Below, one piece after another: positions 1-64,000 of a stretch of 64,000 nt of DNA (position 1 is its first letter; the number at the start of each line of letters is the position of its first letter). The notes beneath the pieces are model-generated. The model made no database searches, had not been told where the DNA came from, and saw only the letters and a list, made by a program, of their open reading frames with translations. Source of the stretch: an uncultured Nitrososphaerota archaeon (GTDB lineage Archaea; Thermoproteota; Nitrososphaeria; Nitrososphaerales; Nitrosopumilaceae). A program made the translations under genes and the position numbers. The stretch spans positions 576,001 to 640,000 of the forward strand of contig CAWGPD010000004.1 in assembly GCA_963824385.1 (NCBI GenBank), given 5' to 3'.

Positions 1-2207
1 GATTTGCTTAAGACAATAGCGTCTTCAATGTTATAACCATCAAATGGTAATACTGCAACAACACAATTCTGACCAGCAGGTCTATCCTCAAGTCCTAGAA
101 GACCCATTGCTTTTGTATTAACAATTGGAGTCTGCGGATAAAGCATAAGGTGTTGTCTGACATATGTACTTGCATTCATAAGAGGAGTTGAGAAACCGAG
201 GCTTTGTTTTGCCATTGCTGACTCGTATGTATTTCTTGGGGACTGATTATGTTCAGGATATGGAATTATTGATGCACCAGCACCCAAAATTGCAGATGGG
301 AAAACTTCCATGTGAGTGTGTTTCTTGATATCAGTCTCATCAATTGCAATGTAAGAGTTCTCTTCTTCATTAGCATCTACCAATTCAATTATTCCCATAT
401 GCAGCAAATCTGTCCATGAAAGGAATTTTTTACTAACTTTATCAATTAATTCTTGTGTCAAGAGAATTTTATTATCTTTAATTACAATTAGGGGACGGAG
501 TACTCTTCCAGCATTACAGTTAACATAGAGCCTTTTAGTTGATCCCTCAAAACTAGATTGATATAAGAAAATTCCAACGTGTGGATGAATCTTGAAATTT
601 CTTCGGAGATCTCGTAACGAGTCAACAAGTTTTTGTCCATCTTTAAAGTATCCAATTAATCTACCATCAACAAAAACTCTAGTTCCTTCTTTTTTCAATT
701 CATCTTTTGCATCAGATACATAAGTTACGCCCAAGTCATAGAGTTTTTCAATTATATCTTCAGATGGAACGTTAACAGAAATAATTGCTGATAAAGCCAA
801 GTTCTTTACTAGTCCACAATTTGAACCCTCAGGAGTTTCACTTGGGCATATTCTACCAAAGTGTGTAGCATGAAGATCTCTTGCTTCAAAGTTAGGTTGG
901 CTTCTGCTCAAAGGTGACTGGATTCTTCTAAGATGACTAATAGTTGAAAGATAGTTAGTTCTATCAAGAAGCTGAGTTACACCAACTCTACCTCTGCCCC
1001 AATTTCCAGTTGCAATAGCATTATTCATTTTATCAGTAACAATTCCAGGTCTAACAGCAGCTGCTACTGCATTAATGCCCCTCTTCTGACCTGAACGTTC
1101 TAGTTGATATTTCATGTCACGAACCAAGTTTCTAAATGCTGTTCTAAAAAGATCAGCAAGCATTTGACCCGCAAATTTTATGACTTTATTTCCATAATGA
1201 TCTTTATCGTCAGGGGAAATCCAGCCCAACTTTAATTCAATTAATTTACAAGTGGCTTCACCAAGAAAGAGTGCTTTTTCTTTTCTATTATCTGGATGTT
1301 TACCAAGATGTGGAAGAAGACCCCAATCAAGTAATGTCTCAGCTCTCTTGATCTGAAACTCTTCAAGCATACCAGGTGCAATTCTCTTACTAATGTAGAC
1401 AATAGCATCTTTTGCAGTTGGTACATCACCTGATTTTTCAAATGAGCCCTCAAGCTCATCTTGAATATCATCTACTAGAGATACAGAAGCAGCGATTTCT
1501 CTATCAGATTCAAGACCTAATGCTCGCATTAAAGTAACCACGGGAATATCAACAGGGGAACCAGGAATCTTTGCAACAATAAGACCGTCATTTTTCATTA
1601 TCAATTCTAATTTTGCACGATAGCCAACTATAGAAGAATAAACCTTAGCTTTGAAAACAGTATTACCACCAACAGTTTCTTTATCTACAATAATTTTATT
1701 GTAAGAAAGATCTTCGAGTCCTACAATAACTCTCTCTGAACCATTTATGATAAAGTAACCGCCAGGATCGTTTGGATCTTCACCATGTTCTACAAGTTTT
1801 TGTTCAGAAAGATTATGCAATATACAAGCGTTAGATCTTACCATTACTGGCATGTCTCCAATGTGAATGTATCTTGATTCGAGAATTTTTCCATCTTCTA
1901 CAACACTTGCTTCAAGCATTATAGGTGAAGCATATGTGACATTTCTTAATCGTGCTTCCATTGGCGCAATATGAGTAATTGATCCATCCAATTCCATCAT
2001 ACGTGGTTGTTGAAGTTTTACTTTGCCAAGCTGAATTTTATATGGATATTCAGCACTTTCAATTTCAATATGTCCGACTTCATCTATAATACTTTGAAGT
2101 CCTCTCTCAAGAAATTCATCATATGAGTTAAGATGTTGTCTTGCAATTCCTTCTCGCTTTAAAATATCTTGAACAATAGGCCAGCGTTTATTTGAAATAT
2201 TTACCAT
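1..2207 (-). CDS. rpoB: DNA-directed RNA polymerase subunit B (Rpo2), 5' part; runs off the window start
   Basis: Manual translation from ATG at 2207: MVNISNKRWPIVQDILKREGIARQHLNSYDEF...GGYFIINGSERV...DDKDHYGNK...GRICPSETPEGSNCGLVKNLAL. Start overlaps the rpoH stop (TAATG). Missing from the ORF track, presumably because no stop lies in the window. Confidence 0.97.
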   Translation of the reverse strand, partial: MVNISNKRWPIVQDILKREGIARQHLNSYDEFLERGLQSIIDEVGHIEIESAEYPYKIQLGKVKLQQPRMMELDGSITHIAPMEARLRNVTYASPIMLEASVVEDGKILESRYIHIGDMPVMVRSNACILHNLSEQKLVEHGEDPNDPGGYFIINGSERVIVGLEDLSYNKIIVDKETVGGNTVFKAKVYSSIVGYRAKLELIMKNDGLIVAKIPGSPVDIPVVTLMRALGLESDREIAASVSLVDDIQDELEGSFEKSGDVPTAKDAIVYISKRIAPGMLEEFQIKRAETLLDWGLLPHLGKHPDNRKEKALFLGEATCKLIELKLGWISPDDKDHYGNKVIKFAGQMLADLFRTAFRNLVRDMKYQLERSGQKRGINAVAAAVRPGIVTDKMNNAIATGNWGRGRVGVTQLLDRTNYLSTISHLRRIQSPLSRSQPNFEARDLHATHFGRICPSETPEGSNCGLVKNLALSAIISVNVPSEDIIEKLYDLGVTYVSDAKDELKKEGTRVFVDGRLIGYFKDGQKLVDSLRDLRRNFKIHPHVGIFLYQSSFEGSTKRLYVNCNAGRVLRPLIVIKDNKILLTQELIDKVSKKFLSWTDLLHMGIIELVDANEEENSYIAIDETDIKKHTHMEVFPSAILGAGASIIPYPEHNQSPRNTYESAMAKQSLGFSTPLMNASTYVRQHLMLYPQTPIVNTKAMGLLGLEDRPAGQNCVVAVLPFDGYNIEDAIVLSK

Positions 2208-2458
2208 TATTCTTCCACCACGTACCTATAGTATATGCTCTCACCAGCAGTAGGACTCTTTCTTGTAATCTTTATCATATCACCGGGTTTTACTCCCAAA
2301 CCCCTAATTGCTGGATCACTTACGTAAATTAGCGGCATTTCAGTAGGTTTGGTATGATATCTTTCAAGAACTTTCATTGCTTCGTCTTTATTGATTATCT
2401 CATGTTTTGGGACATAGATATGATCTGGAATTAGTATTTTCTCTTTTTTACTTATCAT
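2207..2458 (-). CDS. rpoH: RNA polymerase subunit H (Rpo5)
   Basis: HIYVPKHEII...PLIYVSDPAIRGLGVKPGDMIKITRKSPTAGESIYYRYV; directly upstream of rpoB. Confidence 0.97.
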   Translation of the reverse strand: MISKKEKILIPDHIYVPKHEIINKDEAMKVLERYHTKPTEMPLIYVSDPAIRGLGVKPGDMIKITRKSPTAGESIYYRYVVEE

Positions 2459-2629
2459 GTTTAAAATCTCCTTTCAACATTAGCTGTAAACGCATGACTA
2501 ATCCACAAACTAAGATGCATCCACCGAGAGGTTAATATATATCTAATTCGAAACGTGTCCAATTTAGTACCTTTTGTCAATAATTTTTTCCGCAACTTTA
2601 AATAGCAAAAAAAATCATGCCTATTTAGG

Positions 2630-3529
2630 ATGAGTACACGCTTTAAAGGATTTGCGCTACTTGCGATTCTGCTTTGTGCTGTAGGAGTAATGCCCGTTTT
2701 TGCTTCTCCAGCTCTTATGGCGTATCCAAATGGTGTTATTCCAAATTCTACAAATGCTGGTAATACATCTGGAATTATAACAAGTCCTACATCAACATCT
2801 GCAATCAGTGTAACAACTGACAAGACTTCATACAATGATGGTGATATAATTACAGTGTCAGGAAGTACAATGAACTACATTGATCAACCGGTAGAAATCA
2901 TTGTCAAAAGTCCAATAGGAAACATTGTAAAAGTAGATCAGCTAACATTGGGATCTGATAGAACATTTTCAACAACGTTGAAAGCTACAGGATCTCTCTG
3001 GTCAGCAGCAGGAGTATACACAGTGATGGCATATTTTGGCTCTACTGACACAGCTCAGACAACCTTCCAATTCGCAGGTTCTTCTGCAACTCCACCAACA
3101 CAGGCTCCAACTACTATGCCAGTTGACAATACACAACTTTCTGTACAGTATAGTATAACCAATGGCAAAGTGACTGACATAAAGGCTGACGTACAGTCAA
3201 AGTCGATCATTGTATCAATACAGAGCACTGGGGACGGAGTATTAACCATAACACTCCCAAGAGCACTTATTGATTCACAAAATGGCGGACAAGATGCCCA
3301 ATGGGTGGTATTAAACGACGGTCAACAAAGTACATACACTGAGACAACCACGCCAACCGCTAGAACTCTAACAATTCCATTCGTAAATGGAACTTCAGAA
3401 ATAGAGATAATCGGTACACAGATAATTCCAGAGTTTGGACCAATCGCAGCTCTAGTACTTGCAATTGCAATCATATCAATAATTGCAGTTTCGTCAAAGA
3501 CTGGACTAAGATTTATGCCAAAATACTAG
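2630..3529 (+). CDS. PEFG-CTERM surface protein 1
   Basis: Signal peptide, Ser/Thr-rich beta domains (VTTDKTSYNDGD...; LTITLPRALID), C-terminal PEFG + TM helix + KTGLRFMPKY. Confidence 0.92.
   Translation: MSTRFKGFALLAILLCAVGVMPVFASPALMAYPNGVIPNSTNAGNTSGIITSPTSTSAISVTTDKTSYNDGDIITVSGSTMNYIDQPVEIIVKSPIGNIVKVDQLTLGSDRTFSTTLKATGSLWSAAGVYTVMAYFGSTDTAQTTFQFAGSSATPPTQAPTTMPVDNTQLSVQYSITNGKVTDIKADVQSKSIIVSIQSTGDGVLTITLPRALIDSQNGGQDAQWVVLNDGQQSTYTETTTPTARTLTIPFVNGTSEIEIIGTQIIPEFGPIAALVLAIAIISIIAVSSKTGLRFMPKY
3428..3529 (+). repeat. 102-bp PEFG-CTERM cassette, copy 1 of 6 (others: 4469-4570, 5539-5640, 6987-7088, 7889-7990, 8982-9083)
   Basis: ccagagtttggaccaatcgcagctctagtacttgcaattgcaatcatatcaataattgcagtttc(gt/ag)caaagactggactaagatttatgccaaaatactag. 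Copies 1, 2, 3 and 5 are identical; copies 4 and 6 share a 2-nt variant. Confidence 0.97.
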
Positions 3530-3552
3530 AACCCTCTACTTTTTCATTTTTC
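3530..3552 (+). terminator. Putative oligo-T terminator/3' tail shared by PEFG genes 1-4
   Basis: aaccctctacttt(tt)catt follows the stop codons at 3529, 4570, 5640 and 7088. Confidence 0.5.
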
Positions 3553-3670
3553 AACTATTTTGACTTCAAACTTCTGTAGTTCATCAAATACCTCTAGACA
3601 AAACAATAGATTCAGTACTCAATTAAATTTCCATAAAACTGATAAATATGCGAAAACAAAGATAAATTTG

Positions 3671-4570
3671 TTGAATAAAAGATTAGGCGGATTTGTATTA
3701 TTAGTAATTATATCAAGTGCAGTAGGCATCGGTCCCGTTTTTGCGTCTCCAGCTCTTATGGCGTATCCAAATGGTGTTATTCCAAATTCTACAAATGCTG
3801 GTAATACATCTGGAATTATAACAAGTCCTACATCAACATCTGCAATCAGTGTAACAACTGACAAGACTTCATACAATGATGGTGATACAGTTAAAGTGTC
3901 AGGAAGTACAATGAATTACATTTCTGATCAACCGGTCACTCTCATCATCAAAAGTCCAATAGGAAACATTGTAAGTTTGGCCCAAGTACCTCTAGGTTCT
4001 GATAGAACGTATTCAACAACACTAAAAGCTTCAGGATCTCTCTGGTCAGCAGCAGGTGTATACACAGTCATGGTACAATTTGGCAGTAATGCTAATGCAG
4101 CTCAGACAACCTTCCAATTCGCAGGTTCTTCTGCAACTGCAACACAGGGTCCAACTATGTCAGTTGATGGCACATCACTTTCCGTACAGTATAGCATAAC
4201 CAACGGCAAAGTGACTGACATAAAGGCAAATGTACAATCAAAGTCTATTATTGTGTCGATGAATTCTACTGGGGACGGAGTATTAACCATAACACTCCCA
4301 AGAGCACTTATTGATTCACAAAATGGCGGACAAGATGCCCAATGGGTGGTATTAAACGACGGTCAACAAAGTACATACACTGAGACAACCACGCCAACCG
4401 CTAGAACTCTAACAATTCCATTCACATACGGAACTTCAGAAATAGAGATAATCGGTACACAGATAATTCCAGAGTTTGGACCAATCGCAGCTCTAGTACT
4501 TGCAATTGCAATCATATCAATAATTGCAGTTTCGTCAAAGACTGGACTAAGATTTATGCCAAAATACTAG
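3671..4570 (+). CDS. PEFG-CTERM surface protein 2, close paralogue of protein 1
   Basis: Same architecture. Likely start is TTG at 3671 (MNKRLGGFVLL..., aligning with the protein 1 signal peptide) rather than 3560. Confidence 0.9.
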   Translation: MNKRLGGFVLLVIISSAVGIGPVFASPALMAYPNGVIPNSTNAGNTSGIITSPTSTSAISVTTDKTSYNDGDTVKVSGSTMNYISDQPVTLIIKSPIGNIVSLAQVPLGSDRTYSTTLKASGSLWSAAGVYTVMVQFGSNANAAQTTFQFAGSSATATQGPTMSVDGTSLSVQYSITNGKVTDIKANVQSKSIIVSMNSTGDGVLTITLPRALIDSQNGGQDAQWVVLNDGQQSTYTETTTPTARTLTIPFTYGTSEIEIIGTQIIPEFGPIAALVLAIAIISIIAVSSKTGLRFMPKY

Positions 4571-4720
4571 AACCCTCTACTTTTTCATTAAGGCATTTCT
4601 TCAGAAGATTGTGGAATCAAGATTGAAGGTGATAATAAGTGTATGACCTTGATTTAAAATGCCAGTCAAAAATAAATGCATTAGATCATATTTTTATAAA
4701 AATTAAGTCTCAATTAACAA

Positions 4721-4876
4721 ATGGACGATGATACACTGGCTTATGTGACTATTGGATGTGGTGTACTTATTGCGATTGGTGGATTTTTTATGTTTTCATG
4801 TATGCTTTAGCTCAGTTAGGTTCTTTGGGTGTTAGGTATAGTCGTATCTATAATTGGTGCTTCTAAACTCTTTTAG
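4721..4876 (+). pseudogene. Possible small membrane protein, interrupted
   Basis: ATG 4721 MDDDTLAYVTIGCGVLIAIGGFFMFSCML*, then a second hydrophobic stretch in another frame (LGIVVSIIGASKLF*); sequencing error or decay. Confidence 0.3.
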
Positions 4877-5024
4877 TTCTTTTTTCAAACCCATATGATA
4901 ACCTGCTTAAGATTCCACCTACAAAAACAAGCATTTCATACAAAACCGAAAGCCAATCTGGGATTAATGATCTATGTCCCGACTGGTAACTTGGTCAAGT
5001 TCTGTCCCGAAAGGTACCAGAGTC

Positions 5025-5045
5025 TTTTTTAAATATACATAAATA
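5025..5045 (+). promoter_or_regulatory. Putative TATA-containing promoter, duplicated at 6151-6171
   Basis: ttttttaaatatacataaata ends 25 nt before the ATG of both PEFG genes 3 and 4, which fits leaderless archaeal transcription. Confidence 0.6.
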
Positions 5046-5070
5046 TCCATTCTGCTTAATCGCAAATAAG

Positions 5071-5640
5071 ATGAGTACTCATAAAGAATATGCGTTGATC
5101 GCAATTCTTGCTACAGCAGCTATAGTAGGTATAGTTCCGGCTTTTGCAATGGACAACCCCTACATGGCATGTCCGGACTGTAACGAAACCAGCAACATCC
5201 AACAGCCACAAAAAATACCAATGACAGTAACAACTGACAAACCAGTTTACGATCACAATTCACAAATTATGATCACTGGACATGTTGTAAACCCATTCCC
5301 AGGGCAAGATGTTAGTTTGGAGATAACCAGTCCGACTGGCAATATAGTAACAGTGGCTCAAGTAGCCCCTGATAGCAACGGTGATTTTACTACAACAGTA
5401 AGTACCGTTGGTAATCTATGGCTTGAGAACGGACAATACACAGTAGTAGCACAGCAAGGAGACCAACAAGCAAGAGTGAATTCAGCCGTATTCCAACTCA
5501 CAGGTGTAGCAGTAGGAACACCATCAGCACCAGTAATTCCAGAGTTTGGACCAATCGCAGCTCTAGTACTTGCAATTGCAATCATATCAATAATTGCAGT
5601 TTCGTCAAAGACTGGACTAAGATTTATGCCAAAATACTAG
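5071..5640 (+). CDS. PEFG-CTERM surface protein 3 (single domain, N-terminal CxxC)
   Basis: Signal peptide, MACPDC, one VTTDKPVY-type domain, PEFG-CTERM tail. Confidence 0.9.
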   Translation: MSTHKEYALIAILATAAIVGIVPAFAMDNPYMACPDCNETSNIQQPQKIPMTVTTDKPVYDHNSQIMITGHVVNPFPGQDVSLEITSPTGNIVTVAQVAPDSNGDFTTTVSTVGNLWLENGQYTVVAQQGDQQARVNSAVFQLTGVAVGTPSAPVIPEFGPIAALVLAIAIISIIAVSSKTGLRFMPKY

Positions 5641-6196
5641 AACCCTCTACTTTTTCATTTTTTAAGAAATTTTCAGTACATGAGAACATCAACAAAATTT
5701 AGATTGCAATTCAGAATGGCAATAACTAATACCACAATTCATAATCCAAGTATGCCATAGTTTGTAGAATCATAAAGCATGATAAATGCAATGTCATGTA
5801 TCATATATCATTTAAAAATAAATGAAAAGATGTCTCAGAATACACATGCATGTTGTAAAAAAAATATAATATATGAAGATCGGTTCATCGAAGTCAATTC
5901 TAAAACATATTGTATAGATTCAAGCACATCAATTACAACAAAATATGTTTTAGAATTTTCAAGTACAGTACGAGAACAAACTACAAGAAAATCACATAAT
6001 CAAAAATTATTTGCCATAGATCCAAATATAAAATCAAACCTCAGATGAAAAAAGGCTCATTTGAAAAGATGAGTTGTCACATTTCAAATTAACAAACTTG
6101 ATTCATATTAGATCGCCAAGATAACCAAGTCTCTACTAGATAACAGAATTTTTTTTAAATATACATAAATAGTCTTGCTTCTTAATCGCAAATAAG

Positions 6197-7088
6197 ATGA
6201 GTACTCATAAAGAATATGCGTTGATCGCAATTCTTGCTACAGCAGCTGATAATAGGCATTCTGCCAGCATTTGCTCAATCAGCAGCAGATTCAAGCCAAA
6301 TCAGCTCTGGTCCCGGGTCTCAACAAATCCTGCCAATCACAGTGTCAACAGACAAAGGTGTTTATGACAGACAGTCAACAGTAATTGTTACAGGACATGT
6401 CCTAAATGCAATAGGTGGAGAGACTGTCACAATGAAAGTTTCTGATCCATCAGGAAACGTTGTACAAGTAAATCAGATAACATTGAGCAGTAATGGCGAC
6501 TATGAAGCTAAAATCAACACTTCAAGTCCATTATGGTCTGCAGGTGGAACATACACCATTTATGTTCAAGCAGGAGCTCAACAAGGATTACTTTCAACAA
6601 CAACACAGTTTACAGTTTCTGGCGGAGTAGAGACGACATCAGCTACTAGTTGTACACCACAACAGCTTTCAATTACAGTAGATACCAATCTGTACTGTAT
6701 AGATTACAGTATTAATGGAGGAACTGTTTCTGGAATAACAGCGGACCACACATCTAAGAGTCTTGTTGTTGCAATACAAGCAACTAACGACGGCAACATC
6801 ACTCTTAACATTCCAAGATCCGTCTTAGATGCAAAAAGCGGTACAATGGACAGCTCCTTTGTAGTCCTACTTGATGGTGAACAAACATTGCAGTTTACAG
6901 ACTCACCTACTACAGACACAAGGAATATCACAATTCCATTCCATGCAGAATCTGAGAAGATTGAGATAATCGGTACACAGGTAGTTCCAGAGTTTGGACC
7001 AATCGCAGCTCTAGTACTTGCAATTGCAATCATATCAATAATTGCAGTTTCAGCAAAGACTGGACTAAGATTTATGCCAAAATACTAG
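6197..7088 (+). CDS. PEFG-CTERM surface protein 4 (+1 frameshift near 6248)
   Basis: ATG 6197 reads MSTHKEYALIAILATAA, identical to protein 3. An extra G at 6248 shifts into the ORF-track frame 6234..7088, which ends in PEFG-CTERM. Confidence 0.88.
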
Positions 7089-7156
7089 AACCCTCTACTT
7101 TCATTTTTTATCATCAACATAGTAAAGGAAATATACAACTAAAAGACAAGTCCGAT

Positions 7157-7990
7157 ATGCGTTATTTAGCAATTTTAATCATGTTGTTTTTCCTAAGTTC
7201 TGCACTATCAATTCCCATTTTGGCACAATCATCGGCTCCAGCAGCACCACTAATTACAATGAATACGGACAAATCATCATATACACTTGGTGATACAATT
7301 GTGATCTCAGGCGCTGTACAATCAGTAGTACCTGGAACTCCTTTAACTATTCAGATATTAGATCCAACAAACAGTCTTGTTCAAGTGGCACAGATTGATG
7401 TGTCACAAGATGGCAAGTATACAGATACTATCAAAGCTGTAGGAGTATTATGGAAAGTAAATGGAGCATATACAGTCAAGGTTCAATATGGCCCTTCAAA
7501 TGTATCCTCACAGGCTACATTTAATTTCCAAAGTTCAGTCACCCCTACAAGTAATGTATTTGCTCTCAAAGATCCCAACAGTCAACAAACTTTCAACGTA
7601 AATTACACCATAAGCGGAGGTACTGTTAAAACCATGACAATAGATACGCAGAGCCTATCGGTAATTGTATCAGTAAATTCCACCAGTGATGGAACCATTA
7701 CAGTACAACTACCAAGGACTTTGATTGATGCAAAGACAAATTCAGGTCAAGATGACGCATTCATAATACTCATAGATGGTGCTGAAGTAAAACCACAAAG
7801 CGAATCTTCAGATAATAATTTCAGAACCCTAACCATCCAGTTCTTACAAGGAGATCAAGATATAGAGATAATCGGTACACAGATAATTCCAGAGTTTGGA
7901 CCAATCGCAGCTCTAGTACTTGCAATTGCAATCATATCAATAATTGCAGTTTCGTCAAAGACTGGACTAAGATTTATGCCAAAATACTAG
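7157..7990 (+). CDS. PEFG-CTERM surface protein 5
   Basis: Signal peptide, two beta-rich domains, PEFG-CTERM tail. Confidence 0.92.
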   Translation: MRYLAILIMLFFLSSALSIPILAQSSAPAAPLITMNTDKSSYTLGDTIVISGAVQSVVPGTPLTIQILDPTNSLVQVAQIDVSQDGKYTDTIKAVGVLWKVNGAYTVKVQYGPSNVSSQATFNFQSSVTPTSNVFALKDPNSQQTFNVNYTISGGTVKTMTIDTQSLSVIVSVNSTSDGTITVQLPRTLIDAKTNSGQDDAFIILIDGAEVKPQSESSDNNFRTLTIQFLQGDQDIEIIGTQIIPEFGPIAALVLAIAIISIIAVSSKTGLRFMPKY

Positions 7991-8057
7991 AACTGAAAGT
8001 CAAATTTTTTTTTATCAATACATAAATACTCTAGATCCTGAGTATTTGCTAGCAGGC

Positions 8058-9083
8058 ATGAGAAGACAAAATATCTTTATTATATCATTATTAATCATAA
8101 CAGTGTTTTTGGCACCAATCGGTTTGCCAGCTTTTGGACAGAACGCAACAGTATCGCCGCCATCTAACGCAGGACCAGTAAATCCAAAGTTATTAGAAAA
8201 TACAACAACGGCTTACCAATACTTGCAAGCAGAAGCTAATGCAACTGGACTTTCAGATGTTAAAACACAGTTACAACCTTTGAATGTTACGACAAATTTA
8301 CCGACATATAACCAAGGGGATAAAATCGTCATGTCGGGTTATGTGAGAGACATACAGAATGGAACCGATGTATCAGTCATAGTTTTCAATCCAACAAAGA
8401 GCATGGTTTCAATAGGTCAATTACCAGTCACTTCAAGCGGTAGTTTTACTCAAACATTTCTAGCAACTGGACCACTTTGGACAACTGCAGGAACTTATAC
8501 TATATTAGCACAGTACGGACCTGACACAAATGTAACCAAGACATTCCAATATAGTGGCGGAACTGGAACAGCTACAATAGCACAATCAATCACTTCAACA
8601 TACAATTTACAATCAGGAAGTCAAAGTTATAGCATACCATATACCATCCAAGGAGCCACTGTTACTAGCATGAGTGTTTTGGCATCCACATACACATTAC
8701 AGATTAATCTAAGTCCTGCCACAGCAGCTGGTTCAATATCAGTCACCCTACCACGTGCGTTGATAGATGCAAAGACATTACCTCCGGTAAATCCTGATGC
8801 CAATTTAACAAAAGGAGTAGCAGCATCTACTGGTCCATTACCAGATACTAATTTCATAGTTACAATAGGTGGTAAGGCAGTTACACCGGCCAGCGATGTT
8901 AGGGGCCCAACTACCAGAACACTCAGTATTCCATTCAATGCAGGTGACAGTACAATTGACATTGTTGGAACAATAATAGTTCCAGAGTTTGGACCAATCG
9001 CAGCTCTAGTACTTGCAATTGCAATCATATCAATAATTGCAGTTTCAGCAAAGACTGGACTAAGATTTATGCCAAAATACTAG
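8058..9083 (+). CDS. PEFG-CTERM surface protein 6
   Basis: Signal peptide from ATG 8058 (ORF track starts at TTG 8046), two domains with insertions, PEFG-CTERM tail. Confidence 0.9.
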   Translation: MRRQNIFIISLLIITVFLAPIGLPAFGQNATVSPPSNAGPVNPKLLENTTTAYQYLQAEANATGLSDVKTQLQPLNVTTNLPTYNQGDKIVMSGYVRDIQNGTDVSVIVFNPTKSMVSIGQLPVTSSGSFTQTFLATGPLWTTAGTYTILAQYGPDTNVTKTFQYSGGTGTATIAQSITSTYNLQSGSQSYSIPYTIQGATVTSMSVLASTYTLQINLSPATAAGSISVTLPRALIDAKTLPPVNPDANLTKGVAASTGPLPDTNFIVTIGGKAVTPASDVRGPTTRTLSIPFNAGDSTIDIVGTIIVPEFGPIAALVLAIAIISIIAVSAKTGLRFMPKY

Positions 9084-9211
9084 AACAAAATTAATTTTTT
9101 AAAAATATTTTTCATATAATACTAAAAAAGAATCAATTAGCACATCGGTTATTTTAATAAATTCCATATCAATATCATAGATTATTATACAAGAATAAAT
9201 AAAGACATACA

Positions 9212-9550
9212 ATGGATTTCGAATTTGAGGAGTTTGATTCTCCTGAGGACATATTTATTGCAATGTCTACCATGGCACCGCCAATGAAAAATGTTTTGCC
9301 AATAAACTCGTACAAAGGATATATCTTTTCTATAATACCCTTGACTCCGGCTTCTGGAAATTCCTATTTGATGATATATTCAAAAGGAAAACTGGATGGA
9401 AAATTGCTAGAGTTTGACATGAATTTAAAAAAATTCAAAAGCGTAGAGGCTGCAGAAAGGTCAGACAAGATCTACTTTGTTGTTTTAACTCCTAAATCAA
9501 ATACTATTGCAGATGCTGCAATTAGGATGTTAGAGAAAAAGTCTATCTAG
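9212..9550 (+). CDS. Hypothetical protein
   Basis: Clean 112-aa ORF with an upstream AT-rich promoter-like sequence; no recognised motif. Confidence 0.7.
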   Translation: MDFEFEEFDSPEDIFIAMSTMAPPMKNVLPINSYKGYIFSIIPLTPASGNSYLMIYSKGKLDGKLLEFDMNLKKFKSVEAAERSDKIYFVVLTPKSNTIADAAIRMLEKKSI

Positions 9551-11119
9551 TATAAGTAGGGGCATTTACAGATCTACTTCGGGCATATTTTTCCATTATA
9601 TCTTCTGGAAGTTTACCGTTGAATAGATCTTTAGATAAACCTCTAAGATATCTCATAATTGCCCAAGTTCCAGCTTTTATCATACCATACATAACAAGTT
9701 TCATTGGCGGACCAAATGTCTTATTTCTAATTATTATAGGAATAATATCATTAATGACTCTAAGATTATGCTCCCATGATTTCCAAAATAGTGTAAATTG
9801 TGCTTCATTAAGATTACCAAAGTGCATGGAATTCTTTTCACTAAAGTCTTGATACAATAATGGTGCAACCAGACCACGCATTCTTGTTTTCCTAAAGTCT
9901 TCAATCAAATCAATAGTATATTGAGTCTCATCTGGTGTCTCGTCAGGCCAACCAATTATGATAGTAGCTGCTGGGAACCAATGGTTCTCATTTAGTATCC
10001 GTGCACCCTCTCGTACAACCCAGCCCCATTCATCTGTTGAAAATGGCTTGGTCTTAACCCCTAGATGTTTTTTGACCATTCTAGGTGCGACTGTTTCAAT
10101 TCCAAGATTTGTGGCAAGCCATTTTTCATCGCTCATGCCATTTACTTCAGACATGTCATGTAATAAGCTTTGGATCAGCACATACGGCAGAGAATGTCAT
10201 ATGCGTAGTTCCAACAAATCTTGCGCCCAAAGACTTCAAACCTTTCCACAACTCTATAATGGCATCATAGTTTGGTTGAAAGTCTCTGTTATCACAACCA
10301 TAAAGAAGCATTTCATCAGAATGTAACCAGATAGAATCAAAACCATAATCAAGATTCATTTTTGCCTCTTGTTGTAATCTTTCTAGTGGTAAATCTTTTT
10401 TTGATCTTTTATTGACATCGCAAAAGTCACAGCCTCGTCCACATCCTCGCATTGCCTCAATTAATGAGTTAACAGTAGGTCCCTGAATCATAGGAATATT
10501 TTGAATATTCTTAACAAAGCAATGCATCAATTCTGGCGCATCACCTTTTTCAAGATCATGGAAAAGATCTGAAGCTTAATTCATCTGCTTCACCTACTAC
10601 AACTGTATCAATACCATGAATTTTCATTCTATCAGTTTTTGCAAGTTCCCATGCACCGTTACCACCAACTACAACATGAAAGTTATACTTCTTTTTCAGT
10701 TGGATTATCTTAGCACACATTCTCTTAAATTTCATTGCAATGTAAGAGAGTTTTTCAGGGGACATTGTTGTAGTAACTGGAGCCATGCCAAGAGGATCCA
10801 TAACATTTATTCCTACAACTTTGGTATCAGGTCCAACACATTTTTCTAAATAATCAGGGTTTGCAATAAACACTTCATCTCGTTTGTAACCTTGTAATAG
10901 TGCAGATTCTACTCTTCTCAAACCAACTTGAGCCACCTTTGCTTCACCAGTCACTTGATCAGTTTCAACTGGAGGACAAAACACTTTATCAAAAACCCAT
11001 TCTGGAACTACTTCGTAAGGACCACATGCAATAAAGCCATACAGAAAATTGCCTCTATAATTAGTCATAAGGCTACGATTTGCAGTTAGAACTATTCTCC
11101 TTCCTGCCATTCCTTTCAT
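9543..11119 (-). CDS. B12-binding (class B) radical SAM protein, probable GDGT ring synthase (Grs family); two frameshifts
   Basis: Three consecutive ORF pieces. N-terminus IVLTANRSLMTNY...GLRRVESAL...DPLGMAPV...VVVGGNGAWEL, CxxxCxxC motif (GCGRGCDFC), then GIETVAPRMV and IIGWPDET. Grs assignment is from recalled family pattern. Confidence 0.7.
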
Positions 11120-11215
11120 CGACTTCTTTCCACTATGATATAAATCGTTTACCTAGATACATTATGAAAATTATTTACTTTTGACATATAAACAGGTATC
11201 ATATATCTACAGACA

Positions 11216-11935
11216 ATGGCTGGAGTAGAACCAAGACATGTTGAAGCACATCAAAAAGAGAGCAGTTCGATAAGAGATTTTGTATTTGGCTTTGGTGACG
11301 GCATAAACACTTCACTAGGGCTTGTAGCTGGAGTTGGAGGGGCAGCAATGCCTTCCAACATAATTATGCTTGCGGCCATTGTTGCCATGTTTACAGGGGC
11401 TAAAGCAATGGCTGTACAGAATTATCTTGCAGTGAAATCACAAAGACAGATTCTCAACTCTGAGATTGAACGAGAGAAATGGGAGATGGATAATGTACCA
11501 GAAGCAGAAAGAAGAGAGATAGAAGACGTATACAAGGCAAAAGGATTCACTGGCCAGGATTTAGAGAAAATTGTAAACAAGATAACATCTGACAAGAAAG
11601 TTTGGTTAGATACCATGCTTACAGAAGAACTCAAATTGAATTTAGAAATAGTTGGAAGCCCTCTAAAGAGTGCCTTCCGTATGTTTGGTGCATTTCTTGT
11701 CGGAGGAATACTACCTATTATTCCTTATTTCTTTTTAAGCGGATATATCCCACTCTTTGTGGCAATAGGAGTTAGTCTTTCTGCATCTTTTATCATTGGT
11801 GCAATTAAATCAAAGATTGCTAACATCAGCATGCTACGAGGTGGATTAGAGATGGCGGGACTAGGTACCGGTATTGCTCTAATAGGATATGGAATAGGTT
11901 CTGAGTTAGGAAGTCTTGGAATTATTAAGACCTGA
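11216..11935 (+). CDS. VIT1/CCC1 family Fe/Mn transporter
   Basis: IRDFVFGFGDG, AMAVQNYLAVKSQ, Glu-rich cytosolic loop (EREKWE...E), several TM helices. Confidence 0.9.
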   Translation: MAGVEPRHVEAHQKESSSIRDFVFGFGDGINTSLGLVAGVGGAAMPSNIIMLAAIVAMFTGAKAMAVQNYLAVKSQRQILNSEIEREKWEMDNVPEAERREIEDVYKAKGFTGQDLEKIVNKITSDKKVWLDTMLTEELKLNLEIVGSPLKSAFRMFGAFLVGGILPIIPYFFLSGYIPLFVAIGVSLSASFIIGAIKSKIANISMLRGGLEMAGLGTGIALIGYGIGSELGSLGIIKT

Positions 11936-12705
11936 TTTTTTTCGTACACTTCTATTTGCTATATTAGTGCAAATGCTCCTGCACCAATACCATTATCAAT
12001 ATTGACAACGGAAAGTCCCAATGTACAACTTTGCAACATAGATGCCAATGCTGCTACTCCTTTTGCCCCATAACCATATCCAACTGATGATGGCACTCCA
12101 ATAACAGGTATGTCTACTAGTGATGAGATTATGGATGCAAGTGCACCTTCCATTCCAGCAACTACTATAATTGCATCCACATCATGATGTACCATTTTTT
12201 TAACTATAGGAAACAGTCTATGAATTCCAGCTATGCCAACATCATAACTACAGACACATTGACATCCCATCACTTCACACATCAGTCTTGCTTCTTCTGC
12301 AACCCCAACATCCGAAGTTCCAGCTGTCAATATTCCAACCTTTCCTCCCGTAGAAGACAATTTTTTGAAGAAAAGTATAGTGGTGGTATTTTTCCCTGTC
12401 TGTATTTTCATTTTATTCTTTCTAGAAAAAGTCAGCATTTGCTTGTAATGATCCTTGTTGATTCTTGAGACAAGAACAGAATCTGCTTTAGATGTTGTTG
12501 CAAGAATTATTTTCTTAAGATCCAAAAATTCTTTTTTTTCAGCAAATATAACCTCGGGTATTCCTCTGCGTAACTTTCTACTCATATCGATCTTGGCAAA
12601 ATCTTCTATTTTCTCTATAGAGTATAGAGAAAGCAATTTCTTGGCTTTTGGTACACTTATCTTTCCTAGATCAAGCGATTCTAATATTTCAGTAAGATCC
12701 AACAC
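11906..12705 (-). CDS. larB: Nickel-pincer nucleotide biosynthesis protein LarB; C-terminal frameshift near 11968
   Basis: RRGIPEVIFAE, TAGTSDVGVAEEA, DVGIAGIHRL, VAGMEGAL, PSSVGYG, VVNIDNGIGA. Restoring one base gives ...GAFAANIANRS... ending at 11906. Confidence 0.92.
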
Positions 12706-12737
12706 TATTTGTAATTATGATACAGTTAAAAATTTAA

Positions 12738-13652
12738 TCAGAGCCCAAGATTTGAGATGGCACCTTTGACGCTCTCTACTCCCTTTTTGAACCACTCTTT
12801 TTCATTTGAATCCAGATCCAATTCTATTATTTTCTCAACACCATTTTTACTTATAACTGCTGGAACACCAATAGTGACATCAGAGTAACCATATTCTCCA
12901 TCAAGATACGTTGCCACAGGAATAACCTGTCTTGTGTTTTTCAATACGGCCTCTATGATTGTAGATATTGCATTTCCCGGGGCATGAACTGTTGCACCCT
13001 TTAGTTCTATTACCTTTGCTGCAACTTGCCTTGTACCCTGTACAATTTCTTCGATCTTTTCCTTTGATAAAATTGAAGAGAGGGGTATTCCAGATATAGT
13101 AGAAAATCTCGGAAGGGGTAACATGTTTTCACCATGTTCGCCCACTACAAGTGCACGTATAGAATTTCTCGAGTAACCAGTAGATTCATGTATGAATTGT
13201 GTAAATCGGGACAAATCAAGCATGCCACCCATTCCAAATATCCTATTTCTTTGAAAGCCTGAGACTTTGTATGTGAGGTATGCCATTGGATCTAATGGAT
13301 TAGTTACTGGAACAATCATTGCATCTTTAGCATATTTTTGTATATTTTCTACAACACCTTTTACTATTGACGCATTTATTTTTAGAAGATCCATTCTTGT
13401 CATCCCAGGTTTTCTACCAGAACCAGCAACAACAACTACAATGTCAGAGCCCTTCATTTCAGAATAATCATTAGAACCTCTAACGTTTACATCAATTCCT
13501 TTTTCTGCCAACATGTGATTTATGTCCATAGCCTCTCCTTGTGGAAGACCCTGAACAACATCCAATAGCAATATTTCATCTGTAACTTTTCTAAGAGCTG
13601 TAAATAATGCAGCTGCTCCACCCACTTTTCCCGAGCCAATAATTGTAATCAT
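12738..13652 (-). CDS. mdh: Malate dehydrogenase (LDH-like)
   Basis: [35 protein letters not shown]. Confidence 0.93.
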
Positions 13653-13768
13653 AAAATGCCCTCCATGTAATCTCTAATTAAACTTGACTGTCTTTTATCA
13701 AAATTTCGGATATAGTATTTCTTCAACTAAATTACAATTTATATGCATTCCAGTATGTTTAGAAAATC

Positions 13769-15001
13769 ATGGTGCTTGTAATTGATGCACAGATAGCTGG
13801 AATCTCTGGAGATATGTTACTTTCTTCGCTAGTCAGCATAGGTGCAAACAAGTCCAAGGTTATAGATGGCATATATTCAGTTGAAGAGTATCTCAAAGGT
13901 TCTAAAATTACAAAAGTAGATTTTGATAAAGTTATAAAACATGGAATAGAGGCAACGCATCTTGTTTTAGAGGTAAATGAAAATCATCACGAACGAAAAG
14001 GAATGGAAATTCAAGAATGCATATTGTCAACATCAGATAAGATAGGTTTATCTGAAAAAGCTAAAGTTTTTGCAAAGGAAAGCATTAGATCATTACTTCA
14101 TGCAGAATCAAAGATACATGGAGAACCTTTGGAATCAGTGCATTTTCACGAAGCATCAAGTATTGATACTGTCATAGATATAATTGGTTCAGCTATTGCA
14201 TTAGATGATCTAAAATTATTTTCAGAGCAAATTATTTCAACACCAGTGGCAGTGGGTGGTGGAACTTTAACTTTCTCTCATGGAACTACATCTAATCCTG
14301 CAAGTGCTATACTGGAAATATTCCGTGGTTCAGACACAATAATTTGTGGAGGACAGATCAGAGAGGAACTCACCACACCTACTGGTGCAAGCCTACTTGT
14401 GAATTTGTCAGATAGATGCTCAGAATTTTATCCAACAATGAAAATAAAATCAATAGGATATGGCGCTGGAAACAAGAATTTTGATGGTTTCTCCAATGTT
14501 TTGAAAATTGTTAGAGGAGAATCAACAGGTGAATTTCAGTTAGATACGGTACAAATTCTTGAAACAAACCTAGATGATGTTTCTGGCGAGACAATTGGAC
14601 ATATGATTGACAAGATAATTGCAAATGGTGCAAAAGATGTAACCGTAACAGGAGCTATAACAAAGAAGGGAAGACCGACCAATCTTGTTTCCATAATATG
14701 CGATCCATCTGTTACAAATAGCTTGATGAGTATACTCGTTTCAGAGACTGGAACTTTAGGCGTACGAGTAAGATCCTCTAGTCGATATATTGTTCCAAGA
14801 ATAACTGTCACAGTACCCATTCTCTTACAAGGAAAAAATTTCGCTGTGAGATGTAAGATTGTAAAACAGGATGAGATTGTAAAGCATTTCAAAGTTGAAT
14901 CAGACGATATCAAGTCAATCTCAGAGTCATTGTCATTACCATTTAAAGCGGCATCAGATTTGATATCAGATGAAGTCAAACGGAGACTAGACATAAAATG
15001 A
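13769..15001 (+). CDS. larC: Nickel insertase LarC (uninterrupted single ORF)
   Basis: AGISGDMLL, AESKIHG...VHFHE, ELTTPTGA, GYGAG, LETNLDD, KKGRP, ETGTLGVR. Confidence 0.95.
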   Translation: MVLVIDAQIAGISGDMLLSSLVSIGANKSKVIDGIYSVEEYLKGSKITKVDFDKVIKHGIEATHLVLEVNENHHERKGMEIQECILSTSDKIGLSEKAKVFAKESIRSLLHAESKIHGEPLESVHFHEASSIDTVIDIIGSAIALDDLKLFSEQIISTPVAVGGGTLTFSHGTTSNPASAILEIFRGSDTIICGGQIREELTTPTGASLLVNLSDRCSEFYPTMKIKSIGYGAGNKNFDGFSNVLKIVRGESTGEFQLDTVQILETNLDDVSGETIGHMIDKIIANGAKDVTVTGAITKKGRPTNLVSIICDPSVTNSLMSILVSETGTLGVRVRSSSRYIVPRITVTVPILLQGKNFAVRCKIVKQDEIVKHFKVESDDIKSISESLSLPFKAASDLISDEVKRRLDIK

Positions 15002-15798
15002 AACAGTTAGAAGAACTAATAAATTGGTTTGATACAAAAGAAAAAGTTCTGGTAGCTCTTTCGGGCGGAGTTGATAGTGCCCTTGTGGCATATGCTGCCC
15101 AAAAAGCTCTAGGTAAACAGGCTATTGCTGTAACAGCAGACTATAAGACACTCTCTCAGGAAGAGTTAGAATCTGCAAAGATAGTTTGTCAAGAAATAGG
15201 AATTAGACACATAATTATCGAATACAATGAACTGGATAATCCAGACTTTGTAAAAAATGATAAAAAAAGATGTTTTCATTGCAGAACTGAACTATCAGAA
15301 CATCTTCTCAGACTATCAAAAATAGAAAAAATTAGTCTCATCGTTGACGGAACTAACTTGGACGATCTTACAGAATATAGACCCGGAATTATAGCCCTAA
15401 AAGAAAATGGCATTCAAAGTCCACTAGTGGAATGTAGATTCAAAAAAGATGATGTTAGAAGAGTAGCAAGACAGATAGGTCTTTCAATTCATGACAAGCC
15501 ATCCAATTCTTGTTTAGCATCTCGCATTCCATGGGGAAATACAGTTACTGCTGAAAAGCTTGTAAGAATTGAGAAAAGTGAAATAATGATAAAACAACTT
15601 TTTGGGATAAGACAAGTAAGAGTTCGTGACTTTGGAAATAGTGCCAACATAGAAGTAGATAAAAATGAAATTGTTTTTCTCAGTGACAAAAAAAAGATGT
15701 CAGTGCTAAGAGAATATATGAATCAATTTGGATTTGATACAATCCTAGTTGATCCAAGTGGATATAGACCAGGAAGGCTCAACGTGATAACAGATTGA
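14998..15798 (+). CDS. larE: ATP-dependent sulfur transferase LarE
   Basis: PP-loop SGGVDS, RCFHC, DGTNLDD, YRPG, SCLASRIP. Confidence 0.94.
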   Translation: MKQLEELINWFDTKEKVLVALSGGVDSALVAYAAQKALGKQAIAVTADYKTLSQEELESAKIVCQEIGIRHIIIEYNELDNPDFVKNDKKRCFHCRTELSEHLLRLSKIEKISLIVDGTNLDDLTEYRPGIIALKENGIQSPLVECRFKKDDVRRVARQIGLSIHDKPSNSCLASRIPWGNTVTAEKLVRIEKSEIMIKQLFGIRQVRVRDFGNSANIEVDKNEIVFLSDKKKMSVLREYMNQFGFDTILVDPSGYRPGRLNVITD

Positions 15799-16952
15799 TT
15801 TACTTGGATAATGCCGCATCTACACCAGTTCATGAAAAGGTCATCGAAGAGATGTTACCTTATTTTAGAGAACAGTATGGAAATCCTTCTTCCATTCATC
15901 GACATGGTAGGCTTGCAAATACAGCAATTCAAAATGCAAGGAAAAGAATAGCAGCACTCATCAATGCAGATAGTAATGAAATACTCATAACTTCTGGCGG
16001 AACAGAGTCAAACAATACTGCAATCTACGGAATAGCATCACTAAACAAAGGGAAACATATCATAACATCATCTATTGAACATGATGCAATCCTAGAACCC
16101 TGTAGATATCTTGAAAAAGAAGGATACAAAATATCTTTTCTGCCCGTAGACCATCAGGGTTTTGTAAATCTAGACGAACTTAAAAGAGAGATTTCAAGTG
16201 ATACTTGCCTGATTACAATAATGTATGCCAATAATGAAGTCGGGACAATTCAGCCTATAAAGGAAATAGCTAAGATTGCAAGAGAGAGAAACATTATTTT
16301 CCACACAGACGCGGTTCAAGCAATTGGAAAGACTCCCATAGATGTTAAGGACCTTGGAATCGATTTGCTTTCAATTTCATCTCACAAAATAAATGGTCCA
16401 AAAGGCGTTGGTGCCCTGTATATTAGAAATGGTATCAAAATATCACCTCTAATTTTAGGAGGAGGTCAAGAAAGAGGATTACGTTCAGGTACAGAGAATG
16501 TAGCAAGCATTATTGGATTTGGAATGGCATGTAAATTAGCAAAGGATAATGAGAATGAAAATATACAACATTTCAAAAAATTAACTATAAGGTTGATTTC
16601 ACGAGTTTTATCTGAAATACCATCAACTACACTTAATGGACATCCAGATGTGAGAATTCCTAATAACACTCACTTTACTTTTCTTGGTGTAAACGGAGAG
16701 GATCTAATAATAAAATTAGATGAAAATAAAATATCTGCGTCTACTGGCTCTGCTTGTTCTGTAAAGATCCAAAAAGCATCACATGTGTTAAAAGCAATGG
16801 GCTTTTCACATGAACAAGTAACAGGATCTTTACGTCTTACAGTAGGAATAACAAACACAGAAGAAGAAATTGATGAAACTGTAGATGTATTAAAAAAAGT
16901 CGTTCAGGAATTACGTGCAGTATCACCATACAAAAGTAAATACAATTTTTAA
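15795..16952 (+). CDS. iscS: Cysteine desulfurase (IscS/NifS type)
   Basis: YLDNAAST, TSGGTESNN, HTDAVQ, SSHKINGPKG (PLP lysine), STGSAC. Confidence 0.95.
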   Translation: MIYLDNAASTPVHEKVIEEMLPYFREQYGNPSSIHRHGRLANTAIQNARKRIAALINADSNEILITSGGTESNNTAIYGIASLNKGKHIITSSIEHDAILEPCRYLEKEGYKISFLPVDHQGFVNLDELKREISSDTCLITIMYANNEVGTIQPIKEIAKIARERNIIFHTDAVQAIGKTPIDVKDLGIDLLSISSHKINGPKGVGALYIRNGIKISPLILGGGQERGLRSGTENVASIIGFGMACKLAKDNENENIQHFKKLTIRLISRVLSEIPSTTLNGHPDVRIPNNTHFTFLGVNGEDLIIKLDENKISASTGSACSVKIQKASHVLKAMGFSHEQVTGSLRLTVGITNTEEEIDETVDVLKKVVQELRAVSPYKSKYNF

Positions 16953-16968
16953 AAATTCTAGATTTCCA

Positions 16969-19900
16969 TTATGGAAGAACTTGAATTGTATATTGACTAT
17001 TATCTATGAGTGGCACTAGAGAATCCATTCCATTCCAGACATAGACTTCGGCAGAATAAACTCCAGGTGATGTTGGTGTCCATTGGAGTTCTTCGTTCAT
17101 AGTAGACAGATTTGCAAGATTATCTTCAGACCATTTTAGGAAAACAACTTTATTGTTACTATCTTTTATCTGGACAATATAAGAGATATTTTGATAATTA
17201 GAATAATTATTGTTTGTAATCATGCTCTGAAAATTTATTGCTTGTCCAACATGTGGATTTTGAAGTAATGGCCTTCCAGAGCTATCACTAATTTGTGTTG
17301 ACTTGGAAACTGTGTTGTATGGTACTGTAGTGATTGCAGATTGTGTTGTAGATTGTGCTGTGGCAGAAGAGGCAACTATTGCAGGTATTATAACGGACCT
17401 ACCAAATTGATCTCTATAATCATGATACCATGCCTGAACACTACCTCCAACAGAGGATATTAGAGCAGTGCCATCCTCATTACATATCTGTGATGGCATT
17501 TTAAAAATGCCCTGGAATATTCCAGTACCTGGTCCTGTTTCAGTTAGTGTAAAACCCGTAGCTGCAAGTCCCCCATAATTGACTCCATCTATCGTACAAT
17601 GATGAAATCTAAATCCCTTAATCCAAACTTCTAGGAGTATGTTTCCATCATTATCTCCAACGGTATCATCAGCTGGAGAACCAGGATCGTTTACACTTGA
17701 ATAAGTTACAATGGTATCAGCATCAGTAGTGAGATCTGGGTCATTGACTGTAATTGTAACATCTGAGCCAATTCTATAATTTGATGAATCAAGTGTCACT
17801 ATACCAGTATGTGTAGGAAGATTACTTTGTGATGTTACAGGTGTTGCTGATCCTCCTTGTTGACTACCTATGATTGAAAAGTGTATTGCGTTAGCATCTG
17901 TAAGTTCGTTACTTACAAGAAATTTAATATTACTACCAAAAGTACTAAGACTTTTAATCAAATTAGGATCAAACTGATTTAATTGATTTATTACCGCATA
18001 CTCCATTGTTCCAGTAAATACACCTGAATTGGCAGATGTTTCTTGTAGTTCTGCTCTGTAGATAGCATTGTTTACTTGTTGTTCATTTTTACTTCCAAAG
18101 GAAAAAAGATCAAAGACTATTGGTTGAGTATCGCTTGGATTTGAAAACTCACCTGAAGTATTGAAATTAATTTCTAAATATACTGGAAGACCAGATGAGA
18201 TTGATGCAATAGATGCCACGGTGGCATCGCTTATCTGAACTAAGCCATTACCAGAATCAATTGTTCCTGGTGCTAAGATTTGTACTGGCAAGTTCCCAAC
18301 AGAACCAAAATACAGTGTCATACTGGTACCAGAGAATGAAGTTATGCCTAGTTGTTGTTGAAAAGATCTTAAATCATAATTTATCCAATTAGTTCCATTT
18401 GAATTTGGTTGACTTGTATCTATGAGTAAATTCTGAAGGGAATTGGCTGAAATACCAAGATTTATTGTGATTTTCTGGAAATTAGACATTGATTGACTCC
18501 TAGTATCCACTATCAGTCTCAGGGAATTGCTATCAAATACAGCAGATGGAACTGTAAGAGTGCTAGAAGTATTATAGAATGTAACATCTGAGGAGCTACT
18601 CAATGTAATTGGAGTTCCAATCTCCAAGGTCGGTATTCTTGCTGAACTTCTAAAAACATCTAGTTGATCAATCTGATTTGAATTAAGATTTTGAGTATTA
18701 TCTACTAGAGTGATTGTTTCTTTTTGACCTGGATTAAATTGACTTTGAGCAGTACCAACAGTAAGACTTCCTGTAGAAGTACCAGAAACAATAGAAACAC
18801 TTTGTTGATCATAAGTAATAGAACCAGAGTTACCCCTAGGAGCATTTGGTAGTGTTCCAATTGTAGATATGCTAGCATAGGAGCTTTCAAAAATTCCAGT
18901 ATGTGGTCCTGTTTCTACAAAAGTTACCAATTGGTTGTACATGCCATTAAGTGATGAACTTGTTTGAAGAGAATTAGTTTTCAGATTTACTACATTTGAT
19001 GCATCCATACTTAACTTTCCGTTATCTTGGAATCCAAGATTACTTAGATACGGTAATAGATTTACTAATCCAGATCCACTTGCACTCCTACCAGATTCTG
19101 AAAAGGCCTGGTAAAAGGTTGCCTGAGGGGAACCAACATTGAATGTCCACGAGTTTTGAGATGTAGGATCTATACTCAATTCAATATCATTTATTGTTGC
19201 AAAAACATCTGAACCAGCTGGATATGCATTTCTGTCAAGACTTTATTGATATATTTGGAATGTTAGAAGAATAAGTAAGGTCTACACTTTGTGTACCTGT
19301 TGAGCCATCATATTCAATGTGAACATTATCACTTAAAGTAAAAAGTTGGATGAGAGGCCATACATTTGGATTAATCCCTATTTGTCCCACTGGAACTTTT
19401 GGATTTGTATTTAGCGATGGAGGATTTCGTACAACATTATTTTGACTTGATGGAGATGTTGCATTACCAGTACATGAATTAAAGCCAGTATTTCCCTGAG
19501 TCGTACCAGACAATCCTGCAGAATCTGGAATTGCCACTCCATCAGTCTGGGAAATATCTATTCCTAGAACTGACGCAGATGTAGACCCAGAACAAAAAAC
19601 ACCAAAGTCAGTACTCTGACCTGGTGCACCAGAAAGTGCTGCTTGATCAGCCTGTTTTGCCATATCAGTATTTGCAAAAAAGCCATACCAATTACTATCA
19701 GAACCCTGAACCATTCGAAGACGTTTTCCAGCTACAGAAACGTTTGGCTCACCTAATGCTTGATCTAATTGATTACTAGCTTCGGTCACCATAACTTCAA
19801 CTACCATTGGTCCAGAAAAATAATTATTAAAAAGACTATTTTCTGCAGAGACAAAAAGATTAGGATGATCCGAATAGGCCTTTGCGTTAGGTAGCGTCAT

Positions 19901-19999
19901 TGGTGGAATCATCATTGAAAGAACCAGAAGGAGAATCAGAATTTTATACAACTTTCTAATATGAGAAGATGTACAAGATAATGTTATCGAATAATTCAT
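16969..19999 (-). CDS. Thaumarchaeal S-layer protein family member (~1000 aa; frameshift near 19242)
   Basis: Signal peptide then NLFVSAENSLFNNYFSGPMVVEV; repeated ETGPHTGIF/ETSANSGVFTG/ETGPGTGIFQG motifs; C-terminal YIVQIKD...WTPTSPGVYSAEVYVW, as I recall for Nitrosopumilus S-layer proteins. Confidence 0.8.
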
Positions 20000-20070
20000 G
20001 TCATTTATGATAGATGAATCACGTCATGTTCATACCAAGTTTTAACTAAGGGTCAGAATTCAGACGCATT

Positions 20071-20586
20071 GTGGTAAAACCTATACCAATCATAATAACA
20101 AGTGGAATACTTGTATTTGTTGGCTTTGCCATAACAGTATATCAATCTCAATCAACTGCTGAAAATCTTGTAAATCAACAACAGACCTTGAGTGTTGGGA
20201 CACAAATGAATATTACAAAAGTAATGGATTCAAATAACAATAGAAAAGAAGTATACGGTATTCAGGTAACTGATTTAAAAAATGATGACAATATCAAGGC
20301 AGTTATAATTGATCCAAATGGAAATACAATAATAACAAGATCTGTTACTAAAAGTCCAATTCAGGAAATTTTCAAGATTTCCACATCTGGTAATTACACT
20401 TTACAAATACAGAATCAAGGACAGAGAGAAATTCAGATTCTTGGATTTATAGGATACTATCCACAAGGTATAGAATCAGATGAGACTTCTGGTTCCATCA
20501 CACCCATCATACTTATCATAGGTCTTTCTGGACTTGCAGTTGGCATAATGTATCTTATTAAAAATCGTGCCAGGCCTCAATCTTAG
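20071..20586 (+). CDS. Hypothetical membrane protein
   Basis: Two terminal hydrophobic helices flanking a soluble beta-rich domain. Confidence 0.75.
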   Translation: MVKPIPIIITSGILVFVGFAITVYQSQSTAENLVNQQQTLSVGTQMNITKVMDSNNNRKEVYGIQVTDLKNDDNIKAVIIDPNGNTIITRSVTKSPIQEIFKISTSGNYTLQIQNQGQREIQILGFIGYYPQGIESDETSGSITPIILIIGLSGLAVGIMYLIKNRARPQS

Positions 20587-20894
20587 TTCAAAAATTGATC
20601 TAGTTCCGTTAGTCCATCAACTACATTTTTAAAATTATCATCACTTTCCATAATTTTATTAAGTTTGTTTAAATCAGCTCTAAAAATTTCATGTCCATCG
20701 TTTTGATTTATTACAACAAAATGGTGTTCTATTACATATGAGAGATGTTCTTTTATCTGATCTGATGATAAATGTAGCTTATCTGTCAAATATGTAGAAT
20801 CTTTTTCTCCACTTTCAAGTTCTGCAAGAATAGATGATATTTTTGGATCTACCAAAGTTTCCATCATTTTTTGTCTATCAAAACTTTCAGTCAA
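20583..20894 (-). CDS. Small winged-helix-like protein
   Basis: LVDPKISSILAELESGEKDSTYLTDKLHLSSDQIKEHLSYV resembles ArsR-like wHTH; 2 nt downstream of the VWA gene. Confidence 0.6.
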   Translation of the reverse strand: MTESFDRQKMMETLVDPKISSILAELESGEKDSTYLTDKLHLSSDQIKEHLSYVIEHHFVVINQNDGHEIFRADLNKLNKIMESDDNFKNVVDGLTELDQFLN

Positions 20895-20896
20895 AT

Positions 20897-22237
20897 TTAC
20901 CAGTTGTTCCTAGAGTTAAGTATTTTTTTCTTGTTAGATATAAAATCACTTATTAAAACTCTATCAATTTTTTCTGGATTTATATAATATGCTCTTCCCT
21001 TCAGATGTTTTTCAAGACTTTCAACATAACTCAACAATTCTGCTTCTTCACTTACCATGATGGTATCAATTTCAATACCCTCTTTTCTACATTTTTTTGC
21101 CTCGTGTAATGTTTTTGATTCTACTGCAGGATCAACTTGCTTATACCGATAACACAGATAGACCATCTCATTACCTATATCCAGTTTTACATCCCTTTCA
21201 TTTTTTATTTTAGAAAGAGTTGCTTGATCCGGCCTATAAAAGTGTGAATATGGCTTATCTGAGAGTATAGCATTTTTTTGTGATTCGTCATCTACAAAAC
21301 ATGCACTTGGTTGACCATCAGTTATCATAACAATTCTTTTATTTTGTGAACCATCTTTTTTTAGAATCTTTAATGATAACCTTAAAGCTGCTTGATAATT
21401 TGTATAATGAAGAAAATTATCATTGGCGTCATAGGTTTTCAGATATGGGATATCACGAGGATTGATTTGTGATGCAAGTGAACCAAAACCTACAATGTAA
21501 ATAGAATCATTAGGAAAGAATTTTTTATTTAATACATATAGCGCCCACAAAGCCTTTTTTGCTGCTTCTATTCTAGTTCCCTCTCCAGAACTTAGAGCGT
21601 ATTTCATTGTAGAGCTAAGATCTATACAGTATACAACTCCAACTTTTACCTCTTCTTTTGTTTCAAATTTTTCAAAATCATCAAATTCTATTTCAAGTGG
21701 GAATTTTATGGGTTCATCATTACTTTTTTTTCGCTGTATTACATTTAATATCGTCTTTGGCACATTCAAATGTTTGATGTCATCTCCTACTTCGAGTTTT
21801 TTTGTAGTATCAAGAATTGTATCACCTAATCCAATATTTTTAGTTTCATGAAAACCAGAGCCACTCTCATTAATTGCTTTTATTATATCTCCAAGCATTT
21901 TTTGTCCAATTTCAAAAAAAGCTTTCTTTGTTAACCATTTTTTGTCATCTTTAAGATAACCAAGTTTTTGCAAGTATTTTGTCATAGGTTCACTATTTCC
22001 ATCTACTTCTGTTTCTTGTTGACCATCATTTTTTGCTTGATTTTTGGTTGTTTCCTGTAGTGTACCTTCCAGGATGCTTTCCAAATCTTTCATTGATGGA
22101 GTTTTTTCCTTCAAGATTTGACTTGCAATTGTTTTTAGAGCTTGTTTCAGTGATTCATCAGATATTTCTGATGAGGCATTTTCAGATGTATTATTTTCAT
22201 TTTGAAAATATACAAAGTTAGTAGTATTAGCTCGCAA
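20897..22237 (-). CDS. von Willebrand A domain protein
   Basis: MIDAS DLSSTM, TNYQAAL, MITDGQPSA. Confidence 0.88.
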   Translation of the reverse strand: MRANTTNFVYFQNENNTSENASSEISDESLKQALKTIASQILKEKTPSMKDLESILEGTLQETTKNQAKNDGQQETEVDGNSEPMTKYLQKLGYLKDDKKWLTKKAFFEIGQKMLGDIIKAINESGSGFHETKNIGLGDTILDTTKKLEVGDDIKHLNVPKTILNVIQRKKSNDEPIKFPLEIEFDDFEKFETKEEVKVGVVYCIDLSSTMKYALSSGEGTRIEAAKKALWALYVLNKKFFPNDSIYIVGFGSLASQINPRDIPYLKTYDANDNFLHYTNYQAALRLSLKILKKDGSQNKRIVMITDGQPSACFVDDESQKNAILSDKPYSHFYRPDQATLSKIKNERDVKLDIGNEMVYLCYRYKQVDPAVESKTLHEAKKCRKEGIEIDTIMVSEEAELLSYVESLEKHLKGRAYYINPEKIDRVLISDFISNKKKILNSRNNW

Positions 22238-23861
22238 CGTATGTACCCTCTTTCTTATCTAGGATTTTAGGTTCTATCCAGCAAAGACCATCAAGAACTA
22301 ATTCTACAACACCAGCTTTAACCTCACTTTGTGTATTTTCAGAAATAATTAGAGTAGAATTAGAAATTTCATGCTTTTTAGTTTCTTTTACAAAGTCTTC
22401 CTGATCAGAGGTAATTTTTTGATATACATTAGTAACCAAAGTTAGGAGGGAATTGAAATTCTTCAATTGATTATTGTATGATGTTTGCATACTATTTGAC
22501 CCAAGTATTGCTTGTGATACTTGAAATGATTTACCTAGAAATTCTTTTTTTATCGAGTCAAAAATGCTTGAATCCACACCCGATAGATATTCCAGAGATG
22601 TTTCTTTCATAGCACTAGTGATTAGATTTTTTAGAACTTTTGTACGATTTTCAGTTACATCATCAAGTTCGGCAAGTTCAAACTTTACGGATTGAGCAAT
22701 AGAAAATATATCACATGGTCTTGGTACTGCCATGATGTTATGAATTAGAGATCTAGTCCTTTCTGCTTCTCCTACAAGTAATTCTAGACTATGTACTCCC
22801 ATTCTGACACTCACACCTTTATCTTGATTAATTTCATTACTAGCACGAGCAGCTTGGACAATCCTAGTTAAAATTTTCAACAAGAATACAGGAATAAGTG
22901 ATTTCGGTATTTTTGCTTCCTGTATTATTATTAGCATTTCATCAAGAAGTGATCTTGGATAATGAGTTTGAATGTGACTTTTTAGTCTATCATAAAGTGG
23001 TTCAATTATTTTTCCAGAATGAGTATAATCTATAGGATTTGCAGTTGCAAAAAATACGGTTTTTGGTTCAAAGATAACTGGATATGAACCAGTTGTGAAT
23101 CTCCCTTCTTGTAATACAGACAAGAGTGCTACTTGTTTTCTTGTATCAAGAACAGGTAATTCATCAATACAAAATAATCCATGTTTTGCTTGCATTAATT
23201 GACCTGGAGAATAAGATTCAATTTCATACATTTCTGCGCCTTTCTTTGTTATCTTGATTGCATCTATCTGGCCAACTAAATCTTTTACAGATATATCAGG
23301 AGTTGCCAACACATACTTGAATCTGTGTTTACCGTCAACCCATTCGATTTGAGTATCAAGTTTATTATTACGAATTTTTTCTACACTGTCACCATCAACA
23401 TAAAATTTTGGAATTGACATGTAATTTTCTTTATCATCTAATAATGATATTAGATCATTTGGTGGAAGATCCATAGGACAATCATTTGTTATGCTACCTC
23501 GAATTAGAGGCATTGGAGAAAGCAGTGTTTCCGCAATTGTTTGTGCTATCCTAGTCTTTGCCTGTCCTATCTGACCTACCAAAATCATATCATGGCATGA
23601 GAGTATGGCCCTATCCAAGGCAGGAATAACATCATCATCAAAGCCAATTATCCCAGGATATGTGGCACTCTTTGATTTTATCTTTAAAATTAAATTTCTA
23701 CGAAGTTGTTCCTTTGCACTAACGATTTTATAATTAATTTCTAGAAGATCTCTTAATGTCTTAATTTGTTTATAGTCTTCAGGAACACCAGCTAGAATTT
23801 CAGTATACTTTGGTTCTGAACCATAACTTCTATTAACAAGATTTTCAAGTTCTTGAGTCAA
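22227..23861 (-). CDS. Chelatase/MoxR-like AAA+ ATPase
   Basis: Walker A variant GQIGQAKT, Walker B FCIDEL, LLSVLQEG, ATANP, DRL. Confidence 0.85.
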   Translation of the reverse strand: MTQELENLVNRSYGSEPKYTEILAGVPEDYKQIKTLRDLLEINYKIVSAKEQLRRNLILKIKSKSATYPGIIGFDDDVIPALDRAILSCHDMILVGQIGQAKTRIAQTIAETLLSPMPLIRGSITNDCPMDLPPNDLISLLDDKENYMSIPKFYVDGDSVEKIRNNKLDTQIEWVDGKHRFKYVLATPDISVKDLVGQIDAIKITKKGAEMYEIESYSPGQLMQAKHGLFCIDELPVLDTRKQVALLSVLQEGRFTTGSYPVIFEPKTVFFATANPIDYTHSGKIIEPLYDRLKSHIQTHYPRSLLDEMLIIIQEAKIPKSLIPVFLLKILTRIVQAARASNEINQDKGVSVRMGVHSLELLVGEAERTRSLIHNIMAVPRPCDIFSIAQSVKFELAELDDVTENRTKVLKNLITSAMKETSLEYLSGVDSSIFDSIKKEFLGKSFQVSQAILGSNSMQTSYNNQLKNFNSLLTLVTNVYQKITSDQEDFVKETKKHEISNSTLIISENTQSEVKAGVVELVLDGLCWIEPKILDKKEGTYVAS

Positions 23862-23945
23862 TGTAGTAAATACTCTTTAAATCTGATTTAAACTGTTATT
23901 ATTTTAGTATGGTTTTTATCGGGGGTGAGGGGGATTTTTTAATAC

Positions 23946-24568
23946 TTGTCTTCACAAGAATTCAGACACATAGTTAGAATTGCGGGTAAGGATGTTCCCG
24001 GTGCCAAAAAGACCATCATAGGAGTTGGTCAAGTAAAGGGCATAGGTTACAATTTTGCAAGAGCACTTTTACAAGTTTTAAAAATCAATCCAGATAGTAA
24101 TGTAGGTTTTCTCACAGAATCACAAGTAGTAGAGATAGAGAACGCAATGAAAAATCCTTCATCTGTAAATATACCATCTTGGTTTCTAAATAGACAAAAA
24201 GACATGGACACTGGAAATGATTTTCATCTGATTACTTCTGATGTTGATTTTACCAAAAGAAATGATATTGAGAGAGAGAAAGGCATGAACAGTTGGAGAG
24301 GATTTCGTCACACATATGGATTAAAAGTTCGTGGACAAAGTACACGTACCACTGGTAGAAAAGGTGGTGCCGTTGGAGTAAAGAAAGGAGGTAAAGTTTT
24401 ACCAGCTGGTTCTCCAGGTGCTCCAGCCGCTGAAGGTGCAGCTCCTGCAGCAGCTCCAAAGGCGGGTGCAGCTCCTGCAGCAGCTCCAAAGGCGGGTGCA
24501 GCTCCTGCAGCAGCTCCAAAGGCGGGTGCACTCCTGCAGCAAAACCAGCTGCGGAAAAGAAGAAGTAG
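23946..24568 (+). CDS. rps13: 30S ribosomal protein S13 with Ala/Pro/Lys-rich tail (1-nt deletion at ~24530)
   Basis: [11 protein letters not shown]...[22 protein letters not shown]; the restored frame ends ...[10 protein letters not shown] at 24568. Confidence 0.95.
24435..24530 (+). repeat. Perfect 30-bp tandem repeat, x3 plus partial, in the rps13 tail
   Basis: ggtgcagctcctgcagcagctccaaaggcg at 24435, 24465 and 24495, encoding [10 protein letters not shown]. Confidence 0.95.
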
Positions 24569-24577
24569 GTGAATTAG

Positions 24578-25144
24578 ATGGGAGATCATCCAAAGAATTC
24601 GCGCAAAATGTGGAGAAAACCAAAGCGTCCTCTTAACTATGATTTACTAAATGAGGAATTACATGTTTTAGGTACTTTTGGTCTTAAAAACAAAAGAGAG
24701 TTATGGAAAGCACATACAGAACTTTCAAGAATAAGAAATCAAGCAAGATCACTATTAGCATTAACACAAGATATCAGAATTACAAAAGAACCAATACTTA
24801 TGAAATCACTTGCACGGGTAGGACTTGTAAAAGAAAATGCAACATTAGATGATGTACTCAACCTAAAAGTAGCGGACTTTTTATCTAGACGATTACAAAC
24901 ATTCATTCAGAAAAAAGAATCAATCAAGAGTCCATATTTGGCAAGACAGATAGTTGTTCATGGTCATGTAATGATTGGAGATAGAGTAGTTACCATCCCT
25001 TCCTACACAGTAAAAGTTGAAGAAGAAGATCAGATTCACTTGTCACCAGAATTAGACCTTAACAAGGCAAAACAACCTCTTGTCCAAGCAGTAGAAGCAG
25101 CGCAGCCAGATGAAGAAGTAAAAACTGAACAACCAGCTGTGTAA
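24578..25144 (+). CDS. rps4: 30S ribosomal protein S4
   Basis: MGDHPK...FGLKNKRELWKA...RRLQT...ARQIVVHGHV. Confidence 0.96.
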   Translation: MGDHPKNSRKMWRKPKRPLNYDLLNEELHVLGTFGLKNKRELWKAHTELSRIRNQARSLLALTQDIRITKEPILMKSLARVGLVKENATLDDVLNLKVADFLSRRLQTFIQKKESIKSPYLARQIVVHGHVMIGDRVVTIPSYTVKVEEEDQIHLSPELDLNKAKQPLVQAVEAAQPDEEVKTEQPAV

Positions 25145-25189
25145 AATACACGCAATCATTATTTATCAAGAAAATACATTAAGATCAAT

Positions 25190-26950
25190 ATGTGTTCGAT
25201 TATAGGATATCTCGGTATCAGTGCTGCAGCCCCAATAATAGTCAAGGGACTAAAAAGGATGGAATATCGTGGCTATGATAGTGTAGGAGTTGCAACTTTT
25301 TCTGAGCATCAGATCAATGTACGAAAAGGAGTAGGCAAAGTCTTAGAAGTAAATAAAACAGTAAAGCTTGACGAACTTACTGGAACAATAGGAATAGGTC
25401 ATACACGTTGGGCTACCCATGGAATGGTAACTGATGCAAATGCGCACCCACATCCATCAAGTTCAGGAGAAATTGCTATCGTACATAATGGAATAATTGA
25501 AAATCATGAAGAATTAAAAAAAGAACTTCAAACACGAGGTTATACTTTTAAAAGTCAGACAGACAGTGAGGTGATTGCAAATCTTCTTCAATATAATTAT
25601 GACAAGACAAAAGAGATTAAAAAATCCATAGTAGATACATTATCTGAACTAAAAGGAAATTACGCTTTTGTAGCAGTGTTTCAGGATGGCACGTTAGCTG
25701 CAGTAGACTACACGAACCACTCATAATTGGAGTTGGAAAAGAAGGATATTTCATTTCAAGTGATGTATTAGGATTTGTAGAATATACTGATGAAGTGATT
25801 TATCCAGATAACAAAGAATTTGTTATCATTGATTCGTCAGGATTGAAGATCTTTGATTTTGATGCAAATCCAGTACAGCACCAAATAACTAAAGTATCAA
25901 AGGAATTTGCTGATGCATACAAGGGACAATATGCTCATTACACTTTGAAAGAGATTTCGGAACAGCCTACAACAATATTGAATGCTGGAAATAATACTAA
26001 AATTGAGATAGATTTAGCTTCTGATTTGATAAAACATGCAAGAAATTTGTACATTACTGGAAGCGGAACAAGCTATAACGCAGCGTTAATTGCAAAATTT
26101 CTCTTTTCAAAATATGCAAAGATAAAGATAGATCCATTAATTTCCAGTGAAGCACAATTTTCCCCGGACATATTTGAAGAGAAATCAATTCTAATTGCAA
26201 TATCTCAAAGTGGAGAAAGTGCAGATGTATTAGAGGCTGTAAACATTGCGAAAAAGACAGGATCTAAAATCATATCAATTGTCAACATGATGACATCTTC
26301 ACTAGTTCACCAATCGTCGATTTCAATTGGACTTAACTGCGGTCCAGAGATAGGAGTTGCAGCCACTAAAAGTTTTACGTCACAACTTGTAGTATTATAC
26401 AAAATGGTCGATAAAATATGTGATGGGTGTATAGAGTTAGATCTTCCAAAGGTATCAGAGGCAATAAAGAAGGTTCTTTCTAATGATTCCAAAATTAGAG
26501 ATGTTGCAAGGAGGCTAAAAGATGTTTCAGATATTTACGTATTAGGAAGAGGTGTTCACTATCCAATTGCCTCAGAAGGATCATTGAAGCTAAAGGAGCT
26601 TACATACATTCATGCGGAGGGACTTCCAGGTGGAGAATTAAAACATGGTCCATTAGCATTAATGGATTCAAATTCATATGTTTTAATCATCAATCCAAAT
26701 GATTCTACCTACAATGATACGTTAACATCAGCAAGAGAAATTAAAGCTAGAGGAGCAAAGATAATAGGAATTTCTGATAAGCCAAGTGATGTATATGATT
26801 ATTGGATAGATATTCCCACTATCACAGAGTCATTGTATCCTCTTGTAGAGATAGTACCAATACAGACTTCTTGCATATTATGCTGCACTTGAAAAAGATA
26901 CAGATCCTGATTATCCTAGAAACTTGGCAAAATCAGTAACAGTCAAGTGA
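25190..26950 (+). CDS. glmS: Glutamine-fructose-6-phosphate aminotransferase (frameshifts ~25705 and ~26866)
   Basis: N-terminal Cys (MCSII), EYRGYDS, GHTRWATHG, SQSGESAD, ELKHGP, and PRNLAKSVTVK* in the shifted frame. Confidence 0.95.
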
Positions 26951-27998
26951 TTTTTTCATATTCTTTTTCAGTTAAATCCAAAAGACCCTTGGCATCAATT
27001 CCCGTTTTCAACATACATGCAATAGATGCACCTCCTGCACCAGCTCCTTCTTTGACAAAACCCTCTGCATATGATCGTAATCCAGAAATTTTAGATTCTC
27101 CAAGTTTTAGTTTAGCAACTAATATAGGAATATCCATAATCTGTGAAACAGTCTCGATTAAATTTGCAGATTTGTCGTCTGTGATATAAGAGGTGGTGCC
27201 AAGAGCTGTATTCTTTCCTTCAAATCCCATACTTTTTGCAAAGGCAAGTACTGCAGCCATTTGCGTTCCCCCTGCTAACATCACTCTAGATAATTCTGAA
27301 GCTGTACTAAGAATACCCGCAACTGTTGGAATCATCGGATCACCTAGTTGTGAAACAATTTCAAATGGATTCTTTGATTGTAGTCTTTTTAATGCGTCTT
27401 TTACTGTTTTAATCTTAAGCCCTACAGGATTTTCTGGCATGCTACTACTGACAAGTCCTTTAATTCCCAGTCCTTCAAGTACTCCAAGGGCAGTTGTAGT
27501 ACCACCCGGAATACTTTCACCAACAACAAGACAATCAGTCGAAGCTCCTAGGAATCTTCCAATTATTCTACCATATTCTACAGCCTTTCCAACTTCCTCC
27601 ATACTGAGTGCTGGCTCTTTTGCAATATTTTTTCCATAATCTAGATTCATATCAATAAAAGGAAGTTTTGGCGATACCTTACTGCCTGCATTTATAACAA
27701 TACTTGAAATGCTTGCTGCTTCTAATGCTGTTTTTGTTAATAATGCAGGTGTTGGTTTTCCATCAGGAGTCATAGGAATTACAGAAATACTCTTACAATG
27801 TCCGTAATGGATAAATTCAGCATCAGCAGGTCCAGTGAATTTTATTAGATCAGGGTGCTCTCCAGCTATAGTTATTCCTGGTATTTCTGATGTTGCAGTA
27901 TAAGAAATAACCAAGGAAAAAATGAATTTTTTTTGTTTGGTTTGTTTTATGAATTCTAAACCTTTTTGATTGTTTCCAAATATCTCAATGTCTTGCAA
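26943..27998 (-). CDS. cobT: Archaeal nicotinate-nucleotide:DMB phosphoribosyltransferase
   Basis: IPGITIAG, GESIPGGTTTA, GDPM, LAGGTQM, VKEGAGAGG. Confidence 0.88.
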   Translation of the reverse strand: MQDIEIFGNNQKGLEFIKQTKQKKFIFSLVISYTATSEIPGITIAGEHPDLIKFTGPADAEFIHYGHCKSISVIPMTPDGKPTPALLTKTALEAASISSIVINAGSKVSPKLPFIDMNLDYGKNIAKEPALSMEEVGKAVEYGRIIGRFLGASTDCLVVGESIPGGTTTALGVLEGLGIKGLVSSSMPENPVGLKIKTVKDALKRLQSKNPFEIVSQLGDPMIPTVAGILSTASELSRVMLAGGTQMAAVLAFAKSMGFEGKNTALGTTSYITDDKSANLIETVSQIMDIPILVAKLKLGESKISGLRSYAEGFVKEGAGAGGASIACMLKTGIDAKGLLDLTEKEYEKIT

Positions 27999-28001
27999 TG
28001 G

Positions 28002-28616
28002 TTAATCACTGCCCATAAAATTCACAAACTCTTCTTCGGTTCTAGGCTGTAATACAAAGTTAGTTTTTTTTTCTTTACCTATAGTTGAATTTGGAGAGGT
28101 TCCATAATTATGTCCAGGATACAACATGAGATCATCGTCAAGTTTGTAAATAATATCAAACAAGCTATGATAAAGCTCTTTTGCGCTTCCTCCGGGTAAA
28201 TCAACTCTTCCACAATTTCCTACAAAAAGTGCATCTCCTGAAAAGATTTTTCCATCACCAACCAGACAAATACTATCTTTTGAATGCCCTGGAGTGTGAA
28301 TCACAGTAAGTTCAGAATTACCAAACTTGATTTTTTCAGCATTAGATAATCGTATATCATTCTTTAAAGTAGAGTACTCGTGTTGCAAGATTTTAGATTT
28401 AGTATGTTTTACTATTGCATCATTTCCTATTGTATGATCAAAATGGTGATGTGTGTTTATCACATATTTGACTTTTAGACTGTTTCTTTCCAATGTTTCA
28501 ATTACCAGGTCCAAATCCCAAGATGGATCAATGATTACTGCTTCTTTTGTCTCTTCATCTTCAAGAACATAAGTGAAGTTTTGCATATTTCCTACTTCCA
28601 GTTGATGCACTATCAT
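28002..28616 (-). CDS. Metallo-beta-lactamase-fold hydrolase (glyoxalase II-like)
   Basis: THHHFDH, HTPGHS, SGDALF, YPGH. Confidence 0.9.
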   Translation of the reverse strand: MIVHQLEVGNMQNFTYVLEDEETKEAVIIDPSWDLDLVIETLERNSLKVKYVINTHHHFDHTIGNDAIVKHTKSKILQHEYSTLKNDIRLSNAEKIKFGNSELTVIHTPGHSKDSICLVGDGKIFSGDALFVGNCGRVDLPGGSAKELYHSLFDIIYKLDDDLMLYPGHNYGTSPNSTIGKEKKTNFVLQPRTEEEFVNFMGSD

Positions 28617-29263
28617 AGCGCACCAATCTCCGCTTCTGGTGGTATTCCTATTTTCTCAACAATTATCTTACCACACATATCTAGATTTTTTGGCAGTCCA
28701 ATTTTCATTTTATGAAAAGTTATAGTAACATCAGCTTTTACACACTTGTCATTTACCAGTCCTGTATCTGGATCAAGACCTGTTGGTATATCAACTGCTA
28801 ATTTGAAAGCATGTGATTGATTTATGAGATTTATTGCTGATGAGTAAGGTTCTCTGATGCTTCCAGATATACCAGTTCCAATAATTCCATCTACAATAAC
28901 TTCTGCATCAATAACAAGCCCAACAGCGTCAGATGCAAGTACAAGATTTATCGAATCCATCTTTTCTAAAATCTTCCAGTTAGATTTGGCTTCATCTGTT
29001 TTTATTTTATCAGGATGTCCTAGAAGTATGACTGTAGGTTGGCATCCAAATCCAGCCAAGTGTCGTGCCACAACAAAAGCATCACCTCCATTATTTCCCA
29101 ATCCTGCAAAAACCGTTACCTTTTTTGATGTTAAATCAGAATAGTGCTCAACAACATGTCTTGCAGTAGCAGCGCCTGCATTTTCCATCATGAGTTTTCT
29201 AAAAAAACCCATCCGATGCCCATTCTCTTCAATTTGCATCATTTGTTTTACCGTGATTTCCAT
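28613..29263 (-). CDS. nnrE: NAD(P)H-hydrate epimerase (YjeF N-terminal domain)
   Basis: LMMENAG, GNNGGD, DGIIGTG, AVDIPTG; likely start ATG 29263. Confidence 0.9.
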   Translation of the reverse strand: MEITVKQMMQIEENGHRMGFFRKLMMENAGAATARHVVEHYSDLTSKKVTVFAGLGNNGGDAFVVARHLAGFGCQPTVILLGHPDKIKTDEAKSNWKILEKMDSINLVLASDAVGLVIDAEVIVDGIIGTGISGSIREPYSSAINLINQSHAFKLAVDIPTGLDPDTGLVNDKCVKADVTITFHKMKIGLPKNLDMCGKIIVEKIGIPPEAEIGAL

Positions 29264-29572
29264 AACAATATGGAATTTTATGTTAAATATGGGCTTTACC
29301 AATGCGGAATTCATATCCGAGATTTGTCATATTATATAAAATATCAAAATTACTGGAACTATTTAGCAATCATGTAACAAATAAAGTATGAATTTCAAGA
29401 ACAATGGCAACATCATAATAATGATGATTGTGATAGAAAATTCAACATTTTGTTTGACGTGTAACAAAATATTAGATGTAAAGTTATTTTATTGAATGCA
29501 AATTATGATACGGTCATTATCATATGATAATATTTTTTTACCAGTTCAATTTATTGTGTTTTGAATTTTTAA

Positions 29573-29657
29573 TGCGGGAGAAGGGATTTGAACCCTCGAA
29601 ATCCTAAGATACTAGCCCCTCAAGCTAGCGCCTTTGACCAGGCTGGGCGACTCCCGC
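29573..29657 (-). tRNA. tRNA-Leu(GAG)
   Basis: Reverse complement GCGGGAGTCGCCCAGCCTGGTCAAAGGCG-CTAGC-TTGAGGG-GCTAG, long variable arm, GGTTCAAATCC, CTCCCGCA. Confidence 0.96.
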
Positions 29658-29706
29658 ACATTTGGTTTTACCCATGTATGGTTTTTATAAGCCTTGATTA
29701 CTTTTT

Positions 29707-29949
29707 GTGTCTGTGCTGATTCCTGTTAGATGTTTTAGTTGTGGAAATTTAATTGCGGACAAATTTAAAGAATATCAGAATCGTGTAAAAAGTGGTGAAG
29801 ATCCAAAAAAGGTTTTGGATTCTTTCGGTTTCAAAAGATATTGTTGCAGAGCTATGATATTAACATCAGTTGAAACAATACATCAAGTCATTCCATTTTA
29901 CGAAGCAATTAAGAGAAGAGAACAAGAAGTTAGAGCAGAATTAGAATAG
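29707..29949 (+). CDS. rpoN: RNA polymerase subunit N (Rpo10)
   Basis: IPVRCFSCG...RYCCR. Confidence 0.96.
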   Translation: MSVLIPVRCFSCGNLIADKFKEYQNRVKSGEDPKKVLDSFGFKRYCCRAMILTSVETIHQVIPFYEAIKRREQEVRAELE

Positions 29950-29950
29950 A

Positions 29951-31189
29951 ATGCCTCTGATTACTTCAATCATAGGCAGAATCCTTTACAACAGTAGAGG
30001 AAGTCAAACCATAGAAGTTGATGTCATATCAGATAAAAAACATATAGGACGAGTATGTGCTCCCTCAGGTGCAAGTGTTGGTAAATACGAATCTCAGAGC
30101 TTTCCTCAAGATAAGCCAGAAAAGAGTTTAGATATTTTAAAAAAAAATGTAAAGAAATTTATCGGTCTTGATCCATCAAATTTAAAAATAATTCATGAGA
30201 CTTTAAGAGAGATTGATCCAACTCCCAATTATTCTAAAGTTGGAGGTTCTCTGGCATTTGCATTAACTATTGCATCAATCGAGTCTGCTTCAAAATCATC
30301 AGATGTCCCAATGTTCAAATTATTGGCAAGAAATTCAACTTTTAGATTCCCATTTCCTCTTGGAAATATCATAGGCGGAGGAGCTCATGCAGGACCTGGT
30401 ACGCCAGATATTCAAGAAATTCTAGTTTGTGCAACGGGCTCCAAAACTATTCGTGATGCAATAGAGGTCAACTTGTCGGTTCATAAAGAAGTAGGAAAGA
30501 TTCTAGCTAAAAAAGATCCAAATTTCACAAAGGGTAGAGGAGATGAGGGCGGTTGGGCACCCAAATTAAAAAATGATAAAGCATTAGAAGTAGCTGCAAA
30601 AGCTTGTGAGCAGCTTGGTTTTACATTAGGAAAAGAAGTTTCATTAGGAGTGGATTTTGCTTCAACCACACAATGGAACGAAAAGAAAAAGAGATACGTG
30701 TATGATAGAGCAGGTTTTGAAAATACTCCACAAAGACAGATTGAATTTGCTTCAGATATAATAAAAAAATACAAACTTGTTTATGCTGAAGATGCCGTTC
30801 ACGAAGAAGATTTTGAAGGCATGGCTATCTTGACCAAAAAATTCCCACGTGTATTGGTTACAGGAGATGACCTTTTAGTAACAAATACAAAAATTCTCAA
30901 AAAAGCAATAAAAATAAGAGCGTGTAGTGGTGCCATATTAAAAGTAAATCAAGCAGGAAGCCTCTATGATGCTTTAGAGTTTGCAAAAGAGGCAAACAAT
31001 AACAATGTAAAAATAATCACATCCCATCGATCTGGAGAATCAACTGATTCCCATATATCTCACATTGGACTTGCGACTAAATCAAAGATGCTCAAGGTCG
31101 GCATATTAGGTGGAGAAAGAATAGCCAAACTTAATGAATTAGTACGACTTTCAGAGTATGATTTAATACGTGGAATGGCCGAGATTTAG
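29951..31189 (+). CDS. eno: Enolase
   Basis: NSRG, PSGASVG, GDEGG, GDDL, LKVNQ, SHRSGES. Confidence 0.95.
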   Translation: MPLITSIIGRILYNSRGSQTIEVDVISDKKHIGRVCAPSGASVGKYESQSFPQDKPEKSLDILKKNVKKFIGLDPSNLKIIHETLREIDPTPNYSKVGGSLAFALTIASIESASKSSDVPMFKLLARNSTFRFPFPLGNIIGGGAHAGPGTPDIQEILVCATGSKTIRDAIEVNLSVHKEVGKILAKKDPNFTKGRGDEGGWAPKLKNDKALEVAAKACEQLGFTLGKEVSLGVDFASTTQWNEKKKRYVYDRAGFENTPQRQIEFASDIIKKYKLVYAEDAVHEEDFEGMAILTKKFPRVLVTGDDLLVTNTKILKKAIKIRACSGAILKVNQAGSLYDALEFAKEANNNNVKIITSHRSGESTDSHISHIGLATKSKMLKVGILGGERIAKLNELVRLSEYDLIRGMAEI

Positions 31190-31198
31190 AAACACGCA

Positions 31199-31873
31199 AT
31201 GAGCAAGCAAGAAGACTTTGAACACATGGAAAAATACGTGTTATCTACTGGAATAAGAGTAGGAACTCAAGTAAAAACAAAATTTATGAACTCATTTGTT
31301 ACCAAGGCAACAAATGAAGGATTATACATTATTGACAGCAAGAAAACATTATCAAGAATTCAAACTGCAGCCAAGTTTATCAATAGAGCAGATATCACAA
31401 AAGTTCTAGTTTGTTCTGGTAGAGAATATGCCAGCACCCCAGTTGAGAAATTCTGTGAGATTACTGGTGCAACTCCTATGCTTGGAAGATTCATGCCAGG
31501 AACTCTTACAAATCCATCATTACCATATTACAGGGAACCTGAATTAGTGTTCATCTCAGATCCACAAGTAGATGAACAAGCAATTGTAGAAGCTACTAAT
31601 GCAGGAATTCCAGTCATAGGAATTTCAAATACAGATAATGTTACATCTAAAATTGATTTGATAATTCCAGCAAATAATAGAGGAAGAAAATCCTTAGCTG
31701 CAACTTATTGGTTATTAGCAAGAGAAATTCTAATGCAGAAAGGTAAACTAAAAAATGCAGAATCTATGAAATATCAGATAGACGACTTTGAAACAAAGAT
31801 AACAGAAGAAGAATTAGAAGAAGAGGCAGCAGAAAGAATGGCACCTTCAAGAATGAGAACGCAGAGGCAATAA
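31199..31873 (+). CDS. rps2: 30S ribosomal protein S2
   Basis: GRFMPGTLTNP, IPANNRGRKS. Confidence 0.96.
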   Translation: MSKQEDFEHMEKYVLSTGIRVGTQVKTKFMNSFVTKATNEGLYIIDSKKTLSRIQTAAKFINRADITKVLVCSGREYASTPVEKFCEITGATPMLGRFMPGTLTNPSLPYYREPELVFISDPQVDEQAIVEATNAGIPVIGISNTDNVTSKIDLIIPANNRGRKSLAATYWLLAREILMQKGKLKNAESMKYQIDDFETKITEEELEEEAAERMAPSRMRTQRQ

Positions 31874-31877
31874 CACA

Positions 31878-32714
31878 ATGCAGGTGAGGACACCAGCTGT
31901 TGCTGGAATGTTCTATCCAAAAACAAATCAAGAGTTAAAATCAGCCATAAGAAATTGTTTTTTACATAATTATGGTCCTGGAAAATTACCACCTTCTCTA
32001 GATGATAAAAAAATCATTGGTGTAATATGCCCTCACGCAGGATACGAGTATTCTGGTCCAATAACTGCAAATTCATACTATGCAATATCATCACAAAGAC
32101 CTGAGCTGGTGATAATAATTGGGCCAAATCATTGGGGGATAGGACGAGATGTTGCCATTATGAAAGAAGGAGTGTGGAGAACTCCTCTAGGAGATATCGA
32201 AATAGATACAGAACATGCAATTGAAATCAACAAGATTTGTAAGTTGATAGAGATAGATTCTTTTTCTCATACAAGAGATCATTGTTTAGAAGTGCAACTT
32301 CCAATGCTTCAAGAAATATTTTCTTACAAATTTAAGATCTTACCTTTAATTTTAATCGACCAAAGTCATCATGTTACAAGTGAGATTGGTAGAGCTATAG
32401 CGAAAATTGCGAAAATTAAGAAGACTATGATCATTGGTTCTTCAGATTTTACTCATTACGAACCAAATGATTTTGCCCATGCACAGGATAAATCTTTGAT
32501 AGAGGCAGTAATTAGCTTGGATGTGGATAAATTTTATAATATTTTACAAGAAAAACAGGTTAGCGCATGTGGGTATGGAGCGATCGCATCTACCATGATA
32601 GCTTGTAAGGAATTGGGAGCAACCAAAGGCATTTTGAACAAATACGCTACCAGTGGTGATATAACAGGAGATAAGAGTTCAGTGGTTGGATATGCATCGA
32701 TAATATTTGTATGA
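31878..32714 (+). CDS. MEMO1 family protein
   Basis: RTPAVAGMFYP, PHAGYEYSG, GPNH, SSDFTHY, CGYG, VGYAS. Confidence 0.93.
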   Translation: MQVRTPAVAGMFYPKTNQELKSAIRNCFLHNYGPGKLPPSLDDKKIIGVICPHAGYEYSGPITANSYYAISSQRPELVIIIGPNHWGIGRDVAIMKEGVWRTPLGDIEIDTEHAIEINKICKLIEIDSFSHTRDHCLEVQLPMLQEIFSYKFKILPLILIDQSHHVTSEIGRAIAKIAKIKKTMIIGSSDFTHYEPNDFAHAQDKSLIEAVISLDVDKFYNILQEKQVSACGYGAIASTMIACKELGATKGILNKYATSGDITGDKSSVVGYASIIFV

Positions 32715-33664
32715 AATCGATTGCATCTGCTCCTGGAAAAATTATCCTTTTCGGTGAACATTTTGTGGTATACGGTATCAAAGCAATACTCTGTTCCATA
32801 GACAAAAGAATAACTGCAACCTCACAATTTTTGGATGAAAAGATAATCAGAGTAAGTTCTTCGTTAGGTGAGTTAGATATGAAACTAGACTCTTTAAATA
32901 ATTTAGAAAAGATACCTCAAAAATTTATGAAACCATTTTTTTACATAGCAAAGAAGGCAATAGAAGAGAATTCCACTGAGAAAGGCATTGAGATAATTTT
33001 AGAGTCAGAGATACCTGCTGGAGTAGGATTAGGCTCATCATCCGCTGCATGTGTTGCAGCTACGGCTTCAGTCTACGGATTGTTTAACAAGTTATCAAAA
33101 GATGAAGTAGTAAAAAGAGCAATACAGGCAGAGCGTACTATATTTGAACAAGACTCAGGGGCAGATTCGTCTGTTTCTACATTTGGAGGATTAATGTCAT
33201 ATGATCTAAGTAATGGATTTCAAAACATACCATCAAAAAATGATTTGAGTTTTATAATATCAAATTCTGCTCAGATTCACGATACTCAAGATGTAGTAAG
33301 ACAAGTTAGGTATTTTAAAGAAAAAAATGAAGAAATTTTTAGGAAATTATGTGAACAGGAAATTGAGATAGTTTATAATGCAACAACAGCCCTAGAAGAA
33401 AATAACTTAAATAAATTAGGTGCGTTGATGTTAAAAAATCAAGAGTTGTTAAAAAAGATAGGAATTTCTACAGAAAAAATTGATCTTCTAGTAAAAGAGG
33501 CAAAGAGAACTTCCTATGGAGCAAAGATAACAGGAGCTGGCGGAGGCGGATGCATTATTTCTCTCGTAGATGATTCAAACAGAAAAAACACTCTAGACAA
33601 TTTAGGAAAAATTTCAGATTGTTTTTTGGCAAAAATAGATTACAGTGGACTAACCTATACATAA
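32711..33664 (+). CDS. mvk: Mevalonate kinase
   Basis: APGKIILFGEHFVVYG, PAGVGLGSSSA, KITGAGGGG. Confidence 0.95.
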   Translation: MKSIASAPGKIILFGEHFVVYGIKAILCSIDKRITATSQFLDEKIIRVSSSLGELDMKLDSLNNLEKIPQKFMKPFFYIAKKAIEENSTEKGIEIILESEIPAGVGLGSSSAACVAATASVYGLFNKLSKDEVVKRAIQAERTIFEQDSGADSSVSTFGGLMSYDLSNGFQNIPSKNDLSFIISNSAQIHDTQDVVRQVRYFKEKNEEIFRKLCEQEIEIVYNATTALEENNLNKLGALMLKNQELLKKIGISTEKIDLLVKEAKRTSYGAKITGAGGGGCIISLVDDSNRKNTLDNLGKISDCFLAKIDYSGLTYT

Positions 33665-33819
33665 AATACGAGATTTAGTTTCAATTGCAAATATTTAGTA
33701 ATTTACAAGACAAGCATTGTTAAGAAAAGAAAACCTAGGTATCATATGTCAAAGAATTTCATTATCACATGAATTCAGTGATATACTTTTTAAAACCGTT
33801 CATAGTACTGGTAAAAATC

Positions 33820-34560
33820 ATGATCTTGATGAAACTTGGAGGTTCAATAATTACTAATAAAGAAAAGCCATTGACGCCCAATAGAAATTTAATCAGAAAA
33901 ATTGCGTCAAGTCTCAAAAATGTAGACGAGTCAATTGTCATAATACATGGCGGAGGTTCTTTTGGTCATCATTGGTCGGTAAAATATAACATGCATACCA
34001 AACCACAAAAATATAGTATCAAAGGAGTTGCCTCTGTAAAAAATTCAATGGTAGAATTAAACAGTATTGTACTACAGTCATTTCTTGAATCTGGTCTAAA
34101 ACCATATTGTTTACCTCCCAGTGATTTTATGATAGGTGGCAAGCCACTGACCAAGAAAGTTGAGGAAATTTCCAATATTGCAAAGACAGGATTGATCCCT
34201 ATTTCTTATGGAGATGCCATGTGGTTTGGGAAAAACAAGTTCTATATCTTGTCTGGAGATAGAATAATGGGAGTTCTTGCCAAATTGTTACGTCCACGTC
34301 TTGCAATTTTCGTTACAAATGTAGATGGAGTATATTCAGATATGAAAAGTAAGAGGCTTTTGAATGAGATTACTAAAGAAATACCGATTATTTCAGAAGT
34401 AACAATGGATGTAACAGGAGGTATGTCTCGTAAAATAAAAGAAGCTTTTCGCATATCTAAAGACGGAACGGATGTTTTCTTTGTAAATGGAAAGATTCCA
34501 AAGAGAATAACAAATGCAATAAATGGCAAGAGTTTTGAGGGAACAATATTCAGAGGATAA
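33820..34560 (+). CDS. Isopentenyl phosphate kinase
   Basis: KLGGSIIT, HGGGSFGH, SGD, DVTGGM; lies between mvk and idi. Confidence 0.9.
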   Translation: MILMKLGGSIITNKEKPLTPNRNLIRKIASSLKNVDESIVIIHGGGSFGHHWSVKYNMHTKPQKYSIKGVASVKNSMVELNSIVLQSFLESGLKPYCLPPSDFMIGGKPLTKKVEEISNIAKTGLIPISYGDAMWFGKNKFYILSGDRIMGVLAKLLRPRLAIFVTNVDGVYSDMKSKRLLNEITKEIPIISEVTMDVTGGMSRKIKEAFRISKDGTDVFFVNGKIPKRITNAINGKSFEGTIFRG

Positions 34561-34563
34561 ACT

Positions 34564-35203
34564 ATGGAATATCTAATTCTTGTAGATAGTAATGATAACC
34601 AAATAGGAACTGAAGAAAAAGTGAAATGTCACTTACCAAATGGAAAACTTCACAGGGCCTTTACAATATTTTTATTCAATAAGGAAGGAAAATTATTGCT
34701 TACACAACGAAGCAAGGACAAGATGTTGTGGCCAGGAGATTGGGATGGGACAGTAGCTAGTCATCCAAGACAGTCAGAGAATTATATTTCATCTGCAGAA
34801 AGAAGATTACCCGAAGAATTAGGAGTTACATGCAAATTAGATTATTTACATAAATTTGAATATCATGTACCCTACAAGGATATTGGTTCAGAAAATGAAG
34901 TTTGTGGTACTTTAATTGGAATTTTAGATGACTCTTCCAAAATAAAGACTTGTAGAAGGTGAAATTGCAGATTTCAAGTGGGTTACACTTGAAGAATTAT
35001 TATCAGAGATAAAGAATTCACCGAATATTTTTTGCCCGTGGTTATTAGTTGCGCTTTATTTCATACCAGAGTCAAGTCAAAATATCAATGATAAACACAA
35101 AGAAATTCTCAAGATGTGGAATAGAGATGATCTCAAGAGTAAACTTGAAGAGTCATTAAAGTATCATTTTCCAGATCATAGATGGGAGCTTAAAAAAGAA
35201 TGA
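34564..35203 (+). CDS. idi: Type 1 (Nudix) isopentenyl-diphosphate isomerase (frameshift ~34950)
   Basis: KCH...LHRAF, LLTQRS, WPG.W, SHP, RRLPEELG, ENEVC; continues VEGEIADFKW...FCPW...WELKKE* in the shifted frame. Confidence 0.9.
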
Positions 35204-36182
35204 AATTAGAAACGTTAGCAAAAACAGCATTTACGATAGACTCATTTCTTTCATTAAGACTGTCAGGGGAACCTAGAGATCTATACCAAGCAGCAAGTTA
35301 TTTGATTGATCATGGAGGAAAAAGATTGAGGCCATATATGGTCGTAAAAGGCTGTCAACTCTTAGGAGGAACTGTAAAACAGGCAATACCTGCAGCTGCT
35401 GCAATTGAAATGATACATAATTTCACATTAGTACATGATGATATCATGGACAACGATGAAGTAAGACATGGCGTGCCTACAGTTCATATAAAATTTGGAA
35501 TTCCAATAGGAATTCTTGCAGGTGATTTATTATTTTCAAGAGCGTTTGAAACTATTTCAAAACCTTATCTCCACAAGTCAAATGAAATTGGCATGAGTCT
35601 TGTTACTACATTGGCAAAAGCATGCACAGAAGTCTGTGAGGGTCAAGCACTTGACATCAGCATGGCAAAATCAAATAAAATTCCAAATGAAAGTCAATAT
35701 ATTAAAATGATTGAGAAAAAAACATCGTCATTATTTATAGCATCATGTTCAATGGGAGCAATAACTGCAAACAAAAATTTGTCTGACGTGACCAGATTAC
35801 TACATTTGGAAGAAATCTGGGAATTGCTTTTCAGATAATTGACGATTTAATTGGAGTAATAGGGGATCCCAAGATTACAAAAAAACCTGTGGGAAACGAT
35901 ATTAGAGAAGGAAAGAAATCGCTTCCAATTTTAATGGCAATTAAAAAAGCAAATAATCAAGAAAAGAAGACAATCCTTAACGCATTTGGTAATTCATCTG
36001 TTTCAAAAAGTGAAGTAGAAAGAGCTGTTTCTACAATATCCGCTCTGGGTATAGAAAAAGTAATAAAACAAAAGGCAACATATCATTCCAACATAGCCAA
36101 GAAATCCATATCAGTATACGATGGACCTGCAAAAAAAGAACTACTCTCTTTGCTTGATTTTGTTGTAGAGAGGAGTCTTTAG
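35200..36182 (+). CDS. Geranylgeranyl diphosphate synthase (frameshift ~35800)
   Basis: GGKRLRP, FTLVHDDIMD, GQALD, KT, then FQIIDD and GNDIREGKKS in the second frame. Confidence 0.93.
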
Positions 36183-37888
36183 TTGGATGATGAATTAAAA
36201 AGAGTAATTCGAGGAATTGCTCTTCTTAATGCATCCGAACATGATGGAAAGACTAGGAACGATTCAATCATTTCTAAAGTAATTGGTACTAAACCAGAAC
36301 TTCAATCAAGAATCAAGGATATCATTCCACTTATTTCACAAGAAGTAAATGATGTTAACAAATTATCATTAGAAACCCAAAAAGAGGAACTCGCAAAAAA
36401 ATATCCAGAATTACTCATAGTAAAACCGAAGCATGAGAGAGTAGGTCTTCCACTTCTTGAAGGAGCAGAACAAGGTAATGTAATTACACGTTTTCCTCCA
36501 GAACCCAACGGTTATCCACATATTGGACATGCAAAGGCATCGATAATTGATGAGGAGTACGCAAAAATGTATGGAGGTAAACTCATTTTGAGATTTGATG
36601 ATACGAATCCAGAGAAGGAACGTCTAGAGTACTATGCAGCAATCAAGGTTGGTCTTGATTGGCTTGGTGTAAAGTATGATCTTGTAAAAAATACATCTGA
36701 TGACATGGAAATAATTTACAAAAAGCTAGAGAGCTCATAGATTCTGGTGATGCATATGTTTGCACGTGTGACAAGGAAACAATTAGCAAGAATAGGAGAG
36801 AGATGTCATCCTGTAAGTGTAGAGCGGGAGATCTTAATCAAAATGTATCTCGTTGGAATAAAATGTTTGATAAGTTCAAACCAGGAGAAGCCATTGTTAG
36901 ATTTCGTGGGGATATGAAATCAGAGAATACAGTTATGCGAGATCCAACATTATTAAGAATAATAGATGAATCGCATCCAATCCACAAGGACAAGTATAGA
37001 GTTTGGCCAAACTATGATTTCGCAGTTTCTATTGAAGACAGTATTGATGGAATAACTCATGCATTTAGAACTAAAGAATATGAATTGCGAACTGAGCTCT
37101 ATAACACACTTTTAGACAAACTTGGTATGCGTAAACCAAAGATGATGGAGTTTTCCAGGTTAGAGTTTGAAGGAATGCCTGTTTCTAAAAGAGTACTAAA
37201 ACCTCTAGTAGAGGAGGGAAAAGTATCAGGATTTGATGATCCTAGACTTCCTACTCTTGAGGGATTACGTAGGAGAGGCATAGTTCCAGAAGCCATTAGG
37301 AAATTTGTTATTTCTCTTGGCTTTACTAAATCAGATACTTTACCACCATTTGAAACACTTGAATCATTTAATCGAAAGATAATAGACCCTTCAAGTGTAA
37401 GATTATTCATTGTTTTTGAACCAGTAAAATTAAAAGTTATTAACAACAATCTTACTGATATTGAGATTTCAAATCATCCACAAAATGATATGGGTAAAAG
37501 GAAAATTAAGATAGATGGAAATTTTTTCGTATCGGGTAATGATTCTAATACATTAAAAATCGGTGATGAGGTAAGATTGTTAGAATTATACAATATAAAA
37601 ATAACAAAAATAGGTTATGAAATAGAAGGAGAGATTACTAGTAGTAATTACAAATCAGATATTCCTAAAATTCAATGGATTCCAAGAAATAATCCAGTAA
37701 ACATAGAAGTCTTGATACCAAACATACTCTTCATAAATGACCAATTTAATGAAAATAGTCTTGAAGTTAAACAAGGTATTACAGAACAATACTACTTAGA
37801 GTTAAATGTGGGAGCAGAAATTCAATTCATGAGATTCGGATATTGCAGGAAAGATTCTGCGAATCAGGCGATATATACTCACAAGTGA
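36183..37888 (+). CDS. gltX: Glutamyl-tRNA synthetase (frameshift ~36725)
   Basis: RFPPEPNGYPHIGH, RFDDTNP, VSKR, DDPRLPT, QFMRFGY. Confidence 0.96.
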
Positions 37889-37893
37889 AGAAA

Positions 37894-38755
37894 ATGAAGA
37901 TTGCAAGATTACTTAGACAAAATATTGAAACATATGCTATTGTTAATGGCGAAAAGGTTTTGACAAGAGAAAGCATGACATCACAAACTGGAATTCCCAT
38001 ACCACAGAATATTAAAGATTTTTTGTTTGATGGATGGTATGATGAAATAAAGACTAATGCAAAAAATTTAAACTATAATGAAAATTTATCTGATTTCAAA
38101 TTTCTTGCTCCCATTCCAAATCCATCTAAAATAATTTGTCTAGCATTTAATTACAAAGATCATGCCAAAGAACAAAATTTGATTCCACCTGATGAGCCAG
38201 CCATAGTTATCAAACCAAGAACAACACTCAATGGAGACTACATCTGATATAGTTTGTCCATCATTTGTCTCAAAGCTTGATTATGAAATCGAGCTTGCTG
38301 TAATAATTGGCAAGGACTGTAAGAACATATCAGAAAAAGAGGCAAAAGAAGCAGTTTTCGGATATATGGTTTTAAACGATGCATCTGCACGAGACATTCA
38401 AGCAAAGGATAAACAGTTTACAAGAGCAAAGGGTTTTGATACTTTTGCACCTTGCGGTCCTTGGATAACCACTGCAGATGATATACCTGATCCACAAAAT
38501 CTCAAAATGATAACCAAAGTTAATGGAGATATTAGACAGAATTCTTCAACATCAAATATGCATCTTAAGGTCTATTCCATCGTATCTTTGTTAAGCAAGG
38601 CTATGACATTGGAAAAGGGCGACATCATATCTACTGGTACTCCTGCAGGAGTCATGCTCAACAAACCAGATGCCATCTTTTTGAAGGATGGTGATAAGAT
38701 TGAAATGGAAATAGAAAATCTTGGCAAACTGCAAAATACTGTGAAATTTGTATAA
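37894..38755 (+). CDS. Fumarylacetoacetate hydrolase family protein (frameshift ~38240)
   Basis: KIICLAFNYKDH, DYEIELAV, NDASARD, KGFDTF, GDIISTGTPAG. Confidence 0.92.
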
Positions 38756-38819
38756 TTCAAGATTCTGAAATCATAGAACCAGCATTAAAATTATTAAGAG
38801 TTAAAATTTCTTATCAGAC

Positions 38820-39128
38820 ATGGGAAAAATAATTGTTGGAAAAGTAAGTGATTTCATTCCGGGCAAAATACAAAAGGTTGCAATAGATGGCAAGGATGTA
38901 CTTGTTGCAAATATCGATGGAGTATATTATGCAGTTAATGACACATGTACACATGCAGGAGCAAGTCTTTCTGAAGGAAGTTTGGATGGAACAATCATAA
39001 CATGTGGATGGCATGGAGCAAAATTTGATTGTAAGACGGGCAAGCTTTCTTCTTTTCCTGCCAAGATAAAAGACTTGAATTCGTATAAAGTAATAGTAGA
39101 ATCAGAAAATATCTTTGTAGAAGTATAA
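38820..39128 (+). CDS. Rieske-type [2Fe-2S] ferredoxin
   Basis: CTH...CGWH motifs. Confidence 0.92.
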   Translation: MGKIIVGKVSDFIPGKIQKVAIDGKDVLVANIDGVYYAVNDTCTHAGASLSEGSLDGTIITCGWHGAKFDCKTGKLSSFPAKIKDLNSYKVIVESENIFVEV

Positions 39129-39175
39129 TGCAAACTTTATAAAATAAGCACAATTAGCATAGACTGGATGTTACA

Positions 39176-39448
39176 ATGGTCGAAAAAAAGGATCCAAATA
39201 TTGACACTTTAAACACGGCCATCACAACTTTGGTTGAAATTGCAGCAAATCCTTCTACTCCAAGAAACATCAAGAAAGATTTGACAGACTTGATTACTGA
39301 ATTAAAAAAGCAAAATTCTCCTGTTTCAGTAAGAGCAGCAAATGCCATAAGCGCTCTTGATGACATATCACAAGACCCTAACATGCCATCATACGTCAGA
39401 GTTACATTGTGGCAGGCAGTTTCTGCTCTAGAAAGAATAAGAGAATAA
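39176..39448 (+). CDS. UPF0147 family protein
   Basis: PRNIK...RAANAISALDDISQDPNMPSYVRVTLW. Confidence 0.9.
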   Translation: MVEKKDPNIDTLNTAITTLVEIAANPSTPRNIKKDLTDLITELKKQNSPVSVRAANAISALDDISQDPNMPSYVRVTLWQAVSALERIRE

Positions 39449-39473
39449 ATTTAGTCTAAATTATCATCATTTA

Positions 39474-40238
39474 GTGAAAATTGAAGATTACCTATCATCA
39501 CTTCCAAGTTCCATAATCAGTGGTGAGGATGTCGAATTATCAGATAAAACATTAAAAGAGATCTTTCGATTTGCAGACTTGGCTGAAAATGACGTATTTT
39601 ACCATCTAGGATGTGGTAGTAGCAACAGCGTTGCAATATCTTTACAAGAGTTCAAGGTAAAGAAAGCAATTGGTATTGACAATAATAAAGACAAGATAGA
39701 ACATGCACAGAAACTTTTTGAAGAAAAGCACATTTCAAATGGATCATTTAGATGTCAGGATGTCACAGTTTCCGATATTAGTGATGCTACTGTAATACTT
39801 TTTTGGTTTTCAGATGAGAAAGTAATTGAAAAAATGATCTCAAAATTTGAAAATCTAAAACCTGGATGCAAGATAATAACTATATGGGGACCTCTTACTG
39901 GATTCATGCCAGATAAGGTAGATTTTCCATATATCCTAAATATTACACCATTCAAGAAAGCAGAATCTCTCAGAGAGCAGATGCTTTCAATATTTAATAC
40001 TGATTGCATAGATTTTGCTGTTGCATGGGAATTTGCTGATAGATATTCAAAAGCTATCGGTCTAAAGAATTCCGAAAATGACAGGTTTTTGACTATACTC
40101 CAGACACTTGTAATATGGATAAACGCAAAAAATCTAGGCATTGCATGTGGGGATGACATACCAGATCCTGTAAAAAGCTATATAGGAATTCTCAAGACTT
40201 TTTTCAACATAGAAGTGGAGCACTTGCTTGACCACTAG
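39474..40238 (+). CDS. SAM-dependent methyltransferase-fold protein
   Basis: FYHLGCG (motif I variant), AIGID, ATVILFW, LKPGCKII. Confidence 0.7.
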   Translation: MKIEDYLSSLPSSIISGEDVELSDKTLKEIFRFADLAENDVFYHLGCGSSNSVAISLQEFKVKKAIGIDNNKDKIEHAQKLFEEKHISNGSFRCQDVTVSDISDATVILFWFSDEKVIEKMISKFENLKPGCKIITIWGPLTGFMPDKVDFPYILNITPFKKAESLREQMLSIFNTDCIDFAVAWEFADRYSKAIGLKNSENDRFLTILQTLVIWINAKNLGIACGDDIPDPVKSYIGILKTFFNIEVEHLLDH

Positions 40239-40253
40239 ACTGAATTCTCAGTC

Positions 40254-40637
40254 ATGTTTTTATTTGGAAATGTCATTATAGAATCCATGATGCAAGAAAG
40301 AATCAATATCAATGTATCAGCTATAGATTATGAAAATACCAGTAAAGCAATCATATTGACATTGAGCAATGCGGAAAAAATGGTTCATGGTGAAAATGAC
40401 TTCATAGTAACAGATTCAGAATTTGCTTTTGGATGGCATTTTTATGTGGTTTGTGTCAACAGATCACTTGTAAAGAAGCTCTCTGATCAAATGGGACCAG
40501 ATTTTGAAAAGATAAAGGGAAAAGGTTTAGATCACAAGTTTTTGACTTGGTTGAGTGACAAGGTTAGTCAAAAAAACTTGAAGGTAAAACTAGCCATCAA
40601 AGAAGAGATGGAATCAAGTAAATTTGGAATATTCTAA
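40254..40637 (+). CDS. Hypothetical protein
   Basis: Clean ORF in an operon-like run; true start probably ATG ~40288. Confidence 0.7.
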   Translation: MFLFGNVIIESMMQERININVSAIDYENTSKAIILTLSNAEKMVHGENDFIVTDSEFAFGWHFYVVCVNRSLVKKLSDQMGPDFEKIKGKGLDHKFLTWLSDKVSQKNLKVKLAIKEEMESSKFGIF

Positions 40638-40671
40638 AATATCAATTATTCAAGCAGAATAAATAAAAAAA

Positions 40672-40744
40672 GGCCCTTGAGGGGAATCGAACCCCTGTCC
40701 GGGGATCCACAGTCCCCTATACTGGCCACTGTACTACAAGGGCC
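40672..40744 (-). tRNA. tRNA-His(GTG) with encoded G-1
   Basis: Reverse complement G-GCCCTTG-TAGTACAGTGGCCAGTATA-GGGGA-CTGTGGA-TCCCC...GGTTCGATTCC-CCT-CAAGGGC-C. Confidence 0.96.
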
Positions 40745-40850
40745 ACATGAAGAAAATTGTTGTCAGTCCAGTATTAATCTTAACTCAACTGAATAGATAC
40801 CAACTTTTAGGATATTCTAGTAACTTGTTTTTGCTACAATCAGAGATATT

Positions 40851-41904
40851 TTATGGATTAATGATTCCTCGGCCTATTATTTTTCCTTCTTTTAGCATTG
40901 TCAATGCTTCTGTTGCCTGATTAAGTTTAAACTTGTTTGAGATCATTGGCTTGATTATTCCTCTTCGTGCAAGAGAAATTAATTCAATCATATCAGTCAT
41001 AGAACCTGTGTATGATCCCATCAACTTGTATGCCCTAGTAGGCATTGTTACAAGATTTAATTGCAAAGAACCTCCAAATAGACCTACAAGAACAACACGA
41101 GCTCTGCGTCGTAGAATTTGCATATCAACTTCTACGGATTTTGTAGCATTAACAAAATCAATTACAGCATCAGCGCCCAAATTACCTGTTAATTCCATTA
41201 TAGCTTTTACAGGATCTTCCTTGGAGGAATTGATAGTAATGTCTGCACCACTTTGTTTTGCTACTTTTAATTTATCATCATTGACATCTAATGAAATTAT
41301 TTTTGCACCACTAATTGCTTTAGCCAATTGAATACCCATCAATCCAAGTCCTCCAGCACCTACAATCACTACATTATCAGCTGGGTTTAGTTTTGCAGTT
41401 TTAATTGCACCATAGGCAGTAAGAGCAGAACAAGATAAAGGCGCGCATATATCGGTGTCCATGTCATTTATTTTTGCCAAATATTTGTAATTTGGAACAA
41501 GAACATATTCTGCATAACCACCATCATTGTAAACACCCAAAGATCTTGGTTTATCACAAAGATTTTCCTCGCCCACCCTACAAGCAGGACATAGACCTTC
41601 ACCTATCCAAGGAAAAACTAGAACCTTCTCATTTTTTACAAATCCCTCTACATCTTCACCCATACTCTCTACTACTCCGGCAACTTCATGTCCTGGAGTT
41701 AATGGATATTTTACACCTCTATCAGTTGTTTTCATGAAAGAACCTCCAGGTCCCTCATATCCGCCATCCCAGAGATGTATATCACTATGACATACGCCAG
41801 CAGATTCCACTTTAATGAGAACTTGGGAACCCCTAGGTTTTGGAGTTTCAAGAGATTGAATTTCAGAGAGCTTCCTTTACTCGTACTATTCTAGCAGCAT
41901 TCAT
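40851..41904 (-). CDS. adh: Zn-dependent alcohol dehydrogenase (N-terminal frameshift ~41868)
   Basis: GVCHSD, GHE, CPAC...C, GAGGLG; upstream frame MNAARIVRVKE. Confidence 0.92.
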
Positions 41905-42074
41905 GCTATGCGTTATCAGTATGTAATATAAGATAGTTTTGTGAATAATGTATATCTTTGAACTATTTCAAAATAATGTGATTTATGATATTTTAGATTA
42001 CAAAATGTACCATATTGATCGCTTCCTGATAATCAGGCGTAAGTTTATTAGAAACAAAAAAAATATCCGCATTC

Positions 42075-42203
42075 ATGAAGTCGAAAGGCTGGTTCATTGC
42101 CATGGGAATTACTACAGTTGTTATCTTTGTAAGCATGTTATACCTTGGTAAAATATGGTGTGTCCCAATGGAAAATGCTCCATGTGTATCTTTCTGGAAA
42201 TAG
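42075..42203 (+). CDS. 42-aa single-pass membrane microprotein
   Basis: Manual translation MKSKGWFIAMGITTVVIFVSMLYLGKIWCVPMENAPCVSFWK*; tttatta box ~25 nt upstream. Confidence 0.55.
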   Translation: MKSKGWFIAMGITTVVIFVSMLYLGKIWCVPMENAPCVSFWK

Positions 42204-42244
42204 ATTAGTCTAGATTTAATTAAAACCTACTCAAAAAGTAAGTT

Positions 42245-43273
42245 ATGAGTTGCTCTGGAGAAACAGTAGAAGTTTCAAATGATTTTATCCAAATTAAGCC
42301 AATGATTTTAGATCAGCTAAAGAAAGCAAAGTATGGAGTTTCAGATCATGGAACTGTTGAGCTATGTCATTGGACAAAAAAATCATTCAAAGATGATGGT
42401 CAGTGTTACAAACACAAGTTCTATGGGATTTCAACTCACAGGTGTATGGAATTTTCCCCAGCTGGAATGTTTTGTGAAAATCGATGTGTTTACTGCTGGA
42501 GGCCAATGGAGTTTTACAGTTCTTTAGAGATGCCACCTGATAAGGTTGCACCGCCCGAGGTAATCATGTCTAATCTAATGGAAGAACGTAAGAAATTGAT
42601 CATGGGTCATTATGGTGATCTAAAAAGCAACAAGGAAAAACTAGATGAATCACTTCTTCCAAGTCATTATGCAATTTCACTATCAGGAGAACCTACTATG
42701 TATCCACAATTGCCTGAGCTTATAAAATATCTAAAGAAACTCCCTGCTACAAAATCAATATTTCTTGTAACAAACGGTCAGGAACCCGAAATGTTGCAAA
42801 GACTAGGTGACGAAGATGCATTGCCTACACAGTTGTATCTTTCGACAAATGCTCCTAACGCAGAAATATTTGATCTAGTAAACAGACCAAAATACAAAGA
42901 TGCGTGGAAGAGATGGAATACAAGTCTTGAATTACTTGCAGATCTTGATACAAGAACAGTATTACGATTCACCTTGATTAAAGATTACAATGCCAATGAA
43001 AAATTAATTCCAGAATATGCACAATTGATAAATCGTGCTAACGTACATTTTATAGAATTAAAATCATACATGCATGTAGGCAGATCTAGAAATAGATTAG
43101 AATATACAAATTCTCCAGACATGTCTGAAATAAGATATTTTTCAAATCAAATTATAAAGCAGAGTGGAATGTATTCAATTATGGATGAAAGTGAGATGTC
43201 TAGAATTGTTGTTCTTCAGAATCAGAATAGATTCATCGACCGCGTGATTTCCTCTTATTCAGATACCAATTAG
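42245..43273 (+). CDS. taw1: 4-demethylwyosine synthase (radical SAM)
   Basis: CHWTK, CYKHKFYGISTHRC, CENRCVYCWR, SLSGEPT, ELKSYM. Confidence 0.95.
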   Translation: MSCSGETVEVSNDFIQIKPMILDQLKKAKYGVSDHGTVELCHWTKKSFKDDGQCYKHKFYGISTHRCMEFSPAGMFCENRCVYCWRPMEFYSSLEMPPDKVAPPEVIMSNLMEERKKLIMGHYGDLKSNKEKLDESLLPSHYAISLSGEPTMYPQLPELIKYLKKLPATKSIFLVTNGQEPEMLQRLGDEDALPTQLYLSTNAPNAEIFDLVNRPKYKDAWKRWNTSLELLADLDTRTVLRFTLIKDYNANEKLIPEYAQLINRANVHFIELKSYMHVGRSRNRLEYTNSPDMSEIRYFSNQIIKQSGMYSIMDESEMSRIVVLQNQNRFIDRVISSYSDTN

Positions 43274-43802
43274 CAAATTTTTTCAATGCCAAATATCTGT
43301 GAGATATCTGGTTTTTGTCCACAAGCTGAGAATATGATTGATTTCTTCCTTGAGGAATAAAGATAGGATCAAAACCCCATTTCAAACCTTGTTCTTTTTG
43401 TGATATTGTTCCCTTTACATCTGCGCTAAACAGATGTACAATGGCATCTCTCTCACAATATGCAATAATTGATCTAAATGATGCATCCCTGGGTTTTGAT
43501 ACCAATCGTAAGATTCCTTTGTTACCAATTGTATTAGATACAAATGAAGAATATGGTCCAGGAAAACCATTTAATGATTTTATGAAAAGCCCATCATCTT
43601 CTACAATTACGGGTTTTGAACAAATAGAAAATGCCTCCATGGCTTTATGCCTTGCAATTTCTTTCATATCATCTGCTTGAATTTCTTGAAGAGTGGATTT
43701 TAGAAATTTTATTTTTAAGCCAAATTTTGATGTGATACTTTTTGCCTCCTCAAATTTATTCTTGTTCGAGCTGGCAAAAAATATACTAGATGACATTTGC
43801 AT
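43233..43802 (-). CDS. rdgB: Non-canonical purine NTP pyrophosphatase (RdgB/HAM1)
   Basis: SSNKNKFEE, EDDGL, GFPGPYS, GFDPIF, SHR. Confidence 0.93.
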   Translation of the reverse strand: MQMSSSIFFASSNKNKFEEAKSITSKFGLKIKFLKSTLQEIQADDMKEIARHKAMEAFSICSKPVIVEDDGLFIKSLNGFPGPYSSFVSNTIGNKGILRLVSKPRDASFRSIIAYCERDAIVHLFSADVKGTISQKEQGLKWGFDPIFIPQGRNQSYSQLVDKNQISHRYLALKKFANWYLNKRKSRGR

Positions 43803-44406
43803 ACCTGCCTCTTTTTTCTATGATCAGAACTTGATTAATGATTTTTTCCGTCATGTTTTTTCCCAATATCTTTTGATATCCTTGTATGAATAAAGTCCAA
43901 GCGTTAGCTACAATGGAAGCATGAGCACTGTTTAGAACTTCCTTGAATAAACGAAGATCAATAGCAAAATCATCAATTTTATAGGTTTTTTGTGAAAGTC
44001 CAAAGTCAAGTATTGCCAATCCCTTTTGAGATAGAATAAAATTTGAAGTGGTCAAGTCTCCATGCATAACGCCATTCTTATGGAGAATTCCCACAATTTT
44101 GCCTATTTCTTTACATGTTTTTACAATTTGTTTTACAGGAAGATCTCGAATTAATTTACCTTGTATGAACTGAAGATATATTTTGCATTTTTTCTCATCC
44201 ACAAAATAAACAAGTGGTGTAATGATTCCAAAAGATTTAGCCTCAGAGATCATTTTTGCCTCCCTTATTGTCCTGAGTGTTCGTATTCTAGTATCAAGAG
44301 AATGGACTCGATAATCTTTCTTTTTTCTGATTTTTAAAACAGAGTTTTGGCCATTCCAAGATGTAATATAGATATCAGCTTCTGCACCTTTTTTGAGCAG
44401 TTTCAA
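43786..44406 (-). CDS. bud32: KEOPS kinase Bud32
   Basis: KGAEA, HGDLTTSN, DFGL, RGRY. Confidence 0.95.
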   Translation of the reverse strand: MKLLKKGAEADIYITSWNGQNSVLKIRKKKDYRVHSLDTRIRTLRTIREAKMISEAKSFGIITPLVYFVDEKKCKIYLQFIQGKLIRDLPVKQIVKTCKEIGKIVGILHKNGVMHGDLTTSNFILSQKGLAILDFGLSQKTYKIDDFAIDLRLFKEVLNSAHASIVANAWTLFIQGYQKILGKNMTEKIINQVLIIEKRGRYANVI

Positions 44407-44531
44407 TGAAAACTATCAGAGTAGAACATAATTTAAGTCACAATCATTTCATTTCATAAAATAGTTTTTTGAAACAAAATTTATGATTTGTCAAATATAC
44501 AATTATAACATCGAATGCAAAAAGAAATAAC

Positions 44532-44855
44532 ATGGATTCTGATGAGAAACGAATAATACAAGAGGATTGTTCTGAAGACTCTTTAGGTCCAGGCATTCTT
44601 ACGTTAACAAATAAGAGAATCGCGTTTGATAAGACAGAGGGAAGAATTATTGATTTTTCAAAGAAATTTGGAAAGACAGTTCTTGAGGCTAACCTCAATC
44701 AAATAATAGAAGTTGCAAAAGAAGGCAGATTGATAACAAAAATAAAATTAAAAATAAAAACAGATGAGAGTGAAAAGACCTACAAGTTTGGGGTATACAA
44801 TACAGGAAAGTGGGAAAAAGAAGTAAAAGAGGCTATTTCTAAATATCTACCCTAG
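44532..44855 (+). CDS. Hypothetical protein, possibly PH-like fold
   Basis: GILTLTNKRIAF pattern typical of bPH/GRAM-like domains. Confidence 0.6.
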   Translation: MDSDEKRIIQEDCSEDSLGPGILTLTNKRIAFDKTEGRIIDFSKKFGKTVLEANLNQIIEVAKEGRLITKIKLKIKTDESEKTYKFGVYNTGKWEKEVKEAISKYLP

Positions 44856-45835
44856 TAAAGAACTTCAACAGTATCTAGTCTCCACGATTGTTGTACAAAG
44901 GTATCTTCTAGATTCGCCCCAACCCTCTTTGATGACTCTAATAATCCAAGCCAAGATATTTGAGAACCGCAATCTCCAGCATATTCTTTTGGTGCTACAA
45001 AAAATTTGCAGTTATGTCTTTTACAGATGCTTGAAAGTATGTCAGACAATCTCTTATTTGCAGCAACTCCTCCAACAGCCAAAAGTTCTTTCTTTCCAGT
45101 AAATGAGAGAGCCCTTTCCGTTGCTTCCCCTATCATAGAAAATGCAGTTTCTTGTAATGAAAAGCATGTGGCTTCTATTCCCTTTGGAATTATTCTTTTT
45201 GTTGCAGACAAGAGACCTGAAAATGACACATCATTTCCCTTTACAACATAAGGAAGTGTAAGATATTCTTTTGATTTGGATGCAAGTTCTTCCATTTTTG
45301 GACCACATGGTGATGCAAATCCAGCATATCTTCCAATTTGATCTAGCAGTTGACCCAGAGTAATATCCAGAGTTTCACCAAAAACTCTCCATTTCTTTGA
45401 AAGAAATGCCAAGATCATTGTATGTCCTCCCGAAACAAGCAGCACCAAAGGATCTTTTGCACCAGTCAGCATTTTTCCAAGTTCGATATGACCTAGTGCA
45501 TGATTTACAGGATATATCGGAATATCATAATACGAAGAAAGTGATCTGGCTACTACTGCACCAATTCTCAAACAAGGTCCAAGACCTGGACCTGCTGCAT
45601 ATGATACAATATCAAGATCATTTATTTTCACATGTGCTTTTTTGAGACACTCCGAAAGAACTTCTGGAGAATTTTCAGCATGGTGACGTGATGCCTCACG
45701 TGGGTGAATGCCTTCCCCTTCTGGAGGTCTGTAGATTTTCCGTACATCAGATAGAATTTTCCCTTTTTTTCCCTTTTTTTCTATTACCGCACATGAAAAT
45801 GTATGAGCAGTACTTTCTATTCCAAGACTGAGCAT
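44852..45835 (-). CDS. kae1: KEOPS t6A synthase Kae1
   Basis: LGIESTAHT, GPGLGPCL, VNHALGHIE, VSGGHT, GGVAAN. Confidence 0.96.
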   Translation of the reverse strand: MLSLGIESTAHTFSCAVIEKKGKKGKILSDVRKIYRPPEGEGIHPREASRHHAENSPEVLSECLKKAHVKINDLDIVSYAAGPGLGPCLRIGAVVARSLSSYYDIPIYPVNHALGHIELGKMLTGAKDPLVLLVSGGHTMILAFLSKKWRVFGETLDITLGQLLDQIGRYAGFASPCGPKMEELASKSKEYLTLPYVVKGNDVSFSGLLSATKRIIPKGIEATCFSLQETAFSMIGEATERALSFTGKKELLAVGGVAANKRLSDILSSICKRHNCKFFVAPKEYAGDCGSQISWLGLLESSKRVGANLEDTFVQQSWRLDTVEVLY

Positions 45836-45836
45836 T

Positions 45837-47031
45837 TTATCCTCTACTTAGAGTTGATACGATTTTCAAAACATCTCCATTCTTGAGTTGATGTTCCGCT
45901 CCTACCCTTTGTTTTGTTTTTGCATCAATAGCAAAAAGAAAACCATTTGCAAGATCCTGGTGGATTGACTTTGCCAGGTCTCGTGCAGTAGATCCGGGTC
46001 GTAAGAGTTTTGCATCAGGTAGAACTTCGCCATTTTTATTAGATAGTTTTGTTTCATCTTCAACTGGAAATACCGTAATTAATTTTAAAAGATCAAAACA
46101 TGCAGAATCGAGGATCTGTTGAACTCCAGTTCCACCCAATTTAGATACAACTTTTTCTGCAAGATCAAGCGCATTTTTCTGTTGAGGGTTTAGATTAACT
46201 CCATCTTTAATCTTGAAAGACTTTTCGCCTGGTAGATATTGGATTATTCCACCTTTTGCCGCTTTTCTCAAAAGAAGTTCAGTTTCTGCACTACATGCAA
46301 TAGTTGGATGTATTTTTTTAAATTCATCCAACATACTAAGATCGTGACAAAGATCGAGCTTTATTTGCAGAAATTATTATTGGTTTTGTTCGTTTTCTCA
46401 ATGTTTTAATAAATGAAACAAGTTCATCTTCACTCCACTCATGAGGTTTCTTGGAGTGTAAATTCAAGTTGTGTATTACAGTCTCTACGTCATATTCATC
46501 GATTCCAAGTCCACTAAATCTTTGTGCAATTGCTTGAATCACCTTACCACTTTTGCTTTCTAATTCCCTAGTAAGTTTATGCCATTCTCTTTGAAGTATT
46601 TGTTTCATCCACTGATCAAATTCTTCCTCAACAAATTCAACGTCTTCAAACGGATTATGAGTTCCTACAGGGACGGGTTGACCTTGTATGTCAGTAGAAC
46701 CTGATGCATCTACTACGTGGATTAACACTTCAGATGTTCTTGCATCATCCAAGAATTTATTGCCAAGACCTTTTCCTTCATGAGCTCCAGGAACTAGACC
46801 TGCAACATCTACTAGCTTGATTGCAATAAATCTAGTTCCATCGATACATAATGGATGATTGTGATTTATTGCAAAATGTTTGCATGCACAATTAGTTTTC
46901 ACATAGGCAATTCCTACATTTGGCTCAATAGTTGTAAATGGATAATTCCCAACTTGGGCAGTTGTTTGAGTAGCGGCTGAAAAGAAGGTGGATTTTCCGA
47001 CATTGGTTTTCCCTAGGAGGCCAATTTGCAT
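45837..47031 (-). CDS. ychF: YchF/Obg-family ATPase/GTPase with TGS domain (frameshift ~46355)
   Basis: GKTNVGKST, YPFTTIEPN, DVAGLVPGAHEGKGLGN, ANK; second piece LPDA...IHQDL. Confidence 0.92.
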
Positions 47032-47103
47032 GAGAATTAATCAAAGATATGCTCTTATTAGTATTCCAAAAGTGTTTAATTTCATTCCATTACATGATAT
47101 TTA

Positions 47104-47653
47104 TTGAAAATACTAACCGGCAATCCCGGAACGGGTAAACATACCATATCAAAATTGATTTCAAGAAAGCTAAACTTTGAGATTATTGATATCAATAAGA
47201 TTGCAATAAGCGAAGGATTATTCAAAGAGAATAATGAGGCTTTTGATGTAGATGTCGATAAGCTAAAAAAAATAATAGATAAAATGAATTCAAAGAATTC
47301 TATACTTGTAGGACATCTTGCTCCGTATGTCATATCACCAAAGAATGTAGAGATAGACTGTAGTTTTAAGAAAAAGCCCATACAAACTACAATCAATATA
47401 CAAGAAAAGAAAATACACTAATAAAAAATCACTTGAGAACATAGGCAGCGAAATATTAGGCATTATCTATCATGATGCAGTACAAGAGTTTGGTAGAAAG
47501 AATACTTTCCAAATTGATACGAGTGGTAAATCAATTTCTGCGACGGTAAAGAAGGTAGAATCAATTTTCAATGGAAGTAAAGTAGAAGACAATGTAGATT
47601 GGCTACAACTAGTTCTCAAGAAAGGAGATATGCGGAAATTCTTTCCATATTAG
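47104..47653 (+). CDS. AK6/Fap7-type adenylate kinase (frameshift ~47356)
   Basis: TGNPGTGKHT, VGH; shifted frame continues ENIGSEILG...VDWLQ...KFFPY*. Confidence 0.8.
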
Positions 47654-47687
47654 GTTCAAATTACGTCATATCAGATCAAAATTTAAA

Positions 47688-49202
47688 ATGTTTGAGATAA
47701 AAAAATCAGATCTTGCAGGAAGAATAGGAATACTTCATACAAATCATGGTAAAGTTGAGACTCCAGCATATGTTCCTGTAATTCATCCAGTCAAGCAAAA
47801 AATTCCCGCTAAAAAATTAAGAGAGATGGGATTTGATCTAGTCATAACAAACGCATACATCACATTAAAGAGATATGGTGATGAGGCAATAAAACAAGGC
47901 ATTCACAAGATAATTGATTATGACGGTGCAATCATGACAGATTCTGGTGGATATCAGGTTTTAGAATACGGGGACATTGATGTAGATTATAAAAAAATTG
48001 CAGCTTTTGAAAAAGGAATAGGAACTGATATTGCAATTCCTTTGGATAGACCAACAGGACTTGGACTTTCAAAAAAGAAGGCAATAGAATATGTACAACA
48101 TACACTTAGAGTATCAAAAGAGACTCTTGATACTAGAGATGATAATGGTCAGATATGGGTCGGACCAATACAAGGAAGCGAGCACTCAGATCTAGTCAAG
48201 AAATCAACAAGAGCACTAATTGATTCAGGTTTTCAGATGTTGGCCTTGGGAAGTCCTGTTGAATTTATGGAATCTTATGAATACAAATTACTTGCCAAAA
48301 TGATAATAACTGCAAAAAAAGAGATTCCAGATTCCATCCCACTTCATCTATTTGGAGCAGGACATCCACTTACCATACCTCTTGCAGTGGCACTTGGTTG
48401 TGATACCTTTGATTCTGCATCTTACATGCTATATGCAAAACATGATAGATACATCATGGAAGATGGTACTGCCCATCTCTCTGAAGTTGCATATTTTTCA
48501 TGTAATTGTGAAGTATGTACCAGATTAAAGCCAAAAGAGATGCTATCTCTAGATAAAGAAGATAGAACCAACAAGATTGCGCTCCACAATCTATATGCCA
48601 TAAAGGCTGAAGTAGATAGAGTAAAAGAGGCAATTCATGAGGGACGATTGTGGGAATATACAATAAGAAAGGCAAGAGCTCATCCCAAGTTATTTGAAGC
48701 AATATCCATTTTTACCAACAATACTTCATTCTTTTTAGAAACTACACCACGATACAAAGAGAATGCAGTGTTTCTGTTTTCCAAAGAAGATCAGTATAGG
48801 CCTGAGATTTTTAGATTCCATTCACTAGTTCGCAAATTCAAAACAAAGAAGAAGACACTAGTAATCATACCAGATGGGAGCATAAGACCATTTTATACTT
48901 CAACAGAATATAACAACCTAAAAAAGAAATTTGATTCCAAATTAGACGACGTACAATTTTGTCAATATAATCAATATCTTGGAATAATTCCTTTGGAACT
49001 ATCAGATATCTACCCTGCTGCTCATTATGTCATATCAAAGACAGACTTTAATCAAAATGAATTTCCTGAATTCACTAAAACTTGGAATATGTTTCTTAAA
49101 AACAACAAATTCAAGAAAATCTATGCTACAAATGACGAGTTCTTAAAATATCAGTCCAAAGGTCTAAAACCAAAAATCAAATTTCTCAATATCAAAAAAT
49201 AA
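47688..49202 (+). CDS. tgtA: Archaeosine tRNA-guanine(15) transglycosylase
   Basis: ETPAYVPV, MTDSGGYQ, HLFGAGHP, DTFDSASY, CNCEVC, HNL. Confidence 0.95.
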   Translation: MFEIKKSDLAGRIGILHTNHGKVETPAYVPVIHPVKQKIPAKKLREMGFDLVITNAYITLKRYGDEAIKQGIHKIIDYDGAIMTDSGGYQVLEYGDIDVDYKKIAAFEKGIGTDIAIPLDRPTGLGLSKKKAIEYVQHTLRVSKETLDTRDDNGQIWVGPIQGSEHSDLVKKSTRALIDSGFQMLALGSPVEFMESYEYKLLAKMIITAKKEIPDSIPLHLFGAGHPLTIPLAVALGCDTFDSASYMLYAKHDRYIMEDGTAHLSEVAYFSCNCEVCTRLKPKEMLSLDKEDRTNKIALHNLYAIKAEVDRVKEAIHEGRLWEYTIRKARAHPKLFEAISIFTNNTSFFLETTPRYKENAVFLFSKEDQYRPEIFRFHSLVRKFKTKKKTLVIIPDGSIRPFYTSTEYNNLKKKFDSKLDDVQFCQYNQYLGIIPLELSDIYPAAHYVISKTDFNQNEFPEFTKTWNMFLKNNKFKKIYATNDEFLKYQSKGLKPKIKFLNIKK

Positions 49203-49224
49203 TAAAAAAGAAGAATGAATCCGC

Positions 49225-49527
49225 TTATAGTGCGGCGTCTTCTGCCCAGCCTTTTACGAATATACCGTTCTTGTGTAGAGGTACTGGTTGTCCTGGAGTG
49301 TAAGTCATTGGTCTCATCCAGAAGATTGCTTTTGTTGGGCAAACTCCAATGCATGCTCCGTCTGAGATGCATCTTTCTGGATAAAATACAAATGCTTTAC
49401 CTCTCTTCCAACCATCTACTGGTTTTACACGAAGAACGTCTGGACCAAGAGAAGTACAGATCTCTACGCATAGCGCACAGCCTATACATCTCTGCTCATC
49501 AACGTCTGGAAGAATTGCGATTGGCAT
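49225..49527 (-). CDS. Dicluster ferredoxin
   Basis: CIGCALCVEIC and CISDGACIGVCP. Confidence 0.93.
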   Translation of the reverse strand: MPIAILPDVDEQRCIGCALCVEICTSLGPDVLRVKPVDGWKRGKAFVFYPERCISDGACIGVCPTKAIFWMRPMTYTPGQPVPLHKNGIFVKGWAEDAAL

Positions 49528-49648
49528 TCTGTTTTTGATCTTTCATCGTTTGCTATTTAAATGATCTGCAAAATCCATAACGGAGTTATAGAATTTTTTC
49601 AAGTTTTCAAAATAAAAGAAAAACAAAAAGAAAGTATAAATGATATTT

Positions 49649-49870
49649 TTACTTCTTTATTTGGCGCATTGCTTCAATCTGGCCTGATGTTACCCAGTCA
49701 AGCAATTCCGCTGATGATGGATTTAGATCTCCTTTCTGATTCATCATATTGTGAACCCAAATCCAGTTTATTTGATTCAATAATGGTTTATTTCCTTCAT
49801 CGCCTCTTCGAACTTTGTCTCTGAGGTCTTTTGGGATTGTACTCCACCATTGTTCAAAAGTTCTACCCAT
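49649..49870 (-). CDS. Small hypothetical protein
   Basis: Protein-like 73-aa Trp-rich ORF, co-oriented with the ferredoxin. Confidence 0.7.
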   Translation of the reverse strand: MGRTFEQWWSTIPKDLRDKVRRGDEGNKPLLNQINWIWVHNMMNQKGDLNPSSAELLDWVTSGQIEAMRQIKK

Positions 49871-49987
49871 AATCGGATCATTTTTTTTGATCTAATTAAG
49901 TCTTTTGTAAATTATACAAGAAATATAATAAATCAGGTCGGATCTGAGTGCTAAAGATTTAAAAGTCCTTTGAAAAAGTTTTGATTC

Positions 49988-51244
49988 TTGCAAGTAAGAG
50001 TTCTAGGTGCGGCCAAAGAAGTTGGCAGATCAGCGTTTCAAGTAAATTGTGATGGGGCTAGTTTTCTATTAGATTATGGCGTAGAGTTAAAAAAAGAGTC
50101 GCTATATCCAATAGCGGTAAATCCACATGAGATAAACGCGGCTATTATAACTCACGCCCATCTTGACCACTCAGGCAATATGCCTGCACTATTTGTAAAT
50201 GGTAGCACTGATGTTTATGCTACCCCTCCTACGTTTGACCTTTCAAGATTGTTAATTGAAGATATGCTTAGAATTCAAAAAAGTCAGCTGCCATATGATT
50301 TTGCTAGTGTTTCAAAGATGATGATGCACTCAAAGGAGATAAAATATAGAGAAAAAATTGAACGTGGAAATGCTTCTTTTCAGCTTCTCGAGTCAGGTCA
50401 TGTTTTAGGAGGGGCATCAGTTATAGTTGAATCTGAAAATAAAAGATTGTTTTACACAGCAGACATCAACCCAAAAGGTTCAAGAATGCTACGAGATGCT
50501 GATCTTGATTTTGGTGAAGTAGATTTAGTGATTACTGAGAGTACATACTCTCAGACAAACCAGATGCCACGAAACGAGTCAGAAGAAAAGTTCATGGAAT
50601 TTGCATACGAAGTATTAGATAGAAAAGGCTCTCTCTTTGTACCTGCTTTTTCAGTAGAAAGATCTCAAGAAATTGCATGCGTCTTAAAGAATGCAGGATT
50701 CAAACATAAAGTAGTGATGGATGGAATGGCTGTAAAAGTAAATGAAATAATGTTGAATTATCCAGAGTATCTACGCGATCCAAAAGTTTTTGCTGATTCT
50801 GTTCACCAAGCAGTTTGGATAAAAGGAGAAAAAGAAAGAAAGAGTGCGCTAGATGAACCAGCTGTCATAATTTCACCCGCAGGTATGTTAGTAGGTGGTT
50901 CTGCAGTATTTTATTTACAGAATTTAGCATTAGATAAGAGAAATGGTATTGCACTAGTTTCATATCAAGGAGAAGGAACACCTGGAAGAAAACTTTTGGA
51001 TACAGGACGAGTGGGTGTAAGAGGAAAGGAGTTCAAGTGTGAAGCAGAAGTAAGACAGTTTGAATTTTCAGGACATGCCGATAGAGATTCACTTTTTGAT
51101 ATGATGAAGAAAATTAAGGGCAATCCCAAAGTTCTTACTGTTCATGGAGACATGGACTCTTGTACAAAGTTTGCAGATGAGATACATGAAAAGTTAGGAT
51201 TAGATGCCCGTGCACCAGATGCAGGCGAAACAATAACCGTATAA
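49988..51244 (+). CDS. Beta-CASP metallo-beta-lactamase ribonuclease (no KH domains)
   Basis: GAAKEVGRS, THAHLDHSG, GHVLG, ESTY, FSGHAD, VHG. Confidence 0.92.
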   Translation: MQVRVLGAAKEVGRSAFQVNCDGASFLLDYGVELKKESLYPIAVNPHEINAAIITHAHLDHSGNMPALFVNGSTDVYATPPTFDLSRLLIEDMLRIQKSQLPYDFASVSKMMMHSKEIKYREKIERGNASFQLLESGHVLGGASVIVESENKRLFYTADINPKGSRMLRDADLDFGEVDLVITESTYSQTNQMPRNESEEKFMEFAYEVLDRKGSLFVPAFSVERSQEIACVLKNAGFKHKVVMDGMAVKVNEIMLNYPEYLRDPKVFADSVHQAVWIKGEKERKSALDEPAVIISPAGMLVGGSAVFYLQNLALDKRNGIALVSYQGEGTPGRKLLDTGRVGVRGKEFKCEAEVRQFEFSGHADRDSLFDMMKKIKGNPKVLTVHGDMDSCTKFADEIHEKLGLDARAPDAGETITV

Positions 51245-51245
51245 C

Positions 51246-52094
51246 ATGCCGAAGATATCGGCAATAGACATAGAAACCACAATTAACAGCGGACAGGTTT
51301 TTCTCTGGAATAAATTCAAAGACAGTGGATAGGAATAGATGGTCAGGATATTCTCATTCTGAATCAGTCACCTTTCAGTGCTAGATCGTCATCGAACAAC
51401 ATAGATAATTTTCTTAGAACAAGCGACAATTTACAAAAAATATTGTCAAACATTAGCAAAGACAAGATGGTAGAGAAATGCTGTAAAGCAATCCCCAGGT
51501 TTGAGATTGATAAGGCAGGATCCGTTTCAATGCTATATATCATTTATCTGCTCATCAAACTCATCCATACAAAACATCAAATCAATGTTAGAAAACTTAT
51601 GCAAGAAATTTGGCGCCAAGCAAGAATTTGACGGACATGAACTACGTACATTTCCAAAAGCAGAGATTCTTGCTAATGCAACTATGAAAGATCTTGTAGA
51701 TTGCAAACTAGGATTTAGAGCAAAATATGTCAAGGAGGCAGCCCAGGCAGTTAATTCAAACAAGATCGATTTTGCATGGCTAAAAAAAACAGATTATCAT
51801 ACTGCTGTAGAATCTCTGAAAAAAATTCGGGGAATAGGTAACAAGGTGGCAGATTGTATTGCGTTATTTTCTCTTGATAAAATGGAATCTTTTCCAATTG
51901 ATAGATGGACACAGAGAATTTTGTTAAAATATTATAAGAAATTTTTTGACAACGTAACAGAAAAACCTATGACTGAAAAAAAATATGAAAAACTTCATGA
52001 AGAGATTGTAGAATATTTTGGTCCATATGCAGGTTATGCACAACAATTTCTTTTCAAGATGGAAAGAGATCTTAATGAAAAAAAATGGTTGTAA
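51246..52094 (+). CDS. HhH-GPD DNA glycosylase, Ogg1-like (frameshift ~51325)
   Basis: TINSGQVFLW, LRLIRQDPFQC, SSNSSI, LGFRAKY, GIGNKVADC, FPID, AGYAQQFLF. Confidence 0.88.
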
Positions 52095-52129
52095 AAACCC
52101 TTAATATGGCTACTAATTGCCCGATATTT

Positions 52130-52204
52130 GGGCCTGTAGCTCAGCTTGGATAGAGTGCTGGACTTCTAATCCAGTGGTCAAGGGATCGAAGCCCTTCGGG
52201 CCCG
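52130..52204 (+). tRNA. tRNA-Arg(TCT)
   Basis: GGGCCTG...CTGGA-CTTCTAA-TCCAG...AAGGG-ATCGAAG-CCCTT-CGGGCCC-G. Confidence 0.94.
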
Positions 52205-52280
52205 TTTTCTAGATAATTTAACAAGTATCCGACGTCAGATTTCTAACAATTTAATATCTTCATTTGGAGATCAATATCAT

Positions 52281-52632
52281 ATGAAAGACATTGAACTAAA
52301 ATTAGAAAATCTTACTTTCAAGCCTCGTGAAATAATCAGAGGAAAAATCCAAGTAAATTATTCTGGAAGGTATGATGGAGTTGTAGTAAATGCTCAGATT
52401 CTAGGGTCCAATCAGACTCATAGTTTACAGATCGTATAATAACAAGTCCATATCACAGAATCTCTCAAGATTATTTATTAACAAAAATGATATGCCGCAA
52501 AATTTAGTTGAATTTACTGCATCAATTGAATTTGAACCTAAAGAGATTCATGAAATAAAATTCAGAGCATCAATAATTCAGGAACACAAAGAGATTGAAA
52601 GTGATGTTGTTTTTGGAAAATTAATGCCCTGA
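52281..52632 (+). CDS. Hypothetical protein (frameshift ~52418)
   Basis: MKDIELKLENLTFKPREIIRGKIQVNYSGRYDGVVVN..., continuing ...IKFRASIIQEHKEIESDVVFGKLMP* in another frame. Confidence 0.6.
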
Positions 52633-52660
52633 TTTTCCTATAATTATTTTTGATTTGTTC

Positions 52661-53133
52661 CTAGGACGTTAAAGCCCCAGGTACAATGGTTATAGTTCCC
52701 TTCATCCATGGATGAGGTTCACAATGATATGGTATAACAGCTACCTGCGTAAAGACAAATTGGTATGTAGCACCAGGTTTGATCACTCCAGGAGATCCAA
52801 AGTCTCCATTGTAACCATCCTTGAATGGAGTATCAGGGGTAACAGTATGGGCAGGCTTCACTAGTATTCTTCCAGATTACAAGATTGTTTACTCCAAGTT
52901 GTGCTGTTTGGGTCTTTGGCGTAAAGTTTTGAGTTTGTGATGGATTTTCTGAACCAGGTACGATAATTATTGTAACCGAATCACTTGGATTAAGAACTTT
53001 GGCTGGAATTATAGGCTTGGCATTATACTCTGGGATATAGTAAAGTCTGATAATAAGAAACTCCTAGTGAAGCTCCAACAATAACTGCGATCAATCCTAT
53101 TCCATACGCATGACTGGAGGTTGGAAGACTCAA
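52661..53133 (-). CDS. Membrane-anchored blue (type 1) copper protein of the complex III cluster (frameshifted)
   Basis: TTG 53133 MSLPTSSHAYGIGLIAVIVGASLGVSYY (TM helix); AHTV and YHCEPHPWM give His/Cys/His/Met ligands. Confidence 0.85.
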
Positions 53134-53253
53134 CTATTTTCTAATCTTGTTTTTAGTCTTATAAAGTGTATACAAAAATAATTAAATGATTATCAATTAG
53201 GATTTATTTTCTAAGCATTGAGAGAGGTTATTAAATAAGAACAATATTCGAGT

Positions 53254-54694
53254 CTATTGAGATAAACTTCCAGAGGGTTCTTTACCGTCAAGTGCTTTTG
53301 GAGATTCTGTTGCTGCCGGGGATGGAACTGGGATCTTCTTTGCTTCATTTAGTCCATGTCGATAAAGATGGAATAATCCAGCAAATACCATAAGAATCAA
53401 TCCTGTTAGAAATAGAGCAAAGTTTTTCATCCCAGCCAGTGCTGCGTTGTATGCTGCAATGTTAAGATATACTTGGAATGCAAGTAGTGCTACAATCAAC
53501 CAGTTAATCCATTTACCTGAGAGATTAATTGGGGATGATTTATGCGGAGCTTTTGAAGCTGCCAATTTTGCCTTTCTTTCTGATTCTTTTGCTAATAATA
53601 TCATCATGTAAGAGAATCCAAATCCAATAGGAACTAACAATAACATTGTAACATAGAAGAAGATTGGATCGATTACAAGTCTAGCAACAAGCGGTTTTGT
53701 AATATCAGGTGTAATGTAAAAGCCCCAATATGTTGTCACCATGACTTGGGTAATGCCAGTAATGCCAAACGCAGTTACTATAGGTCTATCTTTCCATGAG
53801 AACTTTTTGTATCTGTCTATAAATGGAGTCATAGCTATCGCTACAATGAATACACCAGGCCACAATACACCTGTTGTAAATTTATCATACTGGGTCCTCA
53901 AGAATGCATAGATACCCGTAAGATACCATTCAGGAACCGTAATTCCTGGCGGCACTGTAGGTTCAAACTTGGAACCAAGATCAACTGGGAAAACTCCACC
54001 TGTTATAAATACAGCACCAGAAATTGCCATTACCATTGGGACATCAAAGACCATGAATCTTGGCAGGTGAACAGCCATCAATCCTAGCATTACCACTGGC
54101 AAGAGAAATACATGCATCGTATAGAATCTAAGAATAAAATCAGCAAAGCCTGAACCAAACATTGCGTCACGAATTGTAGGTCCAACTACTGGCATTGAAT
54201 TAGTAAGAGAGGCAGACTATACTGATTGCAAGTTCAGCACGTTCACTAAATATAATATCATATCCAGTAAATGCTTCCAAAATAGTTACAGTACCAAGTA
54301 TTACACCGGTAACCCAGATAAGTTCATTTCTTATTTTGTATCTCCCACTAAAGTATTGGTAATACATGTGAAGTACTGCAAGTAGAACCATTGCATTTGA
54401 AGCATGATAGTGAATATTTCGTATCATAAATCCATAAGGAACTGTGTTATTGATTTTCTGAACACTGTCCCACGCTCTATCTAATATTGGTTCATAATAG
54501 AACATCAATAGTGCGCCAGTAACTCCGAGAATTACAAACATTACAAATGTGAGCATTCCCAGGAATCCAAATGGACTTACAAATCTTGATGGAAAAGAGA
54601 ATTTAGTTCCAAGAAATACGGTTCTTTCCATTCCATCCCATATCCAGTAGAAAAAATCTACTAGACCGTTTCTACGTTTTAAGGAAACGACCAT
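53254..54694 (-). CDS. petB: Cytochrome b of complex III (frameshift ~54205)
   Basis: RNIHYHASN, VLHM, FTGY, RFYTMHVF, PEWY. Confidence 0.94.
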
Positions 54695-55280
54695 ATCCCA
54701 CTATTCCGTTTTCGTTTACTGACCACACTGCTGGTTTAATCCATAAATTGCCATCATTATCAGCTTCAAAATAAAGAGTTGCCAATACATTTGAGGGAGC
54801 AGCTTGAAGTGAAGCTGGTCCTGCAAAGGCTTTTCCTGTTAACGGATTATACATGCTTCCATGACATGGACATTCCCCTCTTTTTCTACCTTCCTGAGGC
54901 CAGTATTTCCATAAACACCATAAATGTAAACAGACCATACTATATGCACGAAATGCGGTAACATCATCTACATTACCACCAAGTTCATCAGGTAATCGAA
55001 TAAACTGCCATTTTTTAAATGCCTCTTGATCAAGAACACTATCTCCAGTTTTTGGATAGGTAATAACCTCGGAGTGATTTTTGGGAAAAGTCTTGACATT
55101 TGCCTGTGTTCCATCTGGTAGTATAACTTGTGCCTTCTCCAAAGATGCATTTGATGGGTTTGGCATGAATTTACCCCATGGAATAAAAGGTGTAAAAGTC
55201 AAGCCAACACCTGCAGCAGCTAATAATTTAAGAAAATCACGTCGTGATAGAGGATCCTTGTGAGAATCTTGCTCAGACAT
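54672..55280 (-). CDS. Rieske Fe-S subunit of complex III with Tat signal
   Basis: SRRDFLK, CLHLWC, CPCHGS. Confidence 0.93.
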   Translation of the reverse strand: MSEQDSHKDPLSRRDFLKLLAAAGVGLTFTPFIPWGKFMPNPSNASLEKAQVILPDGTQANVKTFPKNHSEVITYPKTGDSVLDQEAFKKWQFIRLPDELGGNVDDVTAFRAYSMVCLHLWCLWKYWPQEGRKRGECPCHGSMYNPLTGKAFAGPASLQAAPSNVLATLYFEADNDGNLWIKPAVWSVNENGIVGYGRFLKT

Positions 55281-55319
55281 TCAAAGCTCCGTTTCGGAAA
55301 AATTGCATATAAACCTTGT

Positions 55320-58300
55320 CTAACTTCTTTGTGAAATTTTTAATTTTTTCCAAGTAAAAATGGTTATTGTTGATGCTATTGCAATTCCTATCACAATTTC
55401 AATCAAAGTTGTAAAATTCTGATCGCTGTTATATTGACTTGAGGATGATGCGCCAAGACCGGAATTGTCTACGGTTAGTACAATATTTGCCATTTTTATA
55501 TTTCCTGCTCTGTCTTGTGCGACAGTCTCAATAATATAATTTCCATTGGCAAGAGACGTGGTATCAAATTGAATACTTTTAACATCGTGGAATGTCTGTT
55601 TAGGAGTTTTTACAGTCAACCAATCTTGTGGTGCAAGATTCAAATCATTTACATCCAAATCAATATTGACCACTCCGGAAACTACAGAATAATTCTTTGG
55701 TGATTGCAGTATAATTTCTGGCGGAGTATTGTCTACTACAAATTTGAATTCTTTAGATATACTATGCCCAACAGTATCGGTTATTACAAATTTAAGATCA
55801 TGTTCCCCTTCTGAAAGATTTCGAATATCATTTGTTAGTTTGTTTTGATCAATTATCTGTGCTGTCTCGTTGTCAAGATAGTATTCTTTATCTTCAATAC
55901 TCTGACCAATAATTTTTGGATTGATTACATAATTACTATTTATGAAAAGTGGAATGTCTAGAATCAATTGAGGAGATGATTCTATTGGCAAGAGTGTAGA
56001 GAATTCAGTATCAATTGTGATAGGTTCTGCAATTGATCTTCCACCAAATAATGGTGCATGTATCAATAATGAATAAACTCCAGTTTGGTTTAGAGAAGCA
56101 AATAATACAGTAGATGTTGCGTTTGTATTTTTTTCTGGATAAAATCCACCACCCTCACTAAAGGCTGGACTTGGTCCGAGCCAATCACCAGTTGGCCATC
56201 CTTGAAATTGTCCAAGTACACCAGGTGGACTATTTGTTTGAATAATTCTTCCTTGTGGGTCTATCAAAAATACAGATAGATTAGTATCAGGATCTTTCCA
56301 AGATAGATTCATGGCTACTGAATTAATTGTCTTGTCAGTGACATCAAAATAATATTGTCGCCAATCTCCAGCGTTGTATCTATTTGCCATGTCAAATCCG
56401 CCTCCAATGTAACCATTTCCATATAGTGCATCACCATTTTGTCCTTCTATTACAGTAGGCAAATCTTTTGGTTGTAGTTTTTTCATTACAGCATATGATA
56501 CTGGAACATTAACTGTATGCAAATCATCTTTAAAGTTGATAAAAGCTTGATACAGTCCAGGAGTCACATCTGAAGGAACAATTAGAGTAGCTATAACATT
56601 AGCTGTTCCATGAGGTTCGATCTGAACATTTTTTGAGTCTAACAATACATCGTTCCAAGGTATTTTTTTGTAATAGCTTGCAGTCAAAGTAAAATTAGAA
56701 GATGTTGAATTTTTCTTTGTGTCCCCAGTCCAATAGGAGTATCTAGTAGGCACTGGATAAACTCCAACTAATGGCGTGTGTTTTATCTGTGCTGCAGGTT
56801 CAGAAACTCTAAGTTCTTGCACAGTTCCCCATGCACCACCTCTATTGATTAAAGAGAGATCCTTTGAGGAAGGCACAGAACTATCATTTTTTTTATTCCA
56901 ATCATACAGATACAATGATGAAATCTTCATGTCATCAGCATATGTTTTTGCAGATGAATTCATGAATTGTGAGAACGGAGATGTCAAATCAAGGATCAAT
57001 AGAGAAGCATCGTCTGGAATAGATTTTGTTTTTTCAAAAGAAGATGTAAGGCTGGTATGATTTTCTATTTCTTGTAACGGAATGTAATTTGGTCTATACA
57101 CTCCTGGTTTTTTTATGAATGGATCCTGTAATCGTACTTGAGTTGTTCCATTATAAGTATCAAGTTTTATCAATTCAAGTTTTTGTGGTTGAATATCTAC
57201 TTCCAGAGTATGATTTGTTGGATTTACTATTGTAAAAGTAGCAGATGTGTTATCTCCTGGAAATAATCTACCTCCAAACCAAGATGTTTCAGGCAATGAG
57301 GAATTTGTAAATTCAATATTCTTCAAACCTACAGAAGATGAGTTCATTGTTTGCAATGCAGGTTCCAAGATTTTCTTTATGTTAGAATATGATGCATTAT
57401 TATAAACTTCAAAGACATCATCGTTTCCTAGTACAAAATTAATGGCTCTTGTTATATTTACCAATCCGGAGCCTTGTGAAAAAGGATCATTACCCAAATC
57501 AGTCGCAGTTGACATGAGAATATTTTTTATTGTAAAAGAATTGTAAGTGATGTTGTTATCTTTTAGACTCTCCATAAGAATAGCTGCAGAACCTGCCACT
57601 AGAGGTGCTGCCAAGCTTAGTTCCTCCAAACAGTCCATATTTACCAGTACTATTTTTACTAATTTGTGACACCGATGTAGGAGTATAGCTATACTCTCCT
57701 ACGGCCATTAGATCTGGTTTAGGATCTCCTATTAGAGATGGGCCTTTACTGGAAAAGCCAGATACCTCACCATAATGAGAAGTATTGTTACCAAATCTTG
57801 GCTGATTCTTGAATGGACCATAACCAACAAAAACATTGTCAGTCACTGCTCCCACCGTTATACCAAATGGTGCAGCATCAGGAGTTCCCATAGTTCCATA
57901 ACCAGGTCCTGCATTTCCAGCACTACTAACTGTCAATATTCCAGGATAATTTACATCAAGAGAATGAGGAACTGAAAGTGCGCCAAGTAAAAGTGATTGT
58001 ACATCAAGTCCTGGAACTGATTGAAGTGCAGGAAAAGTCGATATCCCCCAACTGTTTGACAATATATCCACTCTATGATTTCCTGTGTATTTCCATTGAT
58101 TTTTTTCTTGGTCAAATCCTGCTGCCCAGAGCCAACCGTAAATTGCATCACCTAACCAAAGTGCCTTAATTGGAACAATTTTTGCACCAGGAGCAACTCC
58201 CCTTATATGATATTTGATAGATGTACCATACACGTCATAACTTTCTTTTCCAGCTGATACAATAGAACCAGCAGTTCCTGTTCCATGGCCTCCAAAATCA

Positions 58301-59574
58301 TACATCACTCCAAAGAAATTTCCATGAGGATCAAGTGGAGGAAGAAGTGTACCGTTGATTGCCCCTAAATTTTTGTTAAGTAAAGACGGTTTTGCAATAA
58401 CTCCATATACATCCAAAACATGTGCTCCAACTGTTCCTGCACTATAGTCTGATTTTCCATTATGTTTTGAATCATACACAAGATACTCATTACCGCCACC
58501 TAAAGTAATGGGCTTTTCATTGGTAAAATCAAAATCATATTTTGGTAAAATAGGATTATCGAATTTTACAAAGTCTTTCCAAGAATCTGACATGTCTGCA
58601 ATTATAGTATCATACAAACCTGGAATGTTTGAGTCAACGACAAGAACTGGCACCGTTTGCAGTCTAAATAATTCACCATAAGAGATATTCTCATATATCA
58701 TACCAAAATGGTAAACACCACTTTTTGAAACAATAAAGTGTTTTGGATCTTTTCCTATCTTATAATCATCAAAGACAGTTCCATTTAAGATAGTATTACC
58801 ACCTTTTGGGTATAGAGAGTTATAGACTTGAACATATGTTCCCTTACCTTTTTTGTTCAGATCAAGAAATACTCCTTTTGAAGTAACATAAACAGAAGAT
58901 GCTACATTTTTTGGAATAGATTTGGTATAATTTTGCATTATTCCATGACTATCTATATTTGCAACAAATGTTGTATTTGTTAATACAATTCCTTGACCAT
59001 CTGCATCAATCATCACTGGAATGTTGTTCCCATCACGAGCTACAGAATTCTTCATATCAGGATTTGAAAAATCAGTCCCAGTATCCACTATTCCAATATT
59101 GATGCCATTTCCCGAATATCCATAACTTTGGAAAACTTTGTCAGAGCCTAGAATTTGATCAATTCTTGAAACTTCAGCTATTGGAAGATCAGGTTTTAGT
59201 GAGTCAAATTCTAATGGTAAATCCTCAATTACATCATATCCATTTAATTTTAAATTGGAGACTTGATCCTGATTAAAAAAACCCATGGCAAAAGATCCAT
59301 GACCCAAGTCTGCCCCATAAGTCACATGGCTGACTTGTGATATAATGTCTGTAACAGAACCAGAGCCAAAAACTATGTATCGTTTAATTGGATTTTGATC
59401 CACAGATGGTTGAAAGTTTATGAGATCTGAGACTTGATTTACAGTAACATCTGTTGTAATTTTTGGAAGATCTACATCGTATGAACCAATTGCCGATTTT
59501 GGAAAGAGAGAAAATAACAAAATACAAATCAAAAAAAACCCTGTTTTTGAAATGATGCTTTTGTTTTTTAGCAT
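55320..59574 (-). CDS. Large membrane-anchored S8 (subtilisin-like) serine protease (frameshift ~57617)
   Basis: IVDTG, GHGTGTAG, SAGNAG, KPDL; removing one A restores GGTSLAAP; C-terminal TM helix plus basic tail. Confidence 0.92.
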
Positions 59575-59579
59575 GGAGT

Positions 59580-60566
59580 CTAACGTCGCCTAGCAAGAAT
59601 TGTTATTTGTAGTGCTATAATTATCGCTATAAGAGCAACAACAGGAAGAAATAATGAATTAAATTGTCCGGATGCTTCCTCAATATTTTGAACTGAATCG
59701 GACATTGTTGATACACTTTTGTTTAGGTTCTGGTTTGCCTGAATTATAGATCGTTGTCCGGTATCTAGAACAGTACCAAATCCTTGGATCTCAGTTTTGA
59801 GTATATCAAGTTCTTGTGAAGTAGAATTAAGAACAGAATTTAATTTCAATATTTGATTAGAAATTCCCTCTATGTTTTGCTTAAGAACTTGGGTAGCAGC
59901 TGAGCCATGAGAGACAGTTCCCTGATCAAAGTATACTATATGAAAAACATATGTTCCCTCTTGTGTAGGAGTATAATCTACAAAATAGAGACCCTGGTGA
60001 AGAGTCATTAAAGAATTTGCAAGACTTTCTACAGCACCAGATGGAAGATGAACATGTGAGGTAGCCAGTATTTTCGACGGATCACCTGCTACTAACAATC
60101 CGTCACTTGTGACTTGAACAAAAACTCGAAATGTTTGGTTAATTGCAGCAGTCTGAGGTGCAAATACTACAACATTTACAACTCTTTGAATAGGAATTTG
60201 TTCTAATGCTGATGATGGAGCAAATTTTACATCGACTTTTTGAGATTGCCCTTGCTCCTTTGAAGCAATTGCCTCAACAGTATAAGTCCCATATGCATAT
60301 GTCGAAGTAGCATTTGGCCATTTGATTAGTATGTGTTCAAAGTTTCCATCAGAATCAGCCGTGATCTGATCAAATTGTGATATAGTACCATCAGGTGCAA
60401 AAAGTCTTATTATAATTGGCTCACTTGGCAGACCGGTTCCATAAACTAGAAGTGGTTGACCTTCCGAGTAAACTTGTCTATCAGTAGACATTTGTAAAGC
60501 ATAAGCAGAGGTTAAGAGATTACCTAAAACGATAAAAACTATGAACATAGTTATTAGTAGTTTCAA
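59580..60566 (-). CDS. Secreted, C-terminally anchored protein with beta domains and a coiled-coil stalk
   Basis: Signal peptide, STDRQVYSEGQ domain, heptad-like helix, TM helix + RRR. Confidence 0.75.
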   Translation of the reverse strand: MKLLITMFIVFIVLGNLLTSAYALQMSTDRQVYSEGQPLLVYGTGLPSEPIIIRLFAPDGTISQFDQITADSDGNFEHILIKWPNATSTYAYGTYTVEAIASKEQGQSQKVDVKFAPSSALEQIPIQRVVNVVVFAPQTAAINQTFRVFVQVTSDGLLVAGDPSKILATSHVHLPSGAVESLANSLMTLHQGLYFVDYTPTQEGTYVFHIVYFDQGTVSHGSAATQVLKQNIEGISNQILKLNSVLNSTSQELDILKTEIQGFGTVLDTGQRSIIQANQNLNKSVSTMSDSVQNIEEASGQFNSLFLPVVALIAIIIALQITILARRR

Positions 60567-60660
60567 TCTATTGATAATTTCGTTAACCCATAGATATTGG
60601 TTCTGTTATTGTAAATGTAGACTTGAAAAAGAATTAACGAAATATGTAATGATGAGAACT

Positions 60661-61293
60661 TTATTCCTGCTGGTATCTTTCTGAATTCATAGAATTTATT
60701 GCAACCATTGAAAAGATTGATTGTTCGTTTTTTAGTATTGTCAAAGATGCGTTTCTTATTATCATTTCATATAATGATTCAGGGCTAGGTTGAAGAATAG
60801 TCGATATTATGGATTTTATAGGATCCATGTGCGTAACAAGTAAAATAGTTTCTTCATTGTGTTTTTTTGTACAATGATCAACCATGTCCAAAATTCGTTT
60901 TTTTACATTTGAAAATGTCTCTATTCCATTATTTTCAACTACTGGATGACCTTGATAGAACTTTAAGAAAACATTTCCATGTTTTTCAAACATTTCATCA
61001 TAATGCATTCCGGTAAATGTACCCATATCTATTTCCGTTAATCTTTCATCAACATCACATCTCAAATTCACCTTGTTTGCAACTATTCTAGCAGTCTGCT
61101 CTGCTCTCTCTATAGGACTACAATATATCTTTGAAATACTGAGAGGTTTAAGAAAATCTCCTATTTTTTCAGCCTGTTGAGTGCCTAATTCTGTAAGTGG
61201 AAATCCTTTTGTGCGTCCAGCTAGAATCCTCTCAACATTATTTTTAGCTTGACCATGTCGTAGAAAAAGAAATAATGTCAATAACGATTGCAT
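60661..61293 (-). CDS. Histidine phosphatase (phosphoglycerate mutase-like)
   Basis: LRHGQ, SPIERAEQTA, LTEIDMG, VTH. Confidence 0.9.
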   Translation of the reverse strand: MQSLLTLFLFLRHGQAKNNVERILAGRTKGFPLTELGTQQAEKIGDFLKPLSISKIYCSPIERAEQTARIVANKVNLRCDVDERLTEIDMGTFTGMHYDEMFEKHGNVFLKFYQGHPVVENNGIETFSNVKKRILDMVDHCTKKHNEETILLVTHMDPIKSIISTILQPSPESLYEMIIRNASLTILKNEQSIFSMVAINSMNSERYQQE

Positions 61294-61336
61294 TTATTGA
61301 ATAAAGATAATAATAACATTACCTGTTCAGAATTTC

Positions 61337-62009
61337 GTGAAGATTGGAATAATTGGCGGAACTGGCGGAATGGGTAAGGGATTTGCCTTAAGATGGTGTG
61401 AAAATCATGATATCATAATAGGGTTCAAGAGAAGCTACCAAGGCAGAAGAAGCTGCTAAAGAATATTCAAATCTTGCACAAAAAGAATATGGCTCTTTCA
61501 ATGGCAAGATCACTGGAAAAGACAATACTACAGTTGCAAAAGAAAGCGATGTTCTAGTTTTATCAATCCCATATGAAAATATTGATGCAATATGTTCTCA
61601 ACTTTTACCTAATGTGAGAGATGATTGTACAGTAATATCACCAATAGTTCCCTTGACAAAGACTGATGCTGGTTTTGAATTCATTTCGTTTAAAGACAAA
61701 AAACCATCAGCGTTTGAGTTGGTACAAAAACATATGAAAAATAAATCAAAGTTAGTATCTGCATTTCATACCATATCAGAGAAAAAACTGATTGATCCTA
61801 AACTCTTACTGGATTCAGACATTTTTGTTTGCGGAGATTCTGACGATTCAATAAATATAGTACGTCAGTTAATAACAGAGATAAAAAATCTTAGACCCAT
61901 AATATTAGGACCAGGTTCTTTGTCATATCTAGCTGAAGTAGCAACTCCCATTCTTCTTAACGCAATGATAAAGAATAAGATGAAGAATCCGGGCATAAAG
62001 ATAATCTAG
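61337..62009 (+). CDS. npdG: NADPH-dependent F420 reductase (frameshift ~61420)
   Basis: GTG 61337 MKIGIIGGTGGMGKGFALRW; then GSR, LSIPYE, SPIVP, VSAFHTIS, VCGD. Confidence 0.88.
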
Positions 62010-62031
62010 TTACTATTTTACAAATATAATA

Positions 62032-62256
62032 ATGGGCAAAGTTAGAAGAAAAAATTGGTTTACAGCAATGGGTATATTGTTTCTTGTTGTAACTGTAATT
62101 CCCATAGTAAGAGATTTGCTTATTTGGGGGCCAGAATTTACTTCTGACTTTTTTACATCCTCAGACATAACAAGTGAAAAGATATCAATAGGCATATTAG
62201 GAATTGCTGGATTTCTTATTGTTTTAGGATTAAGGGGGGAAAATTATGAAGAGTAA
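62032..62256 (+). CDS. Small two-TM membrane protein
   Basis: Two hydrophobic helices; overlaps the next gene. Confidence 0.65.
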   Translation: MGKVRRKNWFTAMGILFLVVTVIPIVRDLLIWGPEFTSDFFTSSDITSEKISIGILGIAGFLIVLGLRGENYEE

Positions 62257-62644
62257 GGAATTTCTCAAATCACAGAAGATTTTACGTCTTGCTTCAATAG
62301 ATCCCTCCGGAAATCCTCACATCGTTCCTGTCTGGTACATGTATGATAATGACAAATTCTATGTAGGAACCAATACAAAGACAAGAAAAGCAAAGAATAT
62401 CAAAAAGAATGCAAAGGTCTCATTTTGTATCGACGTTGGAATAAAGTCACCAGATATTGTTGGAATGATGGGAATTGGAAGAGCTAGATTAATTTTGAAA
62501 ACAGATAGAGTTGAACAATTAGCAGAAAAAATTCTACTTCGTTATTTTAAAACTCTAAAAAATCAGTCTGCCCAGCAACTCCTACACCAAACTGATTGCA
62601 TCATTGAAATTATTCCCAAAAAGATTACAAATTGGAAATATTAG
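62246..62644 (+). CDS. Pyridoxamine-5'-phosphate oxidase-like split-barrel flavin/F420 protein
   Basis: RLASIDPSGNPHIVPVWY, KAKNIKKNAKVSFCID. Confidence 0.88.
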   Translation: MKSKEFLKSQKILRLASIDPSGNPHIVPVWYMYDNDKFYVGTNTKTRKAKNIKKNAKVSFCIDVGIKSPDIVGMMGIGRARLILKTDRVEQLAEKILLRYFKTLKNQSAQQLLHQTDCIIEIIPKKITNWKY

Positions 62645-63813
62645 GTAACAAATTTTTCGATTTTGTTCAACGCCTCTTCTAAAAGGGGGATTTCTGGCAA
62701 GAAAACCATTCTAAAGTGACCTGTACCATATTGAGTTCCAAATCCAGATCCATGAACTGTCAAAATACCAGTTGTCTTCAATAATTGTATTACAAATTCC
62801 TTGTCAGAACTATACTTGTTATCTTCAATCTTTGGAAATGCGTAAAAAGCTCCTTTTGGATTTGAACAACTAATACTAGGCATGTCATTTAATCTCTTGA
62901 TGGTATAATCCCGTCTTTTTTTAAGTTCAGAGACAAATTTTGTTACATAATCTTGTGGTCCTTTGAGTGATTCTAATGCAGCATATTGTACAGGTAAATT
63001 GGTAGCAATTCTTACTCTAGATAACTTGGGTACATTCTCTCTTAGTAATTCTAGTTTTTTTGATTGATTAAATGCAATATACCCTATTCGCCAGCCAGAC
63101 ATCAGATGAACTTTGGAAAATCCATTTAACAAAATTACAGGAGAATCACCACTAACTTTTCCTATACCTGTGAATTTTTCGTCAAAGACTATTTGATCAT
63201 ATATCTCGTCACAGATGATATAGAGATCATGCTCATTGGCCAAATCAACCAAATCTTTTAGAGATTTCTCACTAAATACAACACCGGTGGGATTATTTGG
63301 GCTGATAAGACATATGGCAACAGTTTTAGATGTAATTTTTGATCTGATATCATCTAGATCAGGAGTAGAGTTGTGTAGATCTACCAAGAATTCAATTGGT
63401 TTTCCTCCAAATAATCGGACATATGATGCATAAGGAGGATAGTATGGACCAGGAATTAGTACCTCATCGCCTTGTTCCACAATGGATGCCATGATCATCT
63501 CAAGGCCTTCAGAGACTCCATTTGTTACTAGTACATCATCTTCTAAAACTCTAAGACCCTTTACTGCCTCTTTTTTTGATATTGCTTCACGTAATTCGGG
63601 TAAACCTTCTGAAGACGCATAATAATTTTGACCATCCTTTACAGCTTTGATTAGTGCTTCTTTAACTCTGTCAGGAGGCTGAAATCCATACTGGAGCGGA
63701 TCACCTATGTTAAGATAGGTAATTTTCTTGCCTTGTTTTTGTAGTTTCCTAGCTTCTAGTGCAATATCCCGTATTGCATATTCTACTCCTGCTACTCTTT
63801 GTGATATCTTCAA
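62641..63813 (-). CDS. Class I/II PLP aminotransferase (alanine aminotransferase-like)
   Basis: EYAIRD, LNIGDP, SPNNPTG, DEIYD, GFSKVHLMSGWRIG. Confidence 0.92.
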   Translation of the reverse strand: MKISQRVAGVEYAIRDIALEARKLQKQGKKITYLNIGDPLQYGFQPPDRVKEALIKAVKDGQNYYASSEGLPELREAISKKEAVKGLRVLEDDVLVTNGVSEGLEMIMASIVEQGDEVLIPGPYYPPYASYVRLFGGKPIEFLVDLHNSTPDLDDIRSKITSKTVAICLISPNNPTGVVFSEKSLKDLVDLANEHDLYIICDEIYDQIVFDEKFTGIGKVSGDSPVILLNGFSKVHLMSGWRIGYIAFNQSKKLELLRENVPKLSRVRIATNLPVQYAALESLKGPQDYVTKFVSELKKRRDYTIKRLNDMPSISCSNPKGAFYAFPKIEDNKYSSDKEFVIQLLKTTGILTVHGSGFGTQYGTGHFRMVFLPEIPLLEEALNKIEKFVT

Positions 63814-63856
63814 TTACCTAGACAGATATTTAGCCCCGTTAAATTCTTACTTGATC

Positions 63857-63931
63857 GGACCCGTTGCATAGCCCGGATAGTGCGGATGGCTTCGGACCAT
63901 CAGGTCGTGGGTTCGAATCCCACCGGGCCCT
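63857..63931 (+). tRNA. tRNA-Arg(TCG)
   Basis: GGACCCG...GATGG-CTTCGGA-CCATC...GTGGG-TTCGAAT-CCCAC-CGGGCCC. Confidence 0.92.
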
Positions 63932-64000
63932 TGATATTATAAATAGATAGACTTTGTTACACATTATAATTATGAGACTTCCGATTTCTTTATTTTATAT

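Follow-up and report, generated by a model that had tools for sequence, protein, structure and literature searches.

In antigenic variation by pilE/pilS and vls cassettes, and in shufflons, conserved sequence flanks the variable bodies of surface proteins. The mtrA-1 and mtrA-2 genes of Methanococcales and Methanomicrobiales are ancient neighbouring paralogues, for which the accessible text of PMC4632066 describes long-lasting gene conversion limited to one domain. Genes of the plastid inverted repeat exhibit a rate slowdown in copy-corrected DNA (accessible part of PMC5010901), and theory holds that sites under purifying selection slow down under conversion, neutral sites being unaffected (Mano-Innan, as quoted in the accessible part of PMC3924837). 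In marine ammonia-oxidising archaea, PEFG proteins are described as abundant or as co-expressed with amo genes, and the accessible sections of the two sources (PMC6593220; 10.1101/175141) do not mention nucleotide homogenisation of their tails. The terms "identical", "conversion" and "shuffl" are absent from the text of the PEP-CTERM paper (PMC1569441), and a literature search confined to non-subscription papers returned no description of homogenised PEFG-CTERM tails.

The window, a 64,000-nt stretch of the genome of an ammonia-oxidising archaeon, contains six neighbouring surface-protein genes, all on the forward strand and each with a PEFG-CTERM end. A1 (2630..3529), the orthologue of array position A, encodes a signal peptide, two Ig-like domains and the PEFG-CTERM; A2 (3668..4570, TTG start inferred) is an extra A copy present in this genome only; B (5071..5640) has a signal peptide, a single Ig-like domain and the PEFG-CTERM. 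They are followed by C (6197..7088, ATG start at 6197), D (7157..7990) and E (8058..9083). A divergently transcribed gene on the reverse strand (2207..2458), which we take to be rpoH-like, provides the conserved flank by which the array was found in relatives. The last 102 nt (33 codons plus stop) are the same in all six genes apart from a 2-nt allele at cassette positions 66-67, namely TCGTCA (SS) in copies 1 (3428..3529), 2 (4469..4570), 3 (5539..5640) and 5 (7889..7990), and TCAGCA (SA, common in relatives) in copies 4 (6987..7088) and 6 (8982..9083), all on the forward strand. Alignment of the tails thus confirms the near-identical ends with two interleaved alleles described in the first-pass annotation, as well as its observation that the identical tract reaches a variable distance beyond the tail (pairwise, 2-39 nt upstream and 3-22 nt downstream). 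The strong divergence that it saw in the bodies holds for most pairs (46-54% nucleotide identity, longest exact run at most 27 nt), but not for A1/A2 (87%, exact run of 156 nt); nor are the bodies unrelated modules, all six being paralogues of one or two Ig-like domains with 31-42% amino acid identity. Since most bodies are so diverged, and since other PEF-type tails, of which the genome has many, differ from the array tail, chance identity is excluded. The SS allele is found in 5 of 95 tails of the host's genus (g1), four of the five being in this array; because it is rare in the genus and interleaved with SA here, it appears to be derived and spreading between non-adjacent copies.

All six genes, with a C-terminal PEFG, TM helix and basic tail, pass the PEFG-CTERM model TIGR04296 (30.8-35.8 bits, cut-off 25), and the genome encodes a thaumarchaeosortase (TIGR04297, 415 bits, cut-off 250) away from the array, at locus L043 on contig C1 of G000. 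Orthologues of D have been deposited as PEFG-CTERM proteins in Nitrosotalea. The predicted model of D (mean pLDDT 91) comprises an N-terminal helix, two beta-sandwich domains and a TM helix (249-268). Its domain 1 matches the Haloferax volcanii SLP (7ptp) with Z = 12.3 and an rmsd of 2.0 over 91 aligned positions, a match tied by macroglobulin/complement MG domains (Z = 12.8), and 8qox_B with Z = 10.8; Foldseek against the PDB returned generic Ig folds only. RNA-library contigs, which reveal neither level nor strand, cover the array ORFs, some pieces exactly; in this comparison, made without a silent control, they are not taken as a sign of expression.

The array adjoins rpoH across the family, and the order A-(B)-C-D is kept in other genera. 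In g1, the genes follow one another as A-B-C-D-E at 89 of 92 junctions. This conservation of synteny, flank and orthology excludes independent recent duplication. The bodies group by orthologue and the tails by genome. In g1 (G020 left out; genome pairs are not independent), tails exhibit 0.76 differences per 99 nt within a genome (105 pairs, 54 identical), against 5.82 for the same orthologue (425 pairs) and 5.78 for different orthologues (1681 pairs) between genomes. In 16 genomes, positions inside the tail have a phi by genome of 0.73-0.96 (0.89 for the paralogous segment), and positions outside it a phi by orthologue of 0.27-0.76, a transition zone (-15..-1) being the exception. A nearest-neighbour test is less one-sided, with 37 of 70 closest within the genome, 6 closer to the orthologue and 27 ties. 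Recurrent gene conversion homogenising the anchor, as proposed in the first-pass annotation, is supported by the grouping of the tails by genome; grouping of the cassettes by orthologue across strains, which it had named beforehand as the pattern to speak against its proposal, is not what the tails exhibit. Beside rpoH in other genera, A/B/C tails are homogenised and the D tail has escaped, the homogenised gene set varying between genera. A second PEFG array (contig C2), with another tail and other bodies, exhibits 0-4 differences within genomes (11 pairs) versus 5.8 between. Among the dispersed copies scored, tails of the array type are not kept identical, differing by 5-16 nt from their own array.

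Identical tracts with sharp borders form a mosaic, at the tail edges and in two A1/A2 body blocks on the forward strand (2705..2846 and 3227..3382, the latter of 156 nt), which would be conversion tracts outside the anchor. Upstream, a forward-strand module of B (5012..5121), spanning a promoter-like region and the start of the signal peptide, is 92% identical to that of C (6138..6247), with 9.5 differences within genomes versus 10.1 between, two pairs being inflated by a 1-nt offset; these modules do not group clearly by genome. One derived substitution is common to the B and C modules of G015. In codons 1-21 of A2, but not of A1, 13 of 15 diagnostic sites match a dispersed A-like paralogue, and at 22 later sites both A1 and A2 match the array orthologue A. 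Judged from these sites, A2 is a chimera: its promoter and signal peptide resemble those of the dispersed A-like paralogue (L147, L148), its body that of A. Arrival of the SS allele with the donor of A2 is not supported, L148 carrying SA and the SS of L147 being encoded by another codon pair.

From these comparisons, the tails are likely kept identical by repeated gene conversion, not by module shuffling. We consider it probable that the locus represents long-lasting, domain-restricted concerted evolution of an old fixed-order array, in which the tail is the only stretch alike enough to pair. Purifying selection on the anchor protein would keep the tails similar enough for recombination, and ordinary recombination between neighbouring copies would overwrite them again and again. 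Gene conversion would then even out synonymous sites and spread new alleles (SS now being in 4 of 6 copies), and bodies at roughly 50% identity would have escaped. MutS (0/5 genomes, including G020, G153, G214 and G183) and NucS (0/5, including G020), which could block short-tract recombination, were not found; nor did these genes distinguish homogenising from non-homogenising genomes. Conversion mediated by cDNA was set aside, no reverse transcriptase (PF00078) being found in any of the five genomes.

Homogenised tails also change slowly. Over 55 pairs, which are not independent, their synonymous divergence amounts to 0.148, where bodies or flanking genes would predict 0.40, that is, about 0.4 of the expectation or about 2.5-fold slower. 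Relative to the rpoB expectation, the A/B/C tails of genus g19 stand at 0.36-0.41, compared with 1.35 for its escaped D tail; the D tail of g1, which is homogenised, is at 0.40. The escaped D tail is an imperfect control, being freer at the protein level too (0.32 versus 0.03-0.05 for the A/B/C tails of g19). The slowdown tracks homogenisation imperfectly, since it is present at position 2 of g18 (0.41) and in g65 (A 0.64, C 0.36), where tails are 16-18 nt apart within genomes, and absent from the three genomes of g21 (1.2-1.9). Linking n copies may strengthen weak codon selection, or repair may be biased to the majority allele, either of which could produce the roughly 2.5-fold slower synonymous change.

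Homogenised tails were found in 64 of 82 arrays below 50% GC and in 0 of 13 above it. Low-GC exceptions are g65 (0/4 homogenised), g18 (1/10), g62 and g66, and many of the high-GC lineages are long branches. In GC-rich genomes, tail GC3 is mostly below body GC3, and mutation has probably outpaced conversion, allowing the tails to escape. The paralogous tails of the GC-rich G258 exhibit no amino acid difference despite 16 of 25 synonymous differences, which demonstrates protein-level selection without homogenisation; G258 and G214 taken together exhibit 0-1 amino acid differences despite 14-16 synonymous ones.

The slow synonymous rate and the sharp tail edges would also be explained if the tail were a selected long hairpin, acting as an mRNA 3' end or as single-stranded or cruciform DNA, and perhaps promoting recombination as well. 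The tail folds as one (nt 7-95; -22.8 / -26.2 kcal/mol, z = -2.5 / -3.2 against dinucleotide shuffles). Under synonymous resampling, homogenised tails have a mean z of -1.51 (28 tails, all negative, of common ancestry) and escaped tails one of -0.19 (48 tails). Over 31 sequences the central stem (40-47:52-59) is 94% paired and does better than slid controls, and in 5 cells both sides have changed; the slow tails of g65, which are not homogenised, fit such a role too. However, the tails of this genome reach only z = -1.0 to -1.7 against synonymous resampling, dispersed tails reaching -2.5, and the second array is homogenised yet attains only -0.7 to -1.7. Ala-Ile...Ile-Ala in preferred codons yields such a stem unaided, pair 45:54 is lost in 13 of the 31 sequences, and GC-rich genera frequently lack pair 42:57. 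Moreover, the long structure was taken from one of the aligned sequences, the RNAalifold consensus reaches only -4.6 kcal/mol, and an Rfam search of the tail gave no match. The RNA- or DNA-level function suggested in the first-pass annotation is weakly supported, and we regard a selected hairpin as unlikely. The same doubt attaches to a broader proposal, in which the tail would be dual-coded, a sorting signal whose codons keep a fold-back hairpin that promotes recombination or stabilises mRNA; this hairpin would drive family-wide copy correction of the anchor with its ~2.5-fold slowdown, recruit newly arrived genes into the array, and decay in GC-rich lineages.

Conversion might instead be favoured because identity of the tails is itself selected, the proteins co-assembling through their transmembrane helices or sharing a dedicated handling step. 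The protein-level constancy of the G258 and G214 tails agrees with this, as does the far stronger protein-level conservation of A/B/C tails than of D in g19, and long-lasting concerted evolution in prokaryotes is mostly found in subunits of complexes (22 of 26 genes, according to the accessible text of PMC6053082). Against it, non-synonymous variants occur side by side within arrays (SS/SA here; L/F in G004, G014 and G015; M/I and P/A in G022), a nearly identical tail is borne by PstS and other unrelated proteins, and membership of the homogenised set differs by genus. A predicted complex of C and D, with a best score of 0.19 against a mark of 0.32 and no folded controls, speaks for neither side. 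We find selection for identity improbable.

Conversion within a fixed order has further to be weighed against crossover at the tails, by which surface modules would be shuffled, deleted or excised and the cell surface varied. Two non-canonical junctions (C>E in G005, D>B in G016) do have their breakpoint precisely within the tail, an additional A copy is present in this genome, and DNA is often inserted in the spacers after tails (25 of 245 junctions exceed 350 nt). Yet only 3 of 92 junctions are non-canonical, and C>E and D>B both come from fragmented assemblies (70 and 250 contigs) prone to misjoins at a 100-nt repeat. A crossover in a 3' tail is unable to produce new bodies, and no joint within tails occurs among the short-read and RNA-library contigs compared, the joints that they do contain tracing to the 5' repeat of B and C, to that between A1 and A2, or to relatives. 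Silent promoterless donor cassettes were not seen, all six genes having a full ORF and signal peptide, allowing for assembly error, and no tyrosine recombinase (PF00589) was found in the host's own genome (86% complete). With order and orthologue identity conserved, the constant-anchor/variable-body shuffling system envisaged in the first-pass annotation is not supported, and we judge crossover at the tails very unlikely; of the modular exchange it suggested, one sign exists, copy 2, whose breakpoint lies at the signal peptide instead of the anchor.

The assembly does contain indel errors, at 5891 and at about 6248. The latter produces the apparent 5' frameshift in C: three of four short-read runs span the site, and none of the three has the extra base. 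That tail identity itself arose artificially, through repeats collapsed in assembly or polishing, is nevertheless scarcely credible, given that 24 of 25 g1 arrays exhibit the pattern with genome-specific alleles, complete single-contig genomes (G014, G150) included, that two alleles coexist in this array, that G020 yields diverged tails from the same pipeline, and that short-read contigs from three studies (one run may be the source sample) match the array at 99% or more and end at tail edges, the sole variant contig inside a tail matching the dispersed PstS copy in flank and alleles.

Concerted evolution of the anchor offers a clean natural experiment in archaea. In one array some members are converted and others have escaped, homogenisation is present in some lineages and missing from others, and one allele is part-way through its spread, so that a single gene family suffices to test whether conversion slows sites under weak selection, as predicted. 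On the practical side, short-read assemblies of such arrays fall apart or are misjoined at the 100-nt repeats, and whole-gene trees are misled. Anchoring of the S-layer in N. maritimus is described as unresolved (accessible part of PMC11153153). Because their tails are strongly conserved at the protein level even without conversion, the rpoH-linked A/B/C proteins are candidates for a core envelope role, e.g. S-layer tethering. New features, as far as sequence comparison indicates, would be the confinement of homogenisation to arrays below 50% GC, the chimeric copy 2, the second PEFG array behaving alike, and the reduced synonymous divergence of homogenised tails next to an escaped tail of the same array that is not slowed.

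We do not see a new system of surface variation in the array. Unlike pilE/pilS, vls and shufflons, it exhibits a fixed order and bodies that are stable orthologues, with no silent cassettes seen and no tyrosine recombinase found in the host's genome (86% complete). It resembles the plastid inverted repeat in the 2-3-fold lower substitution rate of copy-corrected DNA (accessible part of PMC5010901), but the DNA concerned is a 100-nt stretch of each gene, the copies lying in tandem and in direct orientation, with no GC rise. With mtrA-1/mtrA-2, as portrayed in the accessible text of PMC4632066, it shares archaeal neighbouring paralogues, an old duplication and long-lasting, domain-limited conversion. 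The two are mirror images, however: homogenisation there concerns the catalytic domain, the TM domains being different, whereas here the TM sorting tail is homogenised in three to six genes, the bodies differ, and escape is lineage-specific.

The six tandem PEFG-CTERM genes adjoining rpoH (A1, A2, B, C, D and E; window 2630..9083) all encode proteins passing the PEFG-CTERM cut-off in a profile search. Their tails (33 codons plus stop, 102 nt) lie where the first-pass annotation placed them, and are identical save for a 2-nt allele (SS in copies 1, 2, 3 and 5; SA in copies 4 and 6). The strong divergence claimed for the gene bodies holds for most pairs (46-54% nucleotide and 31-42% amino acid identity) but not for A1 and A2, which are 87% identical in nucleotides; the bodies are paralogues of one another. 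The window is matched by short-read contigs of three studies, which identify the apparent frameshift in copy 4 (gene C, ~6248) as an assembly error. Split ORFs resembling glmS, GluRS and subtilase (25190-26892, 36183-37888 and 55320-59574) are likely assembly indel errors of the same kind. larB/larC/larE-like genes surround mdh (11959-15798). Further PEF-type tails are numerous in this genome (G000), all differing from the array tail, and its thaumarchaeosortase lies on a different contig from the array. The predicted model of gene D consists of an N-terminal helix, two beta-sandwich domains and a TM helix. Structure comparison of this model shows an Ig/MG2-like domain 1 that matches complement, macroglobulin and a haloarchaeal S-layer protein equally well. 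From this fold, and from reports describing PEFG proteins as abundant or co-expressed with amo genes in marine AOA (PMC6593220, 10.1101/175141), one might guess at an envelope or S-layer-tethering role (on S-layer anchoring in N. maritimus, PMC11153153). As the D orthologues were deposited under Nitrosotalea names, we take the genus to be Nitrosotalea.

The tail is matched at the DNA level in 24/24 same-genus genomes and in 0/16 genomes of other families, while the PEFG-CTERM domain occurs in 32/32 genomes of the family. The genus order is A-B-C-D-E, some arrays being without A. Canonical junctions make up 89 of the 92 classifiable ones, the exceptions being A>A (this genome), C>E (G005) and D>B (G016). 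Two tails of one genome are on average 0.76 nt apart per 99 (105 pairs); between genomes the figure is 5.8, equal for the same orthologue (425 pairs) and for different orthologues (1681 pairs). G020, whose tails have diverged (mean 22.8 differences), is excluded from these means. Phi by genome is 0.73-0.96 within the tail, and the signal turns to orthologue grouping more than 15 nt upstream of it and directly after the stop (16 genomes). The nearest neighbour is within the genome for 37 tails, tied for 27 and an orthologue for 6. Rather than clustering by orthologue, as the first-pass annotation considered possible should its conversion reading be wrong, the tails group by genome. Such grouping is the signature of concerted evolution; orthologue-specific conservation is ruled out.

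We consider it improbable that the tail has a nucleotide-level role as a selected hairpin. Its predicted fold is a single long stem-loop, with z of -2.5 and -3.2 against dinucleotide shuffles, but these weaken to -1.0 to -1.7 once protein and codon usage are held constant. Homogenised tails (near-identical within one genome) lean negative as a class (mean z -1.51, n = 28, vs -0.19, n = 48, for escaped tails, those diverged from their array neighbours), although the former have a common ancestor. Stem pair counts are higher than in shuffles; however, related sequences can top shuffles without any structure, compensatory changes are few, and 13 of 31 sequences cannot form one of the central pairs.

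Conversion does not seem peculiar to the array tail. The A1 and A2 bodies share perfect blocks of ~142 and 156 nt, set between clearly diverged blocks. A second PEFG cluster (L149, G000 contig C2, 80286-84663), with its own different tail and dissimilar bodies, is homogenised by genome too, its tails showing 0-4 differences within genomes (11 pairs) vs 5.8 between. It comprises two genes that we take, from a motif, to be cupredoxin-like, a 201-aa gene and a 530-aa gene, adjoined by a metal-ABC-type permease; its tail is also homogenised in G023, G002 and G018. Dispersed tails of the array type are 5-16 nt of 75 away from their own array; of the other matches scored, one, at distance 0, was an A gene of an array lying at the end of its contig, and four lacked an own array. 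These dispersed tails include that of a PstS-like phosphate-binding protein gene (contig C4, 435403-435499, minus strand; 88.7% identical). PstS-like genes in relatives bear similar tails, that of G013 being nearest to the G013 array. The SS allele occurs in 5/95 genus tails, four of the five in this genome. A2, the extra A copy, is chimeric: upstream region and signal peptide correspond to a dispersed A-like paralogue (present in 2/60 genus genomes), body and tail to A. The array can thus gain a member, though one array among the 25 of the genus having at least two tails shows this. In G014 this paralogue (L147) neighbours what are presumably a DNA methyltransferase-like gene, an Mrr-N-like ORF and a nuclease-like ORF, which suggests a mobile or defence island.

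Spacers between genes exceed 350 nt in 25 of 245 cases. Several long ones contain transposase-like or foreign ORFs, inserted directly after a T-rich terminator-like run; long spacers following a tail include window 4571-5070 and 5641-6196, with others in G022, G177, G283 and G214. The A2-B spacer holds a 29-aa hydrophobic ORF starting MDDDT (4721-4810, plus strand), and similar DNA occurs elsewhere in G000 (contig C1) and at G022 and G174 loci. At 5750-5858 a contig of sequencing run X5 links the spacer to its own opposite strand, possibly because a related strain has a small inversion there or an inverted repeat.

For the family survey (118 loci, 23 with fewer than two tails dropped), an array was called homogenised when it held one near-identical tail pair (<=2 differences in 75 nt). 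Such a pair occurs in 64/82 arrays below 50% GC and 0/13 at or above it, in a set biased by 38 loci (the window among them) chosen via tail similarity; for loci chosen by rpoH position alone (n = 80, hand count) the figures are 30/47 and 0/10. G020 and G153 are GC-rich exceptions in genera with 24/25 and 14/15 arrays homogenised, respectively. Against a simple GC rule, genera g65 (0/4), g18 (1/10), g62 and g66 are non-homogenised despite <50% GC, and GC-rich lineages are often long branches on the rpoB tree. Paralogous tails of G258 show 0 amino-acid differences in 25 residues and synonymous differences at 16/25; being equal in protein yet diverged at synonymous sites, they indicate that protein-level selection acts without conversion.

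Genomes of the genus differ in their tails by 0.148 at synonymous sites, where bodies or flanking genes, compared at codons matched by amino acid, lead one to expect 0.40 (55 non-independent pairs, 11 genomes). In g19, synonymous divergence relative to that expected from rpoB is 0.36-0.41 for the homogenised A/B/C tails and 1.35 for the escaped D tail, a contrast with which g23 and g67 agree; in the window's own genus (g1), homogenisation includes D and E, and the five tails all lie at 0.37-0.40. In theory, neutral conversion by itself predicts no slowdown, but conversion makes purifying selection stronger (PMC3924837); genes of plastid inverted repeats are slowed 2-3-fold (PMC5010901). Two observations speak against a conversion-linked slowdown: tails of g65 and g18, though not homogenised, are still partly slow, and g21 tails are not slowed.

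We infer that selection on the protein would hold neighbouring tails similar, that ordinary homologous recombination would likely copy short tracts among them, and that the diverged bodies would be unable to join in. MutS and NucS, potential opponents of short-tract recombination, were not found in the five genomes searched for each, nor was a reverse transcriptase in five genomes or a dedicated recombinase of the tyrosine type (PF00589) in G000, which is 86% complete. For an archaeon, such an absence of tyrosine recombinases from the whole genome is unusual, and this completeness may explain it. Our literature search found no description of homogenised PEFG tails; the closest precedent for the homogenisation is the mtrA-1/mtrA-2 pair (PMC4632066).
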